DNA of 64,000 nt from an uncultured Planctomycetia bacterium (lineage in GTDB: Bacteria; Omnitrophota; Gorgyraeia; Duberdicusellales; 4484-171), in contig CAZAYU010000006.1 in assembly GCA_964489445.1 (NCBI GenBank), positions 53,518 to 117,517 of the forward strand. The letters are read 5' to 3'. Below, piece by piece: positions 1 to 64,000 of this stretch. The position numbers and the translations under genes were made by a program. Every line of letters begins with the position of its first letter. Positions within the stretch are counted from its first letter, which is position 1. The notes beneath the pieces are model-generated. The model was not told the origin of the DNA and made no database searches. It saw only the letters and a program-made list of their open reading frames with translations.

Positions 1-912
1 CCGGGGATAAGCCGCAATCCGAGAGTCTTTACGGTAAAAATCAACAGCAGCATCCGGATTATAACGAGTAAATAATAGCGCCTCAACAGCAACGTCAGCT
101 AAAGCTTGGACAACATCAGGGGCATTCTCGTGAATTTCTTCACGGATAAAATCAAAACCGGTATTAAAAAAATACGGATAACCGGTATCTATTTTTCTCC
201 CTAATTTTTTCTGTTCAGAAAATGTTATGTGCGGATCCCAAAGAACTACTGCGTCAACACCTTTAGGTAAAAGCTGAGCATCGCGCATGCTCAAGCCGGC
301 AACCTTAAAGTCTTGACCACGAACTAAACCTTTGTGCTCAATCATAGCAGTAAGATAAAATTCTGCATACGACCCCAATGTCGTACCAATCACTGCCTGC
401 TTATCTTTCTGTTTAAGGTCTTCGGGAGATTGTATAGAAGAACGAGGTTTAACTAGCATGGCTATCTCATTATTAACACCGGTCAACGCATAAGCTTTAA
501 CCGGAGCACCTTTATCTACGGTAAGCCAAAAAGGAAAATCACCATAATGGGTAACTTGAGTTTGCCCACTCAAAAAAGCTTCAACAATCGTCGGCCCGCT
601 AAGAAAGCTTATGAATTTTACAGTAATACCTCTTTTTTCCAATAGCTTTAACTCTTTGATAATCGCATAACACGCTGAATACCCGGGAAGATCAGCAAAG
701 TAACCAATAGTTAGCGGCAGCCACCCTTTTGATTTTAGCCATTCTAACGACTCCTTACTTACTTGAGTGTACGGTAACGGCCAATTCCACTCAGTACTAT
801 CCTGTTTTGCAGGAATAGATTCAATTTGGTTGCCTTCCAATGCAGCTGTTGCTTCAACAGCATATCCGAGAATAATAGCAAAGACCAAATAAAAAATAAT
901 TCTTTTAGCCAT
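1..912 (-). CDS. ABC transporter substrate-binding protein (NitT/TauT/SsuA-NMT1 family), 5' end in window, 3' end beyond window start
   Basis: Minus-strand ORF open to the window edge with ATG at 910-912 (MAKRIIFYLVFAIILGYAVEATAAL signal peptide). The body resembles periplasmic nitrate/sulfonate/bicarbonate-binding proteins (…VIGTTLGSYAEFYL…GVDAVVLWDPH…). It is not in the ORF track because it is truncated. Confidence 0.6.
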   Translation of the reverse strand, partial: MAKRIIFYLVFAIILGYAVEATAALEGNQIESIPAKQDSTEWNWPLPYTQVSKESLEWLKSKGWLPLTIGYFADLPGYSACYAIIKELKLLEKRGITVKFISFLSGPTIVEAFLSGQTQVTHYGDFPFWLTVDKGAPVKAYALTGVNNEIAMLVKPRSSIQSPEDLKQKDKQAVIGTTLGSYAEFYLTAMIEHKGLVRGQDFKVAGLSMRDAQLLPKGVDAVVLWDPHITFSEQKKLGRKIDTGYPYFFNTGFDFIREEIHENAPDVVQALADVAVEALLFTRYNPDAAVDFYRKDSRIAAYPR

Positions 913-976
913 AGTTTGCGCTCCTCTTTATAAGTCTAGCCAAGACTCATGTTCGACACAACACATCAAACATTAC

Positions 977-2215
977 TCAAATACGATAACCAAAGCACCC
1001 TCCCTGGCAAACAGTCTTGTCGCCAAGATTGGAAGATTTATTTTTTAATTGACGCTTATAGTTACTAAAATACTTACAAGTTTTACAGTCCTCCATAAGA
1101 GGCTGCAAACATAGCTGTTCTATAGGCGCCTTAAACTGCCGATCCATTTCTTGACGGGTAGTATCAGGTGTAATCTTCTTCCCTTTAATATGAACAACAG
1201 GACAAGGATAACAAGTTAAGTCTGGATTTACGGTTATCAAATTAGCATAGTCACCATTAACGTCAAAACAATCACACCGATAATCAAATAAAAACGGAGA
1301 TATGGAATTTAGAAATTTGATTTCTTCTTTATTGAACATGCACAAGAATAAAGGCCGATAAAAGAAAAATAAAATATTATTCACATAGGCATAAGAAGAA
1401 ATATCCATAATTTGCTTAGCTAGTTTTCTCATATTCTGTCTTAATTTCTGAGGAGTTAAAGTATTCTGATTCCTGGGCAAAGCTGTACTAAAACGCAAAA
1501 CTATCTGATCGGAACACTGCTTAATCGTATCAATGAACCCTTGCCAATTATCATCTTCACACTGAATAACCCATGACGCTACTAGAGGAATACCTTTATC
1601 GAGAGCCTCTGTAATATTTCGATAGAAAATGCTTTTCTTCTCTTGCGATAAATTATTCTGAGGATAACTAAAATTTATAGACTCTATTAAACACCTATCC
1701 AGTAGAGAGCTTGTTTCACGGTTATATAAACCATTAGTAGAAAGAGAAATGCTAAGCTTGTGCCGACGGGCTATCTCCAATACACTTTTAAATTCAGGGT
1801 ATACGGTAGGCTCTCCCCCTAAAAGCCGAAAACTTTCCCATCCTTGAGACTTTGCCCAATGAGCTAAAAACTCAAAATCAGCTAAAGACATATGCTGTTT
1901 AAACTCTTCTCGAGGAATCTGCGCATAACAAAAAGAACAATTTACATTGCAATAGTAAGTTACACAAACACGCAAAATCTTCTTATGTGTTTTGCTACTT
2001 TTATTCACCTGAATGCTTCTATCCAAAAGAAGTCTTTGTTTGTAACGTATGTGTACTTTATTTAACCACAGCAGAGAAGGAAACATAAGCCTTACCAACC
2101 TAATAATAATTATACACAGCAACGAGATAACTACCTGAAAACGATAAGCAGGCAGGTTAAATAATTCTTTAATTCTCGTAAATTCTGTTTTATAGATTAT
2201 CATTGCATTACCCAA
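977..2215 (-). CDS. Radical SAM/SPASM-domain protein, membrane-anchored (family A)
   Basis: CNVNCSFC (CxxxCxxC) followed by LGGEPTVYPEF, with a Cys-rich C-terminus (CYPCPVV…CKTCKYF…VCQGGCFGYRI). There is an N-terminal hydrophobic helix. The track start is TTG; ATG 12 nt downstream at 2203 is an alternative. Confidence 0.75.
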   Translation of the reverse strand: MGNAMIIYKTEFTRIKELFNLPAYRFQVVISLLCIIIIRLVRLMFPSLLWLNKVHIRYKQRLLLDRSIQVNKSSKTHKKILRVCVTYYCNVNCSFCYAQIPREEFKQHMSLADFEFLAHWAKSQGWESFRLLGGEPTVYPEFKSVLEIARRHKLSISLSTNGLYNRETSSLLDRCLIESINFSYPQNNLSQEKKSIFYRNITEALDKGIPLVASWVIQCEDDNWQGFIDTIKQCSDQIVLRFSTALPRNQNTLTPQKLRQNMRKLAKQIMDISSYAYVNNILFFFYRPLFLCMFNKEEIKFLNSISPFLFDYRCDCFDVNGDYANLITVNPDLTCYPCPVVHIKGKKITPDTTRQEMDRQFKAPIEQLCLQPLMEDCKTCKYFSNYKRQLKNKSSNLGDKTVCQGGCFGYRI

Positions 2216-2240
2216 TAATTTTTTTCTCTAGCCTATGGCT

Positions 2241-3473
2241 TCAACGATAACCAAAACATCCGCCTTGGCAAACTGTTTTATCCGCTAAATCAAAAGATTT
2301 TTGTTTTATTTGCCTTTGATACTTAGCAAAAAAATCGCAAGTTTTACATGAATCCATTAACGGCTGCGCAGACATTGTGCTTACCACATGTTTAAAGCGA
2401 TGTTCAATGTCACTTAAGTTAACCTTCGGGCCGATTTTTACACCACCAGTACGCACAACAGGACAGGGATAGCAACTTAAATCCGGATTAACAGTCAGCC
2501 TTAGCCCAGCATAGTTATCGCCTAAATTAAGAGGACAACGAGTATAGTACACGAAGGGACTTATTGAATCTAAGTAATCAAAATCGGCGTCAGACAGCAT
2601 GCAGCGCAAAAAAGGCCGGTAAAAATGGAATGTCACATGGTTTTTAAGAGCATAATTGGCAATATCTAAGGCTTGCCTTGACATTTTTTTAAAATTCTCC
2701 CTTACGCGTTCAAAGCTAGAACATTTCTCATTATTCGGCAGAACCATGCTAAAGCGTACCACAATATTAGGCCGGTACTTACTGGCTAAATCAATCACCT
2801 GGCGCCAATCTTCTTTGTCGGGATATATAACGCACGACATAATTAATTCCGTTTCTTTATCCATAGCATTCTTAAGATTTTGATGAAAAAGTTTCTTCTC
2901 ATCCCGGTTATTTTCATCTTGAGGATAACTAAAATTTATTGACCGCACTACTTTATCACCAAGGAAAAGACTTATTTCAGAATTAAATAAACCATTAGTC
3001 GAAAGATCAATATAAAATCCTTTTTTTTCTGTCATACTTAATATGCTTTTAAATTCAGGATGCACAGTCGGTTCACCACCCAAAAACCTGATCGCTTTCC
3101 ACCCCTGGAGTTTTGCCCAATTAAGCAAAAAATCAAAATCACTCAAAACCATATGGTGTTTAAATTCTTCTTGAAAGCTCCTAGAATAACAAAAAGAACA
3201 TTCCTTATTGCAACTATAAGTAATACAAACTCGTAAAGTTTCTAAATTAGCCAGTATTTTCGGAGCCCTAATTAACTTTTGCTTGTGTCGCGCATATGCT
3301 ATCTTTAAAGGTTCTGTAGAAATTTTACATTTTCTTAATACGGAGATTAAATAAGTTATTCCCACTGACAAAATAATGCGCGAGAAAGGCACACGCCTAG
3401 ATTCAGCCATTATTTTTATGAAAATAATTTTACTTATCAAATTCTCCCAATACTTTTTAAAAATACCTTTCAT
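2241..3473 (-). CDS. Radical SAM/SPASM-domain protein, tandem paralogue of the 977..2215 gene
   Basis: CNKECSFC followed by LGGEPTVHPEF, and the same C-terminal CQGGCFGYR motif. The N-terminal TM helix and ATG start are as in the neighbour. Confidence 0.75.
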   Translation of the reverse strand: MKGIFKKYWENLISKIIFIKIMAESRRVPFSRIILSVGITYLISVLRKCKISTEPLKIAYARHKQKLIRAPKILANLETLRVCITYSCNKECSFCYSRSFQEEFKHHMVLSDFDFLLNWAKLQGWKAIRFLGGEPTVHPEFKSILSMTEKKGFYIDLSTNGLFNSEISLFLGDKVVRSINFSYPQDENNRDEKKLFHQNLKNAMDKETELIMSCVIYPDKEDWRQVIDLASKYRPNIVVRFSMVLPNNEKCSSFERVRENFKKMSRQALDIANYALKNHVTFHFYRPFLRCMLSDADFDYLDSISPFVYYTRCPLNLGDNYAGLRLTVNPDLSCYPCPVVRTGGVKIGPKVNLSDIEHRFKHVVSTMSAQPLMDSCKTCDFFAKYQRQIKQKSFDLADKTVCQGGCFGYR

Positions 3474-3562
3474 TGCTCTCTAAAAAATGAAGTGCTTAGC
3501 AAAACTTTGAACTTTCAAATTATTTACTCCTACTCTTACTGTAAAATTTTATAAAGGTAGGT

Positions 3563-4663
3563 TTAAAAAACTAACTGTACCTGAAGAGCGACTTTATTCC
3601 TAGGCTTTGAGCCGTAATTCTCTTCCGCACTGCGAATAATGTAATTTAACTTTATATTATTTAAGGTTCCTTCTTTCAAAAACCAAGTTAGACCAACAGT
3701 AACCGTTTCGATGCCTGTATTGCTAATCTCTGAGTCCTTCTCGTACCAAGCGTAACGTACCGGAATTTCAATCCAGGATAAGGGTTTAAAACCAACCATC
3801 GCATACCACCCTCGAGGTTTCTGGGTGGGAAATTGAAACCTTTCTACACCGTTTACTTCTGAAAACCCTTCGTGCAACGCCTGCAAGTACTCATAAACAA
3901 CTCTAAATTTCCCGCTATTATATGCAATATCCACACCATAAGCATGTTCCGGCAAATTTCGCTCTTCGTTCCGACCTAAATCCGAAACAACATCTACCTG
4001 AGAATATCCGTGGAATCCGGAAACACCAAGTTCTAATCCCTCTAAAGGGCTAAGCCATAGCCGGCCGGTAAAATCTTTTTTCTCGTTATCGTCAAAATGA
4101 TCCAACCCGGCTCCAGTAGTAACAGAAAAAATATACCCCCAAGGAAATTTAGTTTCCAAAAAATTGCCCCATAACCATACTCCCTTATCATAACCATAAT
4201 TACCATTTCTACCCATACTCAACCATATTCCGTCAATGACTTCCGGTCGGAGAATAAACGGAATCTTCGGTAATATTTCTGTTCCAGAGCGAGAAAATCT
4301 GTACCACGATTGTCCTACCTTGATATTAACAGCAGAATTAACTTTTAGATTAAACCAAGCATCCAAAAGAGTCGCAGGGTCATTGTAAGTCAACCTTCCC
4401 CACTCTGACAAAAACATATAATCAATCCGGGAATTTAAATTACCCCTAACCCCCAATCTTACCCTAGCTATTTTTAAATCTTCGCCATGAGTTTTTCCGG
4501 CAGTATTATCATACTGGGCCCATAAATGGGTGAACCCGAAGGCATTAATCGTAAATTCATCTTCATTTTGATCTACTTCTTCAGAAAAACAAAAATTAGT
4601 GCTCGCCAAAATAAAAACAAAAACAACAGTTAATATTAAACTTGCACCGCGTTTTAAATTCAT
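3563..4663 (-). CDS. Outer-membrane beta-barrel protein (porin-like)
   Basis: Signal peptide MNLKRGASLILTVVFVFILAS. The body has alternating hydrophobic beta-strand patterns rich in aromatic/Gly residues and ends in the typical …ALQVQLVF C-terminal Phe. Confidence 0.55.
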   Translation of the reverse strand: MNLKRGASLILTVVFVFILASTNFCFSEEVDQNEDEFTINAFGFTHLWAQYDNTAGKTHGEDLKIARVRLGVRGNLNSRIDYMFLSEWGRLTYNDPATLLDAWFNLKVNSAVNIKVGQSWYRFSRSGTEILPKIPFILRPEVIDGIWLSMGRNGNYGYDKGVWLWGNFLETKFPWGYIFSVTTGAGLDHFDDNEKKDFTGRLWLSPLEGLELGVSGFHGYSQVDVVSDLGRNEERNLPEHAYGVDIAYNSGKFRVVYEYLQALHEGFSEVNGVERFQFPTQKPRGWYAMVGFKPLSWIEIPVRYAWYEKDSEISNTGIETVTVGLTWFLKEGTLNNIKLNYIIRSAEENYGSKPRNKVALQVQLVF

Positions 4664-4710
4664 CTCACTTATTTATATTCCCAATAGATAATTACCCGAT
4701 TAACTATCAC

Positions 4711-7491
4711 TCACGAAAAACAAGAACTCTGATTGTGCCATCTAAGATTCAAGCACCCCCCCTGACAAACTCTTTGGCTAAAAAAATCCTTACTTTTTTG
4801 AGAATTCTTATCATTTAAACTATTCATAAAAAGATCATGCGCCAGGCACTCATTACATGATTCAATCAAACAATTAGAAATTAGCTGTGCTGTATTTTTC
4901 TTTAAAAAAGCATTTAACTCTTTCCTATTTTTGAATTTCAATATATTCTCGTTCTTCATAAAAACTGAATAACAAAATGAAAAACTTAAATCAGGATTTA
5001 CAGTAAGCATATACGTATACCGGCCTTTATACCCTATCGGACACCTAGTGTATGCCACATAAGGAGAAATTTCCTTAAGCTTCTTCCACTCTTTATCCGA
5101 GAACATGCACACAGGAATGGGGCGGTAGTTATAAAACGGTATCCTCAACCTTACACATTCCTTCTGAATCTGCATTATTTGACGAAAGAAATGTTGACTA
5201 TAATCAAATATATTGCACCCAAGATTTTGCTTCGATGAATCCGGCAATGCCAAACTTGTCCTCACAAACGTTGGTTTGTAATATTCTACATCGAAAAACA
5301 ATTTTCTCAAGTCTTCTTTGTCCTTACCTATTATATAAGAGAATCCAAAACTTATATTTCTTGCTTTCCACTCCTTAAGATTCCGATCAAAAAATCGCTG
5401 CTGGCTAGAATTTGCAACCTGGCGGGCATTATAATTTACAATAACATTTTCATGCCAAAAACTTTTTACATTTGAAATAATCCGGCTGGGAAAAACATTA
5501 TTTGTTGCTATTGTTATAAACATTTTATGTTTATAACACAATTTAAGCATATCACTAAAATCTGGATGAAGCGTCGGTTCTCCTCCCAAAAAAACCATTC
5601 TATTCCATTTGTTTTTCTTAGCCCAAATTAATAGGCGATAGAAATCATTTAGTGTCATATCATTTGGTATTTTTTCCTTAAAATCTCGTGCATAGCAATA
5701 TTTGCAAGATAAATTACATTTATACGTTGTGCATACTTTCAATAAGGAATCTTGCATCCGAGGCAACCAGTCAGGTTTTCTTGTGTGCACATGGTAATGT
5801 AGTTGGCTCCAAGCGTCCCTTCTTGACCATCTTTTACTCGAAAAGATTAGCAATTGATAGAAAACAGTCAAATAAGATTTAAAATAAAAAAAAGAATAAC
5901 CTAGCAATCTTCCAGATAACCATAACCTCCTGACTTTATTAATAATTCTGTGAATTATTTTCTTTTGGGAATTTATTGTAATAACGGCTATTTCAATCGT
6001 TCTTTGACGAATACGTTTAAAATTCAATTTGAATGATACAATAAATAGATACAAATGATGCCATACTGAATGCAACACCATAAACTTATACTTATCAAGA
6101 TGCCTGATTGGTTTTTTACATATTGCTTTTATGCGAATAGCTTTCATTTTCTTAACGATCTTCTTTCTTAGCTTGTCATTATTCTGACCAAATAAAAATC
6201 CAGGAACAGAGTAGTTGTTATTTTCAAACTTAAAATCATTATTAAATTTATCCTTGTATATTTCAGAAAGCGTGCTACCCGGCAAAAAGTTTGCAAACAA
6301 AAACCATGCTCTATCCAATCCTAAACTTTCCGCAAAAGATAATGTTTCATTAATCTCTGCTTCCGTTTCCCCCGGAAACCCCAAAATAAAAAAGCTATTG
6401 GTATCTATACCAATTTTCCTTGCTACTTTGACTATTTCTTTTACCTGTATTAGGTTCACAGGCTTTCCAATAAAGGTCTCAAGTATCCGTTTGTTGGCGC
6501 TTTCGATACCTAAAGTTAACTCATAGCAACCACTTTCTTTCATTAATTCCAATAATTTTTCATCCAGTGTCCAAGCTGCAACTCCGTTAGGCATATTCCA
6601 ATGTATATTAAATTTCCGTTTAATCATGCCTTCAAACAACTCCACTGTTCTTTTTTTATCTTGTGTTAGATTATCATCAATAAATTGTACTTCTCTTATC
6701 GAAAACTTTTTAATTAATTCTTCAATCTCGTTTAATACATTTTCTGTTGTCCGAACCCGGTATCTTCTTCCCCAATAATTACTTGATGAACAAAATTGGC
6801 AATCCTCTAAACAACCTCGTGAGGTTATCAAGGTTGTATTGCGTTTAGTTTTAGAAATGTGCCCGGGAGGCCTGTTGATGCTATAATATTCTTCCATTGG
6901 TATTAACTGGCGAGCAGGAAAAGAAATATCATCTAAACACCGAATAAAATTATTCTTTTTATTTACAATAATTTCTTTTCCGTTCCGCCAAGCTATTCCA
7001 TCTAAATCGTAAACCGAACGGCTTAAATTGAGCCGAGATAACAGTTCTTTGAAAGAACTTTCTCCTTCACCAAGCACAATGAAATCTATATCAGTATCCC
7101 GCATGCATTCTCGAGCAAGAAAAGTAGGATGGCTGCCGCCGATAACAGTAACAATCTCTTTATTAAGAAATTTTACCTCTTTGCAAATACTTTGAGCAGC
7201 TATGAATTGGCTTGAAAATAAGCAGCTAATACCGACTACATCCGGAGTGAATATTCTAATTTCTTCTTTAATCTTTCCCATCTTTAAACCATGACGATAA
7301 CGTTTCTCTCCTGCTAAAACTCGATGTTTAAATCCTTCAACTACACAATCTAAGATTTTTACATTAAAATCATCTTTAATCGCGCTGGCAATATAAGCTA
7401 GTCCTAGGGGAGGAGTAACAACTTCGTAACTTCCTGTCGGCAATAAGAATGGTGGAAAAATCAAAAGTACATTTTTTATTTTTTTACTCAT
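4711..7491 (-). CDS. Fusion protein: cobalamin-binding (class B) radical SAM domain + family-A SPASM radical SAM domain
   Basis: N-terminal B12-binding-like domain (…VIGGSHPTF…) then radical SAM TSRGCLEDCQFC. The C-terminal ~400 aa is paralogous to ORFs 977/2241, including the hydrophobic linker, CTTYKCNLSCKYCYA, LGGEPTLHPDF and the terminal VCQGGC. Confidence 0.75.
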   Translation of the reverse strand: MSKKIKNVLLIFPPFLLPTGSYEVVTPPLGLAYIASAIKDDFNVKILDCVVEGFKHRVLAGEKRYRHGLKMGKIKEEIRIFTPDVVGISCLFSSQFIAAQSICKEVKFLNKEIVTVIGGSHPTFLARECMRDTDIDFIVLGEGESSFKELLSRLNLSRSVYDLDGIAWRNGKEIIVNKKNNFIRCLDDISFPARQLIPMEEYYSINRPPGHISKTKRNTTLITSRGCLEDCQFCSSSNYWGRRYRVRTTENVLNEIEELIKKFSIREVQFIDDNLTQDKKRTVELFEGMIKRKFNIHWNMPNGVAAWTLDEKLLELMKESGCYELTLGIESANKRILETFIGKPVNLIQVKEIVKVARKIGIDTNSFFILGFPGETEAEINETLSFAESLGLDRAWFLFANFLPGSTLSEIYKDKFNNDFKFENNNYSVPGFLFGQNNDKLRKKIVKKMKAIRIKAICKKPIRHLDKYKFMVLHSVWHHLYLFIVSFKLNFKRIRQRTIEIAVITINSQKKIIHRIINKVRRLWLSGRLLGYSFFYFKSYLTVFYQLLIFSSKRWSRRDAWSQLHYHVHTRKPDWLPRMQDSLLKVCTTYKCNLSCKYCYARDFKEKIPNDMTLNDFYRLLIWAKKNKWNRMVFLGGEPTLHPDFSDMLKLCYKHKMFITIATNNVFPSRIISNVKSFWHENVIVNYNARQVANSSQQRFFDRNLKEWKARNISFGFSYIIGKDKEDLRKLFFDVEYYKPTFVRTSLALPDSSKQNLGCNIFDYSQHFFRQIMQIQKECVRLRIPFYNYRPIPVCMFSDKEWKKLKEISPYVAYTRCPIGYKGRYTYMLTVNPDLSFSFCYSVFMKNENILKFKNRKELNAFLKKNTAQLISNCLIESCNECLAHDLFMNSLNDKNSQKSKDFFSQRVCQGGCLNLRWHNQSSCFS

Positions 7492-7523
7492 TTAAAAATA
7501 ATTTATTACTTGGCTTGTGCCGA

Positions 7524-8768
7524 TTACCATACCTGATTCCGAGTCACATCAAATAGAGTCTCTTTCTTTCTGATTAATTCCACTTTTTTTGATGAATTTA
7601 AAAAATAAACAGCACTTCTCGGCCGAGAAAATTGATTAGCATACGGGATAGAATAAGCTCCAACACCAAAAATTACCAAGATATCCCCCCTTTCTATGCT
7701 AGGACTCCAAACATTCAGAAAAAGCTTATCGAAAGAATTAACTGACGCACTATAAATATTTACCTTCTCCATCGGGCTTTGCTTTACTTTATTCGCAATT
7801 AAAAATCCTCTATTTTTAAAAAGCGGACGGTATCCAAGATCATTCATTAAAATATCCGTATACACATTTCTTCCTTTCTTCTCAACAATTTTTCCAACCA
7901 AAATAGCACTATTACCCATTATCGACCTTCCTGGCTCAAGAGAAATATTTAGATTTAATCTTGTTTTTCTGAAATTAGCATCATAACCCCTCTCAATCGC
8001 TTTAATAAAATGCTCCAGACTTACAGGAAATTTAGAAAAAAACGGAAAAGCATGTTGTATTCCTTGGGAAGGAAATCCTCCGCCAAGATTTATTTCTCTA
8101 ATGTCAACACCCCGAACTTTGAATTGCTTGGCTAAACTAAATAGGTTTTTTAATGATTTTTGGTAATAGGCCGGCTTAACAAAAGAAAAAGTAAGATGTG
8201 CCAATAGCCCCTTAATGTCAACAAAAGAGTACTTATCGAAATTATTTAAAAGATATCTTACTTCCTGTGAACCTAGCCCATAGCTCCTTTGGCCCGTAGT
8301 TAGAAAAATATTTCTTAAATCATACGAACTTACCTGAGGATCTATACGTAAACCAATGTTAACTTTTAGCAATTGCCCTTTGGCAATCTTATTCAAACGG
8401 TTCAATTCATCTATTGAATCAATATTAATCAATTGGATATTTTTTTCTACACATTTTTTTAAGAAAGCATCGGATTTATTCGTACCGTCTACAATAATAT
8501 CAAAGTGGGGAAATTGTGCTTTTTCCGCTAAAAACATATCTAAGTCTCCAGAAACCTCAGCCCCTAAGCCCATCTTTCTTATAGTCTGGAGCACTCTTGA
8601 TTCGTAATTTGTTTTAAGGGAATAATAAATCTTAGTATTAGGTTTACTTTTCGTAAGACGAAGCAGAATGCTACAATTCTTCGTAATTATGTTTTCGGAA
8701 ATTACAAAAAATGGTGTAGCGGTTCTTTTTGAAAAATCAACAATATCCAAACCTTCGAAATAATACAT
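7524..8768 (-). CDS. PLP-dependent decarboxylase, Orn/DAP/Arg decarboxylase (fold-III, LysA-like) family
   Basis: YSLKTN (PLP-Lys motif YAxKAN-like), GGGFPS and EPGRSIMG motifs, with TIM-barrel plus beta-sandwich domain order. Confidence 0.65.
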   Translation of the reverse strand: MYYFEGLDIVDFSKRTATPFFVISENIITKNCSILLRLTKSKPNTKIYYSLKTNYESRVLQTIRKMGLGAEVSGDLDMFLAEKAQFPHFDIIVDGTNKSDAFLKKCVEKNIQLINIDSIDELNRLNKIAKGQLLKVNIGLRIDPQVSSYDLRNIFLTTGQRSYGLGSQEVRYLLNNFDKYSFVDIKGLLAHLTFSFVKPAYYQKSLKNLFSLAKQFKVRGVDIREINLGGGFPSQGIQHAFPFFSKFPVSLEHFIKAIERGYDANFRKTRLNLNISLEPGRSIMGNSAILVGKIVEKKGRNVYTDILMNDLGYRPLFKNRGFLIANKVKQSPMEKVNIYSASVNSFDKLFLNVWSPSIERGDILVIFGVGAYSIPYANQFSRPRSAVYFLNSSKKVELIRKKETLFDVTRNQVW

Positions 8769-8891
8769 TTTTTATTTTAAAACCGGCTTTCTCTTGTTGC
8801 TAAATTTCATCTAAGGTTAACTACTAAAATGCTCCCACCATGAATAAAATCCTACACTCACAATATGTTTGGCTTCGACGCTAATGTACCT

Positions 8892-9905
8892 TTAAATAGC
8901 ATTATCAATGTACCGCTTTCGAAACTGCTGATTTCTCATAACACAATCAGAAGAATCGATTACTTTATATAGTAGATGACCATTCATCTTCCGCCAAAGA
9001 ATAACTAACGAATTTTCCCGGACATTACCAAAACGAAGCGGAACAAAATTACACGGTTGAATATCACCATAAGGTGAAACATAAAACAGCTTCTTTAGAA
9101 CCGCATTGCATCGTGAATAATAACTACAGATTGCTTCCAGATGAACGTAACAAGGATCAAGAAGACCATTGATATACTTTTTTTCCTGCTGCGACAACAT
9201 CATCTCGCAACTATTTAGCCACTTTCCTCCAGGAATAGCAAAAAGCAACACCACCCCTTTCGCTTTTAATTCTCTTGCCAGCTTAATGATCGATGGTATT
9301 TCATCTTTCCTGCAGATATTTTCTTTTGAAACGCACACAGAAACAAAAACAGTAATATTTTCTTCAACACACATCGAAATTGCTTTTTTTGCTTTTTCAA
9401 ACAAGCCAATACGCTTTCGGAATTTATCGTGAATTTTCGGATATGAACTATCAATACTGATATTTATAAATGTAAGACCCCGATTTTTTAATTGCCGGAT
9501 CTTTTCCCGCGTTAATAATAACGCATTAGTGCTAACAGCAGTAATCAGCCCTTTTTTTGCCGTATACTCAACTAACTCACTTATGTCTTCCCTTAATAAC
9601 GGTTCGCCACCGGTAAAATTAACAAAATAAACACCTAATTTATAAGCTTGAAAAATCACCTTTATTACTTCTTCTGTGCTTAATTCTTTCTTGCTACTAT
9701 TCAAACTCCTTTCAATCCCGCAGTGCACACAGTCCAATTGGCATCTATCAGTAACCCCTAAAATAAGCGTATTCGGAGCACTCATCCATGGTAGATTATT
9801 CATGAGTTTACGCAATATAATATTGGTTTTTCTAAAAAAAGAGAACGGTCTCAAAAATACATCATACTGATACTTTTTTTGATTTAACCAATTAGCAATA
9901 TTCAT
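8892..9905 (-). CDS. Radical SAM protein with SPASM/twitch-like C-terminus
   Basis: GVTDRCQLDCVHCGI followed by FTGGEPLLRED, with C-terminal Cys cluster CSYYSRCNAV…PCNFVP. Confidence 0.75.
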   Translation of the reverse strand: MNIANWLNQKKYQYDVFLRPFSFFRKTNIILRKLMNNLPWMSAPNTLILGVTDRCQLDCVHCGIERSLNSSKKELSTEEVIKVIFQAYKLGVYFVNFTGGEPLLREDISELVEYTAKKGLITAVSTNALLLTREKIRQLKNRGLTFINISIDSSYPKIHDKFRKRIGLFEKAKKAISMCVEENITVFVSVCVSKENICRKDEIPSIIKLARELKAKGVVLLFAIPGGKWLNSCEMMLSQQEKKYINGLLDPCYVHLEAICSYYSRCNAVLKKLFYVSPYGDIQPCNFVPLRFGNVRENSLVILWRKMNGHLLYKVIDSSDCVMRNQQFRKRYIDNAI

Positions 9906-9967
9906 AAAATGCTATTATCCAAATTCTTCTTTAAATTTTAGAGGTAACCCGATATTATTTAAATATG

Positions 9968-10774
9968 CTAATTTTGCTTAACAGATTTTACGACAATAAA
10001 CCATCCTGTTAAGTCCTTGCTTTTTTTTTGCCTTCCCAACCACTTAAAGAACAAAACACACCTTTGAGCAATCCTGTCTACAATATCATCACTTATGAAT
10101 TTTCTTAATAAACACAATATGCTGTTAACTGGGCTAACTATATGAACAATCACTTCTACCTCCTGAATATCCAACCCGACTTCCTTAAATATTCTTCTAA
10201 TTGAATTCAAATGATAAAAACGACTCAAATATGGCTTAAATTTAAAAATCTCTTGTAACTTAAGCATTGAATAAAAATTAATGTTACTCTTATTGTTAAG
10301 AGCGATTATCATACACCCATCAGGGCTAAGTACTCGTTTTAATTCCCAGAGCGATTTTTTTAAATCATCGGAAACTACAAAATGATCCAAGGTAGAAGTA
10401 GATAGAATAAGACTGAATGCATCTTCTTTAAAAGGCAAGTTTCTTACATCAGCAGTTAAATAGCGATGCTTGAATCCTTTACCATCCATTTTATTATTTG
10501 CAATTTTGGTTATATCTTCAGAAACGTCTAAAGCAAAAATTTCCATTTCTCTGTTTTTTAAGGAAAATAACACTTGATCCGCACCAAATGCTTCCTCACA
10601 AAGATCAGTTTTAAGCAATCTTACCTGTTTTAAATTACTGCTCCATTTTTTGACTAAGCATATGAATTCGTTTGATTTATACTCTCCTAGCACGGGATAA
10701 ATACCCAGACACTTTGACTTATTCTCAGCAAGCTTATCCCAAAACTTCTTTGTACTAATTTGTTTTCCAGACAT
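9968..10774 (-). CDS. Class I SAM-dependent methyltransferase (putative)
   Basis: Divergent motif I, post-I acidic ALDVSEDI, motif II DVRNLPFKEDAFSLILS, motif III LKRVLSPDGCMIIA. Confidence 0.5.
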   Translation of the reverse strand: MSGKQISTKKFWDKLAENKSKCLGIYPVLGEYKSNEFICLVKKWSSNLKQVRLLKTDLCEEAFGADQVLFSLKNREMEIFALDVSEDITKIANNKMDGKGFKHRYLTADVRNLPFKEDAFSLILSTSTLDHFVVSDDLKKSLWELKRVLSPDGCMIIALNNKSNINFYSMLKLQEIFKFKPYLSRFYHLNSIRRIFKEVGLDIQEVEVIVHIVSPVNSILCLLRKFISDDIVDRIAQRCVLFFKWLGRQKKSKDLTGWFIVVKSVKQN

Positions 10775-10864
10775 ATCTAAAAATTACCAACATTCCTATT
10801 TATCGGCCAAAAACAATACTTGAATTGCAAAAAACATTTACTGCTGCACAACAGAGTAAGCCCC

Positions 10865-11947
10865 TCACGCACTGCAAAGTGCATTCTTTACCTTATTAAA
10901 CATTTCTCGATAGCCCTCTTTGTAGCACCCTCTAAATATTAAACAATCCACCATTTTACACCGCCGCATTTCTCTAAATGTTTGAGCTGCCCTCTCTGAT
11001 TTCCAAATATCCTTTAATGAATCGTTAGCTAGGTTACCAATGGGTTCCCGAAATAGACAAACGCGAAGATTGCCATCCTGTTTTATGAATATGTGGCTGG
11101 CAATAATTTCACAATATTTTTTCTTAAGCTGCGCCGAGAAATGATAATAAGCTTTGAGGCGCGCAAACTGTTGTCTAGAGTTAACTATTCCCTTGTTGTA
11201 TTTTTTTCTTCTTACTACCTCACTGATAACATAATCTAGTTTTTTTAAATCCTGGGGGAACAAATAATGTTCCTTGGGAAAACTGAGTTTTTCCGTACCA
11301 CCTGTCATGTTGATGAGCCCCTGAAAGGAAATCTGTATTTTATGCCTATAAGCAAAATTACAGAGATCTAAAATTTCATCTAAATTGTCATCCATAATTG
11401 TGGTATTGATTTGAATCGGAACTTTTCCTTTCAAATGGTCTATCGTCTCCATCACTTTATGGTATGTTCCCTTTATCCCCCTTAGTTTATCGTGCGTCTG
11501 AGGCTGAAAACCATCAAGAGAAATGTTTATCAATGCCGGGTTATTCTTCCTTAATTCCTTGGCTAAACTCTCGGTCATTATTGTTCCATTCGTGGTTATT
11601 AACGGGCTGATATCATTTTGTGAACAAAAATTGATTAATTCCAAAAGGTCTCCTCTACAAAACGGCTCACCTCCATAAAAACGTAAAAAATAGGGACCAA
11701 TGTAGCTTTTTATATCTAAAATAATATTCTTCCATTGCTCAGTTGAAAGTTCTTTGAAGCCAGACATTTTCCATTCCGGACACTGCTGACATTTTAAATT
11801 ACATTTTAGAGTCAACCTTAAATCTATTAAATTAGGCGGCAAATAAAGATTTTTGCCGGATAACGATGAAATTTTTCGAAAAAATTCATTTTTTAAAAAT
11901 CTTACCCCAGAATTAAAAATGATTGTTGACTTTATTCTCATACCCAT
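10865..11947 (-). CDS. Radical SAM/SPASM-domain protein
   Basis: LTLKCNLKCQQCPEW followed by FYGGEPFCRGD, with Cys-rich C-terminus (CEIIASH…CLFRE…CKMVDCLIFRGCYKEG). Confidence 0.75.
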   Translation of the reverse strand: MGMRIKSTIIFNSGVRFLKNEFFRKISSLSGKNLYLPPNLIDLRLTLKCNLKCQQCPEWKMSGFKELSTEQWKNIILDIKSYIGPYFLRFYGGEPFCRGDLLELINFCSQNDISPLITTNGTIMTESLAKELRKNNPALINISLDGFQPQTHDKLRGIKGTYHKVMETIDHLKGKVPIQINTTIMDDNLDEILDLCNFAYRHKIQISFQGLINMTGGTEKLSFPKEHYLFPQDLKKLDYVISEVVRRKKYNKGIVNSRQQFARLKAYYHFSAQLKKKYCEIIASHIFIKQDGNLRVCLFREPIGNLANDSLKDIWKSERAAQTFREMRRCKMVDCLIFRGCYKEGYREMFNKVKNALCSA

Positions 11948-12022
11948 ATAGCAATTTACTTTTAAGCTACATATTTAACAATTGAAAAAGCACAAAAAAT
12001 ATCTCAAAATACACTAGGCATA

Positions 12023-12934
12023 TTACCAAAAGGATAAAAAATTATCTTTTAACGAGTAAGTAGAGTAAAACCCCCAAAGCTCTATCCGCTTAGTGCTATA
12101 GACTCGATCTTCATTAAAAAATTTTAGCTTTCTTCCGATAAACGGAAGACCTAATAGAAATCGATTTAAGAAACCAGGAATATTTAACGGTGGACCAACA
12201 TTGAGCGCTTTGCTAAAAACATTAAAAAGCTCATAAGCCGTAAACACTTCTTTATCGGCAATAAAAAACGAACCTTTAAGAAATTCTTTTTTACTTAAAG
12301 AAAAAATCATTGCTTCAACAACATTTTTCACAAAAATCATGTGAAGTTTTCTTTTTCCGTTATCAACTAATGGTAAAATTCGATGTTTTAGGCCAAACAA
12401 TATTCGTCCTGCCATATGTGAAGCACCTTTTCCGTAGACCATGCAAGGACGGAGAATAACAGCTCTTAAACCTTTTTTGCGATATTCACAGACTTTTTTC
12501 TCGCCTTCTATTTTGGACTCACCATAAATACTTGTCGCTCGGAATGGTAAATCTTCTGTTAGCGGAATTTGAGAGTTTCCACTTACTACAGCTACCGAGC
12601 TTAAATAAACTACTCTTTCAACACCTAATCTTAAAGCCAACAAACAAATATTTTCGGTTCCCAGCACATTTACACAATAAAACGAAGAATGTTTTCTACT
12701 ATCCACACAACCCGCACAATGAAATATAACATCAATCTTATAATTCAAAACTTGGCTAAGGGTATCATTTCGGGTAATATCCGCATAGATAAGTTCTACC
12801 CCAAATTTCTTTATATTCTTTGCTTTATTAGAATTCCGTACCAAACAAAAAAGAGAATGTTTACGGCACTCAGTTAGTCTTTCTACTAAATGCCGACCAA
12901 TAAATCCGCTAGCCCCGGTAATTAAAATATTCAT
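12023..12934 (-). CDS. NAD-dependent sugar epimerase/dehydratase (extended SDR)
   Basis: N-terminal Rossmann ILITGASGFIG and catalytic YGESK (YxxxK). Confidence 0.75.
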   Translation of the reverse strand: MNILITGASGFIGRHLVERLTECRKHSLFCLVRNSNKAKNIKKFGVELIYADITRNDTLSQVLNYKIDVIFHCAGCVDSRKHSSFYCVNVLGTENICLLALRLGVERVVYLSSVAVVSGNSQIPLTEDLPFRATSIYGESKIEGEKKVCEYRKKGLRAVILRPCMVYGKGASHMAGRILFGLKHRILPLVDNGKRKLHMIFVKNVVEAMIFSLSKKEFLKGSFFIADKEVFTAYELFNVFSKALNVGPPLNIPGFLNRFLLGLPFIGRKLKFFNEDRVYSTKRIELWGFYSTYSLKDNFLSFW

Positions 12935-13043
12935 TTTGCCCTAATTTCTTTGCACTAACTAACTGCATAGACATTATTTTTATTACTCACTCAGGCAAAA
13001 CATATTTTAAAAATATATACTCCTCAAAGTACTTTTCTGCCTA

Positions 13044-14207
13044 TTAACTAATAACCAATTCGTAAACTTTTCTTGTTTTTTCAGCCTCAAATTGGGAATC
13101 AAACTTTTTTACACTGAAAAACGCATTATTCCCAAGATATTCCCTGAGTTGCTTATTACATATTAACTTGCTTATTGCACTAGCTAAGGAATCTACATCC
13201 GCAAGTTTGGTTAGCAAGCCATTTTCACCATCTTTAACTAATTCTTTTGCGCAAGAAAGATTAGTAAAAACAACCGCTTTCCCAGCAGCCATTGCTTCTA
13301 AGAGCACTAGGGGTAACCCTTCGTATAAAGATGGCAAAACAAAAATATCACAAATATTTAAAAAATCTTTTATATGCGCCGGAGCAACTGGGCCAATAAT
13401 TACCACTTTATCCTCAAGCTTTAATAATTTTATTTGGATCCTTATATTTTTTAACTCACCACAATCCGGACCAACAATAAACAGCTTTATATTACTGTGT
13501 TTGCCTTGATCAATAACTTTCTTAAAAGCATAAATAAGATATGTGATGCCTTTTCTGGGCAATATACGAATTACGGTCAATATTTTCACCTCATCACCTA
13601 GACCATGCATTCTCTTAAAGCAATCATTTAATTCTAAATTTTGATAATCTCTAACCCTAATACAATTCTCTTGGATTGTTGTCTTATTCTCAATATTCTT
13701 ATTTCGCATAATCTTCAGGATCTCTTCCTGCTGAACATTTGATGGACAAAATATCTGGCTAGCCCTTTTAATTATCCGTCTTCCCACAAAATAATCATAA
13801 AACATCTTCAAAAATTTCAAAACCGGATTTCTAAACTGATAGCCATACACTGTTAATAAAAAAGGAATCCCTGTCCTCTTTGAATACAAATAAACAATAT
13901 CTGTACTATAAGAGCCATACTCGAAGGCATGAATTAAATCAGGATTTTCTTTCTTTAAAACGGAAAAAAACTTAGGGATAATTCGGTAAATCTGTAAGGG
14001 ATTACTAGAAACCTTGAGTGAAATTGTTGGCAAAGTTAGTAATGTGTACCCTTTTAGGCTGCGTCGTTGTATTTCTTTCCCTTTCCCCCCGGCAATTACT
14101 ACTACATCATCAGTTTCTGAAAGTGCCGATGCTAGATTATGGACATGTTTCTCTCGACCACCAATAAAATCCGGATAAGCTGTGTGAGTTGTAAGCGCTA
14201 TTTTCAT
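13044..14207 (-). CDS. Glycosyltransferase family 4 (GT-B, group 1)
   Basis: C-terminal EGLPLVLLEAMAAGKAVVFT…GENGLL motif (E-x7-E). Confidence 0.75.
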   Translation of the reverse strand: MKIALTTHTAYPDFIGGREKHVHNLASALSETDDVVVIAGGKGKEIQRRSLKGYTLLTLPTISLKVSSNPLQIYRIIPKFFSVLKKENPDLIHAFEYGSYSTDIVYLYSKRTGIPFLLTVYGYQFRNPVLKFLKMFYDYFVGRRIIKRASQIFCPSNVQQEEILKIMRNKNIENKTTIQENCIRVRDYQNLELNDCFKRMHGLGDEVKILTVIRILPRKGITYLIYAFKKVIDQGKHSNIKLFIVGPDCGELKNIRIQIKLLKLEDKVVIIGPVAPAHIKDFLNICDIFVLPSLYEGLPLVLLEAMAAGKAVVFTNLSCAKELVKDGENGLLTKLADVDSLASAISKLICNKQLREYLGNNAFFSVKKFDSQFEAEKTRKVYELVIS

Positions 14208-14232
14208 AGTTATTAAAATAAATAATTTTGAC

Positions 14233-14973
14233 TTATTTTATAAACGCACTCTTAGGAAATAATGTTCGCCTTTTCAAGGCCAAGGATACCACCCGAAAAA
14301 AAGCTTCAATGATTATCCCTGAGGACATTTTGGATTTTTCCTTTTTTCTCCCGCAAAAAACAATAGGCTGCTCAATTATTATGAATCCCTTCAAAAAAGC
14401 TCTATAAACCATCTCTATTTGGAAAGCATACCCCTTAGAGAGTATCGTATTAAAATTAATGTTTTCTAGCACTTTTCTCTTTACACACTTAAAACCACTG
14501 GTTAAATCATTTAGCGGAATAGCCAGCAAAATTTTAGAAAAAATATTTGCGCTTTTGCTCAATAACACTCGACTTAATGGCCAGCCCAAAACACCCCCTC
14601 CATGAATATACCGACTACCAATAACCAAATCGTATTTTTCCATCAGAGTAACCATTTCAATAATTTTTTCCGGAGAATGAGACAAATCAGCATCAATTTG
14701 GATTATAACATCAAATCCTCTAGATAACGCATAGCCAAAACCCTCAATGTACGCAGTGCCTAATCCCTGCTGACAGTCTCTGGTAATTAAATGTAGGCTA
14801 TGATGTTTTTCCTGCAGTTTTTTAACTTTTTGATATGTTTTGTCTGGAGAATTATCATCAACAACTAAGACTGATAATTGAATATTTAAGGAGTATATTC
14901 TCTGGACAAGAAAACATATATTCTCAGCTTCATTGTACGTGGGTACAATAACTATTGTCTTTCCCGTCATCAT
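14233..14973 (-). CDS. Polyprenyl-phosphate glycosyltransferase, Dpm1/Ppm1-like GT2 (soluble form)
   Basis: IVIVPTYNEAENI, VVDDNSPDKT, IQIDADLSHSP and GSRY motifs typical of dolichyl/polyprenyl-phosphate mannose synthase. Confidence 0.75.
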   Translation of the reverse strand: MMTGKTIVIVPTYNEAENICFLVQRIYSLNIQLSVLVVDDNSPDKTYQKVKKLQEKHHSLHLITRDCQQGLGTAYIEGFGYALSRGFDVIIQIDADLSHSPEKIIEMVTLMEKYDLVIGSRYIHGGGVLGWPLSRVLLSKSANIFSKILLAIPLNDLTSGFKCVKRKVLENINFNTILSKGYAFQIEMVYRAFLKGFIIIEQPIVFCGRKKEKSKMSSGIIIEAFFRVVSLALKRRTLFPKSAFIK

Positions 14974-15031
14974 CTAACCAATCACTTTTTTTTAATAACC
15001 GACCCTTAGCGCTTATTGAGATATGGCCTAC

Positions 15032-16327
15032 CTATAAAAAACCAGAAATTTTTTTGCTTTCAATAATTACATCTTCCATTGATAAATAACGCCAGCCACC
15101 AAATCGGCCGCAGACAATAATGTTATTTTTTAAGAAAAATTGTAAAATTTTCTTCCGAGCCTCAGTATACTGTTTATCATAGATTACATATGCATACTTC
15201 AAATCATTCACGTTACAACAGCAAATTTTATTGCTGCTTTTTAGAATTCCTGTTCTTCGTAATGCTAACTCAACTTCTGATAAGATTGTTTTTTGATCAA
15301 AATCTTTTTGTCCTAGATAAGTTAGTTCAATATATAATGAGCTACTATTCTTCGGAGTTAAAGCTAAAGAAAAATTATGAAAAAATCCTACACGAAAAAA
15401 TGGTATATTCTTTTGCGGAAAATAGACCCAATGAGATTTTGGCCAAACACTGCCGGTTACCCCCAGGTTAATGTTGTACACCGAAAGCCAATTAAGTTTA
15501 TCCAGAGAAGACAATATACCCTTTGGCAATTCTTCGGTAATTCGCCCTAGCTCTGGCAATGGCATAGTAGATACGAGGGTATCAAACTTCTCTTTTCGCC
15601 CACTTTCAAACTCGATGCTCTTTCCTGTTAAATTAATCCTTGTTAACCGCTGGTTTAATTCTATTTTTTCTGTTTTTCGAGAAAATGCACCCACCAGCTC
15701 TTCTATACCTCCTTGTTTAGGATACCAAAAAAAATGGTTATACCCATAATTCTTCTGCCTGCAATCGTTAGATTGATGCTTAAAGTCATCAGGAGAAGGA
15801 ACAACAACAAACCTTTCCGCCCAGTCAGCCATGATATCCTGTAAAGGAAACCTCCAAAACTTTTGATTATAAGGAATCATGAAATATCGAGCAATCCCTG
15901 CACCAAATTTTTTATTTATCCATTCTAGTAAATTTTTTGCAGCAAACTTACTCTTCTTAGCCCGTGACACTTTCATGAAGTTAGATAGGCAATCTTGGGC
16001 GATCTTTTTAGAAAGATAGTTAAAATGCACCTGAAAAGGATAGGGAATATATTTTTTAGATACTCTCACATATGCATTTCTTTTGTGTTTAACAAGGTTT
16101 CCTCCAATTATTTTTTTCACTAAAGCTAAAATTTTTGGATTACGGAAATGTAAGATATGCCCACTATAATCAAAAATAAACCCACGCTTATGAATAGACC
16201 TACATAATCCTCCTGGCTCTTTTTCTTTTTCAAAGATATAAGCTTTTTTCCTTTTTTTATGCAGAAAATAATTTAATGATAATCCGGATAATCCTGCTCC
16301 AATAATTATATTTTTTTTCTTACTCAT
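15032..16327 (-). CDS. FAD/NAD(P)-binding oxidoreductase (amine-oxidase / UDP-galactopyranose-mutase-like fold)
   Basis: N-terminal IIIGAGLSGLSLNYFL…FEKEKEPGGL dinucleotide-binding motif. Exact function cannot be assigned from sequence alone. Confidence 0.5.
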   Translation of the reverse strand: MSKKKNIIIGAGLSGLSLNYFLHKKRKKAYIFEKEKEPGGLCRSIHKRGFIFDYSGHILHFRNPKILALVKKIIGGNLVKHKRNAYVRVSKKYIPYPFQVHFNYLSKKIAQDCLSNFMKVSRAKKSKFAAKNLLEWINKKFGAGIARYFMIPYNQKFWRFPLQDIMADWAERFVVVPSPDDFKHQSNDCRQKNYGYNHFFWYPKQGGIEELVGAFSRKTEKIELNQRLTRINLTGKSIEFESGRKEKFDTLVSTMPLPELGRITEELPKGILSSLDKLNWLSVYNINLGVTGSVWPKSHWVYFPQKNIPFFRVGFFHNFSLALTPKNSSSLYIELTYLGQKDFDQKTILSEVELALRRTGILKSSNKICCCNVNDLKYAYVIYDKQYTEARKKILQFFLKNNIIVCGRFGGWRYLSMEDVIIESKKISGFL

Positions 16328-16388
16328 TAGAAATTACCAATAATTATATTTTTTTTAAAAAGAGTGGCATAACTAAAATAGCCAGAAA

Positions 16389-17495
16389 CTATTTCTTCAA
16401 ATCTAAATGTTTTTCAATTTCTTCTAAAAAAGCGGTTAATTTGTGTAAGTTTTGGTTAACATCCTGAGAATCGCAATTGATTTGTTGTAAAGTTTGATCA
16501 ACTATCTGTGTATTGTTAATAATCTTTCCTAATAAATCAACTACTTCTAAAAACCTTTCCTTAAGTAACCCTAAATCACTAGTCGTTATCTCTTTCGCCT
16601 CTAAAAAATTATCATTCAATGATCTTAATTCACTATTAACGGTCTCATGTTTTATAGATAACTCCTGAAATAGACGAATGATCTCAAAAGAATTACCATT
16701 AATAGTTCTTACATCCTCATGGAAAAGCCCTAAAAGCTGTTTTAATTCTTCATTCTTGTTTGCAAAAACATGCAATAAATTATTTATTTCGACAAAGGCC
16801 TCTTTAAAGGACTTTAAATCAGCTTCCACAGACTCTTGGAACGCCTTATCTTGTTTAACCGTTTGGTCTAAAAAGTTGTTCGTACTCAACGATACGTCAT
16901 TTAGAGACTTTAAACCAGCTCCCACAGACTCTTGGAATATTTTGTCCTGTTCAACTGTCTGGCTTAAGGAGTTATCTACGCTTAGGGATACGTCATTTAG
17001 AGACTTTAAACCAGCTCCCACAGACTCTTGGAATATCTTATCCTGTTCAACTGTCTGGCTTAAGGAGTTATCTACGCTTAGGGATACGTCATTTAGAGAC
17101 TTTAAATTGGCTCCCACAGACTTTTGGAATATTTTGTCCTGTTCAGCTGTCTGGCTTAAGGAGTTATTTACGCTTAGGGATACGTCATTTAGAGACTTTA
17201 AACCAGCCCCCACAGACTCTTGGAATATCTTATCCTGTTTATTCATTTGATTTAAGGAGCTAACTACTATGCTTAAACTTTTCACAATTGAAACATTGTA
17301 TATTTTTATATTAAAAATAAAATCACCGATATTAGCTAAAAATCTAAACACAACAGCAACAACCGCCCCAGTTAATAAAACAACACTATACTTCTCCCAA
17401 GAGCCGGCACACCAGATTCCTCCAAGTATAGCGCCAATAAATAATGCACTCCAAGAAAAAGCTATCAACGCCCAACCTATGAATGTACGTTGCAT
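16389..17495 (-). CDS. Membrane-anchored coiled-coil repeat protein (2 N-terminal TM helices + ~5 x 32-aa tandem repeats)
   Basis: N-terminus WALIAFSWSALFIGAILGGIW… followed by repeats (E)QDKIFQESVGAGLKSLNDVSLSVDNSLSQTV, encoded by a 96-bp DNA tandem array. A further heptad-rich alpha-helical tail follows. Confidence 0.6.
   Translation of the reverse strand: MQRTFIGWALIAFSWSALFIGAILGGIWCAGSWEKYSVVLLTGAVVAVVFRFLANIGDFIFNIKIYNVSIVKSLSIVVSSLNQMNKQDKIFQESVGAGLKSLNDVSLSVNNSLSQTAEQDKIFQKSVGANLKSLNDVSLSVDNSLSQTVEQDKIFQESVGAGLKSLNDVSLSVDNSLSQTVEQDKIFQESVGAGLKSLNDVSLSTNNFLDQTVKQDKAFQESVEADLKSFKEAFVEINNLLHVFANKNEELKQLLGLFHEDVRTINGNSFEIIRLFQELSIKHETVNSELRSLNDNFLEAKEITTSDLGLLKERFLEVVDLLGKIINNTQIVDQTLQQINCDSQDVNQNLHKLTAFLEEIEKHLDLKK
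16780..17255. repeat. Tandem 96-bp repeat array (~5 copies, near-identical) inside the coiled-coil gene
   Basis: The motif gatacgtcatttagagactttaaaccagctcccacagactcttggaatat recurs at 16891, 16987, 17083 and 17179, with a degenerate copy near 16795. Confidence 0.85.
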
Positions 17496-18838
17496 ACTAC
17501 CCCCTTATTTACTAACAATTTTTTTTGTGAATCAAGCAATAAATTAAAAATGCCTGGAATTTCTGCGTTTAAGCCATTGAGCCACTTGTCAAAATTAAGC
17601 GTGAACGCTTTTATTAATCTTTGATTTACAATAGGATGCTTCTTAATAAGAAAATCCTCCCAATTATTATGTAAATCCAACATTAATAGCAACCTTTTAG
17701 AAAATAGCGATAGGCTGGTATCCCTGCCCCCTAATATATTTTCCAGTAAAATATTCAGAGTTCCGCCAATAAATACAGAATCTACTAATCTTTTTTTTAA
17801 AAGATTACCGGTTAAAAGAGCAAATACTAAAAAATTTTGAAAAAAACCAGAACGCTTATTTAATAATGTTCGTAATGAACTACTTTTTGAATCTAAATGA
17901 TAAAAAAAAGTCAAATCTACCATACTAAAGTATAAAACAGAAAAAGGGATATTTCTTATATCTTGTATTGAATTTTTTTTCTGATAAATGAACAAAAAAT
18001 CCTGGAAAAAAAGATACATGCAAAGTAAAAAATCAATATACATTAACTTTAATCTTTTATGTAAAAAGTCATCGGTCATAAATCTATTGGCTAAACCAAT
18101 ATTCTCCTTTATCTTCACCGACAATTTTTGATAATCACGATAGTACCCTTTTCCCTGATGATACATGAAATTCCAATTCCAATACGCACTAAACAAAGAA
18201 GAAAGGCTGTCCTTTTTTGTATGGTAGACTAGGGCTTCAGGCACATAGACTAAACTGTATCCCAACCTTTTAACTTTCTTTGATATATCCACATCCTCAT
18301 AGTTAGTCGCATATTTTTCATTATAGCCACCTGAGTTTAAAATACATTTTTTCCGAAAAACTGTGTTAGATCCAAATAAAAACCGAATCGAACTTGTTTT
18401 TTTCTCTCCCCACTCCTGTTTCATATGAACCGCACGCCAAGAATCAATGATGTGCTTTGTCTTTCTTTCCAGCATTCTCCCCCCCACACCCCCTACTTTT
18501 GGTGAAATAAAACTATTCATTAAATTTTCAAGCCATTTTTCATCAACTACACAATCTGCATCTACAGCTGCTATAAACTCACCATTGGAACTTTTAACTG
18601 CTGTATTTCTTACTGCCGCTAACCCTTTGTTGGTTTTGTGTTTGATTAATTTAACTGGAAATTTTAAGGCTAATTTGCTGGTTTCATCTACGGAGCCATC
18701 GTCAATAACCAATATTTCTTCTATCGGATAAGACTGTTTTAAAACCGCCTTTAGGCAACGTTCAATATACTCTGCCGCATTAAAGCATGGTATATAAACA
18801 GTAACTTTAAACTTTGCAGTATTTCTTTTTTTACTCAT
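17477..18838 (-). CDS. Glycosyltransferase family 2 with C-terminal membrane domain
   Basis: VYIPCFNAAEYI…VIDDGSVDET…AVDADC (DxD) GT-A motifs. The C-terminal ~200 aa is hydrophobic. Confidence 0.75.
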   Translation of the reverse strand: MSKKRNTAKFKVTVYIPCFNAAEYIERCLKAVLKQSYPIEEILVIDDGSVDETSKLALKFPVKLIKHKTNKGLAAVRNTAVKSSNGEFIAAVDADCVVDEKWLENLMNSFISPKVGGVGGRMLERKTKHIIDSWRAVHMKQEWGEKKTSSIRFLFGSNTVFRKKCILNSGGYNEKYATNYEDVDISKKVKRLGYSLVYVPEALVYHTKKDSLSSLFSAYWNWNFMYHQGKGYYRDYQKLSVKIKENIGLANRFMTDDFLHKRLKLMYIDFLLCMYLFFQDFLFIYQKKNSIQDIRNIPFSVLYFSMVDLTFFYHLDSKSSSLRTLLNKRSGFFQNFLVFALLTGNLLKKRLVDSVFIGGTLNILLENILGGRDTSLSLFSKRLLLMLDLHNNWEDFLIKKHPIVNQRLIKAFTLNFDKWLNGLNAEIPGIFNLLLDSQKKLLVNKGVVCNVHS

Positions 18839-20061
18839 CTCAACGTTTTGAGCTTTTCTTCTAATATTTTTTCTGTTTCGTCTAGTTCTGCCAATAAGGA
18901 ATTTATTCTTTCCTTACTAATTTCTTTATCTATCTTAAGTTGAGACATTTTGTTTCTTTTTCCCAAATAACCTTTAAATCGCCTCAATAAAGCAAATAAT
19001 GGTTCTCGACACAAAAGATAAAATCTTAATCTTTTTAACCACCTTTCGCATAGCTTAACGAAATAAACAGATAACCCATTTTTTTTAACTAATACAGCAT
19101 TAAAACTCAGCCTGCTCTTTAAGTTGTCCTGTTTAAACGATTCATCGTAGCAGCTCATCATGCAACCCACACAGCCTTTACTCTTTATTTTTTCGCGTAT
19201 CCGATTATGATGTGCAGAATCCCATAAATCAAACAACTGTCGCTCTTTAATATTACCAATAAGTTGTTTTTTATCTTTAATAACCCAGCATGGATAGATG
19301 TCCCCGTTTGAAGTTATCGGGCATGAAGCCCATAACGCACCACAAGCACTCCCATTAATAGATTGTTTGCTTAAATAGAGTGGTATCTTTTGCAAGTAAG
19401 CCTGTGGATTGGTAGCAATCCCAGTTTTTTGACAAAATATTATAATTTTTTCCATTATCTGTTTTAAAGCATGCGCTTGCTGAATAGAAATAAAAAAATC
19501 CGACTCCCGCGTTCGATCGTTCATGAATAATGCATTAAACGGCTGAAATTTTAACGTAGTAACTTTATGCTGAAGAGCTATTTCGGCAATTGTATACAAA
19601 TGCCGAAAATTATACTGAGAAACTGTTGAAGCAATTGTTGCTTCGATCTTATTCTTGTTTAGATTACATAAAGCAGAGATTGCTTTTTGGAAAGAGCCTG
19701 GCCCTCTTAATGAATCATTAACTTCTTGCGGCCCCTCTATTGAAATATTAACAACATCTGTCCCAACTTCAGCTAAAGCAAAAGCAATCTTTTCATTTAT
19801 TAAGCTTCCATTCGAAGTAATACATACTCGCATATGTTTTTTTTTAGTGAATAAAATCAAATCAAATATATCATCCCTTAATAACGGTTCGCCACCAGAA
19901 AAAACTACTGTCGGAGCGCCAATTCTAAACGCATCCTCAATAATTTGCTTGCATTGCACATTAGGAATATCCTGAGGTTTGTTTTTAGGAACTTCACACA
20001 TCTTGCAGGAGGAATTACAGCGATTAGTTATCGAAATAATAACTTCTTTTGGACTATGCAT
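18835..20061 (-). CDS. Radical SAM/SPASM protein (family B, tandem paralogue 1 of 4) with coiled-coil C-terminal tail
   Basis: SITNRCNSSCKMCEV followed by FSGGEPLLRDD. Confidence 0.8.
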   Translation of the reverse strand: MHSPKEVIISITNRCNSSCKMCEVPKNKPQDIPNVQCKQIIEDAFRIGAPTVVFSGGEPLLRDDIFDLILFTKKKHMRVCITSNGSLINEKIAFALAEVGTDVVNISIEGPQEVNDSLRGPGSFQKAISALCNLNKNKIEATIASTVSQYNFRHLYTIAEIALQHKVTTLKFQPFNALFMNDRTRESDFFISIQQAHALKQIMEKIIIFCQKTGIATNPQAYLQKIPLYLSKQSINGSACGALWASCPITSNGDIYPCWVIKDKKQLIGNIKERQLFDLWDSAHHNRIREKIKSKGCVGCMMSCYDESFKQDNLKSRLSFNAVLVKKNGLSVYFVKLCERWLKRLRFYLLCREPLFALLRRFKGYLGKRNKMSQLKIDKEISKERINSLLAELDETEKILEEKLKTLR

Positions 20062-21202
20062 AGTTCTCTATGATTTTTCGATATTCCTGTAATGCTTTTA
20101 TGGCCTTTTTAATTATTTTACTTTTATTACATCCGGAATCAGCATCCATTTTGGAGAAAAAAGTACTTATAATTTTTCCCAGAGAATCAGATTCAGGGTT
20201 AGCCCAACACGTTTGCAAACATGGTTTTTGGCAAATCTTCATTAGCGCTCTTGCTTTATCAGCCTCTTCTGTATGCAAACAGAAATCCAACCCTGCCTCA
20301 GCAATGTTACCAAAAGAAGATCCACAACTTCTTACCTCTCCGTCCGGACCAATATTAATAAACACAAAAGGATTACACTTCCACATATCACAACTTAAAG
20401 ATCCTTTAAAGTAATCTACCCATAAGTATGGATCATGCAAAAAAACTACTAAACCATTAGCCATCTGATAGCCAACAATCTTGCCTATCTGTTCCTTTAA
20501 TTTATCGATACCGCTGCCCGTAATCCAGAATGGAGCATCGGCAGAAGTGTTTTGCATGTCATTTTGAGCAACAATTACCGGATGATAAACCAAACACTCA
20601 ACACCTAGCTCTTTTACAATATCAATAATATTAAAAAGCTCCGATACATTTTCCTTCATTATGGTCGTCCATACTGAAATCTGCGGACCACTACCGATTT
20701 GCCTTTTAGCATCCACTAAATTGCTTATTGCCTTTAATGCATTATTAAAACTTCCTTTTTCCCGAATAAAATCATGAGTAAATTCTGTTGCACCATCCAA
20801 GGAAATAGCTATATTCTTTAGCCCCGAATTTACTATTCGCTTGGCTAGCGCCTTATCAATTAATGAACCATTGGAAACTATTTCTATTTTTACTTTATTC
20901 ATTACAGCATGATCGATTATCGAAAATATATCTCTTCTTAAAAAAGGTTCTCCACCTGTAAGAGTTACAACTGTATCCCATCCCCAACCAGCAATATTTT
21001 CCAACGCAGCATTAACCGTTGATTGAGGTAATTCCTGCCCCTTCAATATTTTAACAACACCACACATTTTGCAGCTATATGTGCATTTATGGCTTAAGCT
21101 AACATATACCCAGCACGGTTTAGCAAACGGATAATTTAACACTTCTGAAAAGTAATAGGCTAAATTAGCTTCAAATTGACGTAAATAACTCGAATTGGTC
21201 AT
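20054..21202 (-). CDS. Radical SAM/SPASM protein (family B, paralogue 2 of 4)
   Basis: SLSHKCTYSCKMCGV followed by LTGGEPFLRRD, with C-terminal CQKPCLQTC. Confidence 0.8.
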   Translation of the reverse strand: MTNSSYLRQFEANLAYYFSEVLNYPFAKPCWVYVSLSHKCTYSCKMCGVVKILKGQELPQSTVNAALENIAGWGWDTVVTLTGGEPFLRRDIFSIIDHAVMNKVKIEIVSNGSLIDKALAKRIVNSGLKNIAISLDGATEFTHDFIREKGSFNNALKAISNLVDAKRQIGSGPQISVWTTIMKENVSELFNIIDIVKELGVECLVYHPVIVAQNDMQNTSADAPFWITGSGIDKLKEQIGKIVGYQMANGLVVFLHDPYLWVDYFKGSLSCDMWKCNPFVFINIGPDGEVRSCGSSFGNIAEAGLDFCLHTEEADKARALMKICQKPCLQTCWANPESDSLGKIISTFFSKMDADSGCNKSKIIKKAIKALQEYRKIIENYA

Positions 21203-22297
21203 TTATTTTTTAATACAGTTAAAATTTTTTAAAAAACACAAAGTATCATTTAAAACATCTGACGGAAAATATACACAATCCTGCAAACAATGTTCCTTGC
21301 ATTTTCTAGCCTTTATCCGCATTTTCGCAGCAGAAATTGAATACCAAATTGATTTGAGACTTTTTTCTTTTAAATCACCATAAATACCCGAACAACTCCA
21401 AAGTTTCCCATCAGAAGTAATCACTATCCGTTTAATACCCTCATAGCACTTAAAAGAAGACTGGGGGCGCTTGCCTCTAAAATAAGCAGGCAAGGATTTC
21501 AATATGGCATCATCCGTATATACACAAGGATTACTATCGGTATGCTTAATCCTAATTATTTTTGGTATAATTTCTTCAAGCTGGCCAATCATTTCTAGTG
21601 ATGGCCAAAGAGGGCTATTCACTTTCTCGTACATTTTTGTATTGCTAAAAAGTAAAGGCTGAAAAACAATGATATTACATTTCTTTAATCGAGCAAACTC
21701 AACCATCGGAAGCATATCGCCAATATTACTGTTCATTATTGTAAAATTTATGCCTAATGAAGGAAAATATGAATTTTTCTTGGCTTTATAATAATTTAAT
21801 TTATCAATATTTCTTTCAGCACAAGCAAACATTCCTTCACTACGAATAAAATCATTGCACTCTTTAAGTCCATCTAAAGAAACAGTAATATGGCTTAAAG
21901 GAATTTTAATTAACCGCTGGATAATATCATCACTAAGTAGCACTCCATTAGTAATAATATCTACCATTTTAATGCCGCTGCTCTTGGCAAACTCCACCAT
22001 ATCCAATAATTTACTTTTTAAGAATGGTTCTCCGCCAGAAAAAATAAGATGCCGAACGCCTAATTGTTTTATCTGAAGAATAATATCCTTCACCTCCGCA
22101 AACGTAAGCTCATGCTCACATTCCCTATCTTCCGGATCTTTAGAAATATCACACATTTTACAATTTAAGTTGCAGCGATTGGTTAAAGAAAAATAAACAT
22201 GTTCAGGGGGAACTAGCGGAAAAGAAAGCAAACGACTAAAAGAAAATCCTATTTTTTCCTGAAGAGTAATCCACTCTTCCTTTGAATTATTTACCAT
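21203..22297 (-). CDS. Radical SAM/SPASM protein (family B, paralogue 3 of 4)
   Basis: SLTNRCNLNCKMCDI followed by FSGGEPFLKSK, with C-terminal CKEHCLQDC. Confidence 0.8.
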   Translation of the reverse strand: MVNNSKEEWITLQEKIGFSFSRLLSFPLVPPEHVYFSLTNRCNLNCKMCDISKDPEDRECEHELTFAEVKDIILQIKQLGVRHLIFSGGEPFLKSKLLDMVEFAKSSGIKMVDIITNGVLLSDDIIQRLIKIPLSHITVSLDGLKECNDFIRSEGMFACAERNIDKLNYYKAKKNSYFPSLGINFTIMNSNIGDMLPMVEFARLKKCNIIVFQPLLFSNTKMYEKVNSPLWPSLEMIGQLEEIIPKIIRIKHTDSNPCVYTDDAILKSLPAYFRGKRPQSSFKCYEGIKRIVITSDGKLWSCSGIYGDLKEKSLKSIWYSISAAKMRIKARKCKEHCLQDCVYFPSDVLNDTLCFLKNFNCIKK

Positions 22298-23330
22298 AGC
22301 TTTTAATTATTTTTACCAAATTTTCTGATTCTTGCCGAGAGTAACAACTTTGTAAACAGAAATTTTTACACTTTTCTGAATGTAACCTTAGCCTCCAAGC
22401 TGCTTTTGATTTCCAGGCTTTTTTTAGAGCAATTTCGTTGAGGTTTCCACAAACCCCATGACAAGAATAAACCAACGGTTGGCGCCTATTATAACATATA
22501 AATACAGTTTTAAAACCACCAAAGCAAACCCAATCTCTTTCCAAAACCTCTTGCTGATAATACTTGACCAACAATTTGAGCGATGGTTCTTCATAAACAG
22601 TAATATGAACAGGTTTGTATTCTTCTATTTTTAAAATTTCTTGTTTTAAGCAGTCAATGTTCTCCTTCTTCACCCAAAATTCAGGCAATTGTTTATTCAT
22701 GAAATTTGCGTTATCATTAATCAACGGCTGAAAATTAATAGAATCAACTCCTAGCTCATCAGCAAAACGCACCAAGTCAAATAATTCATTGATGTTATTA
22801 TCCATAACAGTACAAGCAATACCTATAGAAAAACAACTTACTTTCTTTTTCAAACAATTAATCCGTTTAATGTTTTTTACTATTTTTTTAAATACTCCCT
22901 CTCCGCGAAAAAAATCATTAGTTTTTTCTAATCCGTCAAGAGAAACGTGAATATGCCCGGCTTTAGCTCCAATTAAAGCGTCAACTGTCCTCTCATCAAG
23001 CAATAGACCATTAGTGGTAACAATACTTTGTAGCCTGTTCTTGTCAGCATAACGACAAAGTTCGTAAATATCTTTGCGTAACAAAGGCTCTCCGCCAGTA
23101 AATAACACTTTTTTTATTCCGTACGCTTTTGCCTCGTCGATAATATGAAAAATCTGGACAGTAGACAGCTCTTCTTCTTGAGGTAATAAATTAACAATAC
23201 TGCACATTTTACAATTTAAATTGCACCGATAAGTAAGTGAAATCTGAATAACTTCCGGAGAGACTAAGGGGTAATTAATTTTCCGAGAAAGCCAAAATAA
23301 AATATTTTTTATTAAATGTGCCCTATTCAT
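22287..23330 (-). CDS. Radical SAM/SPASM protein (family B, paralogue 4 of 4)
   Basis: SLTYRCNLNCKMCSI followed by FTGGEPLLRKD, with C-terminal CKNFCLQSC. Confidence 0.8.
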   Translation of the reverse strand: MNRAHLIKNILFWLSRKINYPLVSPEVIQISLTYRCNLNCKMCSIVNLLPQEEELSTVQIFHIIDEAKAYGIKKVLFTGGEPLLRKDIYELCRYADKNRLQSIVTTNGLLLDERTVDALIGAKAGHIHVSLDGLEKTNDFFRGEGVFKKIVKNIKRINCLKKKVSCFSIGIACTVMDNNINELFDLVRFADELGVDSINFQPLINDNANFMNKQLPEFWVKKENIDCLKQEILKIEEYKPVHITVYEEPSLKLLVKYYQQEVLERDWVCFGGFKTVFICYNRRQPLVYSCHGVCGNLNEIALKKAWKSKAAWRLRLHSEKCKNFCLQSCYSRQESENLVKIIKSYGK

Positions 23331-23349
23331 TTATTTTTAATATATTTTT

Positions 23350-23853
23350 TTAAATAAGACAATTACCAAAACCACGCGCTTCACCGTCATAGCGATTCTC
23401 TAGTACTGAAGAATAGTTTTCATTAAAACATCCAATTATCTTAGAATCAATACCGGGACCATCAAAAAATACAGTAAAAAAAGATTCTGGATTTTCCATA
23501 TAAAATATCTCCCGAACCTTATCTATATTCTCAACTGTGTAAATAGTGAATATTTTTTTGGTAAAAAAATAAACCGGAATAAGCGAAAGAGCGCTAAAAA
23601 ATACCGGTAATAACCGTAAAATAAAATCGGATTTCTTCGCAACCACCATCCAATAATGTAAAACAAAAATAAACAACGGCTGGTGGTCAAAAGACCCTAG
23701 ATTGTGGATAATGCCCTTTAAATTTTTCTGGGCAATTTCAATGAATGCCAAATCATACACCCCAAGGCTACCTCTAGTTGCGAAAAACAAACGTAACCCA
23801 AAAGCTAAAGCCATAATACTTGTAAAAATAAGCGCTACTTTGTTATTCCTCAT
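23350..23853 (-). pseudogene. Truncated N-terminal fragment of a GT-C (ArnT/PMT-like) membrane glycosyltransferase; likely gene remnant
   Basis: The first ~100 aa (…YDLAFIEIAQKNL…HQPLFIFVLHYW…) match the N-terminal loop/TM region of ArnT/PMT-family enzymes. The ORF then stops after only 167 aa, with a non-membrane tail, and abuts the next gene. Confidence 0.35.
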
Positions 23854-25537
23854 CTTTTAAATCTGGTAAACAGATAATATCTTTATAATATAAAATCTCT
23901 TGCTTCTCGGAAATATTCTCTGCTTCATGAATATTCTTCCAAGCATTTTGCGAATCACCCAAAGCATCATAAACCAAAGCCTTTCCAATATACAGCCGAT
24001 AATCTTGAGGATCTTCATCAAGATTAATTGATTTATTAAAGTACTCTAAAGACTCAGGATACATTCCTAATCGACGATATGTTTCTCCTATATAATAAAA
24101 AACCAAAGACCAATTAAAATCAACTAAATACCCTCCCAACCAATCATCATTTAATAAATTATTTTCCGTACGCTCTCTGATATTTTGGATATTCCAAAGC
24201 GCATCAGGATTCATTAAATAAACTGTTTCAAAATATTCTACCGCCCGTTCTAATATTCCACCTGGTAAACGTAAGGATTCAAAAGCCGCCCGCTTGATTG
24301 CTCCCTCTATCTCATCGCTTCGAGTCCCTCGCTTTTCTAGTGAAGGAAAATCGGAAACTACTATTGAAAAATCAGCTTGCTCATCGCTGATGTTAGCTAC
24401 TTTACTTTTTAAAAAAGTTTGAATAATAACCTTAACCGCTAAATAGTTGCACTCCCGATACCAATGGCAATTATCACTAAACTGCTCTCGGCCCAAAAGC
24501 CCCTCACTAGCCTGGCTGATGAACTCCTTCTCGATATCTGCCAGCAACACCGACTCTTCATCACAAACAGAACGAACAATCTTATTACTTTCAATACTTG
24601 CCCGGCCACTTCCGAATGACAAATCCAATGCTTTATGATAACACACCCTAGCTTTATCGTATTCTGCTAACTGTCTGTAGCAATTCGCTAATAGATATAA
24701 TCCAAAAGTATTTTCCGGATTGTTGTCCAAAAAACTATTTATAGCCCCAATCGCACCTTTATAACCTTTCTGATCAAATAAATAATGGGCTAAAAGATAC
24801 TCCTTATCTACTGGTCTTATTCCAAACGGCGCACAATCTGCAAAATTAACCGGCAAGGTACACAAAATCACCGGTATCTTTTTGTTCTTCGCTGCTTGCG
24901 TAATTAAGTGTAAATTTTTTTCATAGTCTACTAACCTTTGTTTTCTGCTGCGATATTGAGAACCGGATTCTCCAGTAAATTTAAGAAATTGTTCTTGCAA
25001 CTTCTGATAGACCCAAGATTTTTTAAATATTTTATCAAGCCGATACTTTAAAACATCAACTTTAACTACATTGTAGAATTCATTATTGCCAGAAAATACA
25101 ATAATTAAATCCGGATTGTAAGCTAATATTTCTTTTTCTACTAAATAAGCTCTATAACTATCATATGCTCCCATTGCACAAGGAACAACCTTGATATCTC
25201 CATCGGGAAGTATTCTCTTAAGCTCATTTTTAAAAAAAGGATTTCCTCCGAAATTGTGTCCGACTGAACCACCAATAATAAAAATTCGTAACTCATTCAG
25301 CGGCTTATCCATCAGAAATTCTTCAGAATTATTAAACGCCCTCTGTGGTACATAAAAAATTCCTTCTTTTCTACGCTCTTTTTTAAAAAAATCCTTATAA
25401 ATATCTATGTATTGGTATTGGAATTGGGGTAGATCCTTGTTAGATGGTGCAACACCATAACGAATAATCATTACACATTCAAAAAATACCAAAACCAGAA
25501 TTACGATAGCCATAAAAATAACTATAAATTTTTTCAT
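23843..25537 (-). CDS. Membrane-anchored SGNH-like hydrolase domain fused to C-terminal TPR repeats (putative)
   Basis: N-terminal TM helix. Blocks resemble SGNH hydrolases (FIIGGSVG, GAYDS, VFSGNNEF, DNCHW). C-terminal TPR-like helices (YLLANCYRQLAEYDKA…, IGETYRRLGMYPESLEYF…). Confidence 0.4.
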   Translation of the reverse strand: MKKFIVIFMAIVILVLVFFECVMIIRYGVAPSNKDLPQFQYQYIDIYKDFFKKERRKEGIFYVPQRAFNNSEEFLMDKPLNELRIFIIGGSVGHNFGGNPFFKNELKRILPDGDIKVVPCAMGAYDSYRAYLVEKEILAYNPDLIIVFSGNNEFYNVVKVDVLKYRLDKIFKKSWVYQKLQEQFLKFTGESGSQYRSRKQRLVDYEKNLHLITQAAKNKKIPVILCTLPVNFADCAPFGIRPVDKEYLLAHYLFDQKGYKGAIGAINSFLDNNPENTFGLYLLANCYRQLAEYDKARVCYHKALDLSFGSGRASIESNKIVRSVCDEESVLLADIEKEFISQASEGLLGREQFSDNCHWYRECNYLAVKVIIQTFLKSKVANISDEQADFSIVVSDFPSLEKRGTRSDEIEGAIKRAAFESLRLPGGILERAVEYFETVYLMNPDALWNIQNIRERTENNLLNDDWLGGYLVDFNWSLVFYYIGETYRRLGMYPESLEYFNKSINLDEDPQDYRLYIGKALVYDALGDSQNAWKNIHEAENISEKQEILYYKDIICLPDLKDEE

Positions 25538-26937
25538 TTTTGAAATGTCTTATGCGCGGGCACATCTCCAAGCGCAGAGATCAATTCGATAAACTTTTCG
25601 TAACGCTTTTTTCTAATTTCTGTTGTATGATTACCGTTCTGAGAGTGCCAATTCCTTTGATCGTCGGCAACAATTCCAAATCTTTGCTTATGTCTGAATA
25701 ATAAACTAGAAGATTTAAGGATAAAGGAATTAACCATTATATTATTCTTGAGATACATCATATTTTCAGACACAAACTCAAGCGTCTGGTTAAAATCTTT
25801 TTCCGTCTCTGTAGGAAAACCGACAATCCAATTAGTACAAACAGCAATTCCCGCTCGATATGTATCCTTTATTATTTTTTTTGCTTCTTCAATCATAAAG
25901 TTTTTATTCATTTGGCGTAAAACACGAGGTGAAGCACTTTCAATGCCATAATTCAAATAACAACAACCAGATTGTTTCATCTTCCTAAACAACTTATAAT
26001 CCATTTGCTTATCTACCGTAGCGCTAGCTCCCCACGAAATATTAATATTTTCTTTTATCAACAGATCACACAAACCTGACAATTGACTAAGATTTCCATT
26101 AATTAACAAATCATTAAACTCTAAAAATTCAATACCATTGTCTTTACGTAATCTTATTTCCGCTAAAATATTTTTTGCACTCCTATATCTATAACGCCTC
26201 CACATAAGAGTATCATCACAAAATACACACCTATTTACGCACCCTCTGCTTCCTAGAATAGGTAGTCTGTCTTTAAATTTATACTTTTCAGGGAAATCGT
26301 TAAATTCCGGGAAAGGTATTGAGTCGATATCTTCTATTAGTCTCCTTTCTCCATTATTAAACATCCGATTGTTTTCTCTAATAATAGTTCCTGGGCAACC
26401 TATAAGCGAATTCTTGCTTTCAATGCGTTGCACCACATCAATAATAGTTGATTCTCCTTCCCCAAGCACAACAACATCGATAGTTTTAACGCCCAAAAGG
26501 TTCTCTATTCCCAGCAAATAATATGAATGATCCAAGCTATAGCTTAAGTGCAAGGGCCCGCCAAAAACAATCTTTTGCTCCGGACATATACTCTTTATTT
26601 CACCAGCTAAACTAATACTTGCTGTCAAAGAAGAGCTTTGCACTGAAAAACCAATTAAATCTGGATTACTACTTAATATTCTTTGCGCCCATTTTTTAAA
26701 ATAACAACTAGGAAGTATTTTTTGCTTAATAATATGATTGTTTTCCATCCATTCAAAAACATACTGAAACTCCCAAAATTTTTTGTCCTCTTCTTTTGTT
26801 CTCGAATACAACTCTACGTTCAAATCAAAAACTGTAGCTTGGTGTTTATATCTTCTTAAAAACGCAACCAGATAAGCCAAACCTAAAGGAGGCCGATCAA
26901 TTCCAAAAGCCGGACATTGTACAAGAGTAATTTTCAT
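25534..26937 (-). CDS. Cobalamin-binding (class B) radical SAM protein
   Basis: N-terminal B12-binding-like domain (…FGGPLHLS…) then GSRGCVNRCVFCDD. The track start at 26988 is TTG; ATG (MKITLVQCP, as in paralogues) is at 26937. Confidence 0.7.
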   Translation of the reverse strand: MKITLVQCPAFGIDRPPLGLAYLVAFLRRYKHQATVFDLNVELYSRTKEEDKKFWEFQYVFEWMENNHIIKQKILPSCYFKKWAQRILSSNPDLIGFSVQSSSLTASISLAGEIKSICPEQKIVFGGPLHLSYSLDHSYYLLGIENLLGVKTIDVVVLGEGESTIIDVVQRIESKNSLIGCPGTIIRENNRMFNNGERRLIEDIDSIPFPEFNDFPEKYKFKDRLPILGSRGCVNRCVFCDDTLMWRRYRYRSAKNILAEIRLRKDNGIEFLEFNDLLINGNLSQLSGLCDLLIKENINISWGASATVDKQMDYKLFRKMKQSGCCYLNYGIESASPRVLRQMNKNFMIEEAKKIIKDTYRAGIAVCTNWIVGFPTETEKDFNQTLEFVSENMMYLKNNIMVNSFILKSSSLLFRHKQRFGIVADDQRNWHSQNGNHTTEIRKKRYEKFIELISALGDVPAHKTFQK

Positions 26938-27019
26938 TTTAATACTAACAGCTAATAAGATAGCTTTTATGAGACTATTTACTGTCAAAAATGTTTTCTA
27001 TAAACATTTTAGTAATACC

Positions 27020-27793
27020 CTACCTAGACTCAACAATTTCTTGAGATAAGTTCCGTAGCAGCACTTTAACGTGCTCAAGGCGAATGTTAATGTCCTCATT
27101 TAGCTGTTTTAACCCATTATTATTAAGAACTATTTCGCTGTTAACATTATCTAGTGTAAAAGATACACTCCTTCTCTGGGCTGCTGAATCTTCGCTTGCT
27201 GAAGACAATAAGCTACTTAATGATTGAACCGAATTATCAAGTCTATCTATCTCTTGTTTTACATTTAAAGAAGAAAGAGATTCGGGTAATAGCTGTAAGG
27301 TTTCATTAATTTTTTCAAATGCTGAAGACAGTAAGCTACTTAATGATTGAACCGAATTATCAATTTTTTCAAATTTATCTTTTAAAGTACAATCAATACG
27401 CTCTTCAAAAACATCTATCTTGGCTAGCACCTGTCTCATCTCCAAAGATAAACCACTGCTTAAAGAGTTTATCGAGTTATTCATTCCGCTTAGCTCTTTT
27501 GAAATAGCCAATATTTGAGAATAAAGGAATGAAGAAATATTAAAAAATATTTGGGATATATTTCCAAGCACCCTAACAATTGTTCCCAAAAGAATGCTTA
27601 CTAGAACAACCATCAACCCACTAAAAAATAATTTTGGATTAGTAAATCTAGCAAGCATCAAGTAACTGCCTCCTAAAAAGCCAAAGACCACAATCAGCCA
27701 AGAAAGAACCATCAAAATAACAGTGGTGGGAATATTTTTTGTCTTCACAACCATAGCATAACCTCCTTCTTTATTACATTTTTTTGTTGCCAA
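27020..27793 (-). CDS. Membrane-anchored coiled-coil protein (2 N-terminal TM helices + Ser/Leu-rich repeats)
   Basis: TM helices TTVILMVLSWLIVVFGFLGG and LMVVLVSILLGTIV. Repeated DNSVQSLSSLLSSA(F/S)E units sit 41 aa apart, matching DNA repeats at 27198 and 27321. Confidence 0.55.
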   Translation of the reverse strand: MATKKCNKEGGYAMVVKTKNIPTTVILMVLSWLIVVFGFLGGSYLMLARFTNPKLFFSGLMVVLVSILLGTIVRVLGNISQIFFNISSFLYSQILAISKELSGMNNSINSLSSGLSLEMRQVLAKIDVFEERIDCTLKDKFEKIDNSVQSLSSLLSSAFEKINETLQLLPESLSSLNVKQEIDRLDNSVQSLSSLLSSASEDSAAQRRSVSFTLDNVNSEIVLNNNGLKQLNEDINIRLEHVKVLLRNLSQEIVESR

Positions 27794-29956
27794 TCAATAA
27801 AAGACTTTTATCTTACCCGAATAATATCGGTATCTTCCTTTAGAAAAAATATTATCATCATCACTAAAACTTTTCCTGTAAATTATTCCTCTTGCCTGGA
27901 GCTGTTTATTAGTATTGTGAATCGCTAGCAAATCACTTGCTACCAATAATTTATCTGGCTCAAAAACGACTGAAGGAAAACCTTTAATGACTCTCATTAA
28001 TCTATTACGCTGGGTCTTCAACTTTCCTTGAGAAAACCTAACTAGCTCTACCCAAGAATCATTAAATTTATTAGACAACTTGGACGTTAAGCCATCAATA
28101 TCCAACAATTGATATTTATCAGACAGCATAAGATTTGTATCATAACGATCAATTTGTATTCTCTGCTCCAAAAACATACTTATTTCAATTATTAAACAAT
28201 GAGGATCGTTTAACTTGACTTTCCAAACCTGACACATCGGAAACCTAGTATATTCCCCTTTGGCAATTATAGTATCATTGACACACCTCACTTTCCATGA
28301 TGCCTGCAGAGAATCAATCCAATGGCCCAAAGAAAAAACAGAGGTATATAAGCCAAAATGTTTGGTTAATTCAACGCCATTATAAAAAATTCTCCCCTTC
28401 CCTTGGTCAAATAAAAACTCTAAAGCTCTTTTTTTTATAGATATCTTCTGCTTTTTATACCCTTCATTTGCTAATATTTTTTGTGTTATTTTTTTATTAA
28501 TATCAGACATTCCTTTGCTGTCTAAATACCCTCCCACTCGATTAGTGTAAAATTTTCTGCCACACTTTTCCCAAAAAATATCCATTCTTCTTAATCGTTC
28601 ACCGTAATTATTTGAAAGATCTTGAGTTTGCCAATCATAAATATTGTTGCTCTGTATATTATACAAGTTAAGATTATTATGAATATACGAATGCGGCTTT
28701 ATTGTAAATACTGATGAATCTAACCCGGAAATATATCTTCTGTTATTTTCAATAAAGTGCAATGTTTTTTCAAAGTCCTTAATCGTCTCGGTTGGAAAAC
28801 CAACAATCCAGTTAGTAAAGACAGCAATGCCGGAAGAATACGCATCTACAATATTTTGACGCGCAGCATCAACTGTAAATGGCTTTTTCATGCTGCGCAG
28901 AACATCATTTGATGCGCTTTCAATTCCAAAATTAAGATACTCACAGCCTGATTGTCGCATTTGCTCAAAAAGCTTTCGATTCATGTCCAGTCTTACAGAA
29001 ATACTCGCCCCCCATCTTGTAATTATATTATTTTTAATGATCAGTTTACACATTCTAAGTAAGGAATCTAAATCTGCATTGATTAACTCATCGTTAAAAT
29101 GAAAAAACTCAACCTGGTAATTATTTCGCTGCACATTCATCTCCTCAACGACAGATTCTGGACTTCTCTTACGAAAGACATAGTTAAAAAAATAAGGATC
29201 ATTACAAAATGCACAATGGTTAATGCACCCTCTACTTGTTAAAATCGGCAAAAATTTCAAATCAGTATAAGCGTTTAAGGAATAACCAGAAAAGTCCGGA
29301 TAAGGCAATTTATCTATATTCTTGCTCAAAGGGCGCACTTTATTGATTAGCAATGAATAGCCCTCTTTAGCGATTATCCCCTCGCATCCTTTTAAACTTT
29401 TTCCACTATTTACCCTTTCGACAATTTCCGGAAAGACATCCTCCCCTTCTCCCACAACGACAATGTCAATAATTCTCATAATATTCTTAATTCTCACGCC
29501 AGGGTTTATTGCACCATCAAAGATATTTACATTTTCAATAATAAATGGTCCGCCAAAAATTATTTTGGCGTTTTTACTAAACTCTTTAATTTTTTTTGCT
29601 AAAAGAACACTTACATTGACCGATGTGTTATACACTGTAAACCCTATTAAATCAGGAGTAGTATTCAAAATACTTTTAGCCCAGAGATCTAGTACCTTTC
29701 CACCCAAAAAATTAATATTTCTGATAGTACGTTCATCTTCCCATTCATGCTCAAGAGTATTCTGTGTCCAGAATGATTCAGACTTATAATCCCAATTTCT
29801 TTTTTCAATATCATTCACCTTATTGTAAAGGCTGATATTAAAATCAAACTGAAGCACATTATTTCCACGCTTTTCTAAGACTGATTTTAAGTAAGCCGGA
29901 CCTATTTGCGGCATCCGAGGATTAAACATTGGACATTGTATAAGGGCGATATTCAT
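27794..29956 (-). CDS. Cobalamin-binding (class B) radical SAM protein with C-terminal ~200-aa domain homologous to the Wzt C-terminal repeats
   Basis: MNIALIQCP B12-domain start, …FGGPFII…, and ILTSRGCINHCAFCND. The C-terminal GKGRIFYNGVELTKHFGLYTSVFSLGHWIDS…IDRYDTNLMLSDKYQ aligns to each repeat in ORF 54112..56841. The track start is GTG at 29974; ATG with a GGAG RBS is at 29956. Confidence 0.75.
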   Translation of the reverse strand: MNIALIQCPMFNPRMPQIGPAYLKSVLEKRGNNVLQFDFNISLYNKVNDIEKRNWDYKSESFWTQNTLEHEWEDERTIRNINFLGGKVLDLWAKSILNTTPDLIGFTVYNTSVNVSVLLAKKIKEFSKNAKIIFGGPFIIENVNIFDGAINPGVRIKNIMRIIDIVVVGEGEDVFPEIVERVNSGKSLKGCEGIIAKEGYSLLINKVRPLSKNIDKLPYPDFSGYSLNAYTDLKFLPILTSRGCINHCAFCNDPYFFNYVFRKRSPESVVEEMNVQRNNYQVEFFHFNDELINADLDSLLRMCKLIIKNNIITRWGASISVRLDMNRKLFEQMRQSGCEYLNFGIESASNDVLRSMKKPFTVDAARQNIVDAYSSGIAVFTNWIVGFPTETIKDFEKTLHFIENNRRYISGLDSSVFTIKPHSYIHNNLNLYNIQSNNIYDWQTQDLSNNYGERLRRMDIFWEKCGRKFYTNRVGGYLDSKGMSDINKKITQKILANEGYKKQKISIKKRALEFLFDQGKGRIFYNGVELTKHFGLYTSVFSLGHWIDSLQASWKVRCVNDTIIAKGEYTRFPMCQVWKVKLNDPHCLIIEISMFLEQRIQIDRYDTNLMLSDKYQLLDIDGLTSKLSNKFNDSWVELVRFSQGKLKTQRNRLMRVIKGFPSVVFEPDKLLVASDLLAIHNTNKQLQARGIIYRKSFSDDDNIFSKGRYRYYSGKIKVFY

Positions 29957-31647
29957 TGATGTCTCCGCTTCCACTCTTCGGCAAAATTAATATTTTCCGG
30001 CCGAACGAGCCTTGAGAATTCATAATATATAACAAACCCTTGGGCAGTTATTCTCTTTTTATGCCTGATATCATGCTCACTTAAATACTCATCCATTATA
30101 TCAATATGCCCAAACTTATGATTACCAGTAAATACATAAGCATACCTATTAGCTCTATCTACAGCCTGTTCATAATAATCATATCTCTCGCCAAAGTGGC
30201 AATCATCATATATTACATCCCCAGTACTTGAACAACTCCAAATGCCCCTGCACGATGCAATGATTTTCTCCTTGCTTTCAAAAACTAGCGGCCACTTAGC
30301 ATCATAATACGTATAGACGTAATGAATATCTTTTTCCAGTAACTCACTAATAAGCTGCCTTAGCCCCGACATCGACCAACGATCACCATTAATGTAGAAA
30401 TTTATATTTCCAAATAAACTAATTAAAATAATGCTTACAGCTAAAACAACTGAAATGATCTTACCTAGAAAATTAAACTCAAAGAGCTTTATTATAAACA
30501 AGGAAATAAAAATATAAAAAAAAGGATACAAAACCATTGCATAATGATCCCTCCACACATAATCACTACTATACTGGCTGAAAGAATAAAGAAGCGAATA
30601 GAACAGAGGAAAAACAAGTAACAACGATTCCGGATTAATTTTTTCGGGAATAACATTGTGCTTGGTTGAAGGTATGACTCCTTTTATGACATTCTTTAAA
30701 GATTCTCTATTCAACCAAATAAGAAAACAAACGGAAATAACCACCACGAAATAATATAAATAATTAATAAATGATGCGTTAAAGAAAGGAATTAATTCAA
30801 AGTTAAACGAATCAGGAATGCGATAAAAAAATAAATCCTTAATACGGATAAATCTCTCAGCAATATAAGAAGAAGTAAATAAGAACTTATCAACTTCCAG
30901 CCCCATCAACGGACTACTGTATCCACTGAAAATAGCATACAATAAAGGACTAATTCCAACAGTAAAAGATACAACAAAAATAAGAAACTGAACCCGCAAA
31001 AAAAATAACTTGTCAAAAAGATACCAATAAAACATGATAACCAAAACAAAAATAAATGCAGAAACATGATACGCAATAGCTAAGCCGGATAACACGCCTA
31101 AAATTATCCAATAGCCATACCTATCTAATGGTAGCGCCTTGCGCTTTGAATTAAAAAAAATGCTAAAAAAAACAAAAAATATTAAAATATCAAAAAACAA
31201 TATATCATGATGATTAGCCACACAGTATAAGCTATAGCGAAAATACGAAGGAATAGAAAAAATATACAGTAGACTAGTTAGTAGTGCAACCTTTCGACTA
31301 AAAAATTTATTTGTAAATGTAAATAAAATAACCAGTATTCCTATACTAAATATTAACGGAACCAGTCTCAAGGAAATTGTGGAAACACCAAACAATAAAA
31401 ATAGGGGAACCGCCATAAACGAGGACACCACGGAGCCCAACCCATAAAGATGAATATATGAAAGGTGTGCCTGCGTATTATTTCCTTCTAATATATGTTT
31501 TGCTAAAATCCCTCTTACTCCTTCCTCAGACATAACTACATTACAAGCAGAATATAAAACCAATAAACGTAATCCTACCAATGTTATTATCAACAAACTA
31601 ATAACAAAAAACTTATTCTTCAATATACCTAATTTCATTTTTACCAA
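29953..31647 (-). CDS. Polytopic membrane protein, probable GT-C fold glycosyltransferase (ArnT/PMT_2-like) with C-terminal soluble domain
   Basis: About 11 predicted TM segments. N-terminal loop motif SEEGVRGILAKHIL resembles the DE(x)R…IA…M loop of ArnT/PMT enzymes. The ATGA overlap with the upstream gene implies translational coupling. Confidence 0.45.
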   Translation of the reverse strand: MVKMKLGILKNKFFVISLLIITLVGLRLLVLYSACNVVMSEEGVRGILAKHILEGNNTQAHLSYIHLYGLGSVVSSFMAVPLFLLFGVSTISLRLVPLIFSIGILVILFTFTNKFFSRKVALLTSLLYIFSIPSYFRYSLYCVANHHDILFFDILIFFVFFSIFFNSKRKALPLDRYGYWIILGVLSGLAIAYHVSAFIFVLVIMFYWYLFDKLFFLRVQFLIFVVSFTVGISPLLYAIFSGYSSPLMGLEVDKFLFTSSYIAERFIRIKDLFFYRIPDSFNFELIPFFNASFINYLYYFVVVISVCFLIWLNRESLKNVIKGVIPSTKHNVIPEKINPESLLLVFPLFYSLLYSFSQYSSDYVWRDHYAMVLYPFFYIFISLFIIKLFEFNFLGKIISVVLAVSIILISLFGNINFYINGDRWSMSGLRQLISELLEKDIHYVYTYYDAKWPLVFESKEKIIASCRGIWSCSSTGDVIYDDCHFGERYDYYEQAVDRANRYAYVFTGNHKFGHIDIMDEYLSEHDIRHKKRITAQGFVIYYEFSRLVRPENINFAEEWKRRHQ

Positions 31648-31701
31648 GAGTAAATATAACTTTAGTGATCATCCAATATTTAATTAATACTAACACTCTT
31701 T

Positions 31702-33126
31702 TCAACTATTTTTTAAAAAACCACTTAATGCCTTGGCCCCTCGAAAAAATCGTTTAACATCAATTATACTTCTGATGGTCCTTAGATTTTGCCACCAGAT
31801 CTTTGGCGAAGAGTAATAATCCCAAAATGCTTTACGGTATAAATTTTGCATACGTTTCAAGCCAATTAGCGGATTAATAAAAACTGGATGCTCGTCTTTG
31901 AACATCGAATAGTCACTCCAATGAATATCTTCCGGTAATCCTCCAGATTCTTTACATAAGCGATATAACTCTGTCTCCGGATAAGGAAAAGGGAAATAGA
32001 ATAACGAAATCTGTGCTGCAAGTTTTTTTGCATAAAAGATAGTATTAGAAACCATGTCCTCGGTTTCACCAGGAATACACAAAATAAAATTATTAATCAC
32101 TAAGATTCCAGCTTCTTGAGTCCATTTAACCCCCTTAGTTTGTTGATTAACAGTAACCCCTTTTCTAAGAATATCCAAGGATTTCTGGTTACCAGACTCA
32201 ATTCCAAATACAATCTGCCGACAGCCAGCATTTCGCATTTGAGCAAGCAAAACAGGATCAACCTTGTCTGCACGCGTATTGCAAGACCATAACAAACCTA
32301 ACTTGGCTTGAATTATCTTGTCCATTAAGTCTAATGTATGGCCTCGGTTTATAGTAAATGTCGAGTCTTGAAAGTATACGCCTTGCGCTTTTTTTTGATA
32401 TTTTAGAATTTTTAATTCTTCAATAATCCGGCTGATACTATAGCGCCTTATCTTTTTCCCCAAAATTACTGGTGCGCAACAAAAAGCACAAGAATAAGGG
32501 CATCCTCGCTGCGTAATTAACGGATAATTAGGAAGAGCAACATACTGTGTAGGATGAGGAATATATTTTGAGATATCTAACTCTCCGTATACTCCACTCG
32601 GTAAAATATCAAGATTCTCAATAAACGGACGCATCGGATTGATAATTATTTGACTGCTATTTCGCCAAACCAAGCCTGGAACTTTTGAAAAATCTCCATT
32701 ATTCTCTATAGTGCCAACTAGATCAAGAAGAGTTACTTCTCCCTCATTTTGAACAATAAAATCACACTCTTTGCACTCCTTCATTGTTTCTTTGGGCATT
32801 ATTGATACATGTGCTCCACCAAATACAATCTTAGTTTTCGGAAAAATACTCTTATAAATTCTTGCCGCACGAAAAGAATACTCAGCTGTCGGCGTATAGA
32901 CAGGAATACCAATTAATGTATACTCTTCTTGAGGCATTTCCGCTAAAAACGCATCTTCACTGGTATCGTCAAATTGAAAATCTTTGAATGTAACGTCATA
33001 GCCCTTCTGTTCAAGGTATCGGCAAAGAGAGATTAATCCTATTGGCGGTAAAAACCCCTGTGCTTTGCGAAAATTACCCCAAACAATACTAGAAGGAAGA
33101 GAAGGCTGTAATAATAAGATCTTCAT
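31702..33126 (-). CDS. Cobalamin-binding (class B) radical SAM protein
   Basis: MKILLLQPSLP, …FGGAHVSIMPKE…, ITQRGCPYSCAFCCA. Confidence 0.75.
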   Translation of the reverse strand: MKILLLQPSLPSSIVWGNFRKAQGFLPPIGLISLCRYLEQKGYDVTFKDFQFDDTSEDAFLAEMPQEEYTLIGIPVYTPTAEYSFRAARIYKSIFPKTKIVFGGAHVSIMPKETMKECKECDFIVQNEGEVTLLDLVGTIENNGDFSKVPGLVWRNSSQIIINPMRPFIENLDILPSGVYGELDISKYIPHPTQYVALPNYPLITQRGCPYSCAFCCAPVILGKKIRRYSISRIIEELKILKYQKKAQGVYFQDSTFTINRGHTLDLMDKIIQAKLGLLWSCNTRADKVDPVLLAQMRNAGCRQIVFGIESGNQKSLDILRKGVTVNQQTKGVKWTQEAGILVINNFILCIPGETEDMVSNTIFYAKKLAAQISLFYFPFPYPETELYRLCKESGGLPEDIHWSDYSMFKDEHPVFINPLIGLKRMQNLYRKAFWDYYSSPKIWWQNLRTIRSIIDVKRFFRGAKALSGFLKNS

Positions 33127-35039
33127 CTTGAATCTTTTCCGATATTTTTTAAGGATTTTATCCAGTTTTCAAACACTACCAGCGGCCAAATTAATTGGCG
33201 ATGATTATTCTGCCCCGAAAAATGTTCGTTTAGAATCTTTTTCACATATTTATGGTCAAAAAATCCTTCTTTTTTGATTGCTTGTTCAGAAAGAGTATCC
33301 GATACAAATTCCTTAAAGTCACCTTTAATCCACTGGCCTAAAGGAATATCAAACCCCCTTTTGTTGTAAATGCGTGGAGTATTCGGCGGCCAATACTTTT
33401 TAATTGCCTTACGAAAAGTGTGCTTTAATCTCAGCCCCTTAATCTTTAATCCACTCGGAATAGAAGCAGAAAAATTAACAAGGTTGGGATTTAAATAAGG
33501 AAAACGGGATTCAACAGAATTCACAATACAAGCTCTTTCAGTCTTTCTCAAAGAACCATCGATCAAGTTAAATTTTAAATCTAAATAAAAAATTTTATCC
33601 AAATTACTTTTATAACCGGAGCAATCCACTAGATAGCTATTAACTGGGCGGAAAACATCATATCCATGCAATTTTTCCCTTAATCCTTCGTTTAGGAGTT
33701 TTTGTTTTTCAAGGTGATTATATGCCCCATACCAAATAAAATAGCCAATTGCTGGAGGATAATCAATGCCCCGTAAAAATTTTTTTGCCTTAAACTCTAA
33801 ACTCCGATAACTAGACGATATTCTCATCTTGTCAACCTTTAACTTAATAAATCTTTTAATAAATTCTGGAAATTTACGATAATGCTCGGCTAAAATATAC
33901 GCTTGATGAACCGGATAGCCACCAAATAATTCATCTCCACCATCACCAGAAAGACAAACATTTAACTTGCTGCCAATAAATTCAGCAAGTACACAGCTGG
34001 GTAAATATGAAGCATCAGCTAGTGGTTCATCTAAACTGTTTAAAATGTTAGTCAATTTGCTTTTTACTAATTGGCTAGTAACTAGAACCTTGTGGGCTTC
34101 TGTATTAAAGTAATTGCAAATTAAATCAATATCCTTTGATTCACTAAACGCAATATCGTCAAATATCGAAGAAAAAGTGCTAATCTTATCCTCATTAATC
34201 CCACTTCTTAAACAAACTAAAGAACCAGTATCTTTTCCGCCACTTAAAAAATTCCCCACCTTTCCAAAAGCGTTTATGTTGCCCTTGATTGAGCTAGTTA
34301 AACGCTTAATGATTTGCTCGCAAACCCATTCCTTGTTTTGAAAAAAATTTACATTAGGTGAAAAAGAGAAGTTCCAATACTGTGTGCTTTTAATCTTACC
34401 ATTTTCCCAATCTATTCTATAACCGGGCAAAACTTTATGTATCTTTTTTAAAATAGTTTTAGGGCCCGGCACGTATTCAAATGTAAGATATTCTGATAAA
34501 GCTTCGGTATCTATTTGCCAGTCTCGTAATCCGGGATACTCTAAAATCGGTTTTAATTCTGAACAAAAAATTAGATTTCTATTATGTGTCCCGTAATATA
34601 AAGGCTTTATCCCCATATGATCTCGAACCAAAAATAAACAACGCTTTTTTTTATCCCATAAAGCAAATGCAAAGATACCATCTAGTTTTCTTATGCCCTC
34701 TATGCCTTCGGTTTCATACAGATGAACTATCACCTCAACATCTAAGGAGCTCCGAAATTGATGATTACTCGTCTGAAGCTGTTTTCTTAATTCTCCAGCA
34801 TTATGAATAGCACCATCGCAAACCAACCGAATATTTTTGTCTTCATTACAAACAATGGTATCTGCCTGCTGAAAGCCTGTTGGCCCAAGATAACAATTGC
34901 CCAGTCCTAAATTATTTTCGACAAAAAAACCTGTACTATCTGGCCCTCGATAAACCATATCTTTGCACATGCGAATTAAAATACTCTTGTTTACTGGTTC
35001 ATTACTATTAAAATTTATGATCCCGCAAATGCCACTCAT
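33123..35039 (-). CDS. Asparagine synthetase (glutamine-hydrolysing)-like amidotransferase, AsnB family
   Basis: N-terminal class-II GATase (…ICGIINFN…LVRDHMGIKPLYYG) and synthetase-domain PP-loop LSGGKDTGSLV. Strong SD (GAGGG) before ATG. Confidence 0.8.
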   Translation of the reverse strand: MSGICGIINFNSNEPVNKSILIRMCKDMVYRGPDSTGFFVENNLGLGNCYLGPTGFQQADTIVCNEDKNIRLVCDGAIHNAGELRKQLQTSNHQFRSSLDVEVIVHLYETEGIEGIRKLDGIFAFALWDKKKRCLFLVRDHMGIKPLYYGTHNRNLIFCSELKPILEYPGLRDWQIDTEALSEYLTFEYVPGPKTILKKIHKVLPGYRIDWENGKIKSTQYWNFSFSPNVNFFQNKEWVCEQIIKRLTSSIKGNINAFGKVGNFLSGGKDTGSLVCLRSGINEDKISTFSSIFDDIAFSESKDIDLICNYFNTEAHKVLVTSQLVKSKLTNILNSLDEPLADASYLPSCVLAEFIGSKLNVCLSGDGGDELFGGYPVHQAYILAEHYRKFPEFIKRFIKLKVDKMRISSSYRSLEFKAKKFLRGIDYPPAIGYFIWYGAYNHLEKQKLLNEGLREKLHGYDVFRPVNSYLVDCSGYKSNLDKIFYLDLKFNLIDGSLRKTERACIVNSVESRFPYLNPNLVNFSASIPSGLKIKGLRLKHTFRKAIKKYWPPNTPRIYNKRGFDIPLGQWIKGDFKEFVSDTLSEQAIKKEGFFDHKYVKKILNEHFSGQNNHRQLIWPLVVFENWIKSLKNIGKDSR

Positions 35040-35048
35040 TTTCCCTCT

Positions 35049-35993
35049 CTAGCTATATTCTTTTTCAATCCTGTATATCTTTCTTTTACCCGTATGATGA
35101 TAAATACGCGCACTTATTTCCATGGAAAGTCCAATTGCAATTAATTGAAATCCCAACATAATCATCATCAGCGAAAAAATAAGATTTCCCAGATTTTCAT
35201 TTATTTGTAAATCAAAAAAATAATACCCAATTGCAACTAAACCAGCCACTAAAAACCCGATACTAAAAAACATCATACCTACAGCTCCAAAAAAATATAG
35301 AGGCCTAGTGATGTAGCTACACAGAAACTTAACAGTTACTAAATCTAAAATCACCCTGAGTGTTCGTGAAATTCCATAACTGCTTTTACCACTCTTTCTT
35401 GAAGCACTTTCTATGGCTACCTCCGCAACTTTGACCCCTTGCCAGCTAATTAACACTGGGATGAAACGATGTAACTCTCCAAATAATTCAAGATCATTTA
35501 AAACTTCTCTTTTACACACTCTTAAGGTGGTACCAAAATCATGTAAATTCACATTAAACATGAAACGGATTATTTTATTAGCAATTAACGACGGTAATCT
35601 CCTAAATAAAAAGTTATCCTTTCTTTTTCTTCGCCACCCGCTAACCATTCCATAACCTTCTTTTAGCTTTTCCAATAAACATGGTATATCTTTAGGATGA
35701 TGCTGCAAGTCTCCGTCCAACGTTGCAACAATCTTACCGCAAGAGTTATCAAACCCAGCGGCTAATGCTGCTGACTGTCCGAAATTTCTACTTAATTTAA
35801 TTACTTTTACTTTTTGATCAACAACGCAAATAGATTTAATTTGCTTGAAAGTATTGTCATTACTACCATCATCAACGAAAACAATCTCGTAACTAACTCC
35901 TTGCTTAACCAATGTCTCGCTTAATAGTGAATACAGAGTCGTAACATTATCTTGCTCATTGTAAACCGGAATTACCACTGAAATTTCGATCAT
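35049..35993 (-). CDS. Polyprenyl-phosphate glycosyltransferase, ArnC/GtrB-like GT2 with two C-terminal TM helices
   Basis: VVIPVYNEQDNV, VFVDDGSNDNT, LDGDLQHHP. The hydrophobic C-terminal pair is typical of GtrB/ArnC. Confidence 0.8.
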   Translation of the reverse strand: MIEISVVIPVYNEQDNVTTLYSLLSETLVKQGVSYEIVFVDDGSNDNTFKQIKSICVVDQKVKVIKLSRNFGQSAALAAGFDNSCGKIVATLDGDLQHHPKDIPCLLEKLKEGYGMVSGWRRKRKDNFLFRRLPSLIANKIIRFMFNVNLHDFGTTLRVCKREVLNDLELFGELHRFIPVLISWQGVKVAEVAIESASRKSGKSSYGISRTLRVILDLVTVKFLCSYITRPLYFFGAVGMMFFSIGFLVAGLVAIGYYFFDLQINENLGNLIFSLMMIMLGFQLIAIGLSMEISARIYHHTGKRKIYRIEKEYS

Positions 35994-36005
35994 ATTTTTT
36001 TTAAA

Positions 36006-36890
36006 TTAGAATTGAGAATAATTTATCAATCTCACTCCAGATGCTTTAATTATTTCTTTAGTTTTATAACTCATCAATAAACCTGTTTGATCCCAATGAT
36101 TAATAATGTTAAATTTTCTAAATTCGCGGCTACAATGCCTTAGCCCATCATGGATATACCCGGGATGACAAATTATTTCTGAGACACCTGATCTTATTTT
36201 ATGAATAACCCGCTGGAAAACCATTAGAAGCTGTTTTTTCCTCAAACGTGAAGAAACCAGATTAAAAAAATCAGGATATTTAATATTGTTTGCACTTAAA
36301 TAACCATAATTGGTTGATGACACAGAAGACAAAAATTTTTCACGGCAACTCAAAATTAATTCTTCTAAGCATTGCCCGTTCGCAAACAAATTTAAACCCT
36401 GCCGAAAGAACCTTATTCTATTAATGTCAAACTCAACAGCTAATTCAATAATAACCTTTAAAATAGAAGGAAAAATATGTAAATGTTTTTCTGTATCTAG
36501 ATGAGTAACACGGACATTTTGTTTTAACACTTTATTTATCTGCGCCCGAAATTCTTTTTTCACTTCCTTTAAATTAATATCTCCTAATAACAGCTTTACT
36601 ACATTTTGATGTACCCCTCTAAACAGCCCCTGATGATCAACCAAGCTTTTTACTTGGTCAATCGGCAAAATCGGCTGACCCCGTAAAATATTTAGATGAA
36701 CCCCAACTCCCAACCCAGAAACTTTCTCTAAGCATTCCATCGCATTCTTAAATGCTGATCCATTGGCCATAACAGAAGTGCTCGTGAGGACACCTTCCTT
36801 AAACAAATCAATCACTGACAAATTTATTCCTTCTGTTAAACCAAAATCATCAGCACTAATTATTAAATACTTTTTAATTTTCATTAACAT
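36006..36890 (-). CDS. YdjC/ChbG-family carbohydrate deacetylase
   Basis: N-terminal LIISADDFGLTEGINLSVIDLFKEGVLTSTSVMANG and VGVHLNIL, a hallmark of YdjC-like proteins. Confidence 0.75.
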   Translation of the reverse strand: MLMKIKKYLIISADDFGLTEGINLSVIDLFKEGVLTSTSVMANGSAFKNAMECLEKVSGLGVGVHLNILRGQPILPIDQVKSLVDHQGLFRGVHQNVVKLLLGDINLKEVKKEFRAQINKVLKQNVRVTHLDTEKHLHIFPSILKVIIELAVEFDINRIRFFRQGLNLFANGQCLEELILSCREKFLSSVSSTNYGYLSANNIKYPDFFNLVSSRLRKKQLLMVFQRVIHKIRSGVSEIICHPGYIHDGLRHCSREFRKFNIINHWDQTGLLMSYKTKEIIKASGVRLINYSQF

Positions 36891-36915
36891 TAATCAACAT
36901 CAAAAAATACATTTA

Positions 36916-38604
36916 TTAATTTTCTGACCTACTTGCTATAAAATCACCGATCACTAAATAATCCATCTCACTGTTTAAAAAAGTACCCACCGCATCATTA
37001 GGAGTGCAAACAATTGGTTCCCCCCGTAAGTTAAAAGATGTGTTCAACAAAATTGGAATACCGGTAAGCGTCTCAAATGCCTTGATTAACCGCCAAAATT
37101 TAGGATTTACCTGCTTAGAAACAGTCTGTACTCGTGCAGTTTTATCGACATGCATAACCCCCGGAATTAGTTCTCTCTTTTCAGCAATTACTTCTCCGGC
37201 CAACAACATAAACGGTGAATGCTGAGTGAGATTAAAATACTCACTCATTTTTTCTTCTAAAATTGCCGGCGCATACGGACGAAAAGATTCACGTTTCTTC
37301 ACTTTTTTATTTATTAGATCCTTAATCCCCGAAAACATCGGATTAGCCAAAATAGAACGATTTCCCAAGGCCCGAGGGCCGTATTCGCTTCTTCCCTGGA
37401 ACCAACCGACTATTTTATTATCTAAAATACGTTTAGCAACAAACTCTAATAGCTCATCTTCGTTAAATTCGGTAAATTTAAAATTTCTAGTTATTAAACA
37501 CCTTTTTATCTCTATCGGAGAAAACTCTGGACCAAGATAAGCAGAATCCATAATAAACTTTCGAGGACGTTTTAAGATTAGATTTTCAATACAACATGCC
37601 ACCCCTAATGCTCCTCCACTATCTCCGGCGGCCGGCTGAATATACACTTTACTAAACGGCGTATTCTCAATAATTTTATTATTAGCTACACAATTTAAAA
37701 ATACTCCTCCGGCTAAACAAAGATTATCCATTTTGGTATTTAAATAGAGACTATTTGCAATATTAATTAAAGTATCTTCTGTTACTTTTTGAAGACTTGC
37801 CGCTATATCACAATGACACTGCTTTATTCCTTCGTTAGCTTTTCTGTTTTTTCCAAAAAGATTTATAAACTGACGGCTATACATCCTTGCCCCTTTATTA
37901 AATCCAAAAAATTTTTGATTAATTCTAAAACTACCATCGGGCTTAGGCTGAATAATCTTATAGAACTTATCAAGATACCTTGGCTGACCGTAAGCAGCCA
38001 ACCCCATGACTTTTCCCTCTCCTTGATGCGCTAAAAACCCTAAATAACTTGTCACCGCAGTATAAAGTAAACCTAATGAATCAGGATAAGTAATTTCCTG
38101 AATAATTTTAATGTCATTTCCTCTGCCTATTCCACAAGTTGTAGTTGTCCACTCACCTACCCCATCCGCAGTTATTATCGCTGCTTCTTTAAACGGAGAA
38201 ACTAAGAATGCACTGGCCGCATGCGATAAATGATGTTTAACAAAAAATACTTTTTTATCAAACCCTAATTCTTTTTTCAATATTAATGGCAATACTAGCC
38301 TATCTTTAAGCCAATTTGGAATCCTTTCTAAGAAACTCCGCAGAGAGAATGGATAAGCTCGAATATGATCAATAATCACTCGTGAAAACTTTAAAAACGG
38401 TTTTTCGTAAAATCCAATATAATCTAAATCACCAAATGCTATTCCTCCGGCCTGAATACAATAGTTAATCGCATTAATCGGAAATACCTCTGAGTTTTTT
38501 ATCCGGTTAAATCTTTCTTCAGAGACAGCAGCAACCACTTTACCATCTTGTAACAAACAAGCAGCGGAGTCATGATAGTAGCAAGATATTCCCAATATAT
38601 TCAT
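36916..38604 (-). CDS. Carbamoyltransferase (NodU/CmcH/TobZ family)
   Basis: MNILGISCYYHDSAACLLQDGKVVAAVSEERFNRIK N-terminus, the signature of this family. About 560 aa, the typical length. Confidence 0.85.
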   Translation of the reverse strand: MNILGISCYYHDSAACLLQDGKVVAAVSEERFNRIKNSEVFPINAINYCIQAGGIAFGDLDYIGFYEKPFLKFSRVIIDHIRAYPFSLRSFLERIPNWLKDRLVLPLILKKELGFDKKVFFVKHHLSHAASAFLVSPFKEAAIITADGVGEWTTTTCGIGRGNDIKIIQEITYPDSLGLLYTAVTSYLGFLAHQGEGKVMGLAAYGQPRYLDKFYKIIQPKPDGSFRINQKFFGFNKGARMYSRQFINLFGKNRKANEGIKQCHCDIAASLQKVTEDTLINIANSLYLNTKMDNLCLAGGVFLNCVANNKIIENTPFSKVYIQPAAGDSGGALGVACCIENLILKRPRKFIMDSAYLGPEFSPIEIKRCLITRNFKFTEFNEDELLEFVAKRILDNKIVGWFQGRSEYGPRALGNRSILANPMFSGIKDLINKKVKKRESFRPYAPAILEEKMSEYFNLTQHSPFMLLAGEVIAEKRELIPGVMHVDKTARVQTVSKQVNPKFWRLIKAFETLTGIPILLNTSFNLRGEPIVCTPNDAVGTFLNSEMDYLVIGDFIASRSEN

Positions 38605-38613
38605 TATTGCCGA

Positions 38614-39636
38614 TTACCTTTTAGGAAAATTAGTGTTTAATTTTTTATAGATATCCTCAATGGCTTGATTATTAAAATTAATTTTCAAGCACTCTAAAGC
38701 TTCTTCACGCGTTAACATCCCCTCTCTTATCAATTTGCTCATTTCTACATGATAATGCGTATATCCATAATGTTTTAAAGACTGCTCTACTGATACAAAG
38801 TTTAACCGACAATTAGTTGAATTTTTTGGATAGCTACAAGAAGAAAGCTTCCATTTTAATTCCTTTTTTATTACGTCAGTATACACATCAGAACTAAATG
38901 GTAAAAACCAATGCGGCGATAAAATTATATACTTTTGCTTTTTCCGTGCTTTAGCCAAAACCTCTTCCATACTTCGCGGAAAATCTTTATACTTATCATT
39001 TTTAAAAACATAACTATTGATAAATTCTTTTGTAGCCTTAGCCATTGAATAAAACTCGGGTTGTTTTTGAATATAGTTAGAATGACCAGCACCCGACGAT
39101 TGTCCTTTTGTCCACCCGGCAATAACTAATGGTGTTTTGTACCGTAATGCAATATCCAAGGTAACCTGCATATACCAAATAGAGCAAACATGGCAAATAA
39201 CCGCTTTAGAATTAGTCTTAATAACCTCCGAAAACATATCCTTCATATAAACGCTTTTAAAGAACAACGAATCTACTCCTAATATTTCCACTGCATTCTC
39301 AATATTATTCAACGCGTCTTGATTTTCAAACCCATGATCAAAAGTAAATACTAACGGATTTAAACTATACCGCTTTTTTAAGTAATATAAAGCAGATATA
39401 CTATCTTTTCCACCGCTACACATCAAAAGACAATCATATTTTTGTTTACCTCTATATCGATTAACCGTCCTAATGAAATCTGTTTCTAGCAATTTTGTTT
39501 GTTTATTAGATTTGCTGTTTACTGCATACTCAACGCATATGTTACATACACCTTTGTCATTAAGCCATATGTCCGGTTTCCTTTCTGGCAGCACACACCT
39601 TATGCATTTCTTTTTTGAATAACTATTATCCATCAT
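38614..39636 (-). CDS. N-acetyl-sugar amidotransferase-like PP-loop ATP pyrophosphatase (LPS biosynthesis WbpG/PseA-like)
   Basis: N-terminal Cys4 zinc-ribbon (CIRC…CNIC) followed by PP-loop CSGGKDS. Confidence 0.6.
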   Translation of the reverse strand: MMDNSYSKKKCIRCVLPERKPDIWLNDKGVCNICVEYAVNSKSNKQTKLLETDFIRTVNRYRGKQKYDCLLMCSGGKDSISALYYLKKRYSLNPLVFTFDHGFENQDALNNIENAVEILGVDSLFFKSVYMKDMFSEVIKTNSKAVICHVCSIWYMQVTLDIALRYKTPLVIAGWTKGQSSGAGHSNYIQKQPEFYSMAKATKEFINSYVFKNDKYKDFPRSMEEVLAKARKKQKYIILSPHWFLPFSSDVYTDVIKKELKWKLSSCSYPKNSTNCRLNFVSVEQSLKHYGYTHYHVEMSKLIREGMLTREEALECLKINFNNQAIEDIYKKLNTNFPKR

Positions 39637-39718
39637 TTCAAATTTATACCTACCATATATATATTATTTTCTCTATAAATAAAAATGGTACCCTGGAATT
39701 AACTATTACAACAGACTC

Positions 39719-39880
39719 TTAAACTCCGGCGTAGATAAATGTTATCATCGCTGCAGGACCAATATAATACACTAAAAATGCTAAAAGAATAAGCACAATT
39801 AAAATTGGCGCTAAAAAATACATCTTATGCAGCCTAATCATATGAAACATCTCTTTAAGCATATATAAGATTTTTTTCAT
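39719..39880 (-). CDS. Small single-TM protein, DUF5989-like (SxtK-like)
   Basis: 53 aa, MKKILYMLKEMFHMIRLHKMYFLAPILIVLILLAFLVYYIGPAAMITFIYAGV. AGGAGG RBS 8 nt upstream of ATG. It is not in the ORF track because it is under 60 aa. The pattern (basic N-terminus, LPIL… helix, FIY C-terminus) matches DUF5989 proteins that accompany carbamoyltransferases. Confidence 0.5.
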   Translation of the reverse strand: MKKILYMLKEMFHMIRLHKMYFLAPILIVLILLAFLVYYIGPAAMITFIYAGV

Positions 39881-39889
39881 AGTATCCTC

Positions 39890-40117
39890 CTATGATTGTC
39901 TTAAGCTATTAATAGTATCGACTCCATATCCTTTTGCTTTAACCCAGGATGTATTATTTTTCTTATGTTTTTTGCGCAAAAATCGCCGACCGCAAACAAA
40001 CAAAAAGATTGTGCTAGCGCCTATGCCTAAAATATAGACAACCGTCAACAATACAGGAATCAATACCTTTTGTACTGTCTGGATATAGCTTTGAATTATT
40101 TTTTTTATTTTACTCAT
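39890..40117 (-). CDS. Small membrane protein (one TM, basic C-terminus)
   Basis: 75 aa. Its stop is 9 nt before the start of the DUF5989-like gene, so the two are tightly coupled. Confidence 0.4.
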   Translation of the reverse strand: MSKIKKIIQSYIQTVQKVLIPVLLTVVYILGIGASTIFLFVCGRRFLRKKHKKNNTSWVKAKGYGVDTINSLRQS

Positions 40118-40167
40118 AACTATTTTTCGCTATTGATTCCTTATAAGAATTATCATCTACAATCTAA

Positions 40168-41403
40168 TCAATTTTCAAAAAAATTATTCCTGACTACCAC
40201 ATCGTAAATATTTTGAGCCATGACTCCATACCCTTGAGCATTAGGATGTCCCCTGTCTTCTGATAAATATTCTTCTTTGTCTTTCCAAATTTCATTGAAT
40301 CTTTTTTCATTGTCAATGTAGGTAGCTCCATTATTTTCTGCAACTTCTTGCAAAATATAATTCATATCCTTGAAGGACCAAATATCCTCACATTTTGGAT
40401 AATTTTGGATTATTACGGGAATCTCTTTGTCTTTGCAAATATTGATCATCCTTGTAATATCCGAATTAACCCACCCTTGTAGCGTCTTCAAGTACAATAT
40501 TAAATCCTTTTCTCTTTTAATAAAATCTCTGACTATTTCACTTTCTTCTTCAAATTGCGATAAAAACTTAATATTCTCATTCCTTATTTCTGGTTTTTGA
40601 GAAAGAAAATTTGAAATAAAAAATCCTAACGGCTGATATTCATTAGGATTAATTTCTATTGCTTTCTTTGCGTATTCATACGCAATTTCATCATCATGAA
40701 GCATAAGAGCATATATTCTTGCAATTTGCCAATAAGATTCACAATACTCAGGCTCTAATTCCATTGCTATTTTATACCACCTTATCCCTTCCTCCCATTC
40801 TCCTTCATTTTCACAATTCCGTGCTTTATTCCAAGCATTATTAAACTCTTCTGATAAATGAATTTGTCTGTCTTTTTTTTGATCACTCTTAATCTGCTTT
40901 TGTATGTTTTTGGATAATAATTTTACCAATTTGTACACCTTAATCGACTGGATAGAATTATAAATTCTGGCACTTAATGTTTTCTCTTTTGTATATTTAA
41001 TATATCCTTGTGCATACCAAATATTTGCACCTCCAGCTAGAATAACTACTAAGTCCGGATTAAATTCTGCTATCCATCCATCAAATTTCGATAAAATTGA
41101 AAATGTATTGTACCCGCCTACCCCTCGGTTGATAACCTGACAATTTATCTTATTATTATCTGCATTTAACAATTTCTCTAATTGCCGGGGGTAACTTTTA
41201 TCAGAAGGAGCACCGCTACCATGAGTAAATGAATCCCCTACACATAGAATGATATAGCTATTAGCTTCTTTTTGATTGACTTTATCTCTAGCGGCATTTT
41301 TTAGACAAACATACCCTGTCAATCTCAAACCACCTTCAAGTGCTACCAAACAAACAACAATTCCTAGTAAAAAAACAATAAATTTACGTCTTAATAAAAA
41401 CAT
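40168..41403 (-). CDS. SGNH/GDSL hydrolase domain + TPR repeats, secreted/membrane-anchored (tandem duplicate copy A)
   Basis: N-terminal TM helix. Motifs CVGDSFTHGSGA (block I), GGAN (III) and DRGHPNAQGYG (V), with TPR-like C-terminal region. Confidence 0.7.
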   Translation of the reverse strand: MFLLRRKFIVFLLGIVVCLVALEGGLRLTGYVCLKNAARDKVNQKEANSYIILCVGDSFTHGSGAPSDKSYPRQLEKLLNADNNKINCQVINRGVGGYNTFSILSKFDGWIAEFNPDLVVILAGGANIWYAQGYIKYTKEKTLSARIYNSIQSIKVYKLVKLLSKNIQKQIKSDQKKDRQIHLSEEFNNAWNKARNCENEGEWEEGIRWYKIAMELEPEYCESYWQIARIYALMLHDDEIAYEYAKKAIEINPNEYQPLGFFISNFLSQKPEIRNENIKFLSQFEEESEIVRDFIKREKDLILYLKTLQGWVNSDITRMINICKDKEIPVIIQNYPKCEDIWSFKDMNYILQEVAENNGATYIDNEKRFNEIWKDKEEYLSEDRGHPNAQGYGVMAQNIYDVVVRNNFFEN

Positions 41404-42702
41404 TTATGCTGATAGTTCTAGGAATAAAATATATTCTATTAAAGGCCTGGACAAACTTTATTTTTCTAAATCGGAATTTAGCTTTTTTATATGTTTACAA
41501 ATATTTTGAGCCATGGCTCCATACCCTTGAGCATTAGGATGCCCCCTGTCTATCGATAAATATTCTTCTTTGTCTTTCCAAATTTCATTGAATCTTTTTT
41601 CATTGTCAATGTAGGTAGCTCCATTATTTTCTGCAACTTCTTGCAAAATATAATTCATATCCTTGAAGGACCAAATATCCTCACATTTTGGATAATTTTG
41701 GATTATTACGGGAATCTCTTTGTCTTTGCAAATATTGATCATCCTTGTAATATCCGAATTAACCCACCCTTGTAGCGTCTTCAAGTACAATATTAAATCC
41801 TTTTCTCTTTTAATAAAATCTCTGACTATTTCACTTTCTTCTTCAAATTGCGATAAAAACTTAATATTCTCATTCCTTATTTCTGGTTTTTGAGAAAGAA
41901 AATTTGAAATAAAAAATCCTAACGGCTGATATTCATTAGGATTAATTTCTATTGCTTTCTTTGCGTATTCATACGCAATTTCATCATCATGAAGCATAAG
42001 AGCATATATTCTTGCAATTTGCCAATAAGATTCACAATACTCAGGCTCTAATTCCATTGCTATTTTATACCACCTTATCCCTTCCTCCCATTCTCCTTCA
42101 TTTTCACAATTCCGTGCTTTATTCCAAGCATTATTAAACTCTTCTGATAAATGAATTTGTCTGTCTTTTTTTTGATCACTCTTAATCTGCTTTTGTATGT
42201 TTTTGGATAATAATTTTACCAATTTGTACACCTTAATCGACTGGATAGAATTATAAATTCTGGCACTTAATGTTTTCTCTTTTGTATATTTAATATATCC
42301 TTGTGCATACCAAATATTTGCACCTCCAGCTAGAATAACTACTAAGTCCGGATTAAATTCTGCTATCCATCCATCAAATTTCGATAAAATTGAAAATGTA
42401 TTGTACCCGCCTACCCCTCGGTTGATAACCTGACAATTTATCTTATTATTATCTGCATTTAACAATTTCTCTAATTGCCGGGGGTAACTTTTATCAGAAG
42501 GAGCACCGCTACCATGAGTAAATGAATCCCCTACACATAGAATGATATAGCTATTAGCTTCTTTTTGATTGACTTTATCTCTAGCGGCATTTTTTAGACA
42601 AACATACCCTGTCAATCTCAAACCACCTTCAAGTGCTACCAAACAAACAACAATTCCTAGTAAAAAAACAATAAATTTACGTCTTAATAAAAACATTTAT
42701 TT
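40206..42702. repeat. Direct tandem duplication: two ~1.2-kb units (40206..41408 and 41499..42702) with near-perfect identity, separated by a ~90-bp unique spacer
   Basis: Side-by-side reading shows only a few mismatches (e.g. catgactcc vs catggctcc). Identity ends at aaacatttat on one side and aaatattttgagcc on the other. Confidence 0.85.
41458..42696 (-). CDS. SGNH/GDSL hydrolase domain + TPR repeats (tandem duplicate copy B)
   Basis: The protein is identical to copy A except for the last ~30 residues. Confidence 0.7.
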   Translation of the reverse strand: MFLLRRKFIVFLLGIVVCLVALEGGLRLTGYVCLKNAARDKVNQKEANSYIILCVGDSFTHGSGAPSDKSYPRQLEKLLNADNNKINCQVINRGVGGYNTFSILSKFDGWIAEFNPDLVVILAGGANIWYAQGYIKYTKEKTLSARIYNSIQSIKVYKLVKLLSKNIQKQIKSDQKKDRQIHLSEEFNNAWNKARNCENEGEWEEGIRWYKIAMELEPEYCESYWQIARIYALMLHDDEIAYEYAKKAIEINPNEYQPLGFFISNFLSQKPEIRNENIKFLSQFEEESEIVRDFIKREKDLILYLKTLQGWVNSDITRMINICKDKEIPVIIQNYPKCEDIWSFKDMNYILQEVAENNGATYIDNEKRFNEIWKDKEEYLSIDRGHPNAQGYGAMAQNICKHIKKLNSDLEK

Positions 42703-42943
42703 TAGTAATTTTACAAACAGAATTAATTCTAATAACAATCCGAATAAAACTTACCCTGTTGATTATTTCTGCTTCTCTCCTAAAATTTAAAAAACTGACA
42801 CAGCCTTTTATACTATGCTTTAACTAACTTATAGCCTTCCATATTTAACATTAAACATCAACAATAAGTCTAACGAGAAAATATCTGCGGCACTCTTATT
42901 ATTTCCCTAATTTATTTATGCTTCTAACTAAGATAACCTAACA

Positions 42944-43549
42944 TTACTTTATTACTTCTATCTGAGCTTTGGTTTCACTGATTACTCTTTCACAATCTTT
43001 ATACTTCTTAAGAATAGTATTGAAAGTTTTTTTAGCTTTTTTTACTTTTCCTTGTTGCTGGTATACATTACCAGTTCCCAACAACGCCCAAGCACATACT
43101 TCAGGCTGATCAGAATATTTTCGCAAAACAACACTATACGCAGCTAAAGCTTCGTCAAACTTGCCCATTGATGTATATGTATCTCCTATCCCTTTTTGCC
43201 CAGCTGAACAAGCCCACAAATCGTTAGGATATTTAACTAAAGCAGCCTCGTATGCACTTAATGCTTCTTCTTGTTTTCCTATGCGCAGATAAGCATTTGC
43301 CATTCCTATTTGCGCTCTTGCACAAAATACTGAATCATTTGGATGCTCAGCTAAAATAGTTTTATAGATATCTAGAGCTTCTTGATTCTTTCCTTCATTA
43401 AAATATTCGTCAGCTTCAGACACCTTTCCCTCAACTCCGCTTGTCTGTGCTAATGACATATTCTGTTGCCCATTTTGTATCCCAAATATTACAATTGTTG
43501 CCACACACCATGAAATTAACCACAGGGAAATTTTTTTTCCTTTACACAT
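42944..43549 (-). CDS. TPR-repeat protein with N-terminal signal anchor
   Basis: Three to four TPR units (ALDIYKTILAEHPND, AYEAALVKYPND, AYSVVLRKYSDQ). The track start is TTG at 43576; ATG with a GGGAGGG RBS is at 43549 (MCKGKKISLWLISW…). Confidence 0.6.
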   Translation of the reverse strand: MCKGKKISLWLISWCVATIVIFGIQNGQQNMSLAQTSGVEGKVSEADEYFNEGKNQEALDIYKTILAEHPNDSVFCARAQIGMANAYLRIGKQEEALSAYEAALVKYPNDLWACSAGQKGIGDTYTSMGKFDEALAAYSVVLRKYSDQPEVCAWALLGTGNVYQQQGKVKKAKKTFNTILKKYKDCERVISETKAQIEVIK

Positions 43550-43717
43550 TTGTCCCTCCCAATTACATTGCTCCAAATTTTTCTAAATCCAAAACAAAAA
43601 ACCTCACTCTCGTATCTTACCACCTCCTTTTTAGTTTTTAATGATATTCTTACCTTTAATTACCAAAATACCAATACTTCATTTAAAAGACTCAAGCGCA
43701 AATATTTGCCTCCAGTA

Positions 43718-44866
43718 TCATTCTCCGGCATTAAGCATTCTTTTTTTAATCTCTTCAATTTCGTCTAAAACGCATATGCTACATTTTTTACAATTTGAAA
43801 TACAATACTCTCCAATAAATTGTTTTGTAAAATCTACAAAATCCTTGTTTTTAAAAAACTTCTTCAGAGATACAAGAGAAAAATAATTTCTCTTATAAAA
43901 TTCATCCCGCATGGAAAAACATTTAGGCATCCTTCCATCTGCCCAAATCGCAAAGGTAATCAAAGGATAATAGCAGCCTATCTTGGAATTTTTGTTAAAT
44001 AATAATTTATTCTTAACCACCGATTTATGGTCTCTGGAATCTTCGATAAAGTCTCTGTTTATTTTAAAATTATTTATGTTAGATCTTATGTGTTTATCGT
44101 AAAAAACTTTTTCTACTTCTGGGATCATCATCAAGAACTCCTCTTTTTGCTGATTAGTCAGCTGTAGCTTCAAGCAATCCTCGTGATCAATCCTTAACGG
44201 CTGTATAAAAAAGTATTCAATATCCATATCATTTAGTATCGATGCAATCTTAGGAATCTGATTATAATTTTCATTGCATAAAACAAACATTATATGCACC
44301 AAAGGGTATCTTTGTTTATACATTTTTTTATATTTAGAAATGCTCTCTAATACAGAAACTGTATTTTTATGCCTTTCCTTATTAAAATATAACTTATCTG
44401 CTACTGATTCGTTGTCTTCATTTAACGTTATATTCAACTGGCTAACAAACTTGCTTTTGACAATATTTCGTATATCCATATCAGTAAGATTGGCACCATT
44501 GGTTATTATTCTTAGAAAAGAATCGACTGCTAACATTTTTTCCAGAAAATAAAACATATTATCTTTATAAAAGAACGGCTCTCCACCACCGAACAAGTGT
44601 ATATCTTTAAAACCGACATCCTCTATATCTATTACAAGTTTATCGATATAATCTTTATTATTAAAAAAGTCCTTTTTAATGCTCACTTTAGTATGTTCCG
44701 CGCAATACTTACAACGATCATTACACTTGTTGGAAGGAAAAACAAATAAACGAACTGGATTGATACCCTGGTAAGAACTCAACTGATATAAATAGCTACT
44801 CATATAATTAGCTACTTTTTCTTCATCAAACTTAAATTTAAATTCTGATAAATTCTGCTTATTCAT
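43718..44866 (-). CDS. Radical SAM/SPASM protein
   Basis: VFPSNKCNDRCKYCAEH followed by LFGGGEPFFYKD. C-terminal Cys cluster (CYYP…CFSM…CISNCKKCSIC). Confidence 0.75.
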   Translation of the reverse strand: MNKQNLSEFKFKFDEEKVANYMSSYLYQLSSYQGINPVRLFVFPSNKCNDRCKYCAEHTKVSIKKDFFNNKDYIDKLVIDIEDVGFKDIHLFGGGEPFFYKDNMFYFLEKMLAVDSFLRIITNGANLTDMDIRNIVKSKFVSQLNITLNEDNESVADKLYFNKERHKNTVSVLESISKYKKMYKQRYPLVHIMFVLCNENYNQIPKIASILNDMDIEYFFIQPLRIDHEDCLKLQLTNQQKEEFLMMIPEVEKVFYDKHIRSNINNFKINRDFIEDSRDHKSVVKNKLLFNKNSKIGCYYPLITFAIWADGRMPKCFSMRDEFYKRNYFSLVSLKKFFKNKDFVDFTKQFIGEYCISNCKKCSICVLDEIEEIKKRMLNAGE

Positions 44867-44899
44867 AACAAATAATGTTTATCAACAAAACAAGCCATC

Positions 44900-46984
44900 C
44901 TAATCATAATGACAAAACTGCAAACAAGAATTTTTACATTGTTTAGTAATTAACCTCATTTCAGCCGCTTTTTGAGAATACCAAGCATCTTTCAAAGACA
45001 TATCATAGATATTACCACAGCTACCTTGGCAAAAAAATACTTCCGAGCTAGCTTTGCCATTCTTCCAGCAAGGTGCCGTAATAATAATACTTTTATGCCC
45101 GGCACAGCATGGTTTATCTATAGTCCTCTGTGAATAATAATCAAGTAAAAGGTCAAAACTAGGATTTGAATCGACTTTTAGATAAGAATAGCGATGCTCT
45201 TTTATTCTTTGAAAGTTATCACTTAAACATTTTAGTCCATAATTATCGGGCCATAACAAACTGTGCTTACATCCTTTTTTTGAGTATTGAGGATTAGTAT
45301 TATTAACCAGATAAGGAATAAAATTGATTGAATTTACTTTGAGAGCATCAGCTATTTGAGTTAATTTAAATAAATCATTACAATTTTTGCTGAATATTAC
45401 TGTCCCAATGCCTATAGATTTTTTTTTGTTTAATAAACGAAGATGCTTTATTGCTTCCATTGCATGGTCATAGCTACCTTTTCCCCTTATAAAGTCATTG
45501 CTTTCCTTTAATCCATCTAAGGAGAAATGAATATGGTCTATGTGCGATTTAGAAATCATTTCAACCATCTGTTTATTATAAAAACCATTTGTTGTTACTG
45601 AAATATTAAGGCCCAGGCTATTAATATAGCTGGCAATTTCAAATATTTCTGCTACTAAAAACGGCTCACCTCCACTTAACACAACAGTTTTGATATTCAT
45701 CATTCTTGCTTGTCTGGCTATATCAAATATCTTATTCTTATCTACCTTTATATTATTCTGGTTTATGTCTTTTTTTATACTGCAAATGCTACACTTTAAA
45801 TTACAAGATTCCGTAAGCGATATAATTATCATCTCTGGCGGAACAATAGGAACATTCAAAATTCGCGACATGCTGTATTTTCCATTAAGGCTTTTAGAAG
45901 CATACTGATTAAAGTTAGTTGTTTCACTACGCAACGGCCCACAACAATTACTACACGCCGGATCAATCATCTTTCCCGCTAATATTTTTTTCCGTAATGC
46001 ATTTAACGCTTTGCTATCCCATACCTTCAACAAACTATCGTCTATCTTTTCTATTTTATTCTTGATAAGCGAGCAAGGTGAAATGTATCCGTCTTCGGAA
46101 ATAACTAATGTTTTCCATAAATGGATACAATACAATTCCTTTTCATTAAAAATTGCAGACACTGTTGACGATTTTCTTTGAAAATTTTTATAAAGAGAAA
46201 TTATAAAATCAATATTGTGTTGTATCCTTGTTTCAAATCTTTTTTTTGATAAAATATCTATCAACTCTTTTTGCTGTTCATCAGAAAGAGACATGCCCCT
46301 TGCCCCTTCATGTACTTCCAGCAAAGGCATAAAATGTATCTCATCAACTCCCTGGTTAATACAATATTCCATAAATAGATCTAGATGGCCATAGTTCTCA
46401 TTAGAAATTACCGGGCAAACTCTGATTAATGTATAACTTATATGATTATTCTTTTTAGCCATTTGAATAAACTTAAAAATTTTATTTACTTTAGCAAAAC
46501 ATCCATTTACCCCACGTATCTTATCGTGAACTTTTTCTAAATGTGAATCAAGACTTATTCGTAGAATATCCCACCCAACAGCCACTAATCGTTGGGCAAT
46601 TTCGGCATTAAGAAGCAAGCCGTTAGTTATCAAAATACCCTTCATATTACAAGCCTTGATCATTTCTAAAATATCAATTAGCTGCGGATACAGAAAAGGT
46701 TCGCCTCCTCTACCTCCAATATTCCAAGCTAAAGAACCATTTCTGCTAGATTGTTCAACTAGCGAAAGCATCCTTTTTTGTGGTATTATTCCTTCAAAGC
46801 TATCAACTGTTTTTTGATCATACCCTCCACAATAAGCACAATGTGAATTACAATTGTAGGTAGGGAACCACTCAATCATCTCTGGCCCTTGTAAGTTGTA
46901 ATAGATTGATTTTGCTAACCTATCTAAAGGTGTTAAAAGTGTTTTATTTATTAGATTTTGATATTTCACCATTTCTTGTCCCAT
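44900..46984 (-). CDS. Double radical SAM protein (two tandem rSAM/SPASM modules in one polypeptide)
   Basis: Module 1 has TYNCNSHCAYCGG and GGRGGEPFLYPQ. Module 2 has ISLTESCNLKCSICSI and LSGGEPFLVAE, with C-terminal CKNSCLQFC. Confidence 0.75.
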   Translation of the reverse strand: MGQEMVKYQNLINKTLLTPLDRLAKSIYYNLQGPEMIEWFPTYNCNSHCAYCGGYDQKTVDSFEGIIPQKRMLSLVEQSSRNGSLAWNIGGRGGEPFLYPQLIDILEMIKACNMKGILITNGLLLNAEIAQRLVAVGWDILRISLDSHLEKVHDKIRGVNGCFAKVNKIFKFIQMAKKNNHISYTLIRVCPVISNENYGHLDLFMEYCINQGVDEIHFMPLLEVHEGARGMSLSDEQQKELIDILSKKRFETRIQHNIDFIISLYKNFQRKSSTVSAIFNEKELYCIHLWKTLVISEDGYISPCSLIKNKIEKIDDSLLKVWDSKALNALRKKILAGKMIDPACSNCCGPLRSETTNFNQYASKSLNGKYSMSRILNVPIVPPEMIIISLTESCNLKCSICSIKKDINQNNIKVDKNKIFDIARQARMMNIKTVVLSGGEPFLVAEIFEIASYINSLGLNISVTTNGFYNKQMVEMISKSHIDHIHFSLDGLKESNDFIRGKGSYDHAMEAIKHLRLLNKKKSIGIGTVIFSKNCNDLFKLTQIADALKVNSINFIPYLVNNTNPQYSKKGCKHSLLWPDNYGLKCLSDNFQRIKEHRYSYLKVDSNPSFDLLLDYYSQRTIDKPCCAGHKSIIITAPCWKNGKASSEVFFCQGSCGNIYDMSLKDAWYSQKAAEMRLITKQCKNSCLQFCHYD

Positions 46985-47000
46985 CTAACATCATGTCTAA

Positions 47001-49001
47001 TTAATAGTTATCTGGATTAATATGCAACCCCTGCAAACACGGTTCTTTACAATTTTTTATTCTCTCTAGTTCTTTTTGATAATCGCTTGAGTTAAAAACA
47101 TCTTTGAACCTCAATTTATATAATGGCATATTTATTTCTGTTCCACACAAATACGGCTTACCTTCAAAAGTAATATTTAATGATTCAAATCCGGTTAAGC
47201 AACGATTTGATTTTTTAAGCTTATTATCAAAATAGTCAATATATCGTTCAACAACCGAAACCGGACGAGCACTTATATCAGGGTTATTCTTTACATACTC
47301 AATAATATCCTTCAACTTATTTTTTTCCAACTCTGTTATCAAAAAATTCCCTTTAACATGGCATAGTTCATTGTTTGGAATAACTGGCTGGATGTCAACC
47401 CTTACCCCCTTATACTGTTTAAGCAACATTAAAAATGCAATATAATGCATGAAATTCTCCGGCATCAATATCGAACTTACTGTTAAAAAATTAATCCTCT
47501 GCAATTTATAATAATTATGATAAATTGCTTTAAAATTAAAAAACGACTTTTGAAAAGCGCCACTTCCACGAATAAAATCATGAGTATATTCCAGCCCATC
47601 GATTGAAAAAATTATTCCTATTTTCTTTAATTCTTCTTTTGAAAAATTATTCAAAAATTCCTCATTAAATAGAATCCCATTAGATATAATATTGACTGTA
47701 GCAATATCTGTTGCGCAAACAAATTTAATTATTTCCGGTAAATCTTTACGTAACAGCGGCTCTCCCCCACCAAATGTGATTCTTTCAATATTGCAATCAT
47801 TATTTAAATTAAGAATCAGCCTCTTCCACTCTTCCTTAGTAATTTCATCTTGGATATCAAATTTACCCTTACCAGTAGTGCACATAATGCATTTAAGATT
47901 ACAGCGATTAGTAATCGCAATATAAAACTCTGTGATATTGAACTCCTTTCTATCCATTATTACTTTCTTGCTGCTACTTTCTTCGTCTAAGCAACGTTTT
48001 AGCTCTTGATTAATTGCTTTAATTGGACTACAACAGCTATCCCAGCAAAGAGTGCTATCGTAATAGTGCTTATATTGTTCGATTAGTTTATAGTAAATAT
48101 CACCTAAGTCCTCATCGTAAACATTAAATGGTGTTTTTTGAGGATCACCGTTACACTTTAATACTTGCCCCTGACAATCAATTAAAATTTTATATAAGTA
48201 GAAAAAACATTTATTTTTTGCAATACTTGATATTTCCGAATTAATTTTTTGGATATCAGCGCAAGATTCATTGTCTAACCATTCTGCTCGGTTAAAATTA
48301 ACAGGAGTATCCATATTTTTTAATCTATATTTAAAATCTATTATCTGTTTGTCTGCAGGCAATAGCTCATTAAACTTTTGTGTCATTTTGACTAATTTGA
48401 TTAAAGTTACATTCTTTATTCTATAAAGCTCTGATTTTAAAAAATAATTTTCCACGTTATCATAGTTAATATTTGTCACTACCATATTAAGATTTAAATT
48501 AAGAGTTGGATTATTTTTAACGGTAAATTCTAAGAACCCTATTATTCTCTGTAAATAATCATCACCACCACAAGCCGGTTTTAATTTATACTGAATAGCT
48601 GGAACAAATGAATCTAAAGATATAGTCACTACATCCCAACCTATTTTTTTTATAAATTGCGCAAATTCTAAATCAAGTTTGCTACCGTTAGTCAATAAAG
48701 TACCAATGAGTTTTCTCTTTTTAATCTCTTCCATTAAAAATTTAATATCCTCGACTATTGTTGGTTCGCCAATTAAAGATGTTAACGAAATTTCCTGAGT
48801 TCCCATCTTTTTTGCAGCATTAAGAATTTTTATTAAAACATCTCTGGATAAATATTTATGCTCATTATGTTTTACACTTCCGGAGCAATACAAACAATTT
48901 AGATTACAAAAATTATTAATAACTAAATCAATGCAATAAGGTCCTTTTTCCACGCCTTTCAACCTTTTCTTAAACCAAGAATAAAACTCTTTTGAAATCA
49001 T
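47001..49001 (-). CDS. Double radical SAM protein (two tandem rSAM/SPASM modules)
   Basis: Module 1 has VINNFCNLNCLYCSGS. Module 2 has IAITNRCNLKCIMCTT and FGGGEPLLRKD, with C-terminal CKEPCLQG. Confidence 0.75.
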   Translation of the reverse strand: MISKEFYSWFKKRLKGVEKGPYCIDLVINNFCNLNCLYCSGSVKHNEHKYLSRDVLIKILNAAKKMGTQEISLTSLIGEPTIVEDIKFLMEEIKKRKLIGTLLTNGSKLDLEFAQFIKKIGWDVVTISLDSFVPAIQYKLKPACGGDDYLQRIIGFLEFTVKNNPTLNLNLNMVVTNINYDNVENYFLKSELYRIKNVTLIKLVKMTQKFNELLPADKQIIDFKYRLKNMDTPVNFNRAEWLDNESCADIQKINSEISSIAKNKCFFYLYKILIDCQGQVLKCNGDPQKTPFNVYDEDLGDIYYKLIEQYKHYYDSTLCWDSCCSPIKAINQELKRCLDEESSSKKVIMDRKEFNITEFYIAITNRCNLKCIMCTTGKGKFDIQDEITKEEWKRLILNLNNDCNIERITFGGGEPLLRKDLPEIIKFVCATDIATVNIISNGILFNEEFLNNFSKEELKKIGIIFSIDGLEYTHDFIRGSGAFQKSFFNFKAIYHNYYKLQRINFLTVSSILMPENFMHYIAFLMLLKQYKGVRVDIQPVIPNNELCHVKGNFLITELEKNKLKDIIEYVKNNPDISARPVSVVERYIDYFDNKLKKSNRCLTGFESLNITFEGKPYLCGTEINMPLYKLRFKDVFNSSDYQKELERIKNCKEPCLQGLHINPDNY

Positions 49002-49095
49002 TGATTAAATATTGAAAATATCAGATTTAAGGTAAATTTATAAATACAATAATAAGTTACAACAGCCACTCAATCACCAACAAAACCTTTATCAA

Positions 49096-52071
49096 TCAAT
49101 TACAAAGCACTTTAATTGCTTCCCTGATTCTTTCCTTTTGGCTATGCGCCTTTGAAGGAGAAAAAAAAGCATATCCGTCAGCTTTTGTTAAATAATTTAA
49201 AAGCAACCGTAAGTCATTGATTAAATATTGTTTTCCGCCACCAAGGCAATTGATTTTCAAATTATTGCTAGATCTTAATAATACTTCCATATTTTCGATT
49301 ATCAGAGAATAACTATTATTCATTAATTCCTGTAACGGTAACATCGGATACAATGATACATATTTTTCTAAGAAACGTAATTCTTGAAATATCAAAAATA
49401 AATTTCTTTTGCTACACAGCCGGCTGTGTATCTCTTCTGCCGAATCGGAAGACGGCCGTATAGAACAAAATTGAACACAATTATTTCGACAGTTTCTTAT
49501 TGTGTTTCTGAAATGTTCGGCATCTTTTGAAAACCATACAGTATCCCAAGAATCCTTGTCACCCTCTCCAAAATGCTGTAATTTTCTATCATTTGGCCCA
49601 TTACACACAAAGCATAATTTCTTTCCCACAAGTATTGCACGAGTAAAGCCAGCATAACATTTATCTACATATACAGCTTTTGAAAAATAAGTATATATTT
49701 TTTCACAAGGAATTTCTACATGTATTGGCATCCGTTTCTTTTTTTCTTCAATCTTTCTTAAAGCATCATCTAAATCCGGAAGTCGCTGTTCAGGTATCCA
49801 AAATTCGCTGCTTCTCATTCCTTTTAAGTCAGTATTGCACACGTAAGGTTGGACACAAATGCCACAAAGATCATACTCAAGACAAAAGTCTAGCATATCA
49901 TACATAGTATCAAGCGTTTGGTTCATTAAAATAGATAGAGTATTTACCCGCGGAAAAATCTTTTTTCTCCTTTTTTTCTCTACATTAATATAATTAATCG
50001 CTTCTATTGCTTGTTCAAAAACTCCTTCACCCCGCAATGAATTATGAATATCAGCATTTGGTGAATCTATAGAAATACCTAAGGTATCAAGCTCTACGTC
50101 TATCAATCTATCTATAATCTTTCTGCTTAAAATTGTTCCGTTAGTGTTAAGATGGACTATTATTCCAGGATAATAATCTTTTACATATTTTACAAGATTA
50201 AATATGTCTGGCCGCATTAATGCTTCTCCGCCAGTAAAATATACTTGCTTGAGATTACCTAGCTTATACACATCATCAATGCTCTTTTTAACATAAAACA
50301 TATCTAGTTCATCTTCGTTAGCATTCCAAACTCCGCACATTTTACAACGCAAATTACATTTTGTAGTAAGCAACAATTGATACATAAACGGCCCCACTAA
50401 AGGTTTATTTAGATAAAGCGAAAAATTATACAGATAATCTTCCTGAATATTTTTAAGAAAATCTAATTGTCCCTTGTCATCTTCTATTGAATAATTAAAG
50501 ATATTTACATCTTCCTCTAACATCAAACAACCTTTTGCCGAATCAATCTTGCTATCAATAATTTTGTCCTTTACTCCGTTATCGTTAGCATCTTTAGCTT
50601 TTATATAATAGGCTAAGGCTTGCTTGTGCTCATTATTCTCAATGCGCTTATCTCCTAGAAATAGATAATATTCAGATGGAGAGTAAAAACTATCTTCTTC
50701 CCGGCCAATATAATTATTGCAAAATTCTAGAATCTCTATTCTCTTTTGTAATGTATTCTCCCCATCTCTAGAGTGCCATCGCACAGAATTAAAATTATCT
50801 TCAAGCTCAATGCCAAAATCTCTTCTATTTTCATAGATATACGTTCCTTTAGCTATTACTAATAAATGAAAAAGAACCTTACCAATAAATCGTCTGTTAC
50901 GCTTAATAAATTCTGCTGTAAGGATAATATCCACATCTTCTTCTCCGGGAAGCCCTATTATCAACGTAACATCTGCTGTTATTCCTGCTGTATGAGTATT
51001 CTGTAGCACCAACTCTACCAATTCAGGCGTAAAACGTTTACCAATAGTCTTTAATGTTTTCGGGCTTAAACTTTCTAATCCGTAAGTAATGTGTGAGCAA
51101 CCTGCCATTTTCATTTTACTTAATAGATCTAAATTCATTTCTTCTCGTATACTAGCCTGCCCTCCCCAGTTAAGCTTTATTTTACTATCAACCAAACGAT
51201 CACAAAGACCATTCAATACTTTTAAATCTCCATTAATAAGAGAATCATTTAAAAATAGTGAACTAATACAAGGATGCTTATTGATTTGGTACATAATTTC
51301 ATCAAATATATTTCCTGCACTCCGTGTCCTGTATTTTTTCCAGTTTCTTGACTCACTGCAGAATATACATTTATTAATGCAGCCTCTACTAGTTGATATT
51401 GCTAACTTATGACTGTGAAACTCATCTAAATGATATTTATCAAAATTAAAATCAGAATAATCAGCAAAAGGCAATTCATCTAAATTCTCTATTAATTCTT
51501 CTTCCGGACAGCTTATGATATCATTGTTAATGTCTCGAAAAGCTATTCCATTTAAACCGCTAACCTTACCACATCTTTCTACTATAGCTACTATCTGAGG
51601 AAGAACTTTTTCTCCTTCAAGATAACAAATAGCATCTACAAACTGATTAGTATGTAATAAAGATGCCCCCATCTCAGACTTAGTACAATGCGGTCCGCCA
51701 AAAATAATAATTTTATCGCTATTCTCCTCTTTAACCCTCCGAGCTATTTCTTCAGAAAAAAGACGATTTAATCCCGTAATGGTAAACCCGATTGTTTTAT
51801 AACCAATACTAATAATTGACTTTACACATTCTTCTATAAACTCCCCGTATAAATTGATTATTTTTTTAACAAAATCATCATTATACCAATCTGTGGGCCT
51901 ATCATATAAGGAGTTTTTCCTCAGCCCAACTAAATAATTATAAAATTCAATATTAAAATCTAAGCATTTTACCTTATAGCCTTCTGCCTGGCATGCTGCC
52001 TTAAGCAAGGCTAGACTATAGGGTGGTGAATGTATCGACCAACAAGGAGCTTGAACAATGACCAGGCTCAT
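49096..52071 (-). CDS. Fusion protein: cobalamin-binding (class B) radical SAM + family-B SPASM radical SAM + ~120-aa C-terminal tail
   Basis: MSLVIVQAPCW, …FGGPHCTKSE…, STSRGCINKCIFCSE. The second module has LLTTKCNLRCKMCGV and FTGGEALMRPD, with CRNNCVQFC. Confidence 0.75.
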   Translation of the reverse strand: MSLVIVQAPCWSIHSPPYSLALLKAACQAEGYKVKCLDFNIEFYNYLVGLRKNSLYDRPTDWYNDDFVKKIINLYGEFIEECVKSIISIGYKTIGFTITGLNRLFSEEIARRVKEENSDKIIIFGGPHCTKSEMGASLLHTNQFVDAICYLEGEKVLPQIVAIVERCGKVSGLNGIAFRDINNDIISCPEEELIENLDELPFADYSDFNFDKYHLDEFHSHKLAISTSRGCINKCIFCSESRNWKKYRTRSAGNIFDEIMYQINKHPCISSLFLNDSLINGDLKVLNGLCDRLVDSKIKLNWGGQASIREEMNLDLLSKMKMAGCSHITYGLESLSPKTLKTIGKRFTPELVELVLQNTHTAGITADVTLIIGLPGEEDVDIILTAEFIKRNRRFIGKVLFHLLVIAKGTYIYENRRDFGIELEDNFNSVRWHSRDGENTLQKRIEILEFCNNYIGREEDSFYSPSEYYLFLGDKRIENNEHKQALAYYIKAKDANDNGVKDKIIDSKIDSAKGCLMLEEDVNIFNYSIEDDKGQLDFLKNIQEDYLYNFSLYLNKPLVGPFMYQLLLTTKCNLRCKMCGVWNANEDELDMFYVKKSIDDVYKLGNLKQVYFTGGEALMRPDIFNLVKYVKDYYPGIIVHLNTNGTILSRKIIDRLIDVELDTLGISIDSPNADIHNSLRGEGVFEQAIEAINYINVEKKRRKKIFPRVNTLSILMNQTLDTMYDMLDFCLEYDLCGICVQPYVCNTDLKGMRSSEFWIPEQRLPDLDDALRKIEEKKKRMPIHVEIPCEKIYTYFSKAVYVDKCYAGFTRAILVGKKLCFVCNGPNDRKLQHFGEGDKDSWDTVWFSKDAEHFRNTIRNCRNNCVQFCSIRPSSDSAEEIHSRLCSKRNLFLIFQELRFLEKYVSLYPMLPLQELMNNSYSLIIENMEVLLRSSNNLKINCLGGGKQYLINDLRLLLNYLTKADGYAFFSPSKAHSQKERIREAIKVLCN

Positions 52072-52201
52072 AATCCTTTCTTATTATTACTCAATAAATA
52101 AAAATTCATTTATCTGTTATCAAAAGGAAACTAACTAAATTCAATAGCTTTTTTAACATTTTTAAAAAATAACCCATGCAAAGCAACGCAAGGAATATTA
52201 G

Positions 52202-53203
52202 TTATACATCGTCACAGAAGCATGGTAACAAACATGGCCATGCGCATCTTTTTACCTGATTTCTTGCCTGAATTATTTCCTTGCTCATAAGGACATCTTT
52301 TAATAACGTGTTTTTTAAACTTCCATACACAGAAAAACACGTTCGACATTTTCCATCATTAGCCACCAGAATTGTTCTGTCCGCAGACAAACATTTAGCA
52401 TTTTCCGGCAATAATCTGTTGCAGTAATAGTCTCTCATTAACAACAAGTTGGTAATTGAATTCTTTATAAAATCCGGTTTTTCTTTTTTTAACTCTATCA
52501 GTTTACTTAAGGAATCATCCAGTATATTTAGCCGATCTTTAAGAACCCAAAATTCAGATTTCTTTCGTTCATTCATCCTTAGATTATTGGGAAGCAGCGC
52601 TTGAAATTGTAATGAATCTGCACCTAAAGATTCAACAAAAGCAGCAATGTCCGCTAATTCTTCTAAATTATGATTCAAAATTATAGTAATTACGTTAAAT
52701 TTTACCTGCGAATTACTTTTCTTCAAGCAAGAAAGAACACCAAGCCCTTCTACTGTTTTCTTCCAAGCATTATCATAGTTGCGGATATAATTATGGGTAT
52801 CTGCTTTTAATGAGTCTAAAGAAAAGACCAACGAAATAGTATTATCCAGGATATAGGGCTCTAATCTGTTAATATTTTCCGCAATCATTATCCCATTTGT
52901 CAAAACACCTAAATTTTTAATATTTATATTTCTTGCGTAATCAAATATTTCATATATATCTTTTCTTATTAGTGGCTCACCTCCAGAAAGAGCAATTTCA
53001 TTTATCCCCAGTTTTTTAGCTTGATCAAGCACCCGCTGGACATGATAAATATCTATATCTTTTTCGGAAATACCAGTTTTCCATATATCACAAATACGAC
53101 ACTTTAGATTGCAGGAATGTGTAATATCTAAGATGATAAGCCGAGGCAGATAAAGATTATTAACTTTGTTTAACATTGCCAGACTGAATTCGGAAATATT
53201 CAT
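52202..53203 (-). CDS. Radical SAM/SPASM protein (family B)
   Basis: DITHSCNLKCRICDI followed by LSGGEPLIRKD, with C-terminal CAWPCLLPC. The track start (53242) is TTG and overlaps the upstream GT2; ATG (MNISEF) is at 53203. Confidence 0.7.
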   Translation of the reverse strand: MNISEFSLAMLNKVNNLYLPRLIILDITHSCNLKCRICDIWKTGISEKDIDIYHVQRVLDQAKKLGINEIALSGGEPLIRKDIYEIFDYARNINIKNLGVLTNGIMIAENINRLEPYILDNTISLVFSLDSLKADTHNYIRNYDNAWKKTVEGLGVLSCLKKSNSQVKFNVITIILNHNLEELADIAAFVESLGADSLQFQALLPNNLRMNERKKSEFWVLKDRLNILDDSLSKLIELKKEKPDFIKNSITNLLLMRDYYCNRLLPENAKCLSADRTILVANDGKCRTCFSVYGSLKNTLLKDVLMSKEIIQARNQVKRCAWPCLLPCFCDDV

Positions 53204-54107
53204 GAATATTTCCAAAAATATAAAAAATTTTATGAAGAGCAAAATAAATATAAACAGTTATTCGTCGAGCCCCTGTCCCCTTACTCTGATGTTTAAGAAA
53301 TTGTTTACCTAATATACAGCTAAATCGTGGAATTTTAATAAGATTGCCTAATGTCGATAGCCAAAAAGAACTTCTTCCTATTTTTAGTTCTTTTAATAAA
53401 ACATGACTATTGTTTTTATATTTTGTTAATAGGTTACCTCTTCCGTAAATATAAGCTTGTTCAAGAAAGCTTATGAATGTATCCTCGCGATAATGAATAA
53501 CTCTTATTTTTTTATCCCAGATAAATCTATGGCCATCCTTGAACAGACGCCAAAAAAAATCTAAATCTTCGCCTCCCGGCAAAGGAAAATCTTTATCAAA
53601 TTTATATTTCTCAAAAATTTCTCTCTTAAGAGAAACATTGCAAGTAGGAAAAAATATTATTTCTTCTTTGCCATCAATATTGGTATTAATACTACACGTA
53701 CTTAAGAATTGACTAACCAATACAGCAATCTTAGGCGATCGAGAATAAGTACCTCCACCTACAGCCGAGACATCGGGGTTATCCTTATGTATTTTAACCA
53801 TCAATTCCACCCAATTTTTCTCAGCAACACAATCATCATCAGTGAATAAAACTATTTTTCCTTGGGCAGCTTCTACTCCTAAATTTCTTGCTACAGCTGG
53901 ACCCCTAGAAAGTTGAGAAACATAAACTAAATTACCAAAGTTAAATTTTATTTGAAAAATTAACTTCTTTATCTCTTTATTTGCTCGATCATCAACAACT
54001 ATAACCTCAAACTTATTTAGAGGATAGTTCTGCTTAGCTAAAGAACTCAAGCAATCAATTAATTTTTTCTTTCTGCCACACGTAGGTACTACTACCGAAA
54101 CTTCCAT
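53160..54107 (-). CDS. Glycosyltransferase family 2
   Basis: VVVPTCGRKKKLIDCL…VIVVDD…LFTDDDC GT-A motifs. Confidence 0.75.
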   Translation of the reverse strand: MEVSVVVPTCGRKKKLIDCLSSLAKQNYPLNKFEVIVVDDRANKEIKKLIFQIKFNFGNLVYVSQLSRGPAVARNLGVEAAQGKIVLFTDDDCVAEKNWVELMVKIHKDNPDVSAVGGGTYSRSPKIAVLVSQFLSTCSINTNIDGKEEIIFFPTCNVSLKREIFEKYKFDKDFPLPGGEDLDFFWRLFKDGHRFIWDKKIRVIHYREDTFISFLEQAYIYGRGNLLTKYKNNSHVLLKELKIGRSSFWLSTLGNLIKIPRFSCILGKQFLKHQSKGTGARRITVYIYFALHKIFYIFGNIHEYFRIQSGNVKQS

Positions 54108-54111
54108 TTTT

Positions 54112-56841
54112 TTACTCTCCGTTAACCATTATTTCACCTTTTGAATATATATACTCTCCAGGCATTAAACTAATCGGAACATCATCTAAATATTGTAAAA
54201 CTCTACCACGAAAATTAAGATCTGTGTTTACTATGTTAAGCTTGTCCTGCTGACTTCTAAAAAAGGGGGTAAATATTATTTCGGGAAAATAACTTTCCTT
54301 TTTTCTAATCCTCTTTACCCCAGCATAGAACTTATTATCCTCCGACAAACAACATGAAGAAATAACTCCCCAATCATCGTCAACATTTCCATCAAAAAGA
54401 GGAAATGTCCCTTCATTTTTATTGAATGCCCATTGTTTATATTCTTCAGAAAGCATAATATTTGTCTGCTGGCGATCAATTCCAATTTCTTTATTAACTC
54501 TCATTTTAATTGAAAACGCAATAACACCCTCCCGTACTAATCTTAAATTCCAATATTGTTCTATTGGCAAATGCATCCATCTGCCAATAGAATTAATTTC
54601 GGAATCATTACCCTGAACACTCCATACAGCATGCGTACAAGAATCGTACCATCTGCCTTGCGACCGCAAAGAGGTATAAAAACCAAGCTGCTTTGTTAAT
54701 TTTTTATCATTCCAAAATATTTCTCCTCTCCCATTTGTTAAATTATACTTTAATTTTTTTTTCGCCACCATCCAAGAATCATTGGTAGTATTTTGTTGTT
54801 TAGCGTCATATTTTAAGGAAATTCTTACCTCAAAACACCTATGCCTACCTTGCGCAAACTTTCTTTTATCCTCCGGTTCAACACTTTGGATAGACAATAC
54901 TCTTGTCCGGCAAGACATAGCTGAATTAAAAATTTTAGCAAAATTATGCGGTTTTTTAGAGAAATCTAATAAAATATCCGGCAAATGTTTATCTAAACTA
55001 GACAAAATAATACTTTCATCGGGAATACATCTTTGCAACATATCCTCTTCGCGCTCTGAAAAAATATCCGAAAATGCACCCTTACCATACTTACTAAAAT
55101 AATATTTGTATCTTTCTGATAACTCAATCCTGATAAACTTTTCCTCAATCTCTAATTCATCTTTTATCTCGATATCTAAAGTAAAAATAAAATAATCTTC
55201 ACTAATAATTTCTATTTCCCAGATACAAATAACAGGTAAATACGCACTCTCACACCTGGCAATTATTTTTTTATTGCCTTCTTTTTTTATCTCCCAGAAA
55301 CTAGATTCAAAATTATACACCCGGCCTGCACAACGTAAAAAAAAGCTTACACAATTACCTTTGACTAAAGATAAATCATTAAAGAACGGAATGACTTTCC
55401 CATTATTAAATGTTAACCTTAACCTCTCTTGTGATATTGTTGTTTCGTCTTGAATATTCTTAAGATAAGCAGGCACATCTTTGATTCCAATAATGATTTT
55501 TCCGCTAAAAAATGTTAACCGTTTCCCTTTATTTTTAGAATAATTTTGTACATTCGCTATTTGAAATTGCAAAATTCGCGAGGAAATGAAACAATCTGAA
55601 TTTAATATTTGCCCATAGACAGGTAAAGCAGATAATGATTGTTCAACAATAAAAGAAGGCATACTCTCAGCAAGGCTATTCTCGGTTATTACTCCGATAC
55701 ATCTTCTAGAAATATTATCTTCCAATAAAGGCATCCATTGGTTATTACCTTCAATTATGGAGGGAAAATTATCTTTTTCGCCTAGAGAAGTAAACCATTG
55801 CTGATATTTATCAACTAAAATAAAATCAACACATCCCTGTTCAATTTCCATCATTTGTTCACTCTCAATCCCAATATCTATCTTTATCTCGCCGGAATCC
55901 ATCAATTCTATTTTCCAAACAACAATAAGCTCTATTTGATATATCCGCCCCTTAGCTGTAATCCGCTTATCACTTTCTTCTTCAATCTCCCAGTAGGCTT
56001 GAAAAGAATTGTACCGTTTATCTCGCGTAAAGAAATTAATATGTATTCCGGAAGAATTAGTAATAGGCTGATCGGCCCAATTAATAAATAAGCGGCCATT
56101 ATTAAATACAATACTTAAATTATCTTTTTTTAGGATCCCGACACCCTCCTTTGCCCCGACTACTTGTGTATAAAGAGCGATGGTCTTTTTCACCTCAGAA
56201 TCCTTAATGAGCCTACCCTCTTTAAGCAAAATAGCTCTCTTGCAAAGCCTCTGCAGCATCCCCATTTCATGGGTAACGTAAACAATTGTTGCACCTTTTT
56301 CTCTGATTTCAAATATTTTCTTTATGCATTTTTTTTGAAAAGACTCATCTCCCACCGCTAAAGTATCATCGATTAATAATATTTCCGGATCCAGACAAAT
56401 AGCAATCGAAAACGCCAAACGGACAAACATTCCTTGAGAGTAATACTTAACCGGAGCATTAATAAATTTCCCAATTGCGGCAAAATTTTCAATATCTTCG
56501 TATTTCTGATCAATTTCCTGTCGTGTAAATCCAAAAAAAGTGCTGTTTAAGAAAATATTATCTTTTCCGCTTAATTCCTGCTGAAAACCAGCTCCCAAAT
56601 CTAAAAGCCCGGTTACTCTCCCAGAAACACTCACCTCGCCTCGATCAGGGACGAGTATTCCGGCAATTAACTTTAAAATAGTAGATTTTCCTGCCCCGTT
56701 TTCTCCGATTATTCCCAGACTTTGCCCCTTCTCAACATCAAATGTTATATCCTTTAATGCCCAAAAATTATCCCAAGAAAGTTTACCATCAATAATAAAC
56801 TTTATTCGAAATATTTCCCAAACATCTTTAAACGTGATCAT
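54112..56841 (-). CDS. wzt: ABC transporter ATP-binding protein, Wzt/TagH-like, with ~650-aa C-terminal extension built from three tandem ~200-aa domains
   Basis: Walker A GENGAGKST, signature YSQGMF, Walker B ILLIDD, H-loop THE. Three repeats follow (…FNNGRLFINW…, …FNNGKVIPFF…, …GRGEIFWNDKKL…). Confidence 0.75.
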   Translation of the reverse strand: MITFKDVWEIFRIKFIIDGKLSWDNFWALKDITFDVEKGQSLGIIGENGAGKSTILKLIAGILVPDRGEVSVSGRVTGLLDLGAGFQQELSGKDNIFLNSTFFGFTRQEIDQKYEDIENFAAIGKFINAPVKYYSQGMFVRLAFSIAICLDPEILLIDDTLAVGDESFQKKCIKKIFEIREKGATIVYVTHEMGMLQRLCKRAILLKEGRLIKDSEVKKTIALYTQVVGAKEGVGILKKDNLSIVFNNGRLFINWADQPITNSSGIHINFFTRDKRYNSFQAYWEIEEESDKRITAKGRIYQIELIVVWKIELMDSGEIKIDIGIESEQMMEIEQGCVDFILVDKYQQWFTSLGEKDNFPSIIEGNNQWMPLLEDNISRRCIGVITENSLAESMPSFIVEQSLSALPVYGQILNSDCFISSRILQFQIANVQNYSKNKGKRLTFFSGKIIIGIKDVPAYLKNIQDETTISQERLRLTFNNGKVIPFFNDLSLVKGNCVSFFLRCAGRVYNFESSFWEIKKEGNKKIIARCESAYLPVICIWEIEIISEDYFIFTLDIEIKDELEIEEKFIRIELSERYKYYFSKYGKGAFSDIFSEREEDMLQRCIPDESIILSSLDKHLPDILLDFSKKPHNFAKIFNSAMSCRTRVLSIQSVEPEDKRKFAQGRHRCFEVRISLKYDAKQQNTTNDSWMVAKKKLKYNLTNGRGEIFWNDKKLTKQLGFYTSLRSQGRWYDSCTHAVWSVQGNDSEINSIGRWMHLPIEQYWNLRLVREGVIAFSIKMRVNKEIGIDRQQTNIMLSEEYKQWAFNKNEGTFPLFDGNVDDDWGVISSCCLSEDNKFYAGVKRIRKKESYFPEIIFTPFFRSQQDKLNIVNTDLNFRGRVLQYLDDVPISLMPGEYIYSKGEIMVNGE

Positions 56842-56847
56842 ACTATT

Positions 56848-57642
56848 TTACAATTTTTTAAATAATTCCTTCTCAAAATACGAAAAAACTTTAAATCCAA
56901 GAATTAAACTGACAATAGCCCACAAGAATGTACCTGCAAATATAGAAATGCTAGGCAAATTTCCATTAAAAATAACATCACGATAATATTGAATATAGCA
57001 ACTCATAGGATTTATACTTATTACCCACCTAAGCTGTTCGGGAAGCATCTCCGAAGAATAGAATATCGGAGTTATCCAGAACCAAAGCATAAGCATAACC
57101 CCTAGAAAATGTGTTATGTCACGATAAACTACATTAAGAACAGAAAGCATAAGCGAAATACCGCAAATAAACAAAAAATGCAAAAATAAAACGATAAACA
57201 AAAAAGGGACCAAACTAATTATTTTAAAATTAAAAAATAAAAATACAAAATATAGTGTGCAAAACCCAGCAATAAATTCCAAAAAATTTGCCAGAACAAC
57301 AGATATCGGAAATATTTCTTTAGGTATATTGAACTGTTGCAAAAGCCCTCGCTGATTTATAATCGACCCTGCAGCATCAAACAGAGAACTAGAAAAAAAC
57401 ATCCAAGGGATAATACCAGCAAGAACGAAAAGAGGAAAATTTTTGATTTCCGCCTTAAAAATAAAAGTGAACACAAAAGTTATTACAAGCATTAATAATA
57501 AAGGATTAACTACTGCCCAAAATACCCCTAAAAAGGCATTCGAATATTTTGCCTTCACCCTAGAAAAGGCAATTTTCCATAAATTGCCACGATAAGAATA
57601 TATTTTAGTTATTCTTTCCCTTAACATAATACTAAAACGCAT
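56848..57642 (-). CDS. wzm: ABC-2 type transporter permease (Wzm-like)
   Basis: 264 aa, six hydrophobic segments. It sits immediately upstream of the Wzt-like ATPase, separated by 6 nt. Confidence 0.7.
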   Translation of the reverse strand: MRFSIMLRERITKIYSYRGNLWKIAFSRVKAKYSNAFLGVFWAVVNPLLLMLVITFVFTFIFKAEIKNFPLFVLAGIIPWMFFSSSLFDAAGSIINQRGLLQQFNIPKEIFPISVVLANFLEFIAGFCTLYFVFLFFNFKIISLVPFLFIVLFLHFLFICGISLMLSVLNVVYRDITHFLGVMLMLWFWITPIFYSSEMLPEQLRWVISINPMSCYIQYYRDVIFNGNLPSISIFAGTFLWAIVSLILGFKVFSYFEKELFKKL

Positions 57643-57714
57643 ATTTTAACATAAACCACTTTATGCTTCAATATTTTCCGCCACATAAACAAAACCCAGT
57701 CTCATGTATCATCA

Positions 57715-58851
57715 TTATCGCATCAATTCAGAAATATTGTCTGCAATTATACTGTAAAGTTTATCGCCCGCTAAATTTAAGGAATATTTTTTACGCACAA
57801 CCTCTAATCCGTTTATTCCAATGGTTTTGGCCAGGTTACGATCAGAAATCATTAATTCCATATTAGATAAAAATTCTTCTTTATTATAACTTAACAACCC
57901 GGAATATCCACTTTGAATTATAAAATTTGCCTCACCTACCGCAGAAGCAATTACCGGTTTCCCTTTTGCCATATATTCAAACAACTTGACTGGACTCTTG
58001 GATAGATTAAATTTTGTTGTATCGAATAATGGCACAAGGCCTACATCAACTTCATCTAAATACTCAGAAATATTTTCTGGTTTTATCCATCTTTGATAAA
58101 CTATGCCGTTACATCTATATTTTTCAATCATCATTGCTAATTGCCCATCGAAAGTGCCCTCCCCGGCAATAAATAATTTAATAAACGGATACTTCCGGTA
58201 AAGCACCAAAAAACAATCAATAATAAATTTTATATAATCTAATATTTCGATCCTATTTAACGTTCCGTGCCATGAAAATACCATCTTTTTCTTCTCTTCA
58301 GCAGAAAAAGATGGATAAAACTCCTTAATATCTACCCCACTAGGTAGATAATAAACCTTTTTATTTTGCTTCGACAAATAATCTTTAAGGTAATTGCTCG
58401 CAGCAATACAGCAAATACTTTCGGAAGCTAATTTCCTTGTTAAATATTCAGCTTTGGAGCGTGGAAACACCCCAAAATAGTTACTGATATCCTCTCGTGC
58501 CTCCCAGTCATCCATATCAAAAATAAACGGAATTTTTTTTATTTTCGATAAAATCCATACTGGAATCGTATGATAATTGAAACGATTTATTATAAATATA
58601 GGATTGTTAGCCTTTTTTAAAAGGAATTTATACCCCTTAAATGCATAGATTATCTTTTCCAGCAATGTAAAGTTAGCGTCTTCTCCCCCTGATTTTGCTC
58701 CTAAATTTTCCACGAAAGACACTACAGAAGAACGAAAGCCTTTTTCGTTAAGCTGTTCAGAAAATCCCCATGAACGTGCTCTTGCTCCTGGATCTTTACG
58801 ACCTTCCCTAGTTATAAAAATAAAATTTTTATCCAATAATATCTTGCTCAT
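57715..58851 (-). CDS. Glycosyltransferase family 4 (GT-B)
   Basis: C-terminal …FIAGEGTFDGQ…GKPVIASAVGEANFIIQSGYSGLL motif. Confidence 0.7.
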   Translation of the reverse strand: MSKILLDKNFIFITREGRKDPGARARSWGFSEQLNEKGFRSSVVSFVENLGAKSGGEDANFTLLEKIIYAFKGYKFLLKKANNPIFIINRFNYHTIPVWILSKIKKIPFIFDMDDWEAREDISNYFGVFPRSKAEYLTRKLASESICCIAASNYLKDYLSKQNKKVYYLPSGVDIKEFYPSFSAEEKKKMVFSWHGTLNRIEILDYIKFIIDCFLVLYRKYPFIKLFIAGEGTFDGQLAMMIEKYRCNGIVYQRWIKPENISEYLDEVDVGLVPLFDTTKFNLSKSPVKLFEYMAKGKPVIASAVGEANFIIQSGYSGLLSYNKEEFLSNMELMISDRNLAKTIGINGLEVVRKKYSLNLAGDKLYSIIADNISELMR

Positions 58852-59019
58852 AAATTCTATACTTGTTCATTAAATTCACTCTGGCACCTTGAAACAGCAC
58901 AAACTAAATACACCTGTCAACGATTCCCTCATCCAAGAAAAAATCAATTATAATACGAACACCAAAGCAATCATCACCAAAAAAATAACAAATTAGACAA
59001 TCCTATCGATTAATTCAAT

Positions 59020-59041
59020 ATTGCAAAATATATTTTTTGCA
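59020..59041. promoter_or_regulatory. Perfect 8-bp inverted repeat TTGCAAAA-N6-TTTTGCAA in the largest intergenic gap; candidate operator/promoter element
   Basis: Read directly from sequence at 59020..59041. It lies in the 349-bp non-coding gap between the aminotransferase and GT4 genes. Confidence 0.25.
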
Positions 59042-59199
59042 AGATTTTAAAAAATACTGCATATTTATTAAACACACAGCATTATCGCCAGCCACTTCTC
59101 TTCGCCTTATTAATACCTAGTTTTATCATATTTCACTGCCTTAATCAGCAGCTCAAACTCAATAAATATTCTACCACTATAGAAAAGCTACCACTAAAC

Positions 59200-60243
59200 C
59201 TAAATTACCTTTTTAATCGTGTCTACTACATGCTTAATCTGTTTCCCAGTAAGCAATGGATATATCGGTACTGATACTGCTGAACGCATAATATATTCTG
59301 TATTAGGAAAATTTTTTGCTGATAAATTTAAATATCTATGCAATGGGTGAGGTTTTACTGGTTGCTTTACCTTTACTCCTTTTTTATAACATTTCTTCAT
59401 AAAAGAATAGATATCTTTGTTTATCCTGATCATATATCTTTGATATATGTCTATACTTTCTGGACAACCTTTTAGTAATTGCATATCGCAATCAGCAAAA
59501 GCCATATTGTAAATGTTTGCCACTAACTTTCTTTTTCTTATAAACTCGCCCAATCTTGATAATTGCACCCTGCCCACTGCAGCTTGAAGATTTGTCATCC
59601 GATACGTATATTTTATTTTAAACTCCGAAGAATCAGGCTCCTTGAGCTTCTTTAATCTGTTTAATAAGTAATTAGAATTCGACAATACCATTCCTCCTTC
59701 ACCAGTAGTTATATATTTGGTCCCTTCAAAAGAAAATATAGACAAATCGCCCCAACTGCCCACCTTTCTATTTTTATATTCTGCTCCTATCGAGTGAGCA
59801 CAATCTTCAATAATATAAACTCCTAATTCCTTAAATTCATCAATCTTCGCGGGACACCCGTACATATGAGGAATAATTATAGCTTTTGTTCTTCTAGTAA
59901 TCTTTTTTTCGGCTTCACGCGAAGACATATTGTAGTCTTCTACGCTAACATCACATAATACTGGTTTTGCTCTAGAATATAGTACAGAATTTAATAGTGA
60001 ACGACACGCATAGCTTGGAATTATAATTTCGTCGCCACTATTAATATCCAGACACATCAACGCTAAATGCAATGCCAACGTTCCCGTGCAAGTAGCTACA
60101 CCACCTTTACTATTTATATACTGTGCGAGTTCTTTTTCAAATTTACTTACAATTTTGCCCTCAGCAAGATAATTAGTCTTCATAGTAGCACTAATAGCTT
60201 TTTGCTCTTGTCTCCCCATTGTTGGCTTAGAATGTTCAATCAT
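59200..60243 (-). CDS. DegT/DnrJ/EryC1/StrS-family PLP-dependent sugar aminotransferase
   Basis: N-terminal …SKFEKELAQYINSKGGVATCTGTLALHLAL… and the PLP-lysine region SIFSFEGTKYITTGEGGMV. Confidence 0.8.
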   Translation of the reverse strand: MIEHSKPTMGRQEQKAISATMKTNYLAEGKIVSKFEKELAQYINSKGGVATCTGTLALHLALMCLDINSGDEIIIPSYACRSLLNSVLYSRAKPVLCDVSVEDYNMSSREAEKKITRRTKAIIIPHMYGCPAKIDEFKELGVYIIEDCAHSIGAEYKNRKVGSWGDLSIFSFEGTKYITTGEGGMVLSNSNYLLNRLKKLKEPDSSEFKIKYTYRMTNLQAAVGRVQLSRLGEFIRKRKLVANIYNMAFADCDMQLLKGCPESIDIYQRYMIRINKDIYSFMKKCYKKGVKVKQPVKPHPLHRYLNLSAKNFPNTEYIMRSAVSVPIYPLLTGKQIKHVVDTIKKVI

Positions 60244-60274
60244 GCTTTAATCTTTTTTCATGTCGACTTTATTT

Positions 60275-61270
60275 TCACTTTGTCGCTATCGGTATTTTTT
60301 GCTTAAATGAAAATAGACTTTTTCTAAATATATATATAAAACCACCTACAATGCTAGTACATACGAGCGAAGTAAGGACCAACACAGATACAGCAAGCGC
60401 TTTTTCTGAAGATATGTAAGGTCCTAAAAAATACACTAACGCTCCTTCTCTTATTCCTAAGCCATTCAATGAAGGCAATAATGTCACAAAAAATACTATT
60501 GGAACTACCAAAAAAAATACACCGATTCTAACATCAAAAACATGTAGCGCTTTTGCGAATATATATATTGCAAATATGTACAAAATCTGGACTATAGCTG
60601 ATAAAAACAAACCCCAGAGAAGAATCATCTTATGACTTAAATACATATTGAAAAAGACAAATTCATTTATTAAGTTTTTACACCAAAGTCTATTTCTAAA
60701 GGGCTTAAGTATCAGCATAAGATACTTAGTTGTGTTTTTATGCAAAAGTATCCAAATAAATGCCATGCCCATTAAAAAAGCACTGTACACAAGCACAACA
60801 ATTAATCTGTTTGATATTTGATGACCAAAAAAAACTACTATAACAACAGGAATAATTATAAATGATATTACATAGAGTATTCTATCCATGAATACTCCGG
60901 CGAATAAACCTTTCTTCTCTCTATGTGTTTTCCCCATACAAGAAACTTTTAAAATATCCTCCCCTAAAGAAGTTATTGGAAAATTACTAAAAAAATACCC
61001 CATAAATGTAAAGAAAATAGATTCTTTTAGACTCATCCTTATATTTTGCACAGATATAATTTTTTTAAGCCTTAATGCTAGGAAATATGTAGCACCAACA
61101 ATTAAAAAAAATCCAAGAATTACAAACTTTCTGTCAGCATTCACAACCGTATTAAACATTATTGATAACTTATTACGCATAATCCAACAAAGTAGCGATA
61201 TCAAAGATACACTGATAAATGCTTTCAATGTAATTAAAATTTTATTTTTCATAAACAACAACATGAACAA
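60275..61270 (-). CDS. Flippase-like domain membrane protein (UPF0104 / LPG-synthase-TM-like)
   Basis: About 8 TM helices and a C-terminal LLPSLNGLGIREGAL motif (PxxxGGxGxxE) characteristic of this family. It sits next to a Dpm1-like GT2. Confidence 0.55.
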   Translation of the reverse strand: MFMLLFMKNKILITLKAFISVSLISLLCWIMRNKLSIMFNTVVNADRKFVILGFFLIVGATYFLALRLKKIISVQNIRMSLKESIFFTFMGYFFSNFPITSLGEDILKVSCMGKTHREKKGLFAGVFMDRILYVISFIIIPVVIVVFFGHQISNRLIVVLVYSAFLMGMAFIWILLHKNTTKYLMLILKPFRNRLWCKNLINEFVFFNMYLSHKMILLWGLFLSAIVQILYIFAIYIFAKALHVFDVRIGVFFLVVPIVFFVTLLPSLNGLGIREGALVYFLGPYISSEKALAVSVLVLTSLVCTSIVGGFIYIFRKSLFSFKQKIPIATK

Positions 61271-61416
61271 AATCGATTTCGGGATTAATCATATTTTTGT
61301 AAATTTTTTGAGTTTTACTTTTGAGAAAACTTTTATTTTTCATAGGAAGATAGGTTTGCTTTAATGCTAAAGTCTAGCCTTGCAATGTGTTTTATTGTCA
61401 CTTATTCGTTTTTCAA

Positions 61417-62160
61417 CTACACTATTTGAAGAATATCATATTCTGCTTCCTTAAAATAAAGGGATACGCCAAACTTTAGACAAATATCATTTATTTTAAG
61501 AATTATTGCATCCTTAATCACCTTACAAAAACGCATTGGGCTCCCATATTTTGAAAAACCATGATTTCTTATCCGATGAGAAACAATAACTTCCCCAATT
61601 AATAAGTTATTGTTTTTAGCTAAAACGGGAATAAACCGGTGCCCCCCGTTGAATATTACAATACCCTTAATAGACCTATTTTTATAAGCTCTAAGCGTAG
61701 TGCTAAAATCATGCACGCCTAGATTAAACATGACGCGACCTAATTTATTTGCTAAAACAGAAGGCATCCTCCTGAATAATATATTATCAGAGCGTACTTT
61801 TCTGTAGCCGCAAACCAAATCATAACCTTTATCTATTTCCTTAAGCAATGATGGAATATCTTTAGGGTCATGTTGAAGATCCCCGTCCATAGATACAATT
61901 AAATCCCCTATAGCATGCTTAAATCCTGCCAATAATGCTGAACTTAACCCAAAATTTTTTACAAAAGTTATGAGCCTCACAACATTGTCTTTTTTTATAA
62001 GTTCAATAATTTTCTCTTCTGTTGAATCTACGCTTCCATCATTAATAAATATAATTTCATAAGTCTTATTCAAAAATCCTAATACACTCTTAAGCTCTTT
62101 ATAAAGAGTATTTATTGATAACTCTTCATTGTAAACAGGAATAATAATACTTAAATCCAT
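61417..62160 (-). CDS. Polyprenyl-phosphate glycosyltransferase-like GT2 (ArnC/Dpm1 family) lacking C-terminal TM helices
   Basis: IIIPVYNEELSI, IFINDGSVDST, MDGDLQHDP. It is a paralogue of ORF 35049..35993 but is 247 aa and has no membrane anchor. Confidence 0.75.
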   Translation of the reverse strand: MDLSIIIPVYNEELSINTLYKELKSVLGFLNKTYEIIFINDGSVDSTEEKIIELIKKDNVVRLITFVKNFGLSSALLAGFKHAIGDLIVSMDGDLQHDPKDIPSLLKEIDKGYDLVCGYRKVRSDNILFRRMPSVLANKLGRVMFNLGVHDFSTTLRAYKNRSIKGIVIFNGGHRFIPVLAKNNNLLIGEVIVSHRIRNHGFSKYGSPMRFCKVIKDAIILKINDICLKFGVSLYFKEAEYDILQIV

Positions 62161-62279
62161 ATCATTCTACTTGGTTATTTTAGATTTCTGTAGGATATCA
62201 AAGTAATATTATTTTTCTTAGCTATATTACTCATTGCAAAATTCATTAAAAAATTATAGTCTTTAATTCCAAATTTTTT

Positions 62280-62759
62280 AACATTGAAATGTCCCAATCA
62301 CTTGGATAATCACTTGTTTCCAAGGATGGACTATCAATTCAATTGTACCATCTTTAATACTGTTGATAGAATAAATAAATTGTTTCTCTCTGTATACTTT
62401 TTTAGAATGAAAGCAACAAATAAAGTCCGGATGTATCAAATTAGATAATTCTACTAATTTTTATTTATCTGTGACCAACCAATAACCCTCTTGAAATAAT
62501 TAAAAGCTTTACACATTACACTCTTTGGCCAAAACATAAACTTATTAGCATATCGAATCCTCTTTATACCAAAACGCTTAGCAAGCCTTATTAATACATC
62601 TAATATCAAAGTTAGCTGGTGAAGATGCTTTTCCGTATCTAAATGTGTTATAGTTATCCCTCTATCCGATACCTTTTTAATCTGTGCATATCCCTCTTTA
62701 TAGAGATCATCCGCATTTATGATAAGTTTGTCATTATTAATTCTTGATTTTATAACACC
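62280..62759 (-). pseudogene. Decayed YdjC-family deacetylase paralogue (internal deletion + in-frame stop, no start codon)
   Basis: Minus-strand translation gives DKLIINADDLYKEG fused directly to ITHLDTEKHLHQLTLILDVL…KRIRY (compare intact ORF 36006..36890: LIISADDFGLTEG … VTHLDTEKHLHIFPSILKVI…NRIRF). A stop follows near 62455, and after it a further region …IELIVHPW… matches the YdjC C-terminus. Confidence 0.45.
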
Positions 62760-64000
62760 TTAGCTCAGCCCCATTATAAGAAGCATACATAGAATAAATT
62801 AGATTATAGTATTTATTTAAATATGAATAAAATGATTCAGAAAAAACACCTGGCCAATCAGGTGACATTATCAGCCAAACATTTCGATTTTGATTAACTA
62901 TCGGAAGTGCTTTATCTCTATTGATAAAATCTTTAACTTTAAAAAGATCAACTCCGATAAATAAATTATTATTTATTTTAAATTCCTTTACAGACCTTTT
63001 ATTTATAACCTTACCGGTAACATCTATATTCTTAAGAGAATCTTGTTCATTATAATTAAAGTAATAAAAGAATGCGGGCATTTGATCTGTTGGAATAAAA
63101 ATAACTGCGTCTGCAGGCTTTATATTCTTTCGCAAATATAAACCTATCTCCCTCCAAGATAGCCTATTTTTGCTTAAATTATAGTAATTATAAAGAGCAA
63201 AAGACATCAAGAACATTATAATACAAACAATAAGAATCATTAATCTTTTACTTCTCAATAGAGATACTCCATATGCAATAATCAAATAATACGCCGGTAG
63301 AGATATTATGGTATGTCTTAACAAATAAAAGGAAACATAAAAGACACTTGAAAGATATGGTATTATAACTGGAATCAGTAGCCACAAAAGCAAAAAGAAT
63401 AACCTACCTCTAATACTGTTGACACCACCCTTAATATCCTTTATTTTTTTAAAATATAAGGGCTTTAGCGCTATTATAAAAATTACAGCAAACAAAACAT
63501 TTAGTATTCTTGGAACTATCAATTTTTTGTTTACAATAACAAAGCCATCTTGTCCGTGAGCCTGTATTGGCCCGCCATAATTAAATGTTTCGATTACTGG
63601 AAATAAATAACTAGGAGTCAACCTCTGGTTAAACCGAATAAAAGTATGGCTTCCAACTGTAGCTAAACAGATTCCTATTAATACGGCTAAAAAAATAAAT
63701 ATTATTGCCCACCACTTTAACCATTTTTTTAATCTTTTTCTGCTTAAGCTAAAAAAAGCAAATATATGCTGAACCGGAATTAAATACAAAGTCATCGGAT
63801 GTGAATAAATTAGTATTATAGTAACAAAAGTATACGCTATGTAATCACGTTTTCTGTCAAACTTTAAAAGTCTAATAAAATAAAACATATTGATAATTGC
63901 CAAAAATATTACAAATGTATAATTACGCACTTCTTGAGACCAATAAATATGAAATGGTGACAATGCCAAAAGAAAAGCTGCCCACAATGCTACCTTTTTA
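62737..64000 (-). CDS. GT-C fold membrane glycosyltransferase (ArnT/PMT, GT39/83-like), N-terminus beyond window end
   Basis: …LALSPFHIYWSQEVRNYTFVIF… resembles the ArnT/PMT conserved region, and many TM helices follow. The reading frame is open to position 64000. The track start is a TTG, not necessarily the true start. Confidence 0.6.
   Translation of the reverse strand, partial: KKVALWAAFLLALSPFHIYWSQEVRNYTFVIFLAIINMFYFIRLLKFDRKRDYIAYTFVTIILIYSHPMTLYLIPVQHIFAFFSLSRKRLKKWLKWWAIIFIFLAVLIGICLATVGSHTFIRFNQRLTPSYLFPVIETFNYGGPIQAHGQDGFVIVNKKLIVPRILNVLFAVIFIIALKPLYFKKIKDIKGGVNSIRGRLFFLLLWLLIPVIIPYLSSVFYVSFYLLRHTIISLPAYYLIIAYGVSLLRSKRLMILIVCIIMFLMSFALYNYYNLSKNRLSWREIGLYLRKNIKPADAVIFIPTDQMPAFFYYFNYNEQDSLKNIDVTGKVINKRSVKEFKINNNLFIGVDLFKVKDFINRDKALPIVNQNRNVWLIMSPDWPGVFSESFYSYLNKYYNLIYSMYASYNGAELRCYKIKN

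Follow-up and report, generated by a model that had tools for sequence, protein, structure and literature searches.

In coenzyme F420 biosynthesis, FO synthase is a single fused protein (FbiC) in many bacteria and is split over two genes in archaea (CofG and CofH) (PMC11917521). In long fused proteins of the Omnitrophota, radical SAM (rSAM) domains (PF04055) were described in a 2026 preprint as co-occurring with sugar-metabolism Pfams (10.64898/2026.06.07.730766). We analyzed a 64,000-nucleotide stretch of DNA (the window) containing two adjacent ORFs, ORF44900 and ORF47001. Each was confirmed, from its sequence, to consist of two complete, conserved rSAM modules joined end to end, N2 and C2 in ORF44900 and N1 and C1 in ORF47001 (Table 1). 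In both cases neighbouring genes of a rare radical-enzyme array have become joined in a lineage-specific manner, and the surrounding genes make an ABC transporter-exported glycan the likely substrate.

Table 1. Features of the rSAM block and other positions in the window referred to in the text.
Feature	Position	Strand	Evidence
GT2 glycosyltransferase amid rSAM genes	17477-18838		
Conserved small ORFs, two membrane proteins	39719-39880, 39890-40117		
Module T, lone rSAM (C48/52/55)	43718..44866	(-)	Pfam, motif scan, synteny
ORF44900 (N2::C2), didomain rSAM protein, 694 aa	44900..46984	(-)	ORF call, Pfam, motif scan
Module C2, aa 373-694 of ORF44900, rSAM core and C-terminal Cys cluster	44900..45868	(-)	Pfam 79.6 bits
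C2 cluster motif C394-x3-C398-x2-C401 (CNLKCSIC)	45782..45805	(-)	Motif scan; Cys conservation
Module N2, aa 1-372 of ORF44900, rSAM core and SPASM/twitch-like auxiliary Cys domain	45869..46984	(-)	Pfam Radical_SAM 55.5 bits, SPASM 30.2 bits
N2 cluster motif C45-x3-C49-x2-C52 (CNSHCAYC)	46829..46852	(-)	Motif scan; invariant, 6 lineages
ORF47001 (N1::C1), didomain rSAM protein, 666 aa	47001..49001	(-)	ORF call, Pfam, motif scan, fused orthologue P0012
Module C1, aa 346-666 of ORF47001, rSAM core and invariant Cys	47001..47966	(-)	Pfam 65.3 bits
C1 triad C367/371/374 (CNLKCIMC)	47880-47903	(-)	Motif scan, Cys conservation
Module N1, aa 1-345 of ORF47001, rSAM core and invariant Cys	47967..49001	(-)	Pfam 65.7 bits
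N1 triad C32/36/39 (CNLNCLYC)	48885-48908	(-)	Motif scan, Cys conservation
B::A fusion, 991 aa; B, B12-binding rSAM (C231/235/238); A, rSAM (C572/576/579)	49096..52071	(-)	Pfam, motif scan, synteny
R0, rSAM	52202..53242	(-)	Pfam, synteny
G, GT2 glycosyltransferase, partner of R0 in G::R0 fusions of other lineages	53160..54107	(-)	Profile matches
Wzt-like ABC ATPase and Wzm-like ABC-2 permease	54112..57642	(-)	Profile matches, synteny

The original prediction of two complete rSAM modules per ORF was borne out by HMM domain mapping. Pfam Radical_SAM (PF04055) matched two separate regions of each protein (E 4e-38 and 1.7e-36), and all four halves, when scanned separately, scored above the gathering score of 29.5 bits. 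The AF2 model of ORF44900 likewise shows two cores with alternating β/α elements, one per half, with pLDDT >90 in the N core and 75-85 in the C core. Public gene calls place the start of ORF44900 at M5, which yields a protein of 690 aa.

Both CX3CX2C triads of each protein are kept in the orthologues. Across six lineages with 49-57% identity, the four triads and 5-7 extra Cys per module show no variation. The invariant auxiliary Cys are C190, C208, C286, C304, C344, C347 and C348 in N2, C535, C626, C652, C656, C683, C687 and C691 in C2, and C265, C283, C319, C323 and C324 in N1, and the further invariant Cys of C1 are C403, C429, C547, C601, C619, C651 and C655. N2 alone passes the Pfam SPASM cut-off (21.5 bits). 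The C-terminal Cys clusters of N1, C1 and C2 are invariant and lack a SPASM match; AF2 confidence is low in the C-terminal Cys regions of the ORF44900 model. Two smaller motif claims held in part. A GGEP motif had been assigned to every module, and is present in N2 (residue 93), C2 (residue 438) and C1 (residue 412), whereas N1 has IGEP at residue 77, with V/IGEP in its orthologues. Both C-terminal modules were also said to end in CLQxC, which is true of C2 (CLQFCHY); C1 ends in CKEPCLQGLH, and thus lacks the final Cys.

C1 and C2 belong to a paralogue family that is expanded within the window (C2 shares 37% identity with o22287, E 2e-67, and C1 29% with o21203). N1 and N2 are mutually closest among the rSAM modules compared, with 26-27% identity; the top match of N1 is N2, and N2 scores better against o18835 and o22287. 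No module reached the cut-off of a curated NCBIfam rSAM family (TIGR04317, MoaA, NirJ, viperin, PqqE and others). The highest score, to TIGR04317, was 101 bits against a cut-off of 380, and the remainder fell further below. The sequence and fold neighbours are generic, and include both peptide-modifying enzymes (SkfB, SuiB, anSME, EpeE) and nucleotide- or sugar-modifying enzymes (viperin, BlsE, DesII, MoaA), so that only genomic context speaks to the substrate class.

The two fusions recur in independent assemblies, and are therefore not assembly artefacts. An identical 690-aa N2::C2 protein occurs on 9 contigs, and the four places shown for it each derive from an independent sample or assembly, two from ENA and one each from JGI and Logan. 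The 666-aa N1::C1 protein adjoins it on both contigs that extend far enough (L012 and L013). An N1::C1 orthologue from other samples, P0012, is fused over its full length, with 56% identity and a homologous linker.

The rSAM genes make up ~41% of the window (17 proteins with 21 domains), and the gaps between genes inside the rSAM block are at most 141 nt. The predicted B12-rSAM::rSAM fusion was found next to ORF47001; its A part contains the rSAM domain, a C-terminal Cys cluster and a helical tail. R0 probably starts at the ATG at 53203, giving a protein of 333 aa. Module T carries a C-terminal CX3CX2C-like auxiliary motif at residue 355, and the Wzt-like ATPase (909 aa) has a long C-terminal extension without annotation.

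About ten related loci share the gene order Wzm/Wzt, G, R0, B, A, N1, C1, N2, C2, T, with the Wzm/Wzt pair directly upstream of the rSAM block where the locus reaches far enough upstream, and T following C2 in L005, L007 and L016. All named MAGs among these loci are Omnitrophota, and the cluster is probably an Omnitrophota surface-sugar gene cluster. The order kept across these loci, together with the varied fusions of adjacent modules, supports the assignment of all modules to one pathway.

The fusion boundaries vary among the loci. N1, C1, N2 and C2 are separate genes in most relatives, including stand-alone orthologues of N2 (P0003, P0004, P0005) and C2 (P0037), and the unfused genes overlap by 4 nt or sit a few nt apart. 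Where both partners are present, N1::C1 is fused in two of seven lineages and N2::C2 in one of seven, the latter within a single 90%-identity cluster, and N2 and C2 are neighbours in all seven lineages covering both. Besides B::A, N1::C1 and N2::C2 in the window, fusions were found in L001 (N1::C1), L007 (A::N1), L003 (A::N2) and L004 (A::X). Every other lineage that covers R0 has it joined to the GT2 upstream (six G::R0 lineages). B and A are encoded separately in L005, L008, L010, L016 and L017, and no rSAM genes at all are fused with each other in L005, L008, L016 and L017. N1 is missing while C1 is present in L010 and L016, and both are missing in L003. Didomain rSAM proteins had been called rare, which holds for characterized enzymes but not for this subfamily, in which 2-3 rSAM modules occur in 30 of the 147 best representatives at 50% identity, in a ranking that favours tandem proteins. 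Distant relatives include GT2::rSAM::rSAM and rSAM::GT28::rSAM architectures. The separate genes in most relatives, the fusion of other neighbours elsewhere and the loss of N1 suggest opportunistic fusions, and not an obligate two-step machine.

The window contains genes for Wzm/Wzt, four GT2 and two GT4 glycosyltransferases, a DegT aminotransferase, an NAD epimerase/dehydratase, a WbuX-like sugar amidotransferase, a carbamoyltransferase, YdjC and AsnB, and one more GT2 lies amid rSAM genes. The transporter and sugar genes that mark an ABC-dependent glycan cluster (O-antigen, capsule or teichoic-like) are present: a Wzm-type permease (PF01061), a Wzt/TagH-type ATPase, whose NBD matches Wzt/TagH-like models below the equivalog cut-offs, glycosyltransferases and sugar-nucleotide tailoring genes. 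No Bac_transf or Glycos_transf_4 match, indicative of an initiating phosphoglycosyltransferase of the WecA/WbaP type, was found among the window ORFs; such an enzyme may be encoded at another genomic site, as is often the case for WecA. The literature that could be searched did not reveal radical-SAM tailoring of a Wzm/Wzt-exported polysaccharide.

We consider it reasonably probable, and the best explanation, that the fused proteins are bifunctional enzymes for consecutive tailoring steps on a lipid-linked glycan or its nucleotide-sugar precursors, and that their fusion is incidental. In each case, two adjacent, translationally coupled genes of the conserved operon would have merged when the stop of the first and the start of the second disappeared, and the junction would now be a short flexible linker. 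All four modules would be self-sufficient SPASM/twitch-type enzymes. In each of them, the [4Fe-4S] cluster of its own CX3CX2C motif would reductively cleave SAM to a 5'-deoxyadenosyl radical that takes an H atom from the substrate, and the module's own Cys-ligated auxiliary cluster(s) at the C-terminal end would probably serve substrate binding or electron transfer. The modules may act as successive steps in a single pathway, shared with the GT2 fused to or beside an rSAM, several further rSAM paralogues and B12-dependent rSAMs that are probably C-methyltransferases. They would most probably modify the sugar units of a lipid-linked glycan assembled in the cytoplasm, or its nucleotide-sugar precursors, and the finished glycan would leave via the Wzm/Wzt transporter. 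Fusion may confer 1:1 stoichiometry and proximity, and is not mechanistically required, because sister lineages use the same modules as separate proteins.

We more tentatively propose that, in a small Omnitrophota clade, at least nine rSAM enzymes, physically coupled to a GT2 and to each other, remodel a surface polysaccharide exported by Wzm/Wzt. If so, remodelling would occur at unactivated carbons (C-methylation, deoxygenation, epimerisation, C-C or C-heteroatom cross-links), the locus would represent the first radical-SAM array that tailors a glycan, producing a new class of heavily radical-modified polysaccharide, and the tandem rSAM::rSAM, GT::rSAM::rSAM and tri- and tetra-rSAM proteins in metagenomes would be fused forms of such an array.

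An alternative, contained in the original prediction, is an obligate processive radical assembly line, with the domains and both proteins in a fixed complex that acts on one substrate through a shared channel. The conserved module order, the invariable adjacency of N2 and C2, the persistence of N1::C1 in the diverged P0012 and the many fused neighbour pairs (G::R0, B::A, A::N1, A::N2, N1::C1, N2::C2), a classic mark of interacting proteins, are consistent with it. However, the modules are separately encoded in most lineages, and the small number of N1::C1 and N2::C2 fusions, together with the loss of N1 where C1 is kept, indicates that fused partners are not obligate partners. The fusion partner of A is N1 in L007 and N2 in L003, which suggests that partners are interchangeable. 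Pfam scans showed no carrier or docking domains. In the AF2 model of ORF44900 the linker has pLDDT <50 and the pTM is 0.49, so that a fixed N2-C2 interface, and with it a shared channel, gains no support. We thus regard an assembly line as unlikely.

Maturation of a ribosomal peptide or protein, possibly glycosylated, in which the GT2 would glycosylate the peptide and the ABC transporter would export the product, appears improbable. Peptide maturation is the best-known role of SPASM-type rSAMs, and SkfB, SuiB and anSME are among the top PDB sequence and fold matches. The B12-rSAM part of ORF49096 scores highest with TIGR03975 (RiPP maturation rSAM C-methyltransferase; 157 bits, below the cut-off of 282), and the GT2 also resembles MftF, below cut-off. 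These matches, however, lie far under the curated cut-offs, the transporter is Wzm/Wzt/TagH-like, and the block is embedded among sugar-nucleotide and glycosyltransferase genes. No window ORF had a Pfam match to an RRE/PqqD domain, and in all four modules the triad lies 18-49 residues from the module start. Neither a conserved precursor-like short ORF, in the gaps inspected, nor a leader peptidase was found; the only conserved small ORFs found encode two membrane proteins that travel with the carbamoyltransferase.

More doubtful still is tailoring of a membrane lipid or of a polyprenyl or glycolipid aglycone (C-C or ether cross-links, methylation) in place of sugars. The weak matches to the tetraether synthase Tes, GDGT-MAS (7tol), HpnH/HpnJ and a 'lipid biosynthesis B12-binding rSAM' that suggest it are sub-threshold, and no better than those to unrelated rSAM families. 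An LPG_synthase_TM protein and a GT-C-like membrane protein are present in the window, but fatty-acid or isoprenoid biosynthesis genes are not, and the rSAM fusion partners are glycosyltransferases. Finally, the restriction of N2::C2 to one cluster might suggest an assembly or frameshift artefact, or a degenerate non-catalytic domain in each protein, but this is effectively refuted by the invariant triads and auxiliary Cys, the independent assemblies, the fused P0012 and the per-half Pfam scores.

Comparison of the array with known systems shows that it shares with SPASM/twitch enzymes (anSME, SkfB, SuiB, PqqE, MoaA, BtrN) an rSAM core and, C-terminal to it, a Cys-rich region that is a putative auxiliary-cluster domain in the four modules. 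These enzymes give the best PDB sequence and fold matches, and Pfam SPASM matches N2. However, identity is 15-24%, the modules miss all curated cut-offs by more than threefold and lack an RRE, and their context is glycan, not RiPP or cofactor. Their Cys patterns are non-canonical: CX17C…CX2CC in N2, CX17C…CX3CC in N1 and C…CX3C…CX3CX3C in C2.

DesII, BlsE and viperin, also among the top fold and sequence matches, have rSAM cores of this type that act on NDP-sugars or nucleotides, and offer a working model for glycan tailoring, although the match covers the generic core only, and they are single-domain enzymes of small-molecule pathways. We know of no enzyme of this type from arrays in Wzm/Wzt polysaccharide clusters, and a literature search found none. 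The phylum-wide tendency of Omnitrophota to fuse pathway enzymes fits the array, but the long proteins described range from thousands to >100,000 aa, and the preprint describes neither the present array and its gene order nor rSAM::rSAM fusions in tandem (10.64898/2026.06.07.730766).

FbiC differs from the two proteins in that no specific sequence relationship is apparent: CofH matches module T only, marginally (E 5e-4), and CofG/CofH models are absent for ORF44900 and ORF47001 among the best 25 matches listed per protein. To our knowledge, the FbiC domains also lack SPASM/twitch auxiliary clusters. The substrate of FbiC is known, whereas the array stands out by its varying fusion partners (A::N1, A::N2, N1::C1 and others). 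The likeness lies in two rSAM domains per polypeptide, each with its own cluster and both in one pathway, and in the alternation of fused and split forms, which is also seen between lineages of the N1/C1/N2/C2 array.

Two complete radical SAM (rSAM) modules are present in each of ORF44900 and ORF47001, which encode the fused proteins N2::C2 and N1::C1 (fusion is denoted by a double colon). ORF44900 carries the CX3CX2C (RS) triads CNSHCAYC (C45/49/52) and CNLKCSIC (C394/398/401), with GGEP at residues 93 and 438, while ORF47001 carries CNLNCLYC (C32/36/39) and CNLKCIMC (C367/371/374), with GGEP at residue 412. Pfam Radical_SAM matched two stretches in each protein (E = 4e-38 and 1.7e-36), and every isolated half exceeded the gathering score of 29.5 bits (N2, 55.5; C2, 79.6; N1, 65.7; C1, 65.3 bits). 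The N2 half also passed the SPASM Pfam model. ORF49096, next to the pair, is a B12-binding rSAM joined to a second rSAM (B::A). The triads, the scores of the isolated halves and this neighbor confirm the original prediction, with two small corrections. GGEP had been assigned to every module, which holds for N2, C2 and C1, but N1 has V/IGEP instead (IGEP at residue 77), and the CLQxC ending assigned to the C-terminal modules does not hold for C1, which ends in CKEPCLQGLH and lacks the last Cys.

Coordinates of features in the window
Feature	Position (nt)	Strand	Length	Description
o977	977-2215			Paralogue adjacent to ORF4711
o2241	2241-3473			Paralogue adjacent to ORF4711
ORF4711	4711-7491	minus	926 aa	B12-rSAM::rSAM
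ORF	16389-17495	minus		No Pfam/NCBIfam match
GT2_17477	17477-18838			GT2 among rSAM genes
Interval	23331-43717		~20 kb	With T, separates C2 from o22287
ORF	23350-23853	minus		No Pfam/NCBIfam match
ORF	27020-27793	minus		No Pfam/NCBIfam match
ORF	29953-31647	minus		No Pfam/NCBIfam match
ORF	39719-39880	minus	53 aa	Small predicted membrane protein
ORF	39890-40117	minus	75 aa	Small predicted membrane protein
ORF	40168-41403	minus		GDSL-esterase/TPR protein
ORF	41458-42696	minus		GDSL-esterase/TPR protein
T	43718-44866			rSAM
ORF44900	44900-46984	minus	694 aa	N2::C2
ORF47001	47001-49001	minus	666 aa	N1::C1
ORF49096	49096-52071		991 aa	B::A
G/R0	52202-54107	minus		Split gene pair
R0	52202-53242			rSAM
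G	53160-54107			GT2
Wzt-like	54112-56841	minus	909 aa	ATPase

The conservation of the modules was examined by joining the split orthologues of five other lineages as "virtual fusions" and aligning them with the window proteins. All 12 RS-triad cysteines were invariant, at 49-57% identity. Further invariant cysteines in this six-lineage alignment were C190, C208, C286, C304, C344, C347 and C348 in N2; C535, C626, C652, C656, C683, C687 and C691 in C2; C265, C283, C319, C323 and C324 in N1; and C403, C429, C547, C601, C619, C651 and C655 in C1. In sequence, each of the four modules looks like an rSAM enzyme complete in itself, and each has a conserved C-terminal Cys cluster. The cysteine conservation, together with the Pfam score of each half, rules out a degenerate second domain.

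An identical N2::C2 protein was found on 9 contigs, and the four occurrences listed each trace to an independent sample or assembly (two from ENA and one each from JGI and Logan). The N1::C1 gene adjoins it on both contigs that extend that far (L012, L013), and an N1::C1 fusion with a homologous linker also occurs in P0012, a 56%-identical orthologue from other samples. Identical fusions in independent assemblies rule out an assembly or frameshift artefact, and the didomain observation is real and robust. Both conditions under which the original prediction would fail, a Cys triad that is not conserved and a fusion split by frameshift correction, were checked in this way, and neither refuted it.

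In related loci, the same modules were found in various fused and split combinations. Exactly one CX3CX2C motif is kept per module in all of these loci. The split versions are adjacent genes with a 4-nt overlap or a spacing of a few nt, and in the alignment the fused junctions are about a dozen residues short, lacking the end of the first protein and the beginning of the second.

Gene order in the window and related loci (commas separate genes)
Locus	Gene order	Absent
Window	Wzm, Wzt, G, R0, B::A, N1::C1, N2::C2, T	
L005/L006	Wzt, rSAM, G::R0, B, A, N1, C1, N2, C2, T, …, WbuX-like, carbamoyltransferase	
L008	Wzm, Wzt, rSAM, G::R0, B, A, N1, C1, N2, C2, …	
L017	Wzm, Wzt, rSAM, G::R0, B, A, N1, C1	
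L016	B, A, C1, N2, C2, T	N1
L010	G::R0, B, A, C1, N2	N1
L004	G::R0, A::X, N1, C1, Y, N2, C2	
L007	A::N1, C1, N2, C2, T	
L003	G::R0, A::N2, C2	N1, C1
L001/L002	A, N1::C1, N2…	

Comparison of the modules with one another showed that the nearest paralogue of C2 is o22287 (37% identity, E = 2e-67) and that of C1 is o21203 (window ORFs are named by their start). The top match of N1 among the modules compared is N2, at only 26-27% identity, and N2 itself scores higher against o18835 and o22287. Since the N- and C-terminal halves are not mutually closest paralogues, internal tandem duplication is ruled out, and the didomain proteins represent different adjacent genes that have fused. Nor is there support for an ancestral (N,C) pair having duplicated into (N1,C1) and (N2,C2), because C1 and C2 are not close to one another. 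The fusions are lineage-specific mergers of neighboring genes.

Another gene has been split in the lineage in which B::A, N1::C1 and N2::C2 became fused. Six other lineages cover G::R0, and all have it as a single gene (633-648 aa), but in the window a 1-nt change of frame near 53,170-53,180 divides it, with R0 restarting at an overlapping ATG (~53203). This division is present on 18 contigs, with the six listed occurrences each from a different sample, indicating a genuine gene fission.

To the original prediction, the tandem proteins suggested a processive assembly line, and this framing, like that of didomain rarity, is only partly right. The varying combinations of fused modules are Rosetta-stone evidence of joint function, possibly within a complex. 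Separate modules are the commoner form, N1 can be dispensed with while C1 is kept, and A is joined to N1 in one locus and to N2 in another. These observations favor fusion as an opportunistic arrangement, serving stoichiometry and proximity, over fusion as a mechanistic requirement. In the AF2 model of ORF44900 (mean pLDDT 67, pTM 0.49), both cores were confident, and the linker (residues 343-383) and auxiliary regions were unreliable (pLDDT < 50).

To gauge how widespread the architecture is, sequence databases were searched. Beyond the protein itself, no full-length N2::C2 was found in a word-indexed search of 5.8 billion proteins, in which the other matches were stand-alone N2 orthologues (P0003, P0004, P0005) and an A::N2 fusion (P0002), nor in an exhaustive phmmer search of 1.84 billion representatives, which recovered a split C2 (P0037, 60% identity) and a split N2 (P0038, 54% identity). 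Module A was present in only 3 of 185,579 GTDB species representatives, all Omnitrophota MAGs, with one additional weak match in Micrarchaeota, and a JGI metagenome scan gave no more than a few further contigs. The claim that didomain rSAMs are rare does not extend to the subfamily, as 30 of the 147 best representatives contained two or three CX3CX2C+GGE modules. The ranking is biased toward tandem proteins, since two-domain matches gain higher scores from a query that itself has two domains. Even on a cautious view, the tandem radical SAM architecture recurs and is evolutionarily fluid rather than rare.

A Pfam scan of the longest relatives revealed distant metagenomic proteins with three or four rSAM modules or fused to glycosyltransferases. 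P0042 and P0122 contain three rSAM modules each, and P0154 (1,927 aa) contains a B12-binding domain and four rSAM stretches. P0046 and P0068 are GT2::rSAM-SPASM::rSAM-SPASM proteins, and P0156 is rSAM-SPASM::GT28::rSAM-SPASM.

Every large ORF in the window lies on the minus strand, at a GC content of ~33%. The window encodes 17 rSAM proteins with 21 rSAM domains (~8,700 aa, ~41% of its length), including five with B12-binding domains and four fusions (ORF4711, ORF44900, ORF47001, ORF49096). ORF4711 is a second, independent B12-rSAM::rSAM fusion with triads at C227 and C592. The C-terminal module of ORF4711 falls in another rSAM subfamily, together with o977 and o2241 (30-34% identity). Interleaved with the rSAM genes are those of a glycan pathway: a Wzm-like permease and a Wzt/TagH-like ATPase; four GT2 genes plus GT2_17477, and two GT4; a DegT aminotransferase and an NAD epimerase/dehydratase; a WbuX-like N-acetyl-sugar amidotransferase (148 bits, under the cut-off); a NodU/CmcH-type carbamoyltransferase, YdjC and an AsnB-type amidotransferase; and a SAM methyltransferase, a PLP decarboxylase, a flavin amine oxidase, GDSL esterases and TPR proteins. 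This is the gene make-up of an ABC-transporter-dependent surface-glycan cluster. As a conserved, taxonomically narrow and rSAM-dominated glycan cluster, it is a more interesting object than the fusions.

In L008 (15547-21561), C2 is directly followed by orthologues of o22287, o21203, o20054, o18835 and GT2_17477. In the window, C2 and o22287 are separated by T and ~20 kb containing TPR, two GDSL, WbuX-like, carbamoyltransferase, YdjC, GT2 and AsnB genes, three B12-rSAMs and unknowns, and the window cluster is therefore an expanded version. The two GDSL-esterase/TPR genes are a very recent tandem duplication (98% identity reported over a 300-nt repeat), and their products read identical except for the last ~30 residues. 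Four ORFs inside the rSAM-rich region gave no Pfam or NCBIfam match, and for 27020-27793 a weak homologue (31% identity) is present in L003, amid the rSAM genes there. In the Wzt-like ATPase, the match to a nucleotide-binding domain is limited to the first ~230 residues. The ~650-aa C-terminal extension of this protein has no Pfam match, is 34-42% identical in related loci, and may be a large glycan-recognition module. A promoter and terminator scan of the window gave the same counts as shuffled sequence.

By analogy with established rSAM enzymology, the RS cluster of each module would cleave SAM reductively to a 5'-deoxyadenosyl radical, which would take a hydrogen atom from the substrate, while the auxiliary clusters would help to bind the substrate or to transfer electrons. 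The modules are rSAM superfamily members, with the SPASM/twitch subgroup as their probable placement, and fall outside every curated family: none reached an NCBIfam curated cut-off (best, 101 vs 380 bits), and the NCBIfam models placed none of them in a characterized family, with every match far under the cut-off. Sequence and fold matches in the PDB were generic and uninformative as to substrate, with peptide-acting enzymes (SkfB, SuiB, anSME, EpeE) interleaved with nucleotide- or sugar-acting ones (viperin, BlsE, DesII, MoaA). The gene context and the covalent GT-rSAM fusions suggest that the substrates are sugar residues in a lipid-linked glycan, or else nucleotide-sugar precursors. The B12-rSAMs are probably C-methyltransferases. 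Because rSAM enzymes are cytoplasmic, they would act before Wzm/Wzt export.

Maturation of a ribosomal peptide (RiPP) by the rSAM array is disfavored. No RRE/PqqD domain was found, the triads lie ≤50 residues from the start of each module, and the gaps within the block are too short for precursor genes. The sole conserved small ORFs encode the two small membrane proteins, which travel with the carbamoyltransferase and do not look like RiPP precursors. Their genes adjoin the WbuX-like and carbamoyltransferase genes both in the window and in L006 (15882-16282), and we take them to resemble SxtJ/DUF5989-type partners of carbamoyltransferases.

Radical SAM chemistry is well documented for peptides, cofactors, lipids and a few nucleotide-sugars, and to our knowledge is essentially undescribed for bulk cell-surface polysaccharides. 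The window and its approximately ten relatives place up to 17 rSAM proteins inside a Wzm/Wzt glycan cluster, with covalent links between rSAM modules and glycosyltransferases. Were a glycan the substrate, modifications beyond the reach of polar chemistry would be present in the product, and the enzymes would be new catalysts for sugar C-H functionalization. The fused and split natural versions of the same modules offer a ready-made experiment on channeling by radical-enzyme fusion.

A literature search found no paper on rSAM arrays in Wzm/Wzt glycan clusters, and nothing specific on Omnitrophota radical SAM, O-antigen radical SAM/SPASM, GT/rSAM/B12 fusion or tandem radical SAM. A 2026 preprint describes long fused Omnitrophota proteins combining radical SAM with sugar-metabolism domains (10.64898/2026.06.07.730766); these fit a tendency of the lineage to enzyme fusion, although the window rSAM array is not described there. 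FbiC, the FO synthase, is a fusion of CofG and CofH that contains two rSAM domains; in archaea the two parts are separate (PMC11917521). While the window modules lack specific homology to FbiC, it is their closest conceptual precedent, with two rSAM domains that occur either fused or split.

Follow-up and report, generated by a model that had tools for sequence, protein, structure and literature searches.

The 991-aa protein encoded in the 64-kb stretch of DNA analysed here (hereafter the window) is a genuine single polypeptide composed of two separately homologous radical SAM modules. Comparison with related loci shows that it arose by the lineage-specific joining of two genes that were neighbours in the ancestor, and we consider it reasonably probable that this origin goes together with a two-step radical tailoring of a lipid-linked sugar polymer.

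An uninterrupted reading frame with two CxxxCxxC motifs had been predicted, and this was borne out: the frame opens with ATG, has no internal stop codon and encodes CINKCIFC (aa 231-238) and CNLRCKMC (aa 572-579); no ORF longer than 55 aa was found in the alternative frames of the same interval. Domain mapping with Pfam HMMs gave a B12-binding stretch at aa 80-160 (PF02310, 33.9 bits against a cut-off of 32.1, a marginal pass) and two Radical_SAM stretches (PF04055, 131 bits summed). The cluster motif, barrel core and GGE-type motif of the radical SAM superfamily were found in both modules, and both AlphaFold models are confident (pLDDT 88.6 for the N-half and 88.9 for the C-half). Both modules are complete, with all residues that are invariant in either family alignment kept in the fusion, and each half matches standalone paralogues in the window, so that their separate homology was upheld. 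The identical 991-aa product was found on 6 contigs from four sources (ENA, JGI, NCBI and Logan), and 56 nt of DNA across the junction are the same, letter for letter, in L010, L011, L012 and L015, which comprise one JGI contig, from a strain that is 99.55% identical, and three ENA contigs with k141 names that come from different samples. No hidden frameshift or stop codon came to light, and because both product and junction DNA recur in independent assemblies the fusion is not an assembly artefact.

Alignment of the junction with the intergenic spacers of related loci suggests how the two genes were joined. The junction residues correspond to the old stop-codon region and the old intergenic spacer, now translated in frame; GAGGAAG at 50511-50517 is a relic of the ribosome-binding site of the relatives, and where the ancestor had its ATG start there is now ATC (I524, 50500-50502). 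The stop codon of the B12-domain radical SAM gene would have been lost, the 18-nt spacer would have been read through, and the old start would have decayed to ATC. It might be argued instead that two translationally coupled genes (~515 and 475 aa) are present and that a spurious T in TTT at 50525-50527 masks a TGA/ATG overlap (TGTTGATG): when a T is taken out of TGTTTGATG, TGT TGA TG remains, in which stop and start overlap in the classic way, the product lengths would approach the 513 and 480 aa of the relatives, and the adjoining GT2/radical SAM split is also one T away from the fused relatives. We regard this reading as scarcely credible, and effectively refuted as an assembly or sequencing artefact, by the recurrence of the exact product and junction 56-mer described above. 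In addition, the GT2/radical SAM split site is itself identical in 6 independent contigs, with the 315-aa GT2 product on 17 contigs; the ancestral start is no longer ATG and the 18-nt spacer is in frame, as against 16 nt in L004 and L007; and the neighbouring 666- and 694-aa fusions follow the same trend.

Table 1. Features of the fusion gene and its immediate neighbours (positions in the window).
Feature	Position	Strand	Basis
991-aa fusion gene, B12-domain radical SAM::twitch/SPASM-like radical SAM	49096..52071 (including stop codon)	-	Single ORF; recurrence across independent assemblies
N-half, class-B radical SAM module (probable), aa 1-513	50533..52071	-	End-to-end 55% identity to standalone 513-531-aa orthologues
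Rossmann-like cobalamin-binding-type domain, ~aa 1-190	51502..52071	-	PF02310, invariant residues, fold match
Radical SAM core 1, ~aa 215-405	50857..51429	-	C231-x3-C235-x2-C238 at nt 51358-51381
Helical (TPR-like) C-terminal subdomain of N-half, aa 440-513	50533..50754	-	Conserved to the very end of standalone orthologues
Fusion junction, aa 514-523 (GCLMLEEDVN)	50503..50532	-	Aligned with spacers of L003, L004, L007, L009
C-half, radical SAM module, aa 524-991	49099..50502	-	~55-63% identity over 91-99% of standalone 439-515-aa orthologues
Radical SAM core 2, ~aa 562-780	49732..50388	-	C572-x3-C576-x2-C579 at nt 50335-50358; GGE motif
Twitch/SPASM-like auxiliary-cluster region, aa 800-872	49456..49674	-	Alignments A1 and A2, model, fold matches
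Family-specific helical tail, aa 878-991 (~110 aa)	49099..49440	-	Alignments
Upstream partners: GT2 53160-54107 (315 aa) and radical SAM 52202-53242	52202..54107	-	Compared with relatives
Wzt-type ABC ATPase (909 aa) and Wzm ABC-2 permease	54112..57642	-	Profile/structure matches; head of radical SAM run
Downstream partners, two further pairwise fusions: 47001-49001 (666 aa) and 44900-46984 (694 aa)	44900..49001	-	Compared with relatives

Five related loci (L003, L004/L005, L007, L009 and L016) carry a B12-domain radical SAM gene (513-531 aa) 16-50 nt upstream of a second radical SAM gene (439-484 aa). These separate orthologues, of ~513 and ~480 aa in five Omnitrophota-type relatives, are 55% and 60% identical to the N- and C-halves, respectively, and the gene order in the relatives is Wzm, Wzt, (radical SAM), GT2::radical SAM, B12-domain radical SAM, radical SAM, about nine more radical SAM genes and GT2. 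The original prediction held that cobalamin-dependent and SPASM-type chemistry are functionally coupled. The adjacency of the orthologues in five loci supports a functional link between the two modules, but the coupling does not appear to be obligate: L008 and L017, two of the seven related loci, keep the C-half orthologue without a B12-domain radical SAM gene there, which implies that neither step has to depend mechanistically on the other, and in P0002, from an Omnitrophica MAG, the N-half orthologue is fused instead to a GT2 and a different radical SAM module. The C-half orthologue is fused to another radical SAM module in L008, P0054 and P0056. The same components thus recur in a network of fusions, with GT2::radical SAM in all relatives examined and B12-domain radical SAM::GT2::radical SAM in P0002.

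The run in the window contains three consecutive pairwise fusions, of 991, 666 and 694 aa. The 666-aa protein corresponds to genes of 349 and 323 aa in the relatives and is also fused in L006, L010, L011 and L015, and the 694-aa protein corresponds to genes of 367 and 333 aa. Upstream, the GT2 and the radical SAM protein encoded at 52202, which form one protein of 632-655 aa in all relatives examined, are split here by one extra T followed by TAATAA. The other fusion in the window (4711-7491) has an N-half only 28% identical to that of the 991-aa protein, and its C-half, with paralogues at 2241-3473 and 977-2215, comes from another family, in line with the earlier view that two independent fusions had taken different partner families. 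When similar fusions were sought elsewhere, both module types were found on one chain in 12 of the 150 best database cluster representatives. Among them are uncharacterised multi-radical-SAM polyproteins of 849 aa (P0108), 907 aa (P0215), 1161 aa (P0002) and 2331 aa (P0085, five matched stretches) which, like the 991-aa protein, join at least one B12-domain radical SAM module and a MoaA/SPASM-like one; unlike orthologues, they are 22-36% identical to it and represent independent fusion events. A two-module radical SAM fusion is therefore by itself not rare. No analogous fusion was found to be characterised or discussed in the literature searched, and we know of no experimental study of these four polyproteins.

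By sequence, profile and fold the N-half is probably a class-B (B12-domain) radical SAM module, for which the use of cobalamin is itself predicted. A Rossmann-like domain of the B12 type precedes the radical SAM core, the marginal Pfam match being in agreement with fold and profile; it includes FGGPH (aa 124-128) and DAICYLEGE (aa 146-154), of which G125, G126, D146 and E152 are invariant in the N-half alignment (A3), and helices span 441-514 at the other end of the model. The best Foldseek matches were TsrM, CysS, OxsB, MgmA, AprD4 and TokK, and the family profile matched the same class-B PDB families at 1e-25 to 1e-41. Within the window, the N-half is homologous to the standalone B12-domain radical SAM proteins encoded at 25534-26988 (31% identity, 1e-69) and 27794-29974. 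Like the class-B enzymes TsrM, TokK, CysS, OxsB, MgmA/QCMT, GenK and Fom3, and like AprD4, it is built of a Rossmann-like N-domain, a TIM-barrel core with the CxxxCxxC motif and a C-domain of helices (Foldseek probability 1.0, TM 0.6-0.67); unlike them, it is fused to a second radical SAM module, is only 13-18% identical to them and reaches no NCBIfam equivalog. Its top NCBIfam match, TIGR03975 rSAM_ocin_1 (a RiPP C-methyltransferase subfamily), scored 157.4 bits and missed the cut-off of 281.85, and TIGR03471 HpnJ scored 118.1 bits against a cut-off of 577.6. AprD4 is a diol-dehydratase that is not known to need cobalamin, and since it is a close structural relative the fold alone is no proof that the N-half uses this cofactor.

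The C-half is a member of the MoaA/SPASM/twitch clade in the broad sense. Its core has a conserved FTGGE and is followed by a homologous extension of hairpin, helix and Cys-loop, with a beta-hairpin between C805 and C823 (C805-x10-G-x6-C823) and then C861-x3-C865-x3-C869; a further Cys that does not vary across the orthologues is C745, and the model places the hairpin at 288-298 and the helix at 326-336 (C-half numbering). Foldseek matched SuiB, BlsE, SkfB, CteB, anSME and PqqE with probability 1.0, as well as DesII and MoaA, with E-values of 1e-12 to 1e-13 for the SPASM/twitch enzymes. The C-half had been assigned to the type encoded by the tandem array at 18835-23330, and we could confirm its homology to genes 22287 (4e-37), 21203, 20054 and 18835 of the array, and also to 52202; the helical tail is kept in the 439-515-aa orthologues and missing from the tandem-array paralogues. 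Its designation as a SPASM module stood for the broad clade, on the evidence of fold and Cys columns, but not in the strict sense. PF13186 gave no match in the C-half even at E<=10 and is also missing from the precomputed Pfam lists of the close orthologues P0037-P0056, and the C-half has 5-6 conserved Cys in place of the seven-Cys SPASM motif (CX9-15GX4C ... CX2CX5CX3C ... C), which serves two auxiliary [4Fe-4S] clusters. Paralogues in the window do match PF13186, with Cys columns that line up with those of the C-half. The pattern of the conserved Cys residues, Cx17C...Cx3Cx3C, suggests that the C-half carries one auxiliary cluster. Like anSME, SuiB, CteB, PqqE, SkfB, BtrN, BlsE and MoaA, it continues beyond its radical SAM core with a beta-hairpin between Cys residues, a helix and a loop rich in Cys; unlike these enzymes, it lacks PF13186, the seven-Cys motif and an RRE, its N-terminus being a single helix in the model, and it has the additional tail. 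The top NCBIfam match, TIGR04317 (tungsten-cofactor oxidoreductase radical SAM maturase), reached 94.2 bits against a cut-off of 380.

On the evidence of its gene content, the neighbourhood is a Wzm/Wzt (O-antigen-type) glycan-export cluster, in which about twenty radical SAM enzymes are encoded. A Wzm permease, a Wzt ATPase and glycosyltransferases are all present in the window. The nucleotide-binding domain of Wzt has its match, at 1e-65, in solved chains of ABC transporters of the Wzt type (8dku, 7k2t and 6amx), of which we take 8dku and 7k2t to be the Aquifex aeolicus O-antigen transporter, and is followed by a C-terminal extension of ~670 aa, threefold repeated and free of known domains. 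Wzm/Wzt also heads the radical SAM run in L001, L003, L004, L007, L008 and L009, and L016 keeps the Wzt end only. At least eight glycosyltransferases are encoded in the neighbourhood, including GT2, GT4, ArnC-like and ArnT/PMT_2-like members, some of them fused to radical SAM modules, and the window also holds sugar-modifying genes (DegT, WbuX, YdjC, carbamoyltransferase and epimerase). Neither an initiating polyprenyl-phosphate glycosyl-1-phosphate transferase nor a ligase was found in the window; in the related locus L001, one gene is Glycos_transf_4 (WecA-type) and another Wzy_C (ligase-type, WaaL-like). With its permease, ATPase and many glycosyltransferases, and the WaaL- and WecA-like genes of L001, the system is like ABC-transporter-dependent O-antigen pathways; unlike characterised Wzm/Wzt pathways, it has a run of 11-20 radical SAM modules and a long repeated Wzt extension. 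The C-terminal module of the 726-aa B12-domain radical SAM protein at 27794-29974 is homologous to the repeated C-terminal module of Wzt, which suggests that at least some of the radical SAM enzymes bind the polymer.

This shared module is also among the reasons why we think it unlikely that, in a sub-variant of our best explanation, the modules act on soluble nucleotide-sugars and the fusion channels an unstable intermediate between two NDP-sugar steps. The sugar-active enzymes nearest in structure to the C-half (BlsE, DesII, viperin and MoaA) do bind nucleotides or nucleotide-sugars, and NDP-sugar enzymes of the DegT, epimerase and WbuX types are present, but a radical SAM module is fused to GT2 and to our knowledge no NDP-sugar route uses anywhere near eleven radical SAM enzymes, the least number encoded here. 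Distinctly unlikely, too, is that the run modifies a hopanoid-, ladderane- or tetraether-like lipid or the polyprenyl carrier, with the glycosyltransferases only adding a head group. The weak matches to HpnJ, rSAM_ladder_B12, HpnR, Tes (GDGT synthase) and HpnH that would favour such a substrate are all under their cut-offs, and the HpnI/J/K-like block is an insertion missing from the core run of the relatives. A conserved amine-oxidase/phytoene-desaturase-like flavoprotein (15032-16327) and HpnK-like, HpnJ-like and flippase-like genes do occur in the window, and unusual lipids are a feature of the PVC group, of which the Omnitrophota are members; however, neither the window nor the relatives hold a squalene/hopene cyclase, a polyprenyl synthase or fatty-acid synthesis genes, and long C-terminal extensions on Wzm/Wzt transporters typically go with the export of polymers.

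The earlier suggestion of methylation followed by a rearrangement or crosslink borrowed its picture from RiPP chemistry, and found no footing in the gene context, which is that of glycan export. We consider it very improbable that the fusion acts on a ribosomal peptide, first methylating and then crosslinking it, in the manner of B12-dependent radical SAM C-methyltransferases and SPASM thioether or C-C crosslinkers. The top NCBIfam match of the N-half, the weak matches of the C-half to the peptide maturases WgkB, StsB and ScmF, the presence of SuiB, SkfB and CteB among its Foldseek neighbours and the TPR proteins in the cluster would fit such a role, but the peptide-maturase scores are far under the cut-offs (157 against 282 and 70 against 650), the C-half begins with a single helix and not an RRE, radical SAM modules are fused to GT2, and the exporter is of the Wzm/Wzt type. 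Pfam gave no RRE/PqqD match in any ORF of at least 150 aa, ORFs under 150 aa were inspected by eye, no peptidase was found in the window, and near the radical SAM run, where the gaps are shorter than 150 nt, there was no candidate small ORF for a precursor peptide.

In the tailoring of a lipid-linked sugar polymer that we favour, the 991-aa protein would be one station in a cytoplasmic multi-enzyme radical tailoring line preceding Wzm/Wzt export, acting on a polyprenyl-linked sugar polymer or its activated sugar precursors. As in other class-B enzymes, the N-half would draw on SAM, a [4Fe-4S] cluster and, probably, cobalamin, its target being an unactivated sugar carbon that it would rearrange or alkylate, most likely by C-methylation. 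The C-half, with a second SAM/[4Fe-4S] site and one auxiliary cluster, would abstract hydrogen from the same or a neighbouring residue, leading to oxidation, epimerisation or dehydration as in the carbohydrate-active BtrN, NeoN, DesII and BlsE, and the fusion would hold both active sites on one substrate molecule. This chemistry is inferred from distant homology: the modules are 14-19% identical to any solved structure, all NCBIfam matches of the protein are far below cut-offs, and the structural neighbours of the C-half include as many peptide modifiers (SuiB, SkfB, CteB, anSME and PqqE) as sugar- or nucleotide-acting enzymes. Carbohydrate C-methylation by class-B enzymes has been described (PMC12931638), the sugar epimerase NeoN belongs to the radical SAM enzymes (PMC10991966), and for the HpnI/HpnK/HpnJ pathway it has been proposed that a B12-domain radical SAM enzyme acts on an aminosugar linked to a lipid (PMC13459092). 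The logic of that hopanoid cyclitol-ether pathway and of calditol synthase, in which a radical SAM enzyme works on a sugar attached to a lipid, is echoed in the window by a trio of GT2, deacetylase and B12-domain radical SAM genes (35049, 36006 and 31702) (PMC13459092); the differences from the HpnI-HpnK-HpnJ system are that HpnJ is matched by the N-half at no more than 118 bits (cut-off 577), hopanoid genes are missing, export is by Wzm/Wzt and the lipid anchor is presumably a polyprenyl carrier.

More tentatively, the 11-20 radical SAM modules may constitute a hitherto undescribed 'radical assembly line', conserved in Omnitrophota, that makes many C-H functionalisations on a lipid-linked polysaccharide before export. 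Its reactions could include C-methylation, epimerisation, deoxygenation and possibly ring contraction or C-C crosslinks, carried out by modules variously fused to one another and to glycosyltransferases. In the maturation of proteusins (polytheonamide), a single polymer undergoes numerous B12-dependent C-methylations and radical epimerisations, and the likeness lies in several radical SAM and B12-domain radical SAM enzymes decorating one polymeric substrate; the proteusin substrate is a ribosomal peptide with a leader, whereas here no peptide precursor was found and the polymer is most likely a glycan. The assembly line, if real, would do for carbohydrates what hypermodification of the polytheonamide type does for peptides.

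Cell-surface polysaccharides are nearly unexplored as targets of radical SAM tailoring, and here and in the related loci upwards of ten radical SAM enzymes are encoded straight behind an O-antigen-type exporter, some of them fused to glycosyltransferases. The 991-aa protein and the other fusions offer a Rosetta stone for partner paralogues, pairing the B12-domain radical SAM family with the 480-aa radical SAM family and GT2 with the radical SAM protein at 52202, and the 991-aa protein would present two consecutive steps on a single expressible polypeptide. Should the product be a hypermodified glycan, it would widen what is known of the chemistry of surface polymers in bacteria, and the system may bear on surface presentation by the Omnitrophota, which are ultra-small and possibly host-dependent.

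The gene of the 991-aa protein, translated in three frames, is one ATG-initiated ORF of 991 codons with zero internal stops; the longest reading frame in the two alternative frames is at most 55 codons, and the domain boundary is without a long homopolymer. Both radical SAM (rSAM) cluster motifs quoted in the original prediction occur in it: aa 231-238 are CINKCIFC and aa 572-579 are CNLRCKMC. Pfam recognized two Radical_SAM stretches as well as a B12-binding domain at aa 80-160, the latter just over its cut-off (33.9 bits versus 32.1). Each half of the protein (N-half, aa 1-513; C-half, aa 524-991) matches standalone families of its own within the window. For the N-half these are the two standalone B12-rSAMs (31% identity, 1e-69, for the one at 25534-26988; 1e-55 for the other). 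The C-half is homologous to all four genes of the tandem array (1e-23 to 4e-37), to whose type it had been assigned, and to the rSAM gene adjoining the fusion. The N-halves of the 991-aa protein and of the other fusion in the window are only 28% identical, and the C-half of the latter belongs to a different family with two paralogs of its own; the description of the 991-aa protein as a second fusion, independent of the first and with a partner from another family, was therefore correct.

A search with the C-half only returned about 20 standalone proteins of 439-515 aa, showing 54-63% identity over 91-99% of the query, C-terminal tail included. The gene contexts examined for a conserved run were those of the related loci L003, L004/L005 and L016 and of three Omnitrophota MAG loci (L007-L009). 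The conserved order is Wzm, Wzt (∼905 aa), (rSAM), GT2::rSAM (632-655 aa), B12-rSAM (513-531 aa), rSAM (439-484 aa), rSAM349, rSAM323, rSAM367, rSAM333, rSAM361, rSAM346, rSAM411, rSAM382, rSAM387 and GT2, where Wzm/Wzt is an O-antigen-type glycan exporter and GT2 a glycosyltransferase; in L007 the core takes up ∼20 kb. When aligned to the relatives, aa 1-513 of the fusion match their entire 513-aa B12-rSAM (55% identity) and aa 524-965 match their 480-aa rSAM starting at residue 1 (60% identity), and the relatives' gene lengths sum to 993 (513 + 480) as compared with the 991 observed. These end-to-end alignments and additive lengths indicate that the 991-aa protein is two adjacent genes joined head-to-tail. 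The tandem array belongs to this run as its far end, cut off from the rest in this genome by an inserted block of ∼20 kb. The two double-rSAM proteins listed next to the fusion correspond to further pairs of the relatives' genes, making three consecutive pairwise fusions in the lineage together with the 991-aa protein.

Features of the window discussed in the text (positions in the window)
Position	Strand	Feature
977-2215	-	paralog of the C-half of the 926-aa fusion
2241-3473	-	paralog of the C-half of the 926-aa fusion
4711-7491	-	other fusion, 926 aa
15032-16327	-	amine-oxidase/NAD_binding_8 flavoprotein
18835-23330	-	tandem array of four rSAM genes
25534-26988	-	standalone B12-rSAM
27794-29974	-	standalone B12-rSAM, 726 aa
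29953-39636	-	block absent from the relatives' core run
38614-39636	-	WbuX-like gene
39719-40117	-	two small predicted membrane proteins, 53 aa and 75 aa
40168-42696	-	two tandem GDSL/SGNH-plus-TPR genes, 411 and 412 aa
44900-46984	-	694-aa double-rSAM protein (relatives' 367+333-aa genes)
47001-49001	-	666-aa double-rSAM protein (relatives' 349+323-aa genes)
49096-52071	-	991-aa fusion
52202-53242	-	rSAM, 346-aa ORF
53160-54107	-	GT2, 315 aa
54112-56841	-	Wzt ATPase
61417-62160	-	GT2
62161-62736		576 nt without sizeable ORF

The junction retains traces of the former gene boundary. In the relatives a stop codon is separated from ATG-TGG by 16-48 nt of spacer that carries a ribosome-binding site of the AAGGA type. 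The window sequence here is ...AAA GGT TGT TTG ATG TTA GAG GAA GAT GTA AAT ATC TTT AAT TAT TCA..., and the junction peptide stretch is GCLMLEEDVNIF. The former spacer, 18 nt long and now in frame, is still recognizable (TTAGAGGAAG in the window versus TTAAAGGAC or TTAAAGGAG in relatives), and the ancestral ATG start of the C-half gene has become ATC (I524). From its sequence, the GAGGAAG within the junction looks like a relic of the relatives' AAGGAG-type site. A Shine-Dalgarno-like motif lies upstream of 2 of the 46 annotated starts of the window; the relatives have AAGGAG-type sites at the B12-rSAM/rSAM spacer.

Removal of one T from TGTTTGATG gives TGT-TGA-TG, a stop/start overlap, with products of ∼515 and ∼475 aa, and the adjoining split between the GT2 and rSAM genes likewise differs by one T from the fused relatives, followed by TAATAA. 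Since the junction depends on a single T and lies beside such a split, an indel artefact of assembly hiding two genes was worth testing. Gene calls on six contigs (NCBI, JGI/IMG, Logan and ENA; up to 122 kb in length) give exactly this 991-aa product. The samples carrying the contigs are ENA ERZ27316330, ERZ27315617 and ERZ27316143 and JGI 3300022882. Across its 56 nt the junction shows no difference in L010, L011 and L012, k141-named ENA contigs of different samples, or in the JGI contig L015, which must come from another strain since it has 90 differing positions and 10 gaps relative to the window over 23 kb; this 99.55%-identical strain shows zero nucleotide differences inside the fusion gene. 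Six contigs share the GT2/rSAM split site base for base, and 17 carry a call of the 315-aa GT2 product. The occurrence of the same product, junction and split site across independent assemblies refutes the artefact: no real frameshift or stop is hidden at the junction, the single 991-aa protein originally proposed is borne out, and both the fusion and the neighboring fission are real features of the population. Other scans were uninformative. An exact-pattern scan for the junction gave 0 matches in metagenome contigs and a protein-based scan of the same contigs gave 0 relatives, in a collection that also missed the known JGI contig L006. A protein-based scan of genome contigs with a single sequence, yielding 0 relatives, was considered uninformative as well, as was a word-index protein search with the aa 440-600 segment, which found nothing and also missed P0036, a fragment representing the 991-aa protein's own cluster.

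In the window the GT2 and rSAM ORFs overlap in different frames, the start of the latter likely being the ATG at 53203 or later. GT2::rSAM is one protein of 632-655 aa in all relatives examined, with which the window genes are exactly colinear; an extra T (AGTTAATAA versus AGT AAT AA) makes the TAATAA stop. The identity of the split site in six independent contigs indicates a real gene fission beside the gene fusion.

A family profile of the N-half matched AprD4, MgmA, CysS, OxsB, TokK and TsrM in the PDB (E values of 1e-41 to 1e-25); the profile was needed, as a single-sequence search of PDB sequences gave no match. Foldseek returned the same six proteins for the AlphaFold model of the N-half (pLDDT 88.6) at TM 0.6-0.67, and its Rossmann-like domain conserves the hallmark residues GGP and D-x5-E-G-E. 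No NCBIfam cut-off was reached (best TIGR03975, 157 bits versus 282; HpnJ, 118 versus 577), and the N-half is thus a class-B-type rSAM belonging to no named subfamily. The N-half is likely to use cobalamin.

The C-half model (pLDDT 88.9) resembles SuiB, BlsE, SkfB, DesII, CteB, viperin, anSME, MoaA and PqqE at 14-19% identity. The core is followed, in the layout of SPASM/twitch enzymes, by a beta-hairpin flanked by Cys, then a helix and a loop rich in Cys. In the 31 family members compared, three Cys never vary (C805, C823 and C865) and two hardly vary (C861 and C869); C745 is invariant in close orthologs. The partner had been called SPASM, which holds for the layout, but the C-half has 5-6 Cys in Cx17C...Cx3Cx3C rather than the canonical 7-Cys motif, and Pfam SPASM was undetected on it at E<=10. 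Several paralogs of the C-half do score Pfam SPASM, and their Cys columns align with its own. Given the layout, the 5-6 Cys and the Pfam result, we regard the C-half as twitch/SPASM-like, probably with one auxiliary cluster, a number derived from Cys counts alone. Only the 480-aa ortholog family has the helical tail of ∼110 aa (aa 878-991); the tail (aa 870-991) and the linker had no paralogous match among window proteins, and no RRE was found in the C-half.

Every gene of the window lies on the minus strand, and GC is ∼33%. Of the exporter genes, Wzm encodes a permease of the ABC-2 type, and the Wzt ATPase aligns with solved chains of Wzt-type ABC transporters (1e-65). Also encoded are glycosyltransferases (four or five of GT2 type and two of GT4/GT1 type), a polyprenyl-phosphate transferase resembling ArnC/PgfS, a membrane transferase resembling ArnT/PMT_2, a flippase-like protein and a set of sugar-modifying proteins (DegT aminotransferase, WbuX amidotransferase, YdjC deacetylase, carbamoyltransferase, AsnB and NDP-sugar epimerase). 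L001, a compact related locus in an Omnitrophica MAG, has additional WecA-type and WaaL/Wzy_C-type genes. One database protein, P0002, is a B12-rSAM::GT2::rSAM whose parts are 42-44% identical to the N-half, the GT2 (53160) and the rSAM (52202) of the window. At its C-terminus the Wzt ATPase is extended by ∼670 aa, made up of roughly three internal repeats of ∼200 aa; this extension matched nothing in Pfam or among PDB sequences. The tail of the 726-aa B12-rSAM (aa ∼505-726) is homologous to this repeat (30% identity over 220 aa, 1e-19); repeat and tail may be a shared polymer-binding module, and their homology is a hint that one polymer is recognized both by the exporter and by at least one of the rSAMs.

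Further features of the region were noted. The block absent from the relatives' core run contains an ArnC/PgfS-like polyprenyl-P GT2, a YdjC/HpnK-like deacetylase, an HpnJ-like B12-rSAM (208 bits, sub-cut-off), an ArnT/PMT_2-like transferase, AsnB, a carbamoyltransferase and the WbuX amidotransferase, and resembles an Arn-like or HpnIJK-like branch for the modification of a lipid-linked aminosugar. The tandem GDSL/SGNH-plus-TPR genes are near-identical, their protein sequences apparently being identical up to near the C-terminus. The two small membrane proteins occupy the gap between these and the WbuX-like gene, the 53-aa one having a weak DUF5989 match in the L015 copy. The 576 nt between a GT2 and a PMT_2-like gene hold short fragmentary frames only, and may represent either the remains of a gene or regulatory sequence. 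The flavoprotein, weakly similar to UDP-galactopyranose mutase and phytoene desaturase, is kept beside the Wzm/Wzt-rSAM run in L001, L003, L004, L008 and L009.

We propose that the 991-aa enzyme would contribute two steps to a line of radical enzymes that tailors a lipid-linked glycan. By analogy with known enzymes, the N-half would perform a B12-type C-alkylation or rearrangement and the C-half an oxidation, epimerisation or dehydration driven by H-abstraction. The glycan reading is based on the Wzm/Wzt and glycosyltransferase context, the rSAM-GT2 fusions and the lack of a peptide precursor. As precedents, class-B enzymes are known to C-methylate carbohydrates (PMC12931638), HpnJ and calditol synthase have been proposed to act on lipid-linked sugars (PMC13459092), and NeoN-type enzymes epimerise sugars (PMC10991966). 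A RiPP pathway was also considered and rejected, as the search for small ORFs in the window, and for domains in its ORFs of at least 150 aa, found no precursor peptide, RRE/PqqD or peptidase.

The claim that B12 and SPASM-type chemistry are functionally coupled holds in part. In its favor, a B12-rSAM adjoins the rSAM in five related loci, the two are fused here, and alternative fusions exist among the same components. However, L008 and L017 keep the C-half ortholog directly after GT2::rSAM without a B12-rSAM, and in L008, P0054 and P0056 this ortholog is fused to a different downstream rSAM. The tally is thus five adjacent, two without the partner and one fused lineage. Because the B12-rSAM is missing from L008 and L017 and the C-half ortholog is fused elsewhere, the B12 step looks like an accessory decoration and not an obligate partner.

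An exhaustive HMMER search returned 56,728 relatives. A B12-rSAM and a MoaA/SPASM-like rSAM share one chain in 12 of the best 150 representatives, so that the module combination is recurrent in sequence space; P0108 (849 aa) and P0215 (907 aa) have the same module order as the 991-aa fusion. Database fusions of this type, at 22-36% identity, are independent events, and the search for orthologous fusions suggested in the original prediction found none outside this population. These 12 also include giants, the largest of 2,689 aa, in which up to five stretches match, and megaenzymes of this poly-rSAM kind, so far unstudied, appear to occur widely. In P0085 (2,331 aa) the query finds five separate matches, and some chains among representatives P0085-P0228 also carry GT2 or methyltransferase domains. 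The literature searched held nothing on this cluster type or on B12-rSAM::SPASM fusions, and a 2026 review of B12-rSAM enzymes mentions neither fusions nor SPASM. The 991-aa fusion is real and its component enzymes are of kinds already known; the whole rSAM-rich Wzm/Wzt cluster is of more interest than the single fusion.

What the first reader, a model, noticed from the sequence alone, without database searches (positions are those of the whole stretch)
54112..56841. Wzt-like ABC ATPase with a triplicated ~200-aa C-terminal domain (909 aa total)
Typical Wzt/TagH C-terminal extensions carry a single carbohydrate-binding domain. Here three tandem copies are recognisable. The first and second begin with (L)(S/R)(I/L)(V/T)FNNG, the third with GRGEIFWNDKKL…, and each spans ~200 aa with shared (W/F)EI…I.A.G…P…W.IE… cores. 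Three tandem recognition domains could increase avidity for a capped polymer terminus or recognise several different caps. Such an arrangement would match a glycan with many rSAM-installed modifications.
Basis: seen in the sequence. Interest (0 to 1): 0.6.

Follow-up and report, generated by a model that had tools for sequence, protein, structure and literature searches.

The report
Glycan exporter ATPase with triple sugar-binding-like domains
This is the ATPase subunit of a Wzm/Wzt-type polysaccharide exporter from an uncultured Omnitrophota bacterium; instead of the usual single sugar-recognition domain it carries three ancient copies of a previously unannotated beta-sandwich domain, which is also attached to radical-SAM tailoring enzymes of the same gene cluster.

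Summary

The repeats are not Wzt carbohydrate-binding domains:
- No unit hits Pfam Wzt_C, although conventional Wzt controls do.
- hhalign probability against the Wzt_C family is below 1%.
- The AlphaFold model (pLDDT 92) is a large beta-supersandwich of the galactose-mutarotase / YidC-P1 / OpgG type, not a jelly-roll.

The domain has no Pfam or NCBIfam model. It has 648 cluster representatives. It forms arrays of 1 to at least 5 copies on Wzt ATPases (3 is commonest). It is also fused to B12-radical-SAM, radical-SAM/SPASM and GT-C enzymes, including ORF 27794-29974 in this window. Some proteins join NBD, repeats and radical-SAM enzymes in one chain.

The gene order Wzm, Wzt-array, GT2, radical-SAM run is conserved in Omnitrophota. 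The catalytic Walker-B Glu is Asp throughout the close family.

Best reading: a substrate-recognition array that couples radical-SAM tailoring of a glycan to its export. Ligand binding is inferred, not shown. I rate it a new variant of a known kind, interest about 0.7.

The parts
54112..56841 (-). Complete ORF, 909 aa: Wzt-type ABC ATPase plus three tandem beta-supersandwich domains (stop codon 54112-54114).
56134..56841 (-). Nucleotide-binding domain, aa 1-236, Wzt/TagH type. It includes the C-terminal hinge-helix region (about aa 217-235).
   Evidence: Pfam ABC_tran aa 29-161. NCBIfam TagH/Wzt aa 12-228. A. aeolicus Wzt 8DKU/7K2T, E 5e-67, aligned over aa 12-235. Foldseek NBD-only hits have RMSD 3-3.5 A and TMt 0.80-0.86.
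56683..56706 (-). Walker A motif GENGAGKS (aa 46-53).
56365..56379 (-). Walker B motif LLIDD (aa 155-159). Asp159 replaces the canonical catalytic Glu.
   Evidence: Asp in 67 of 67 scorable close homologs, Glu in 26 of 26 scorable conventional Wzt. D158 and D159 are invariant in alignment A2.
55438..56124 (-). Repeat R1 (aa 240-468), the NBD-proximal type. It ends in a short helix (aa 456-465).
   Evidence: HMM E 7e-74. AF2 model pLDDT 92.1, pTM 0.90. Supersandwich fold.
54742..55428 (-). Repeat R2 (aa 472-700), the middle type.
   Evidence: HMM E 2.4e-70. hhalign against R1, E 1e-41.
54115..54741 (-). Repeat R3 (aa 701-909), the terminal type. This is also the type appended to the cluster's B12-radical-SAM enzyme.
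   Evidence: HMM E 5.5e-70. Unit typing.
56848..57642 (-). Wzm-type ABC-2 permease (264 aa), the presumed membrane partner. Its stop lies 6 nt upstream of the Wzt start.
   Evidence: PF01061, E 1.7e-13. The adjacency is conserved in all homolog loci examined.
53160..54107 (-). GT2 glycosyltransferase (315 aa) immediately downstream. In three sampled homolog loci it is fused to a radical-SAM domain.
52202..53242 (-). Radical-SAM protein overlapping the 3' end of the GT2 gene. It is the first of a run of radical-SAM/SPASM genes (43718-53242).
27794..29974 (-). B12-binding radical-SAM enzyme (726 aa) carrying one R3-type copy of the same domain at its C-terminus (aa 516-726; window 27797-28429).
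   Evidence: HMM E 6e-39. Pfam B12-binding plus Radical_SAM. R3 type scores 130 bits against 89 and 85.

Best explanation
The gene encodes the ATPase subunit (Wzt) of a Wzm/Wzt-type ABC exporter for a lipid-linked, heavily tailored polysaccharide of an Omnitrophota bacterium.

The canonical jelly-roll cap-binding domain has been replaced. Starting at the same place, just after the NBD hinge helix, there are three paralogous beta-supersandwich domains of a family that Pfam and NCBIfam do not model. The three positions diverged long ago and are conserved separately: R1 next to the NBD, R2 in the middle, R3 at the end.

I propose that the array is the exporter's substrate-recognition and tethering module. 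It would bind the nascent glycan, or particular modification states of it, on the cytoplasmic face. The same domain on the tailoring enzymes (B12-radical-SAM, radical-SAM/SPASM, GT-C) would target them to the same polymer. Tailoring and export would thereby be coupled, by analogy with cap recognition by the Wzt CBD. The conserved Walker-B Glu-to-Asp change may slow ATP turnover, which would suit a substrate-gated cycle.

Shown: gene identity, the repeats, the fold class, the family distribution, the fusions and the synteny. Inferred: ligand binding, the coupling to tailoring and the kinetic effect.
For: Wzt identity. Adjacent Wzm and GT2/GT4/aminotransferase context.

The repeats are real and ancient. 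Same-position units are 39-44% identical across proteins, while different-position units are 22-26% identical whether or not they are in the same protein.

Fold. The confident model (pLDDT 92, pTM 0.90) matches carbohydrate-handling supersandwich domains: GH36/GH129 N-domains, OpgG/OpgD, GH63 YgjK, glycoside phosphorylases, LacZ domain 5, GalM and YidC P1. Foldseek probability is 1.0 and TM-score (query-normalised) up to 0.65.

Family. There are 648 representatives at E<=1e-3, and arrays of 1 to at least 5 copies sit on Wzt NBDs. The arrays have a positional grammar: 75 of 81 NBD-linked arrays start with an R1-type unit, and 119 of 146 arrays end with an R3-type unit (tallied).

The same domain sits on enzymes that act on the polymer. 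In this window it is on the B12-radical-SAM ORF 27794-29974. Elsewhere it is on GT-C/PMT_2 glycosyltransferases and on radical-SAM/SPASM enzymes. Single-chain fusions exist: NBD + 2 repeats + radical-SAM/SPASM (P0180), NBD + 5 repeats + radical-SAM/SPASM (P0098), and NBD + 2 repeats + B12-radical-SAM + repeat + radical-SAM/SPASM (L007, 1915 aa).

The order Wzm, Wzt-array, GT2(-radical SAM), radical-SAM run is conserved down to 32% identity.

The family-wide conserved residues are mostly aromatic and polar (T, G, S, W, Q, W, Y, W, F, P, N, R) with no universal acidic residue or His. That pattern suits binding better than catalysis.
Against: No ligand-binding data exist, and the coordinates could not be inspected, so I could not test whether the conserved residues form a surface site.

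The fold class also includes members with non-carbohydrate or unknown ligands (YidC P1) and catalytic members (OpgD/OpgG, GalM).

Sequence identity to every structural match is only 7-13%.

The full-length model has pTM 0.59, so the geometry of the array is not defined.

Sharing a domain with enzymes is equally compatible with protein-protein docking.

The periplasmic location of the domain in the GT-C fusions, which would favour glycan binding, is inferred from general GT-C architecture. My crude hydropathy count was inconclusive.
Confidence: 0.6

Rival explanations
1. Docking scaffold. The repeats are protein-protein interaction modules. R3-type domains on tailoring enzymes would pair with domains of the Wzt array, by analogy with the way Wzt CBDs dimerise. 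This would assemble radical-SAM enzymes and the exporter into one complex without the domains touching the glycan.
For: The same domain type is on Wzt and on radical-SAM enzymes of the same cluster. Natural single-chain fusions of NBD, repeats and radical-SAM enzymes exist. The array has a conserved positional grammar. The canonical CBD is itself a dimerisation module (PMC9445017).
Against: The domain also follows GT-C/PMT_2 membrane glycosyltransferases. In characterised GT-C enzymes the C-terminal soluble domain is extracytoplasmic (established knowledge, not tested here). That would place the domain on the side of the membrane away from the NBD. Most of the closest folds are sugar-handling domains.
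Confidence: 0.2
2. Spacer or molecular ruler. The array mainly acts as a rigid arm of tunable length (1 to at least 5 units). It would position a terminal recognition unit or fused enzymes at a set distance from the membrane, influencing chain length or access, like the WbdD coiled-coil ruler.
For: Copy number varies widely while the first and last unit types are kept and expansion happens in the middle. Inter-domain linkers are short and their pLDDT does not collapse at the domain boundaries.
Against: Middle units keep the same conserved aromatic and polar signature as the terminal ones, which a pure spacer would not need. pTM 0.59 does not support a rigid rod.
Confidence: 0.1
3. Catalytic domains. 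The supersandwich units are enzymes acting on the polymer, for example GH186-like glucanase/transglycosylase or mutarotase/epimerase-like activity, rather than binding modules.
For: Structural neighbours include catalytic supersandwich domains: OpgG/OpgD and GalM.
Against: No acidic residue or His is conserved at 75% or more across 377 units. Three to five tandem copies of one enzyme on an ATPase would be unusual. Sequence identity to the catalytic relatives is only 6-11%.
Confidence: 0.07

Closest known systems
WzmWzt O-antigen ABC transporter with a C-terminal carbohydrate-binding domain (A. aeolicus, E. coli O9a, R. terrigena; Pfam Wzt_C PF14524)
   Same: The NBD is the closest sequence and structure match. 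An ABC-2 Wzm partner gene is adjacent. The extra module begins right after the hinge helix, where the CBD sits (PMC9445017). The gene lies in a glycan-biosynthesis cluster. The likely logic is the same: recognise the finished or modified polymer before export.
   Different: The extension is three ~225-aa supersandwich domains instead of one ~150-aa jelly-roll. There is no sequence or profile similarity to Wzt_C. No Wzt CBD appears among the top 50 fold matches. Walker B has Asp in place of the catalytic Glu. The domain is shared with, and sometimes fused to, radical-SAM and GT-C enzymes.
Galactose-mutarotase-like beta-supersandwich domains (N-domains of GH31/36/63/97/129 enzymes and glycoside phosphorylases, LacZ domain 5, OpgG/OpgD, GalM, YidC P1)
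   Same: Overall fold: Foldseek probability 1.0, E down to 2e-5, TM-score (query-normalised) 0.55-0.65. It is all-beta with about 17 strands. Most members contact carbohydrates.
   Different: Identity is 7-13%, and no Pfam, NCBIfam or PDB sequence match exists. The domain occurs as cytoplasmic tandem arrays on an ABC ATPase, an architecture none of those proteins has.
TagH/TarH wall-teichoic-acid exporter ATPases
   Same: Related NBD (NCBIfam E 1e-48 to 1e-54; PDB 7DD0 and 6JBH, E 1e-50 to 1e-53), paired with an ABC-2 permease.
   Different: More distant than Wzt. The TagH C-terminal extensions are unrelated to this array.
WbdD-type terminator / chain-length regulator working with Wzt (E. coli O9a)
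   Same: The concept is shared: tailoring of the polymer is read by the exporter, and an elongated module may set geometry.
   Different: No homology was tested or claimed.

Membership tests
Wzt/TagH-type polysaccharide ABC exporter ATPase | ABC NBD with Walker A, Q-loop, YSxGM signature, Walker B and H-loop | tested here: met
   GENGAGKS at aa 46, GAGF at 83, YSQGM at 134, LLIDD at 155, VTH at 189. Pfam ABC_tran, E 4e-19. One deviation: the catalytic Glu is Asp.
Wzt/TagH-type polysaccharide ABC exporter ATPase | Closest relatives are Wzt/TagH NBDs rather than other ABC classes | tested here: met
   NCBIfam top hits are TagH and galactan Wzt, E 1e-48 to 8e-54, all below the equivalog cut-offs. 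PDB: A. aeolicus Wzt, E 5e-67. Foldseek top hits are 7K2T and 8DKU.
Wzt/TagH-type polysaccharide ABC exporter ATPase | Adjacent ABC-2 (Wzm/TagG) permease gene within a glycan-synthesis cluster | tested here: met
   PF01061 ORF at 56848-57642, with flanking GT4, GT2 and DegT genes. The arrangement is conserved in homolog loci.
Wzt/TagH-type polysaccharide ABC exporter ATPase | ATP-driven export of an undecaprenyl-linked polymer | not testable with these tools
   Requires biochemistry.
Wzt C-terminal carbohydrate-binding domain (Pfam PF14524) | Sequence match to the Wzt_C profile | tested here: not met
   0 of 45 repeat units hit at E<=1 and the full protein has no hit. Positive control: 7 of 7 conventional Wzt hit PF14524 at E 2e-5 to 2e-27, and 5 of 7 are above the 30.4-bit cut-off. 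hhalign probability is 0.1-0.8%.
Wzt C-terminal carbohydrate-binding domain (Pfam PF14524) | Single jelly-roll domain of about 150 aa | tested here: not met
   Each unit is about 215-230 aa with about 17 strands. The best PDB matches are supersandwich proteins, with no Wzt CBD in the top 50. The full-length alignment to 7K2T extends past the NBD only at RMSD 11-16 A, as it does for MalK and CysA.
Wzt C-terminal carbohydrate-binding domain (Pfam PF14524) | Located directly after the NBD hinge helix | tested here: met
   The alignment to A. aeolicus Wzt runs to query aa 235, and R1 starts at aa 240.
Wzt C-terminal carbohydrate-binding domain (Pfam PF14524) | Dimer formed by exchange of C-terminal strands; binds the polymer's terminal cap | not testable with these tools
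   Feature taken from PMC9445017. It needs a multimer model or an experiment.
Galactose-mutarotase-like beta-supersandwich fold | Fold-level structural similarity | tested here: met
   Foldseek against PDB: 28 hits at E<=1e-3, probability 1.0, TM-score (query-normalised) 0.55-0.65 to 9AYU, 3BS6, 5WZN and 9E08. The query model has pLDDT 92.
Galactose-mutarotase-like beta-supersandwich fold | Detectable sequence homology to a described member family | tested here: not met
   No Pfam, NCBIfam or PDB sequence hit. Identity in the structural alignments is 7-13%.
Galactose-mutarotase-like beta-supersandwich fold | Carbohydrate binding or catalysis in the sheet cleft | not testable with these tools
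   Only a conserved aromatic/polar signature is available. Model coordinates could not be inspected.

The most novel reading that the evidence does not exclude
The array is a multi-checkpoint reader within an integrated tailoring-and-export machine. Each paralogous unit (R1, R2, R3) would recognise a different radical-SAM-installed modification state of the polymer. The same domain would tether the radical-SAM and GT-C enzymes to the chain. The slow Asp-for-Glu ATPase would fire only when all checkpoints are satisfied. This would be a previously undescribed pathway for radical-SAM-tailored polysaccharides, with an exporter physically fused to its tailoring enzymes in some lineages.
Probability: 0.25. 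Interest if true: 0.85.

Novelty: new variant of a known kind. Interest (0 to 1): 0.7.

Why it matters
ABC-transporter-dependent glycan export has one known way of checking the substrate: a single jelly-roll CBD that reads a terminal cap. This locus shows a second, unrelated solution: modular arrays of a supersandwich domain, from 1 copy to at least 5.

The same module is reused on the enzymes that decorate the polymer. In some genomes the exporter ATPase, the modules and radical-SAM enzymes are a single polypeptide. That gives a concrete, testable handle on three questions:
- How tailoring is coupled to export.
- What the very large radical-SAM gene sets in Omnitrophota surface-glycan clusters do (15 radical-SAM proteins in this 64-kb window).
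- Whether a presumably homodimeric ABC transporter can work with Asp at both catalytic-base positions.

It also defines a domain family of at least 648 clusters that Pfam and NCBIfam lack.

Tried and rejected
- BLASTP self-comparison gave only the identity hit. I replaced it with Smith-Waterman plus shuffles and with hhalign.
The single-protein scan reached only close relatives, so the taxonomic breadth of the domain outside Omnitrophota is not established.
- A crude hydropathy count of TM helices in the GT-C fusions gave overlapping, ambiguous segments. It cannot settle which side of the membrane the domain faces there.
- The full-length model searched against PDB aligned into the A. aeolicus CBD region, but at RMSD 11-16 A, just as for MalK and CysA regulatory domains. 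I treat this as uninformative about R1/CBD equivalence.
- P0162 looked like a one-copy form but is a partial sequence; a 913-aa member sits in its cluster.
- The weak PDB profile hit to TFIIH Tfb4 (E 0.3) and the Pfam Cas9_RuvC hit (E 0.09) were rejected as chance.
- Six literature searches found no description of this domain, of tandem arrays on Wzt, or of radical-SAM-linked Wzm/Wzt clusters.
- I considered a recent duplication or an assembly artefact for the repeats and rejected both. Paralog units are only 22-26% identical, and the three-unit architecture is conserved in at least 68 homologs.
Full report
**1. The observation**

ORF 54112-56841 on the minus strand encodes 909 aa. Every ORF of 90 aa or more that I called in the 64-kb window is on the minus strand.

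Pfam sees only an ABC_tran domain at aa 29-161. NCBIfam places the N-terminal ~230 aa closest to TagH and galactan-Wzt ATPases, with E 1e-48 to 8e-54, all below the equivalog cut-offs.

The C-terminal 670 aa form three tandem units.
- Profiles built from 68 homologs align with hhalign E 1e-37 to 1e-41 over about 200 columns.
- A unit HMM delimits the domains at aa 240-468, 472-700 and 695-909.

The triplication is therefore real.

It is also ancient. Units in the same position in different proteins are 39-44% identical. Units in different positions are 22-26% identical, whether or not they lie in the same protein. At the DNA level only faint 27-31-nt matches remain, at a spacing of 696 nt.

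**2. What the repeat is not**

No Pfam family matches any of 45 repeat units at E<=1. NCBIfam has nothing for the region. A profile search of PDB sequences finds nothing meaningful.

As a positive control I took conventional Wzt proteins from other phyla, recovered through their NBDs, which are 45-52% identical to this one. All seven that I tested hit Wzt_C (PF14524) at E 2e-5 to 2e-27, and five of the seven exceed the curated cut-off. A profile of 18 such C-terminal domains compared with the repeat profile gives an hhalign probability of 0.1-0.8%.

According to PMC9445017, canonical CBDs are single jelly-roll domains that dimerise by exchanging C-terminal strands and bind the polymer cap on a concave sheet.

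**3. What the repeat is**

An AlphaFold2 model of R1, built on a 45-sequence unit alignment, is confident (pLDDT 92.1, pTM 0.90). It is all-beta with about 17 strands and one C-terminal helix.

Foldseek against PDB returns 28 hits at E<=1e-3, all with probability of about 1.0. All 28 are beta-supersandwich (galactose-mutarotase-like) domains, apart from one family of PBCV-1 capsid proteins. They include:
- the N-domains of a GH36 galactosaminidase (9AYU, TM-score 0.65) and of GH129 NagBb;
- the YidC periplasmic P1 domain (TM-score 0.60-0.63);
- OpgG, OpgD and MdoD;
- GH63 YgjK, kojibiose and beta-1,2-oligoglucan phosphorylases (laminaribiose phosphorylase lies just outside this cut-off, E 3e-3), GH97 and LacZ domain 5. 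GalM also matches, just outside this cut-off (rank 45, E 4e-3).

No Wzt CBD chain is in the top 50.

The full-length model (pLDDT 86, pTM 0.59) folds all four domains confidently but leaves their arrangement only moderately defined. Searched against PDB, it hits A. aeolicus WzmWzt first. The fit is good only over the NBD: NBD-only entries give RMSD 3-3.5 A and TMt 0.80-0.86, while full-length entries give RMSD 11-16 A. MalK and CysA behave the same way.

By sequence the closest solved NBD is A. aeolicus Wzt (E 5e-67), aligned through the hinge-helix region to aa 235. R1, which starts at aa 240, therefore begins where a CBD normally does.

**4. The family**

A word-index search with the C-terminal 672 aa found 70 other clusters. 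Of these, 67 are 893-917 aa long, cover 96-100% of the query and are 32-44% identical. Every one that carries an organism name is from Candidatus Omnitrophota. P0071 (687 aa) is a natural two-unit form.

An exhaustive HMM search of 1.84 billion representatives with the unit profile found 648 proteins at E<=1e-3, of which 313 are at E<=1e-30.

Among the 147 newly returned proteins, the NBD-linked arrays (NBD detected by a Walker A pattern) carry the following numbers of full units:

| Full units | Proteins |
|---|---|
| 1 | 3 |
| 2 | 20 |
| 3 | 41 |
| 4 | 11 |
| 5 | 5 |

Larger proteins reach 1856 and 2244 aa, with up to 8 matched stretches. One apparent single-copy protein, P0162, is a partial sequence. 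P0204 (465 aa, on a 41-kb contig) looks like a genuine one-unit form.

Typing each unit against the R1, R2 and R3 profiles reveals a grammar. Of 81 NBD-linked arrays, 75 begin with an R1-type unit. Of 146 arrays, 119 end with an R3-type unit. Expansion happens in between (tallied).

**5. The same domain on tailoring enzymes**

In this window, ORF 27794-29974 (726 aa) is a B12-binding radical-SAM enzyme with one R3-type unit at aa 516-726 (E 6e-39).

Elsewhere the domain follows GT-C/PMT_2 membrane glycosyltransferases (P0088, P0135, P0165, P0182, P0210, P0164) and radical-SAM/SPASM enzymes (P0126, P0144, P0189).

Single-chain fusions join everything:
- NBD + 2 units + radical-SAM/SPASM (P0180);
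- NBD + 5 units + radical-SAM/SPASM (P0098);
- in a reference Omnitrophota MAG, NBD + 2 units + B12-radical-SAM + unit + radical-SAM/SPASM (L007, 1915 aa).

**6. Context**

The gene sits between a Wzm ABC-2 permease (56848-57642) and a GT2 (53160-54107). A run of radical-SAM genes follows, several of them double radical-SAM fusions. Upstream are a GT4, a DegT aminotransferase, an LPG_synthase_TM protein and another GT2. Further downstream are GDSL esterases, a carbamoyltransferase, YdjC, AsnB, a PMT_2-like protein and more radical-SAM genes. In total 15 ORFs carry 19 radical-SAM domains.

The order Wzm, Wzt-array, GT2, radical-SAM/SPASM run recurs in the loci of P0067 (32% identical), P0047 and the two-unit P0071. 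In those three loci the GT2 is fused to a radical-SAM domain. The window's own gene was found on 9 metagenome contigs.

**7. Mechanism**

What is shown: this is a Wzt-type ATPase with a Wzm partner in a glycan cluster. Its C-terminal module is a conserved, ordered array of a new domain family with a fold typical of carbohydrate-handling proteins. That domain is shared with, and sometimes fused to, the enzymes that tailor the product.

What I infer: the array binds the polymer on the cytoplasmic side and couples its radical-SAM/GT tailoring to export, in the way the CBD couples capping to export.

Two points favour polymer binding over pure protein docking.
- If the unit on GT-C enzymes is extracytoplasmic, as the C-terminal domains of characterised GT-C enzymes are, then the only partner common to both sides of the membrane is the polymer. 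This is established knowledge about the family and was not tested here.
- The residues conserved across 377 units are aromatic and polar, with no universal acidic residue or His.

The rivals are a docking scaffold, a spacer or ruler, and catalysis. They remain open and are not mutually exclusive.

**8. A further feature of the NBD**

Walker B reads LLIDD, so the catalytic Glu is Asp. This holds in 67 of 67 scorable close homologs and in most other array-bearing Wzt proteins (50 Asp, 18 Glu and 12 unscored by the pattern). In contrast, 26 of 26 scorable conventional Wzt proteins have Glu. D158 and D159 are invariant in alignment A2.

In heterodimeric ABC exporters this exchange marks the degenerate, slowly hydrolysing site (PMC7756269). 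Here a presumably homodimeric Wzt would carry it at both sites. The consequence is unknown. A slow, substrate-gated cycle is my speculation.

**9. Novelty and verdict**

Six literature searches found no description of this domain, of tandem arrays on Wzt, or of radical-SAM-linked Wzm/Wzt clusters.

The system is a Wzm/Wzt exporter, which is a known kind, with a new recognition architecture and a new domain family. I therefore rate it a new variant of a known kind, interest about 0.7.

Noticed in passing
window 56365-56379 (-), aa 155-159 of the Wzt: Walker B is LLIDD: the catalytic Glu is replaced by Asp. The change is conserved in 67 of 67 scorable close homologs and in most array-bearing Wzt proteins, and absent from 26 of 26 scorable conventional Wzt proteins. 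In a homodimeric NBD both ATP sites would carry the 'degenerate-site' residue.
   Followed up: partly
window 27794-29974 (-): A B12-binding radical-SAM enzyme (726 aa) carries one R3-type copy of the Wzt repeat domain at its C-terminus (aa 516-726). It overlaps by about 20 nt the end of a weak PMT_2/GT-C-like ORF (29953-31647).
   Followed up: yes
window 977-53242 (-), whole window: There are 15 radical-SAM ORFs carrying 19 radical-SAM domains in one co-directional 64-kb cluster. They include four double radical-SAM fusions (4711-7491, 44900-46984, 47001-49001, 49096-52071) and five proteins with B12-binding domains. All are below the NCBIfam equivalog cut-offs, so their chemistry is unknown.
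   Followed up: partly
window 40168-41403 and 41458-42696 (-): Two tandem GDSL-lipase/TPR genes are 99% identical (397 of 399 aa). This is either a very recent tandem duplication or an assembly collapse or expansion artefact.
   Followed up: partly
window 52202-54107 (-): The GT2 gene (53160-54107) and the following radical-SAM ORF (52202-53242) overlap by 83 nt as listed. In homolog loci (P0047, P0067, P0071) the two are one fused GT2-radical-SAM protein of 627-648 aa. The 315-aa GT2 is called on three independent metagenome contigs carrying this gene.
   Followed up: partly
window 977-2215 and 2241-3473 (-): Adjacent radical-SAM paralogs (412 and 410 aa) are 44% identical. Both end in a Cys-rich CQGGCFGYR tail.
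   Followed up: no
L007:9944-15688 (+), Omnitrophota MAG JAFGGP010000013: A 1915-aa single ORF combines a Wzt NBD, 2 repeat units, a B12-radical-SAM module, another repeat unit and a radical-SAM/SPASM module. It is a Rosetta-stone fusion of exporter and tailoring enzymes.
   Followed up: yes
window 62737-63987 (-), 38614-39636 (-) and 23350-23853 (-): These ORFs (416, 340 and 167 aa) have no Pfam match at E<=1e-3, although they lie inside the glycan cluster.
   Followed up: no
fold search of R1, ranks 2, 4, 6, 13, 15: Several minor capsid proteins of the giant virus PBCV-1 (8H2I chains cG, cs, cA, cB, cE) match the repeat model about as well as the glycosidase N-domains do (TM-score 0.47-0.59).
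   Followed up: no
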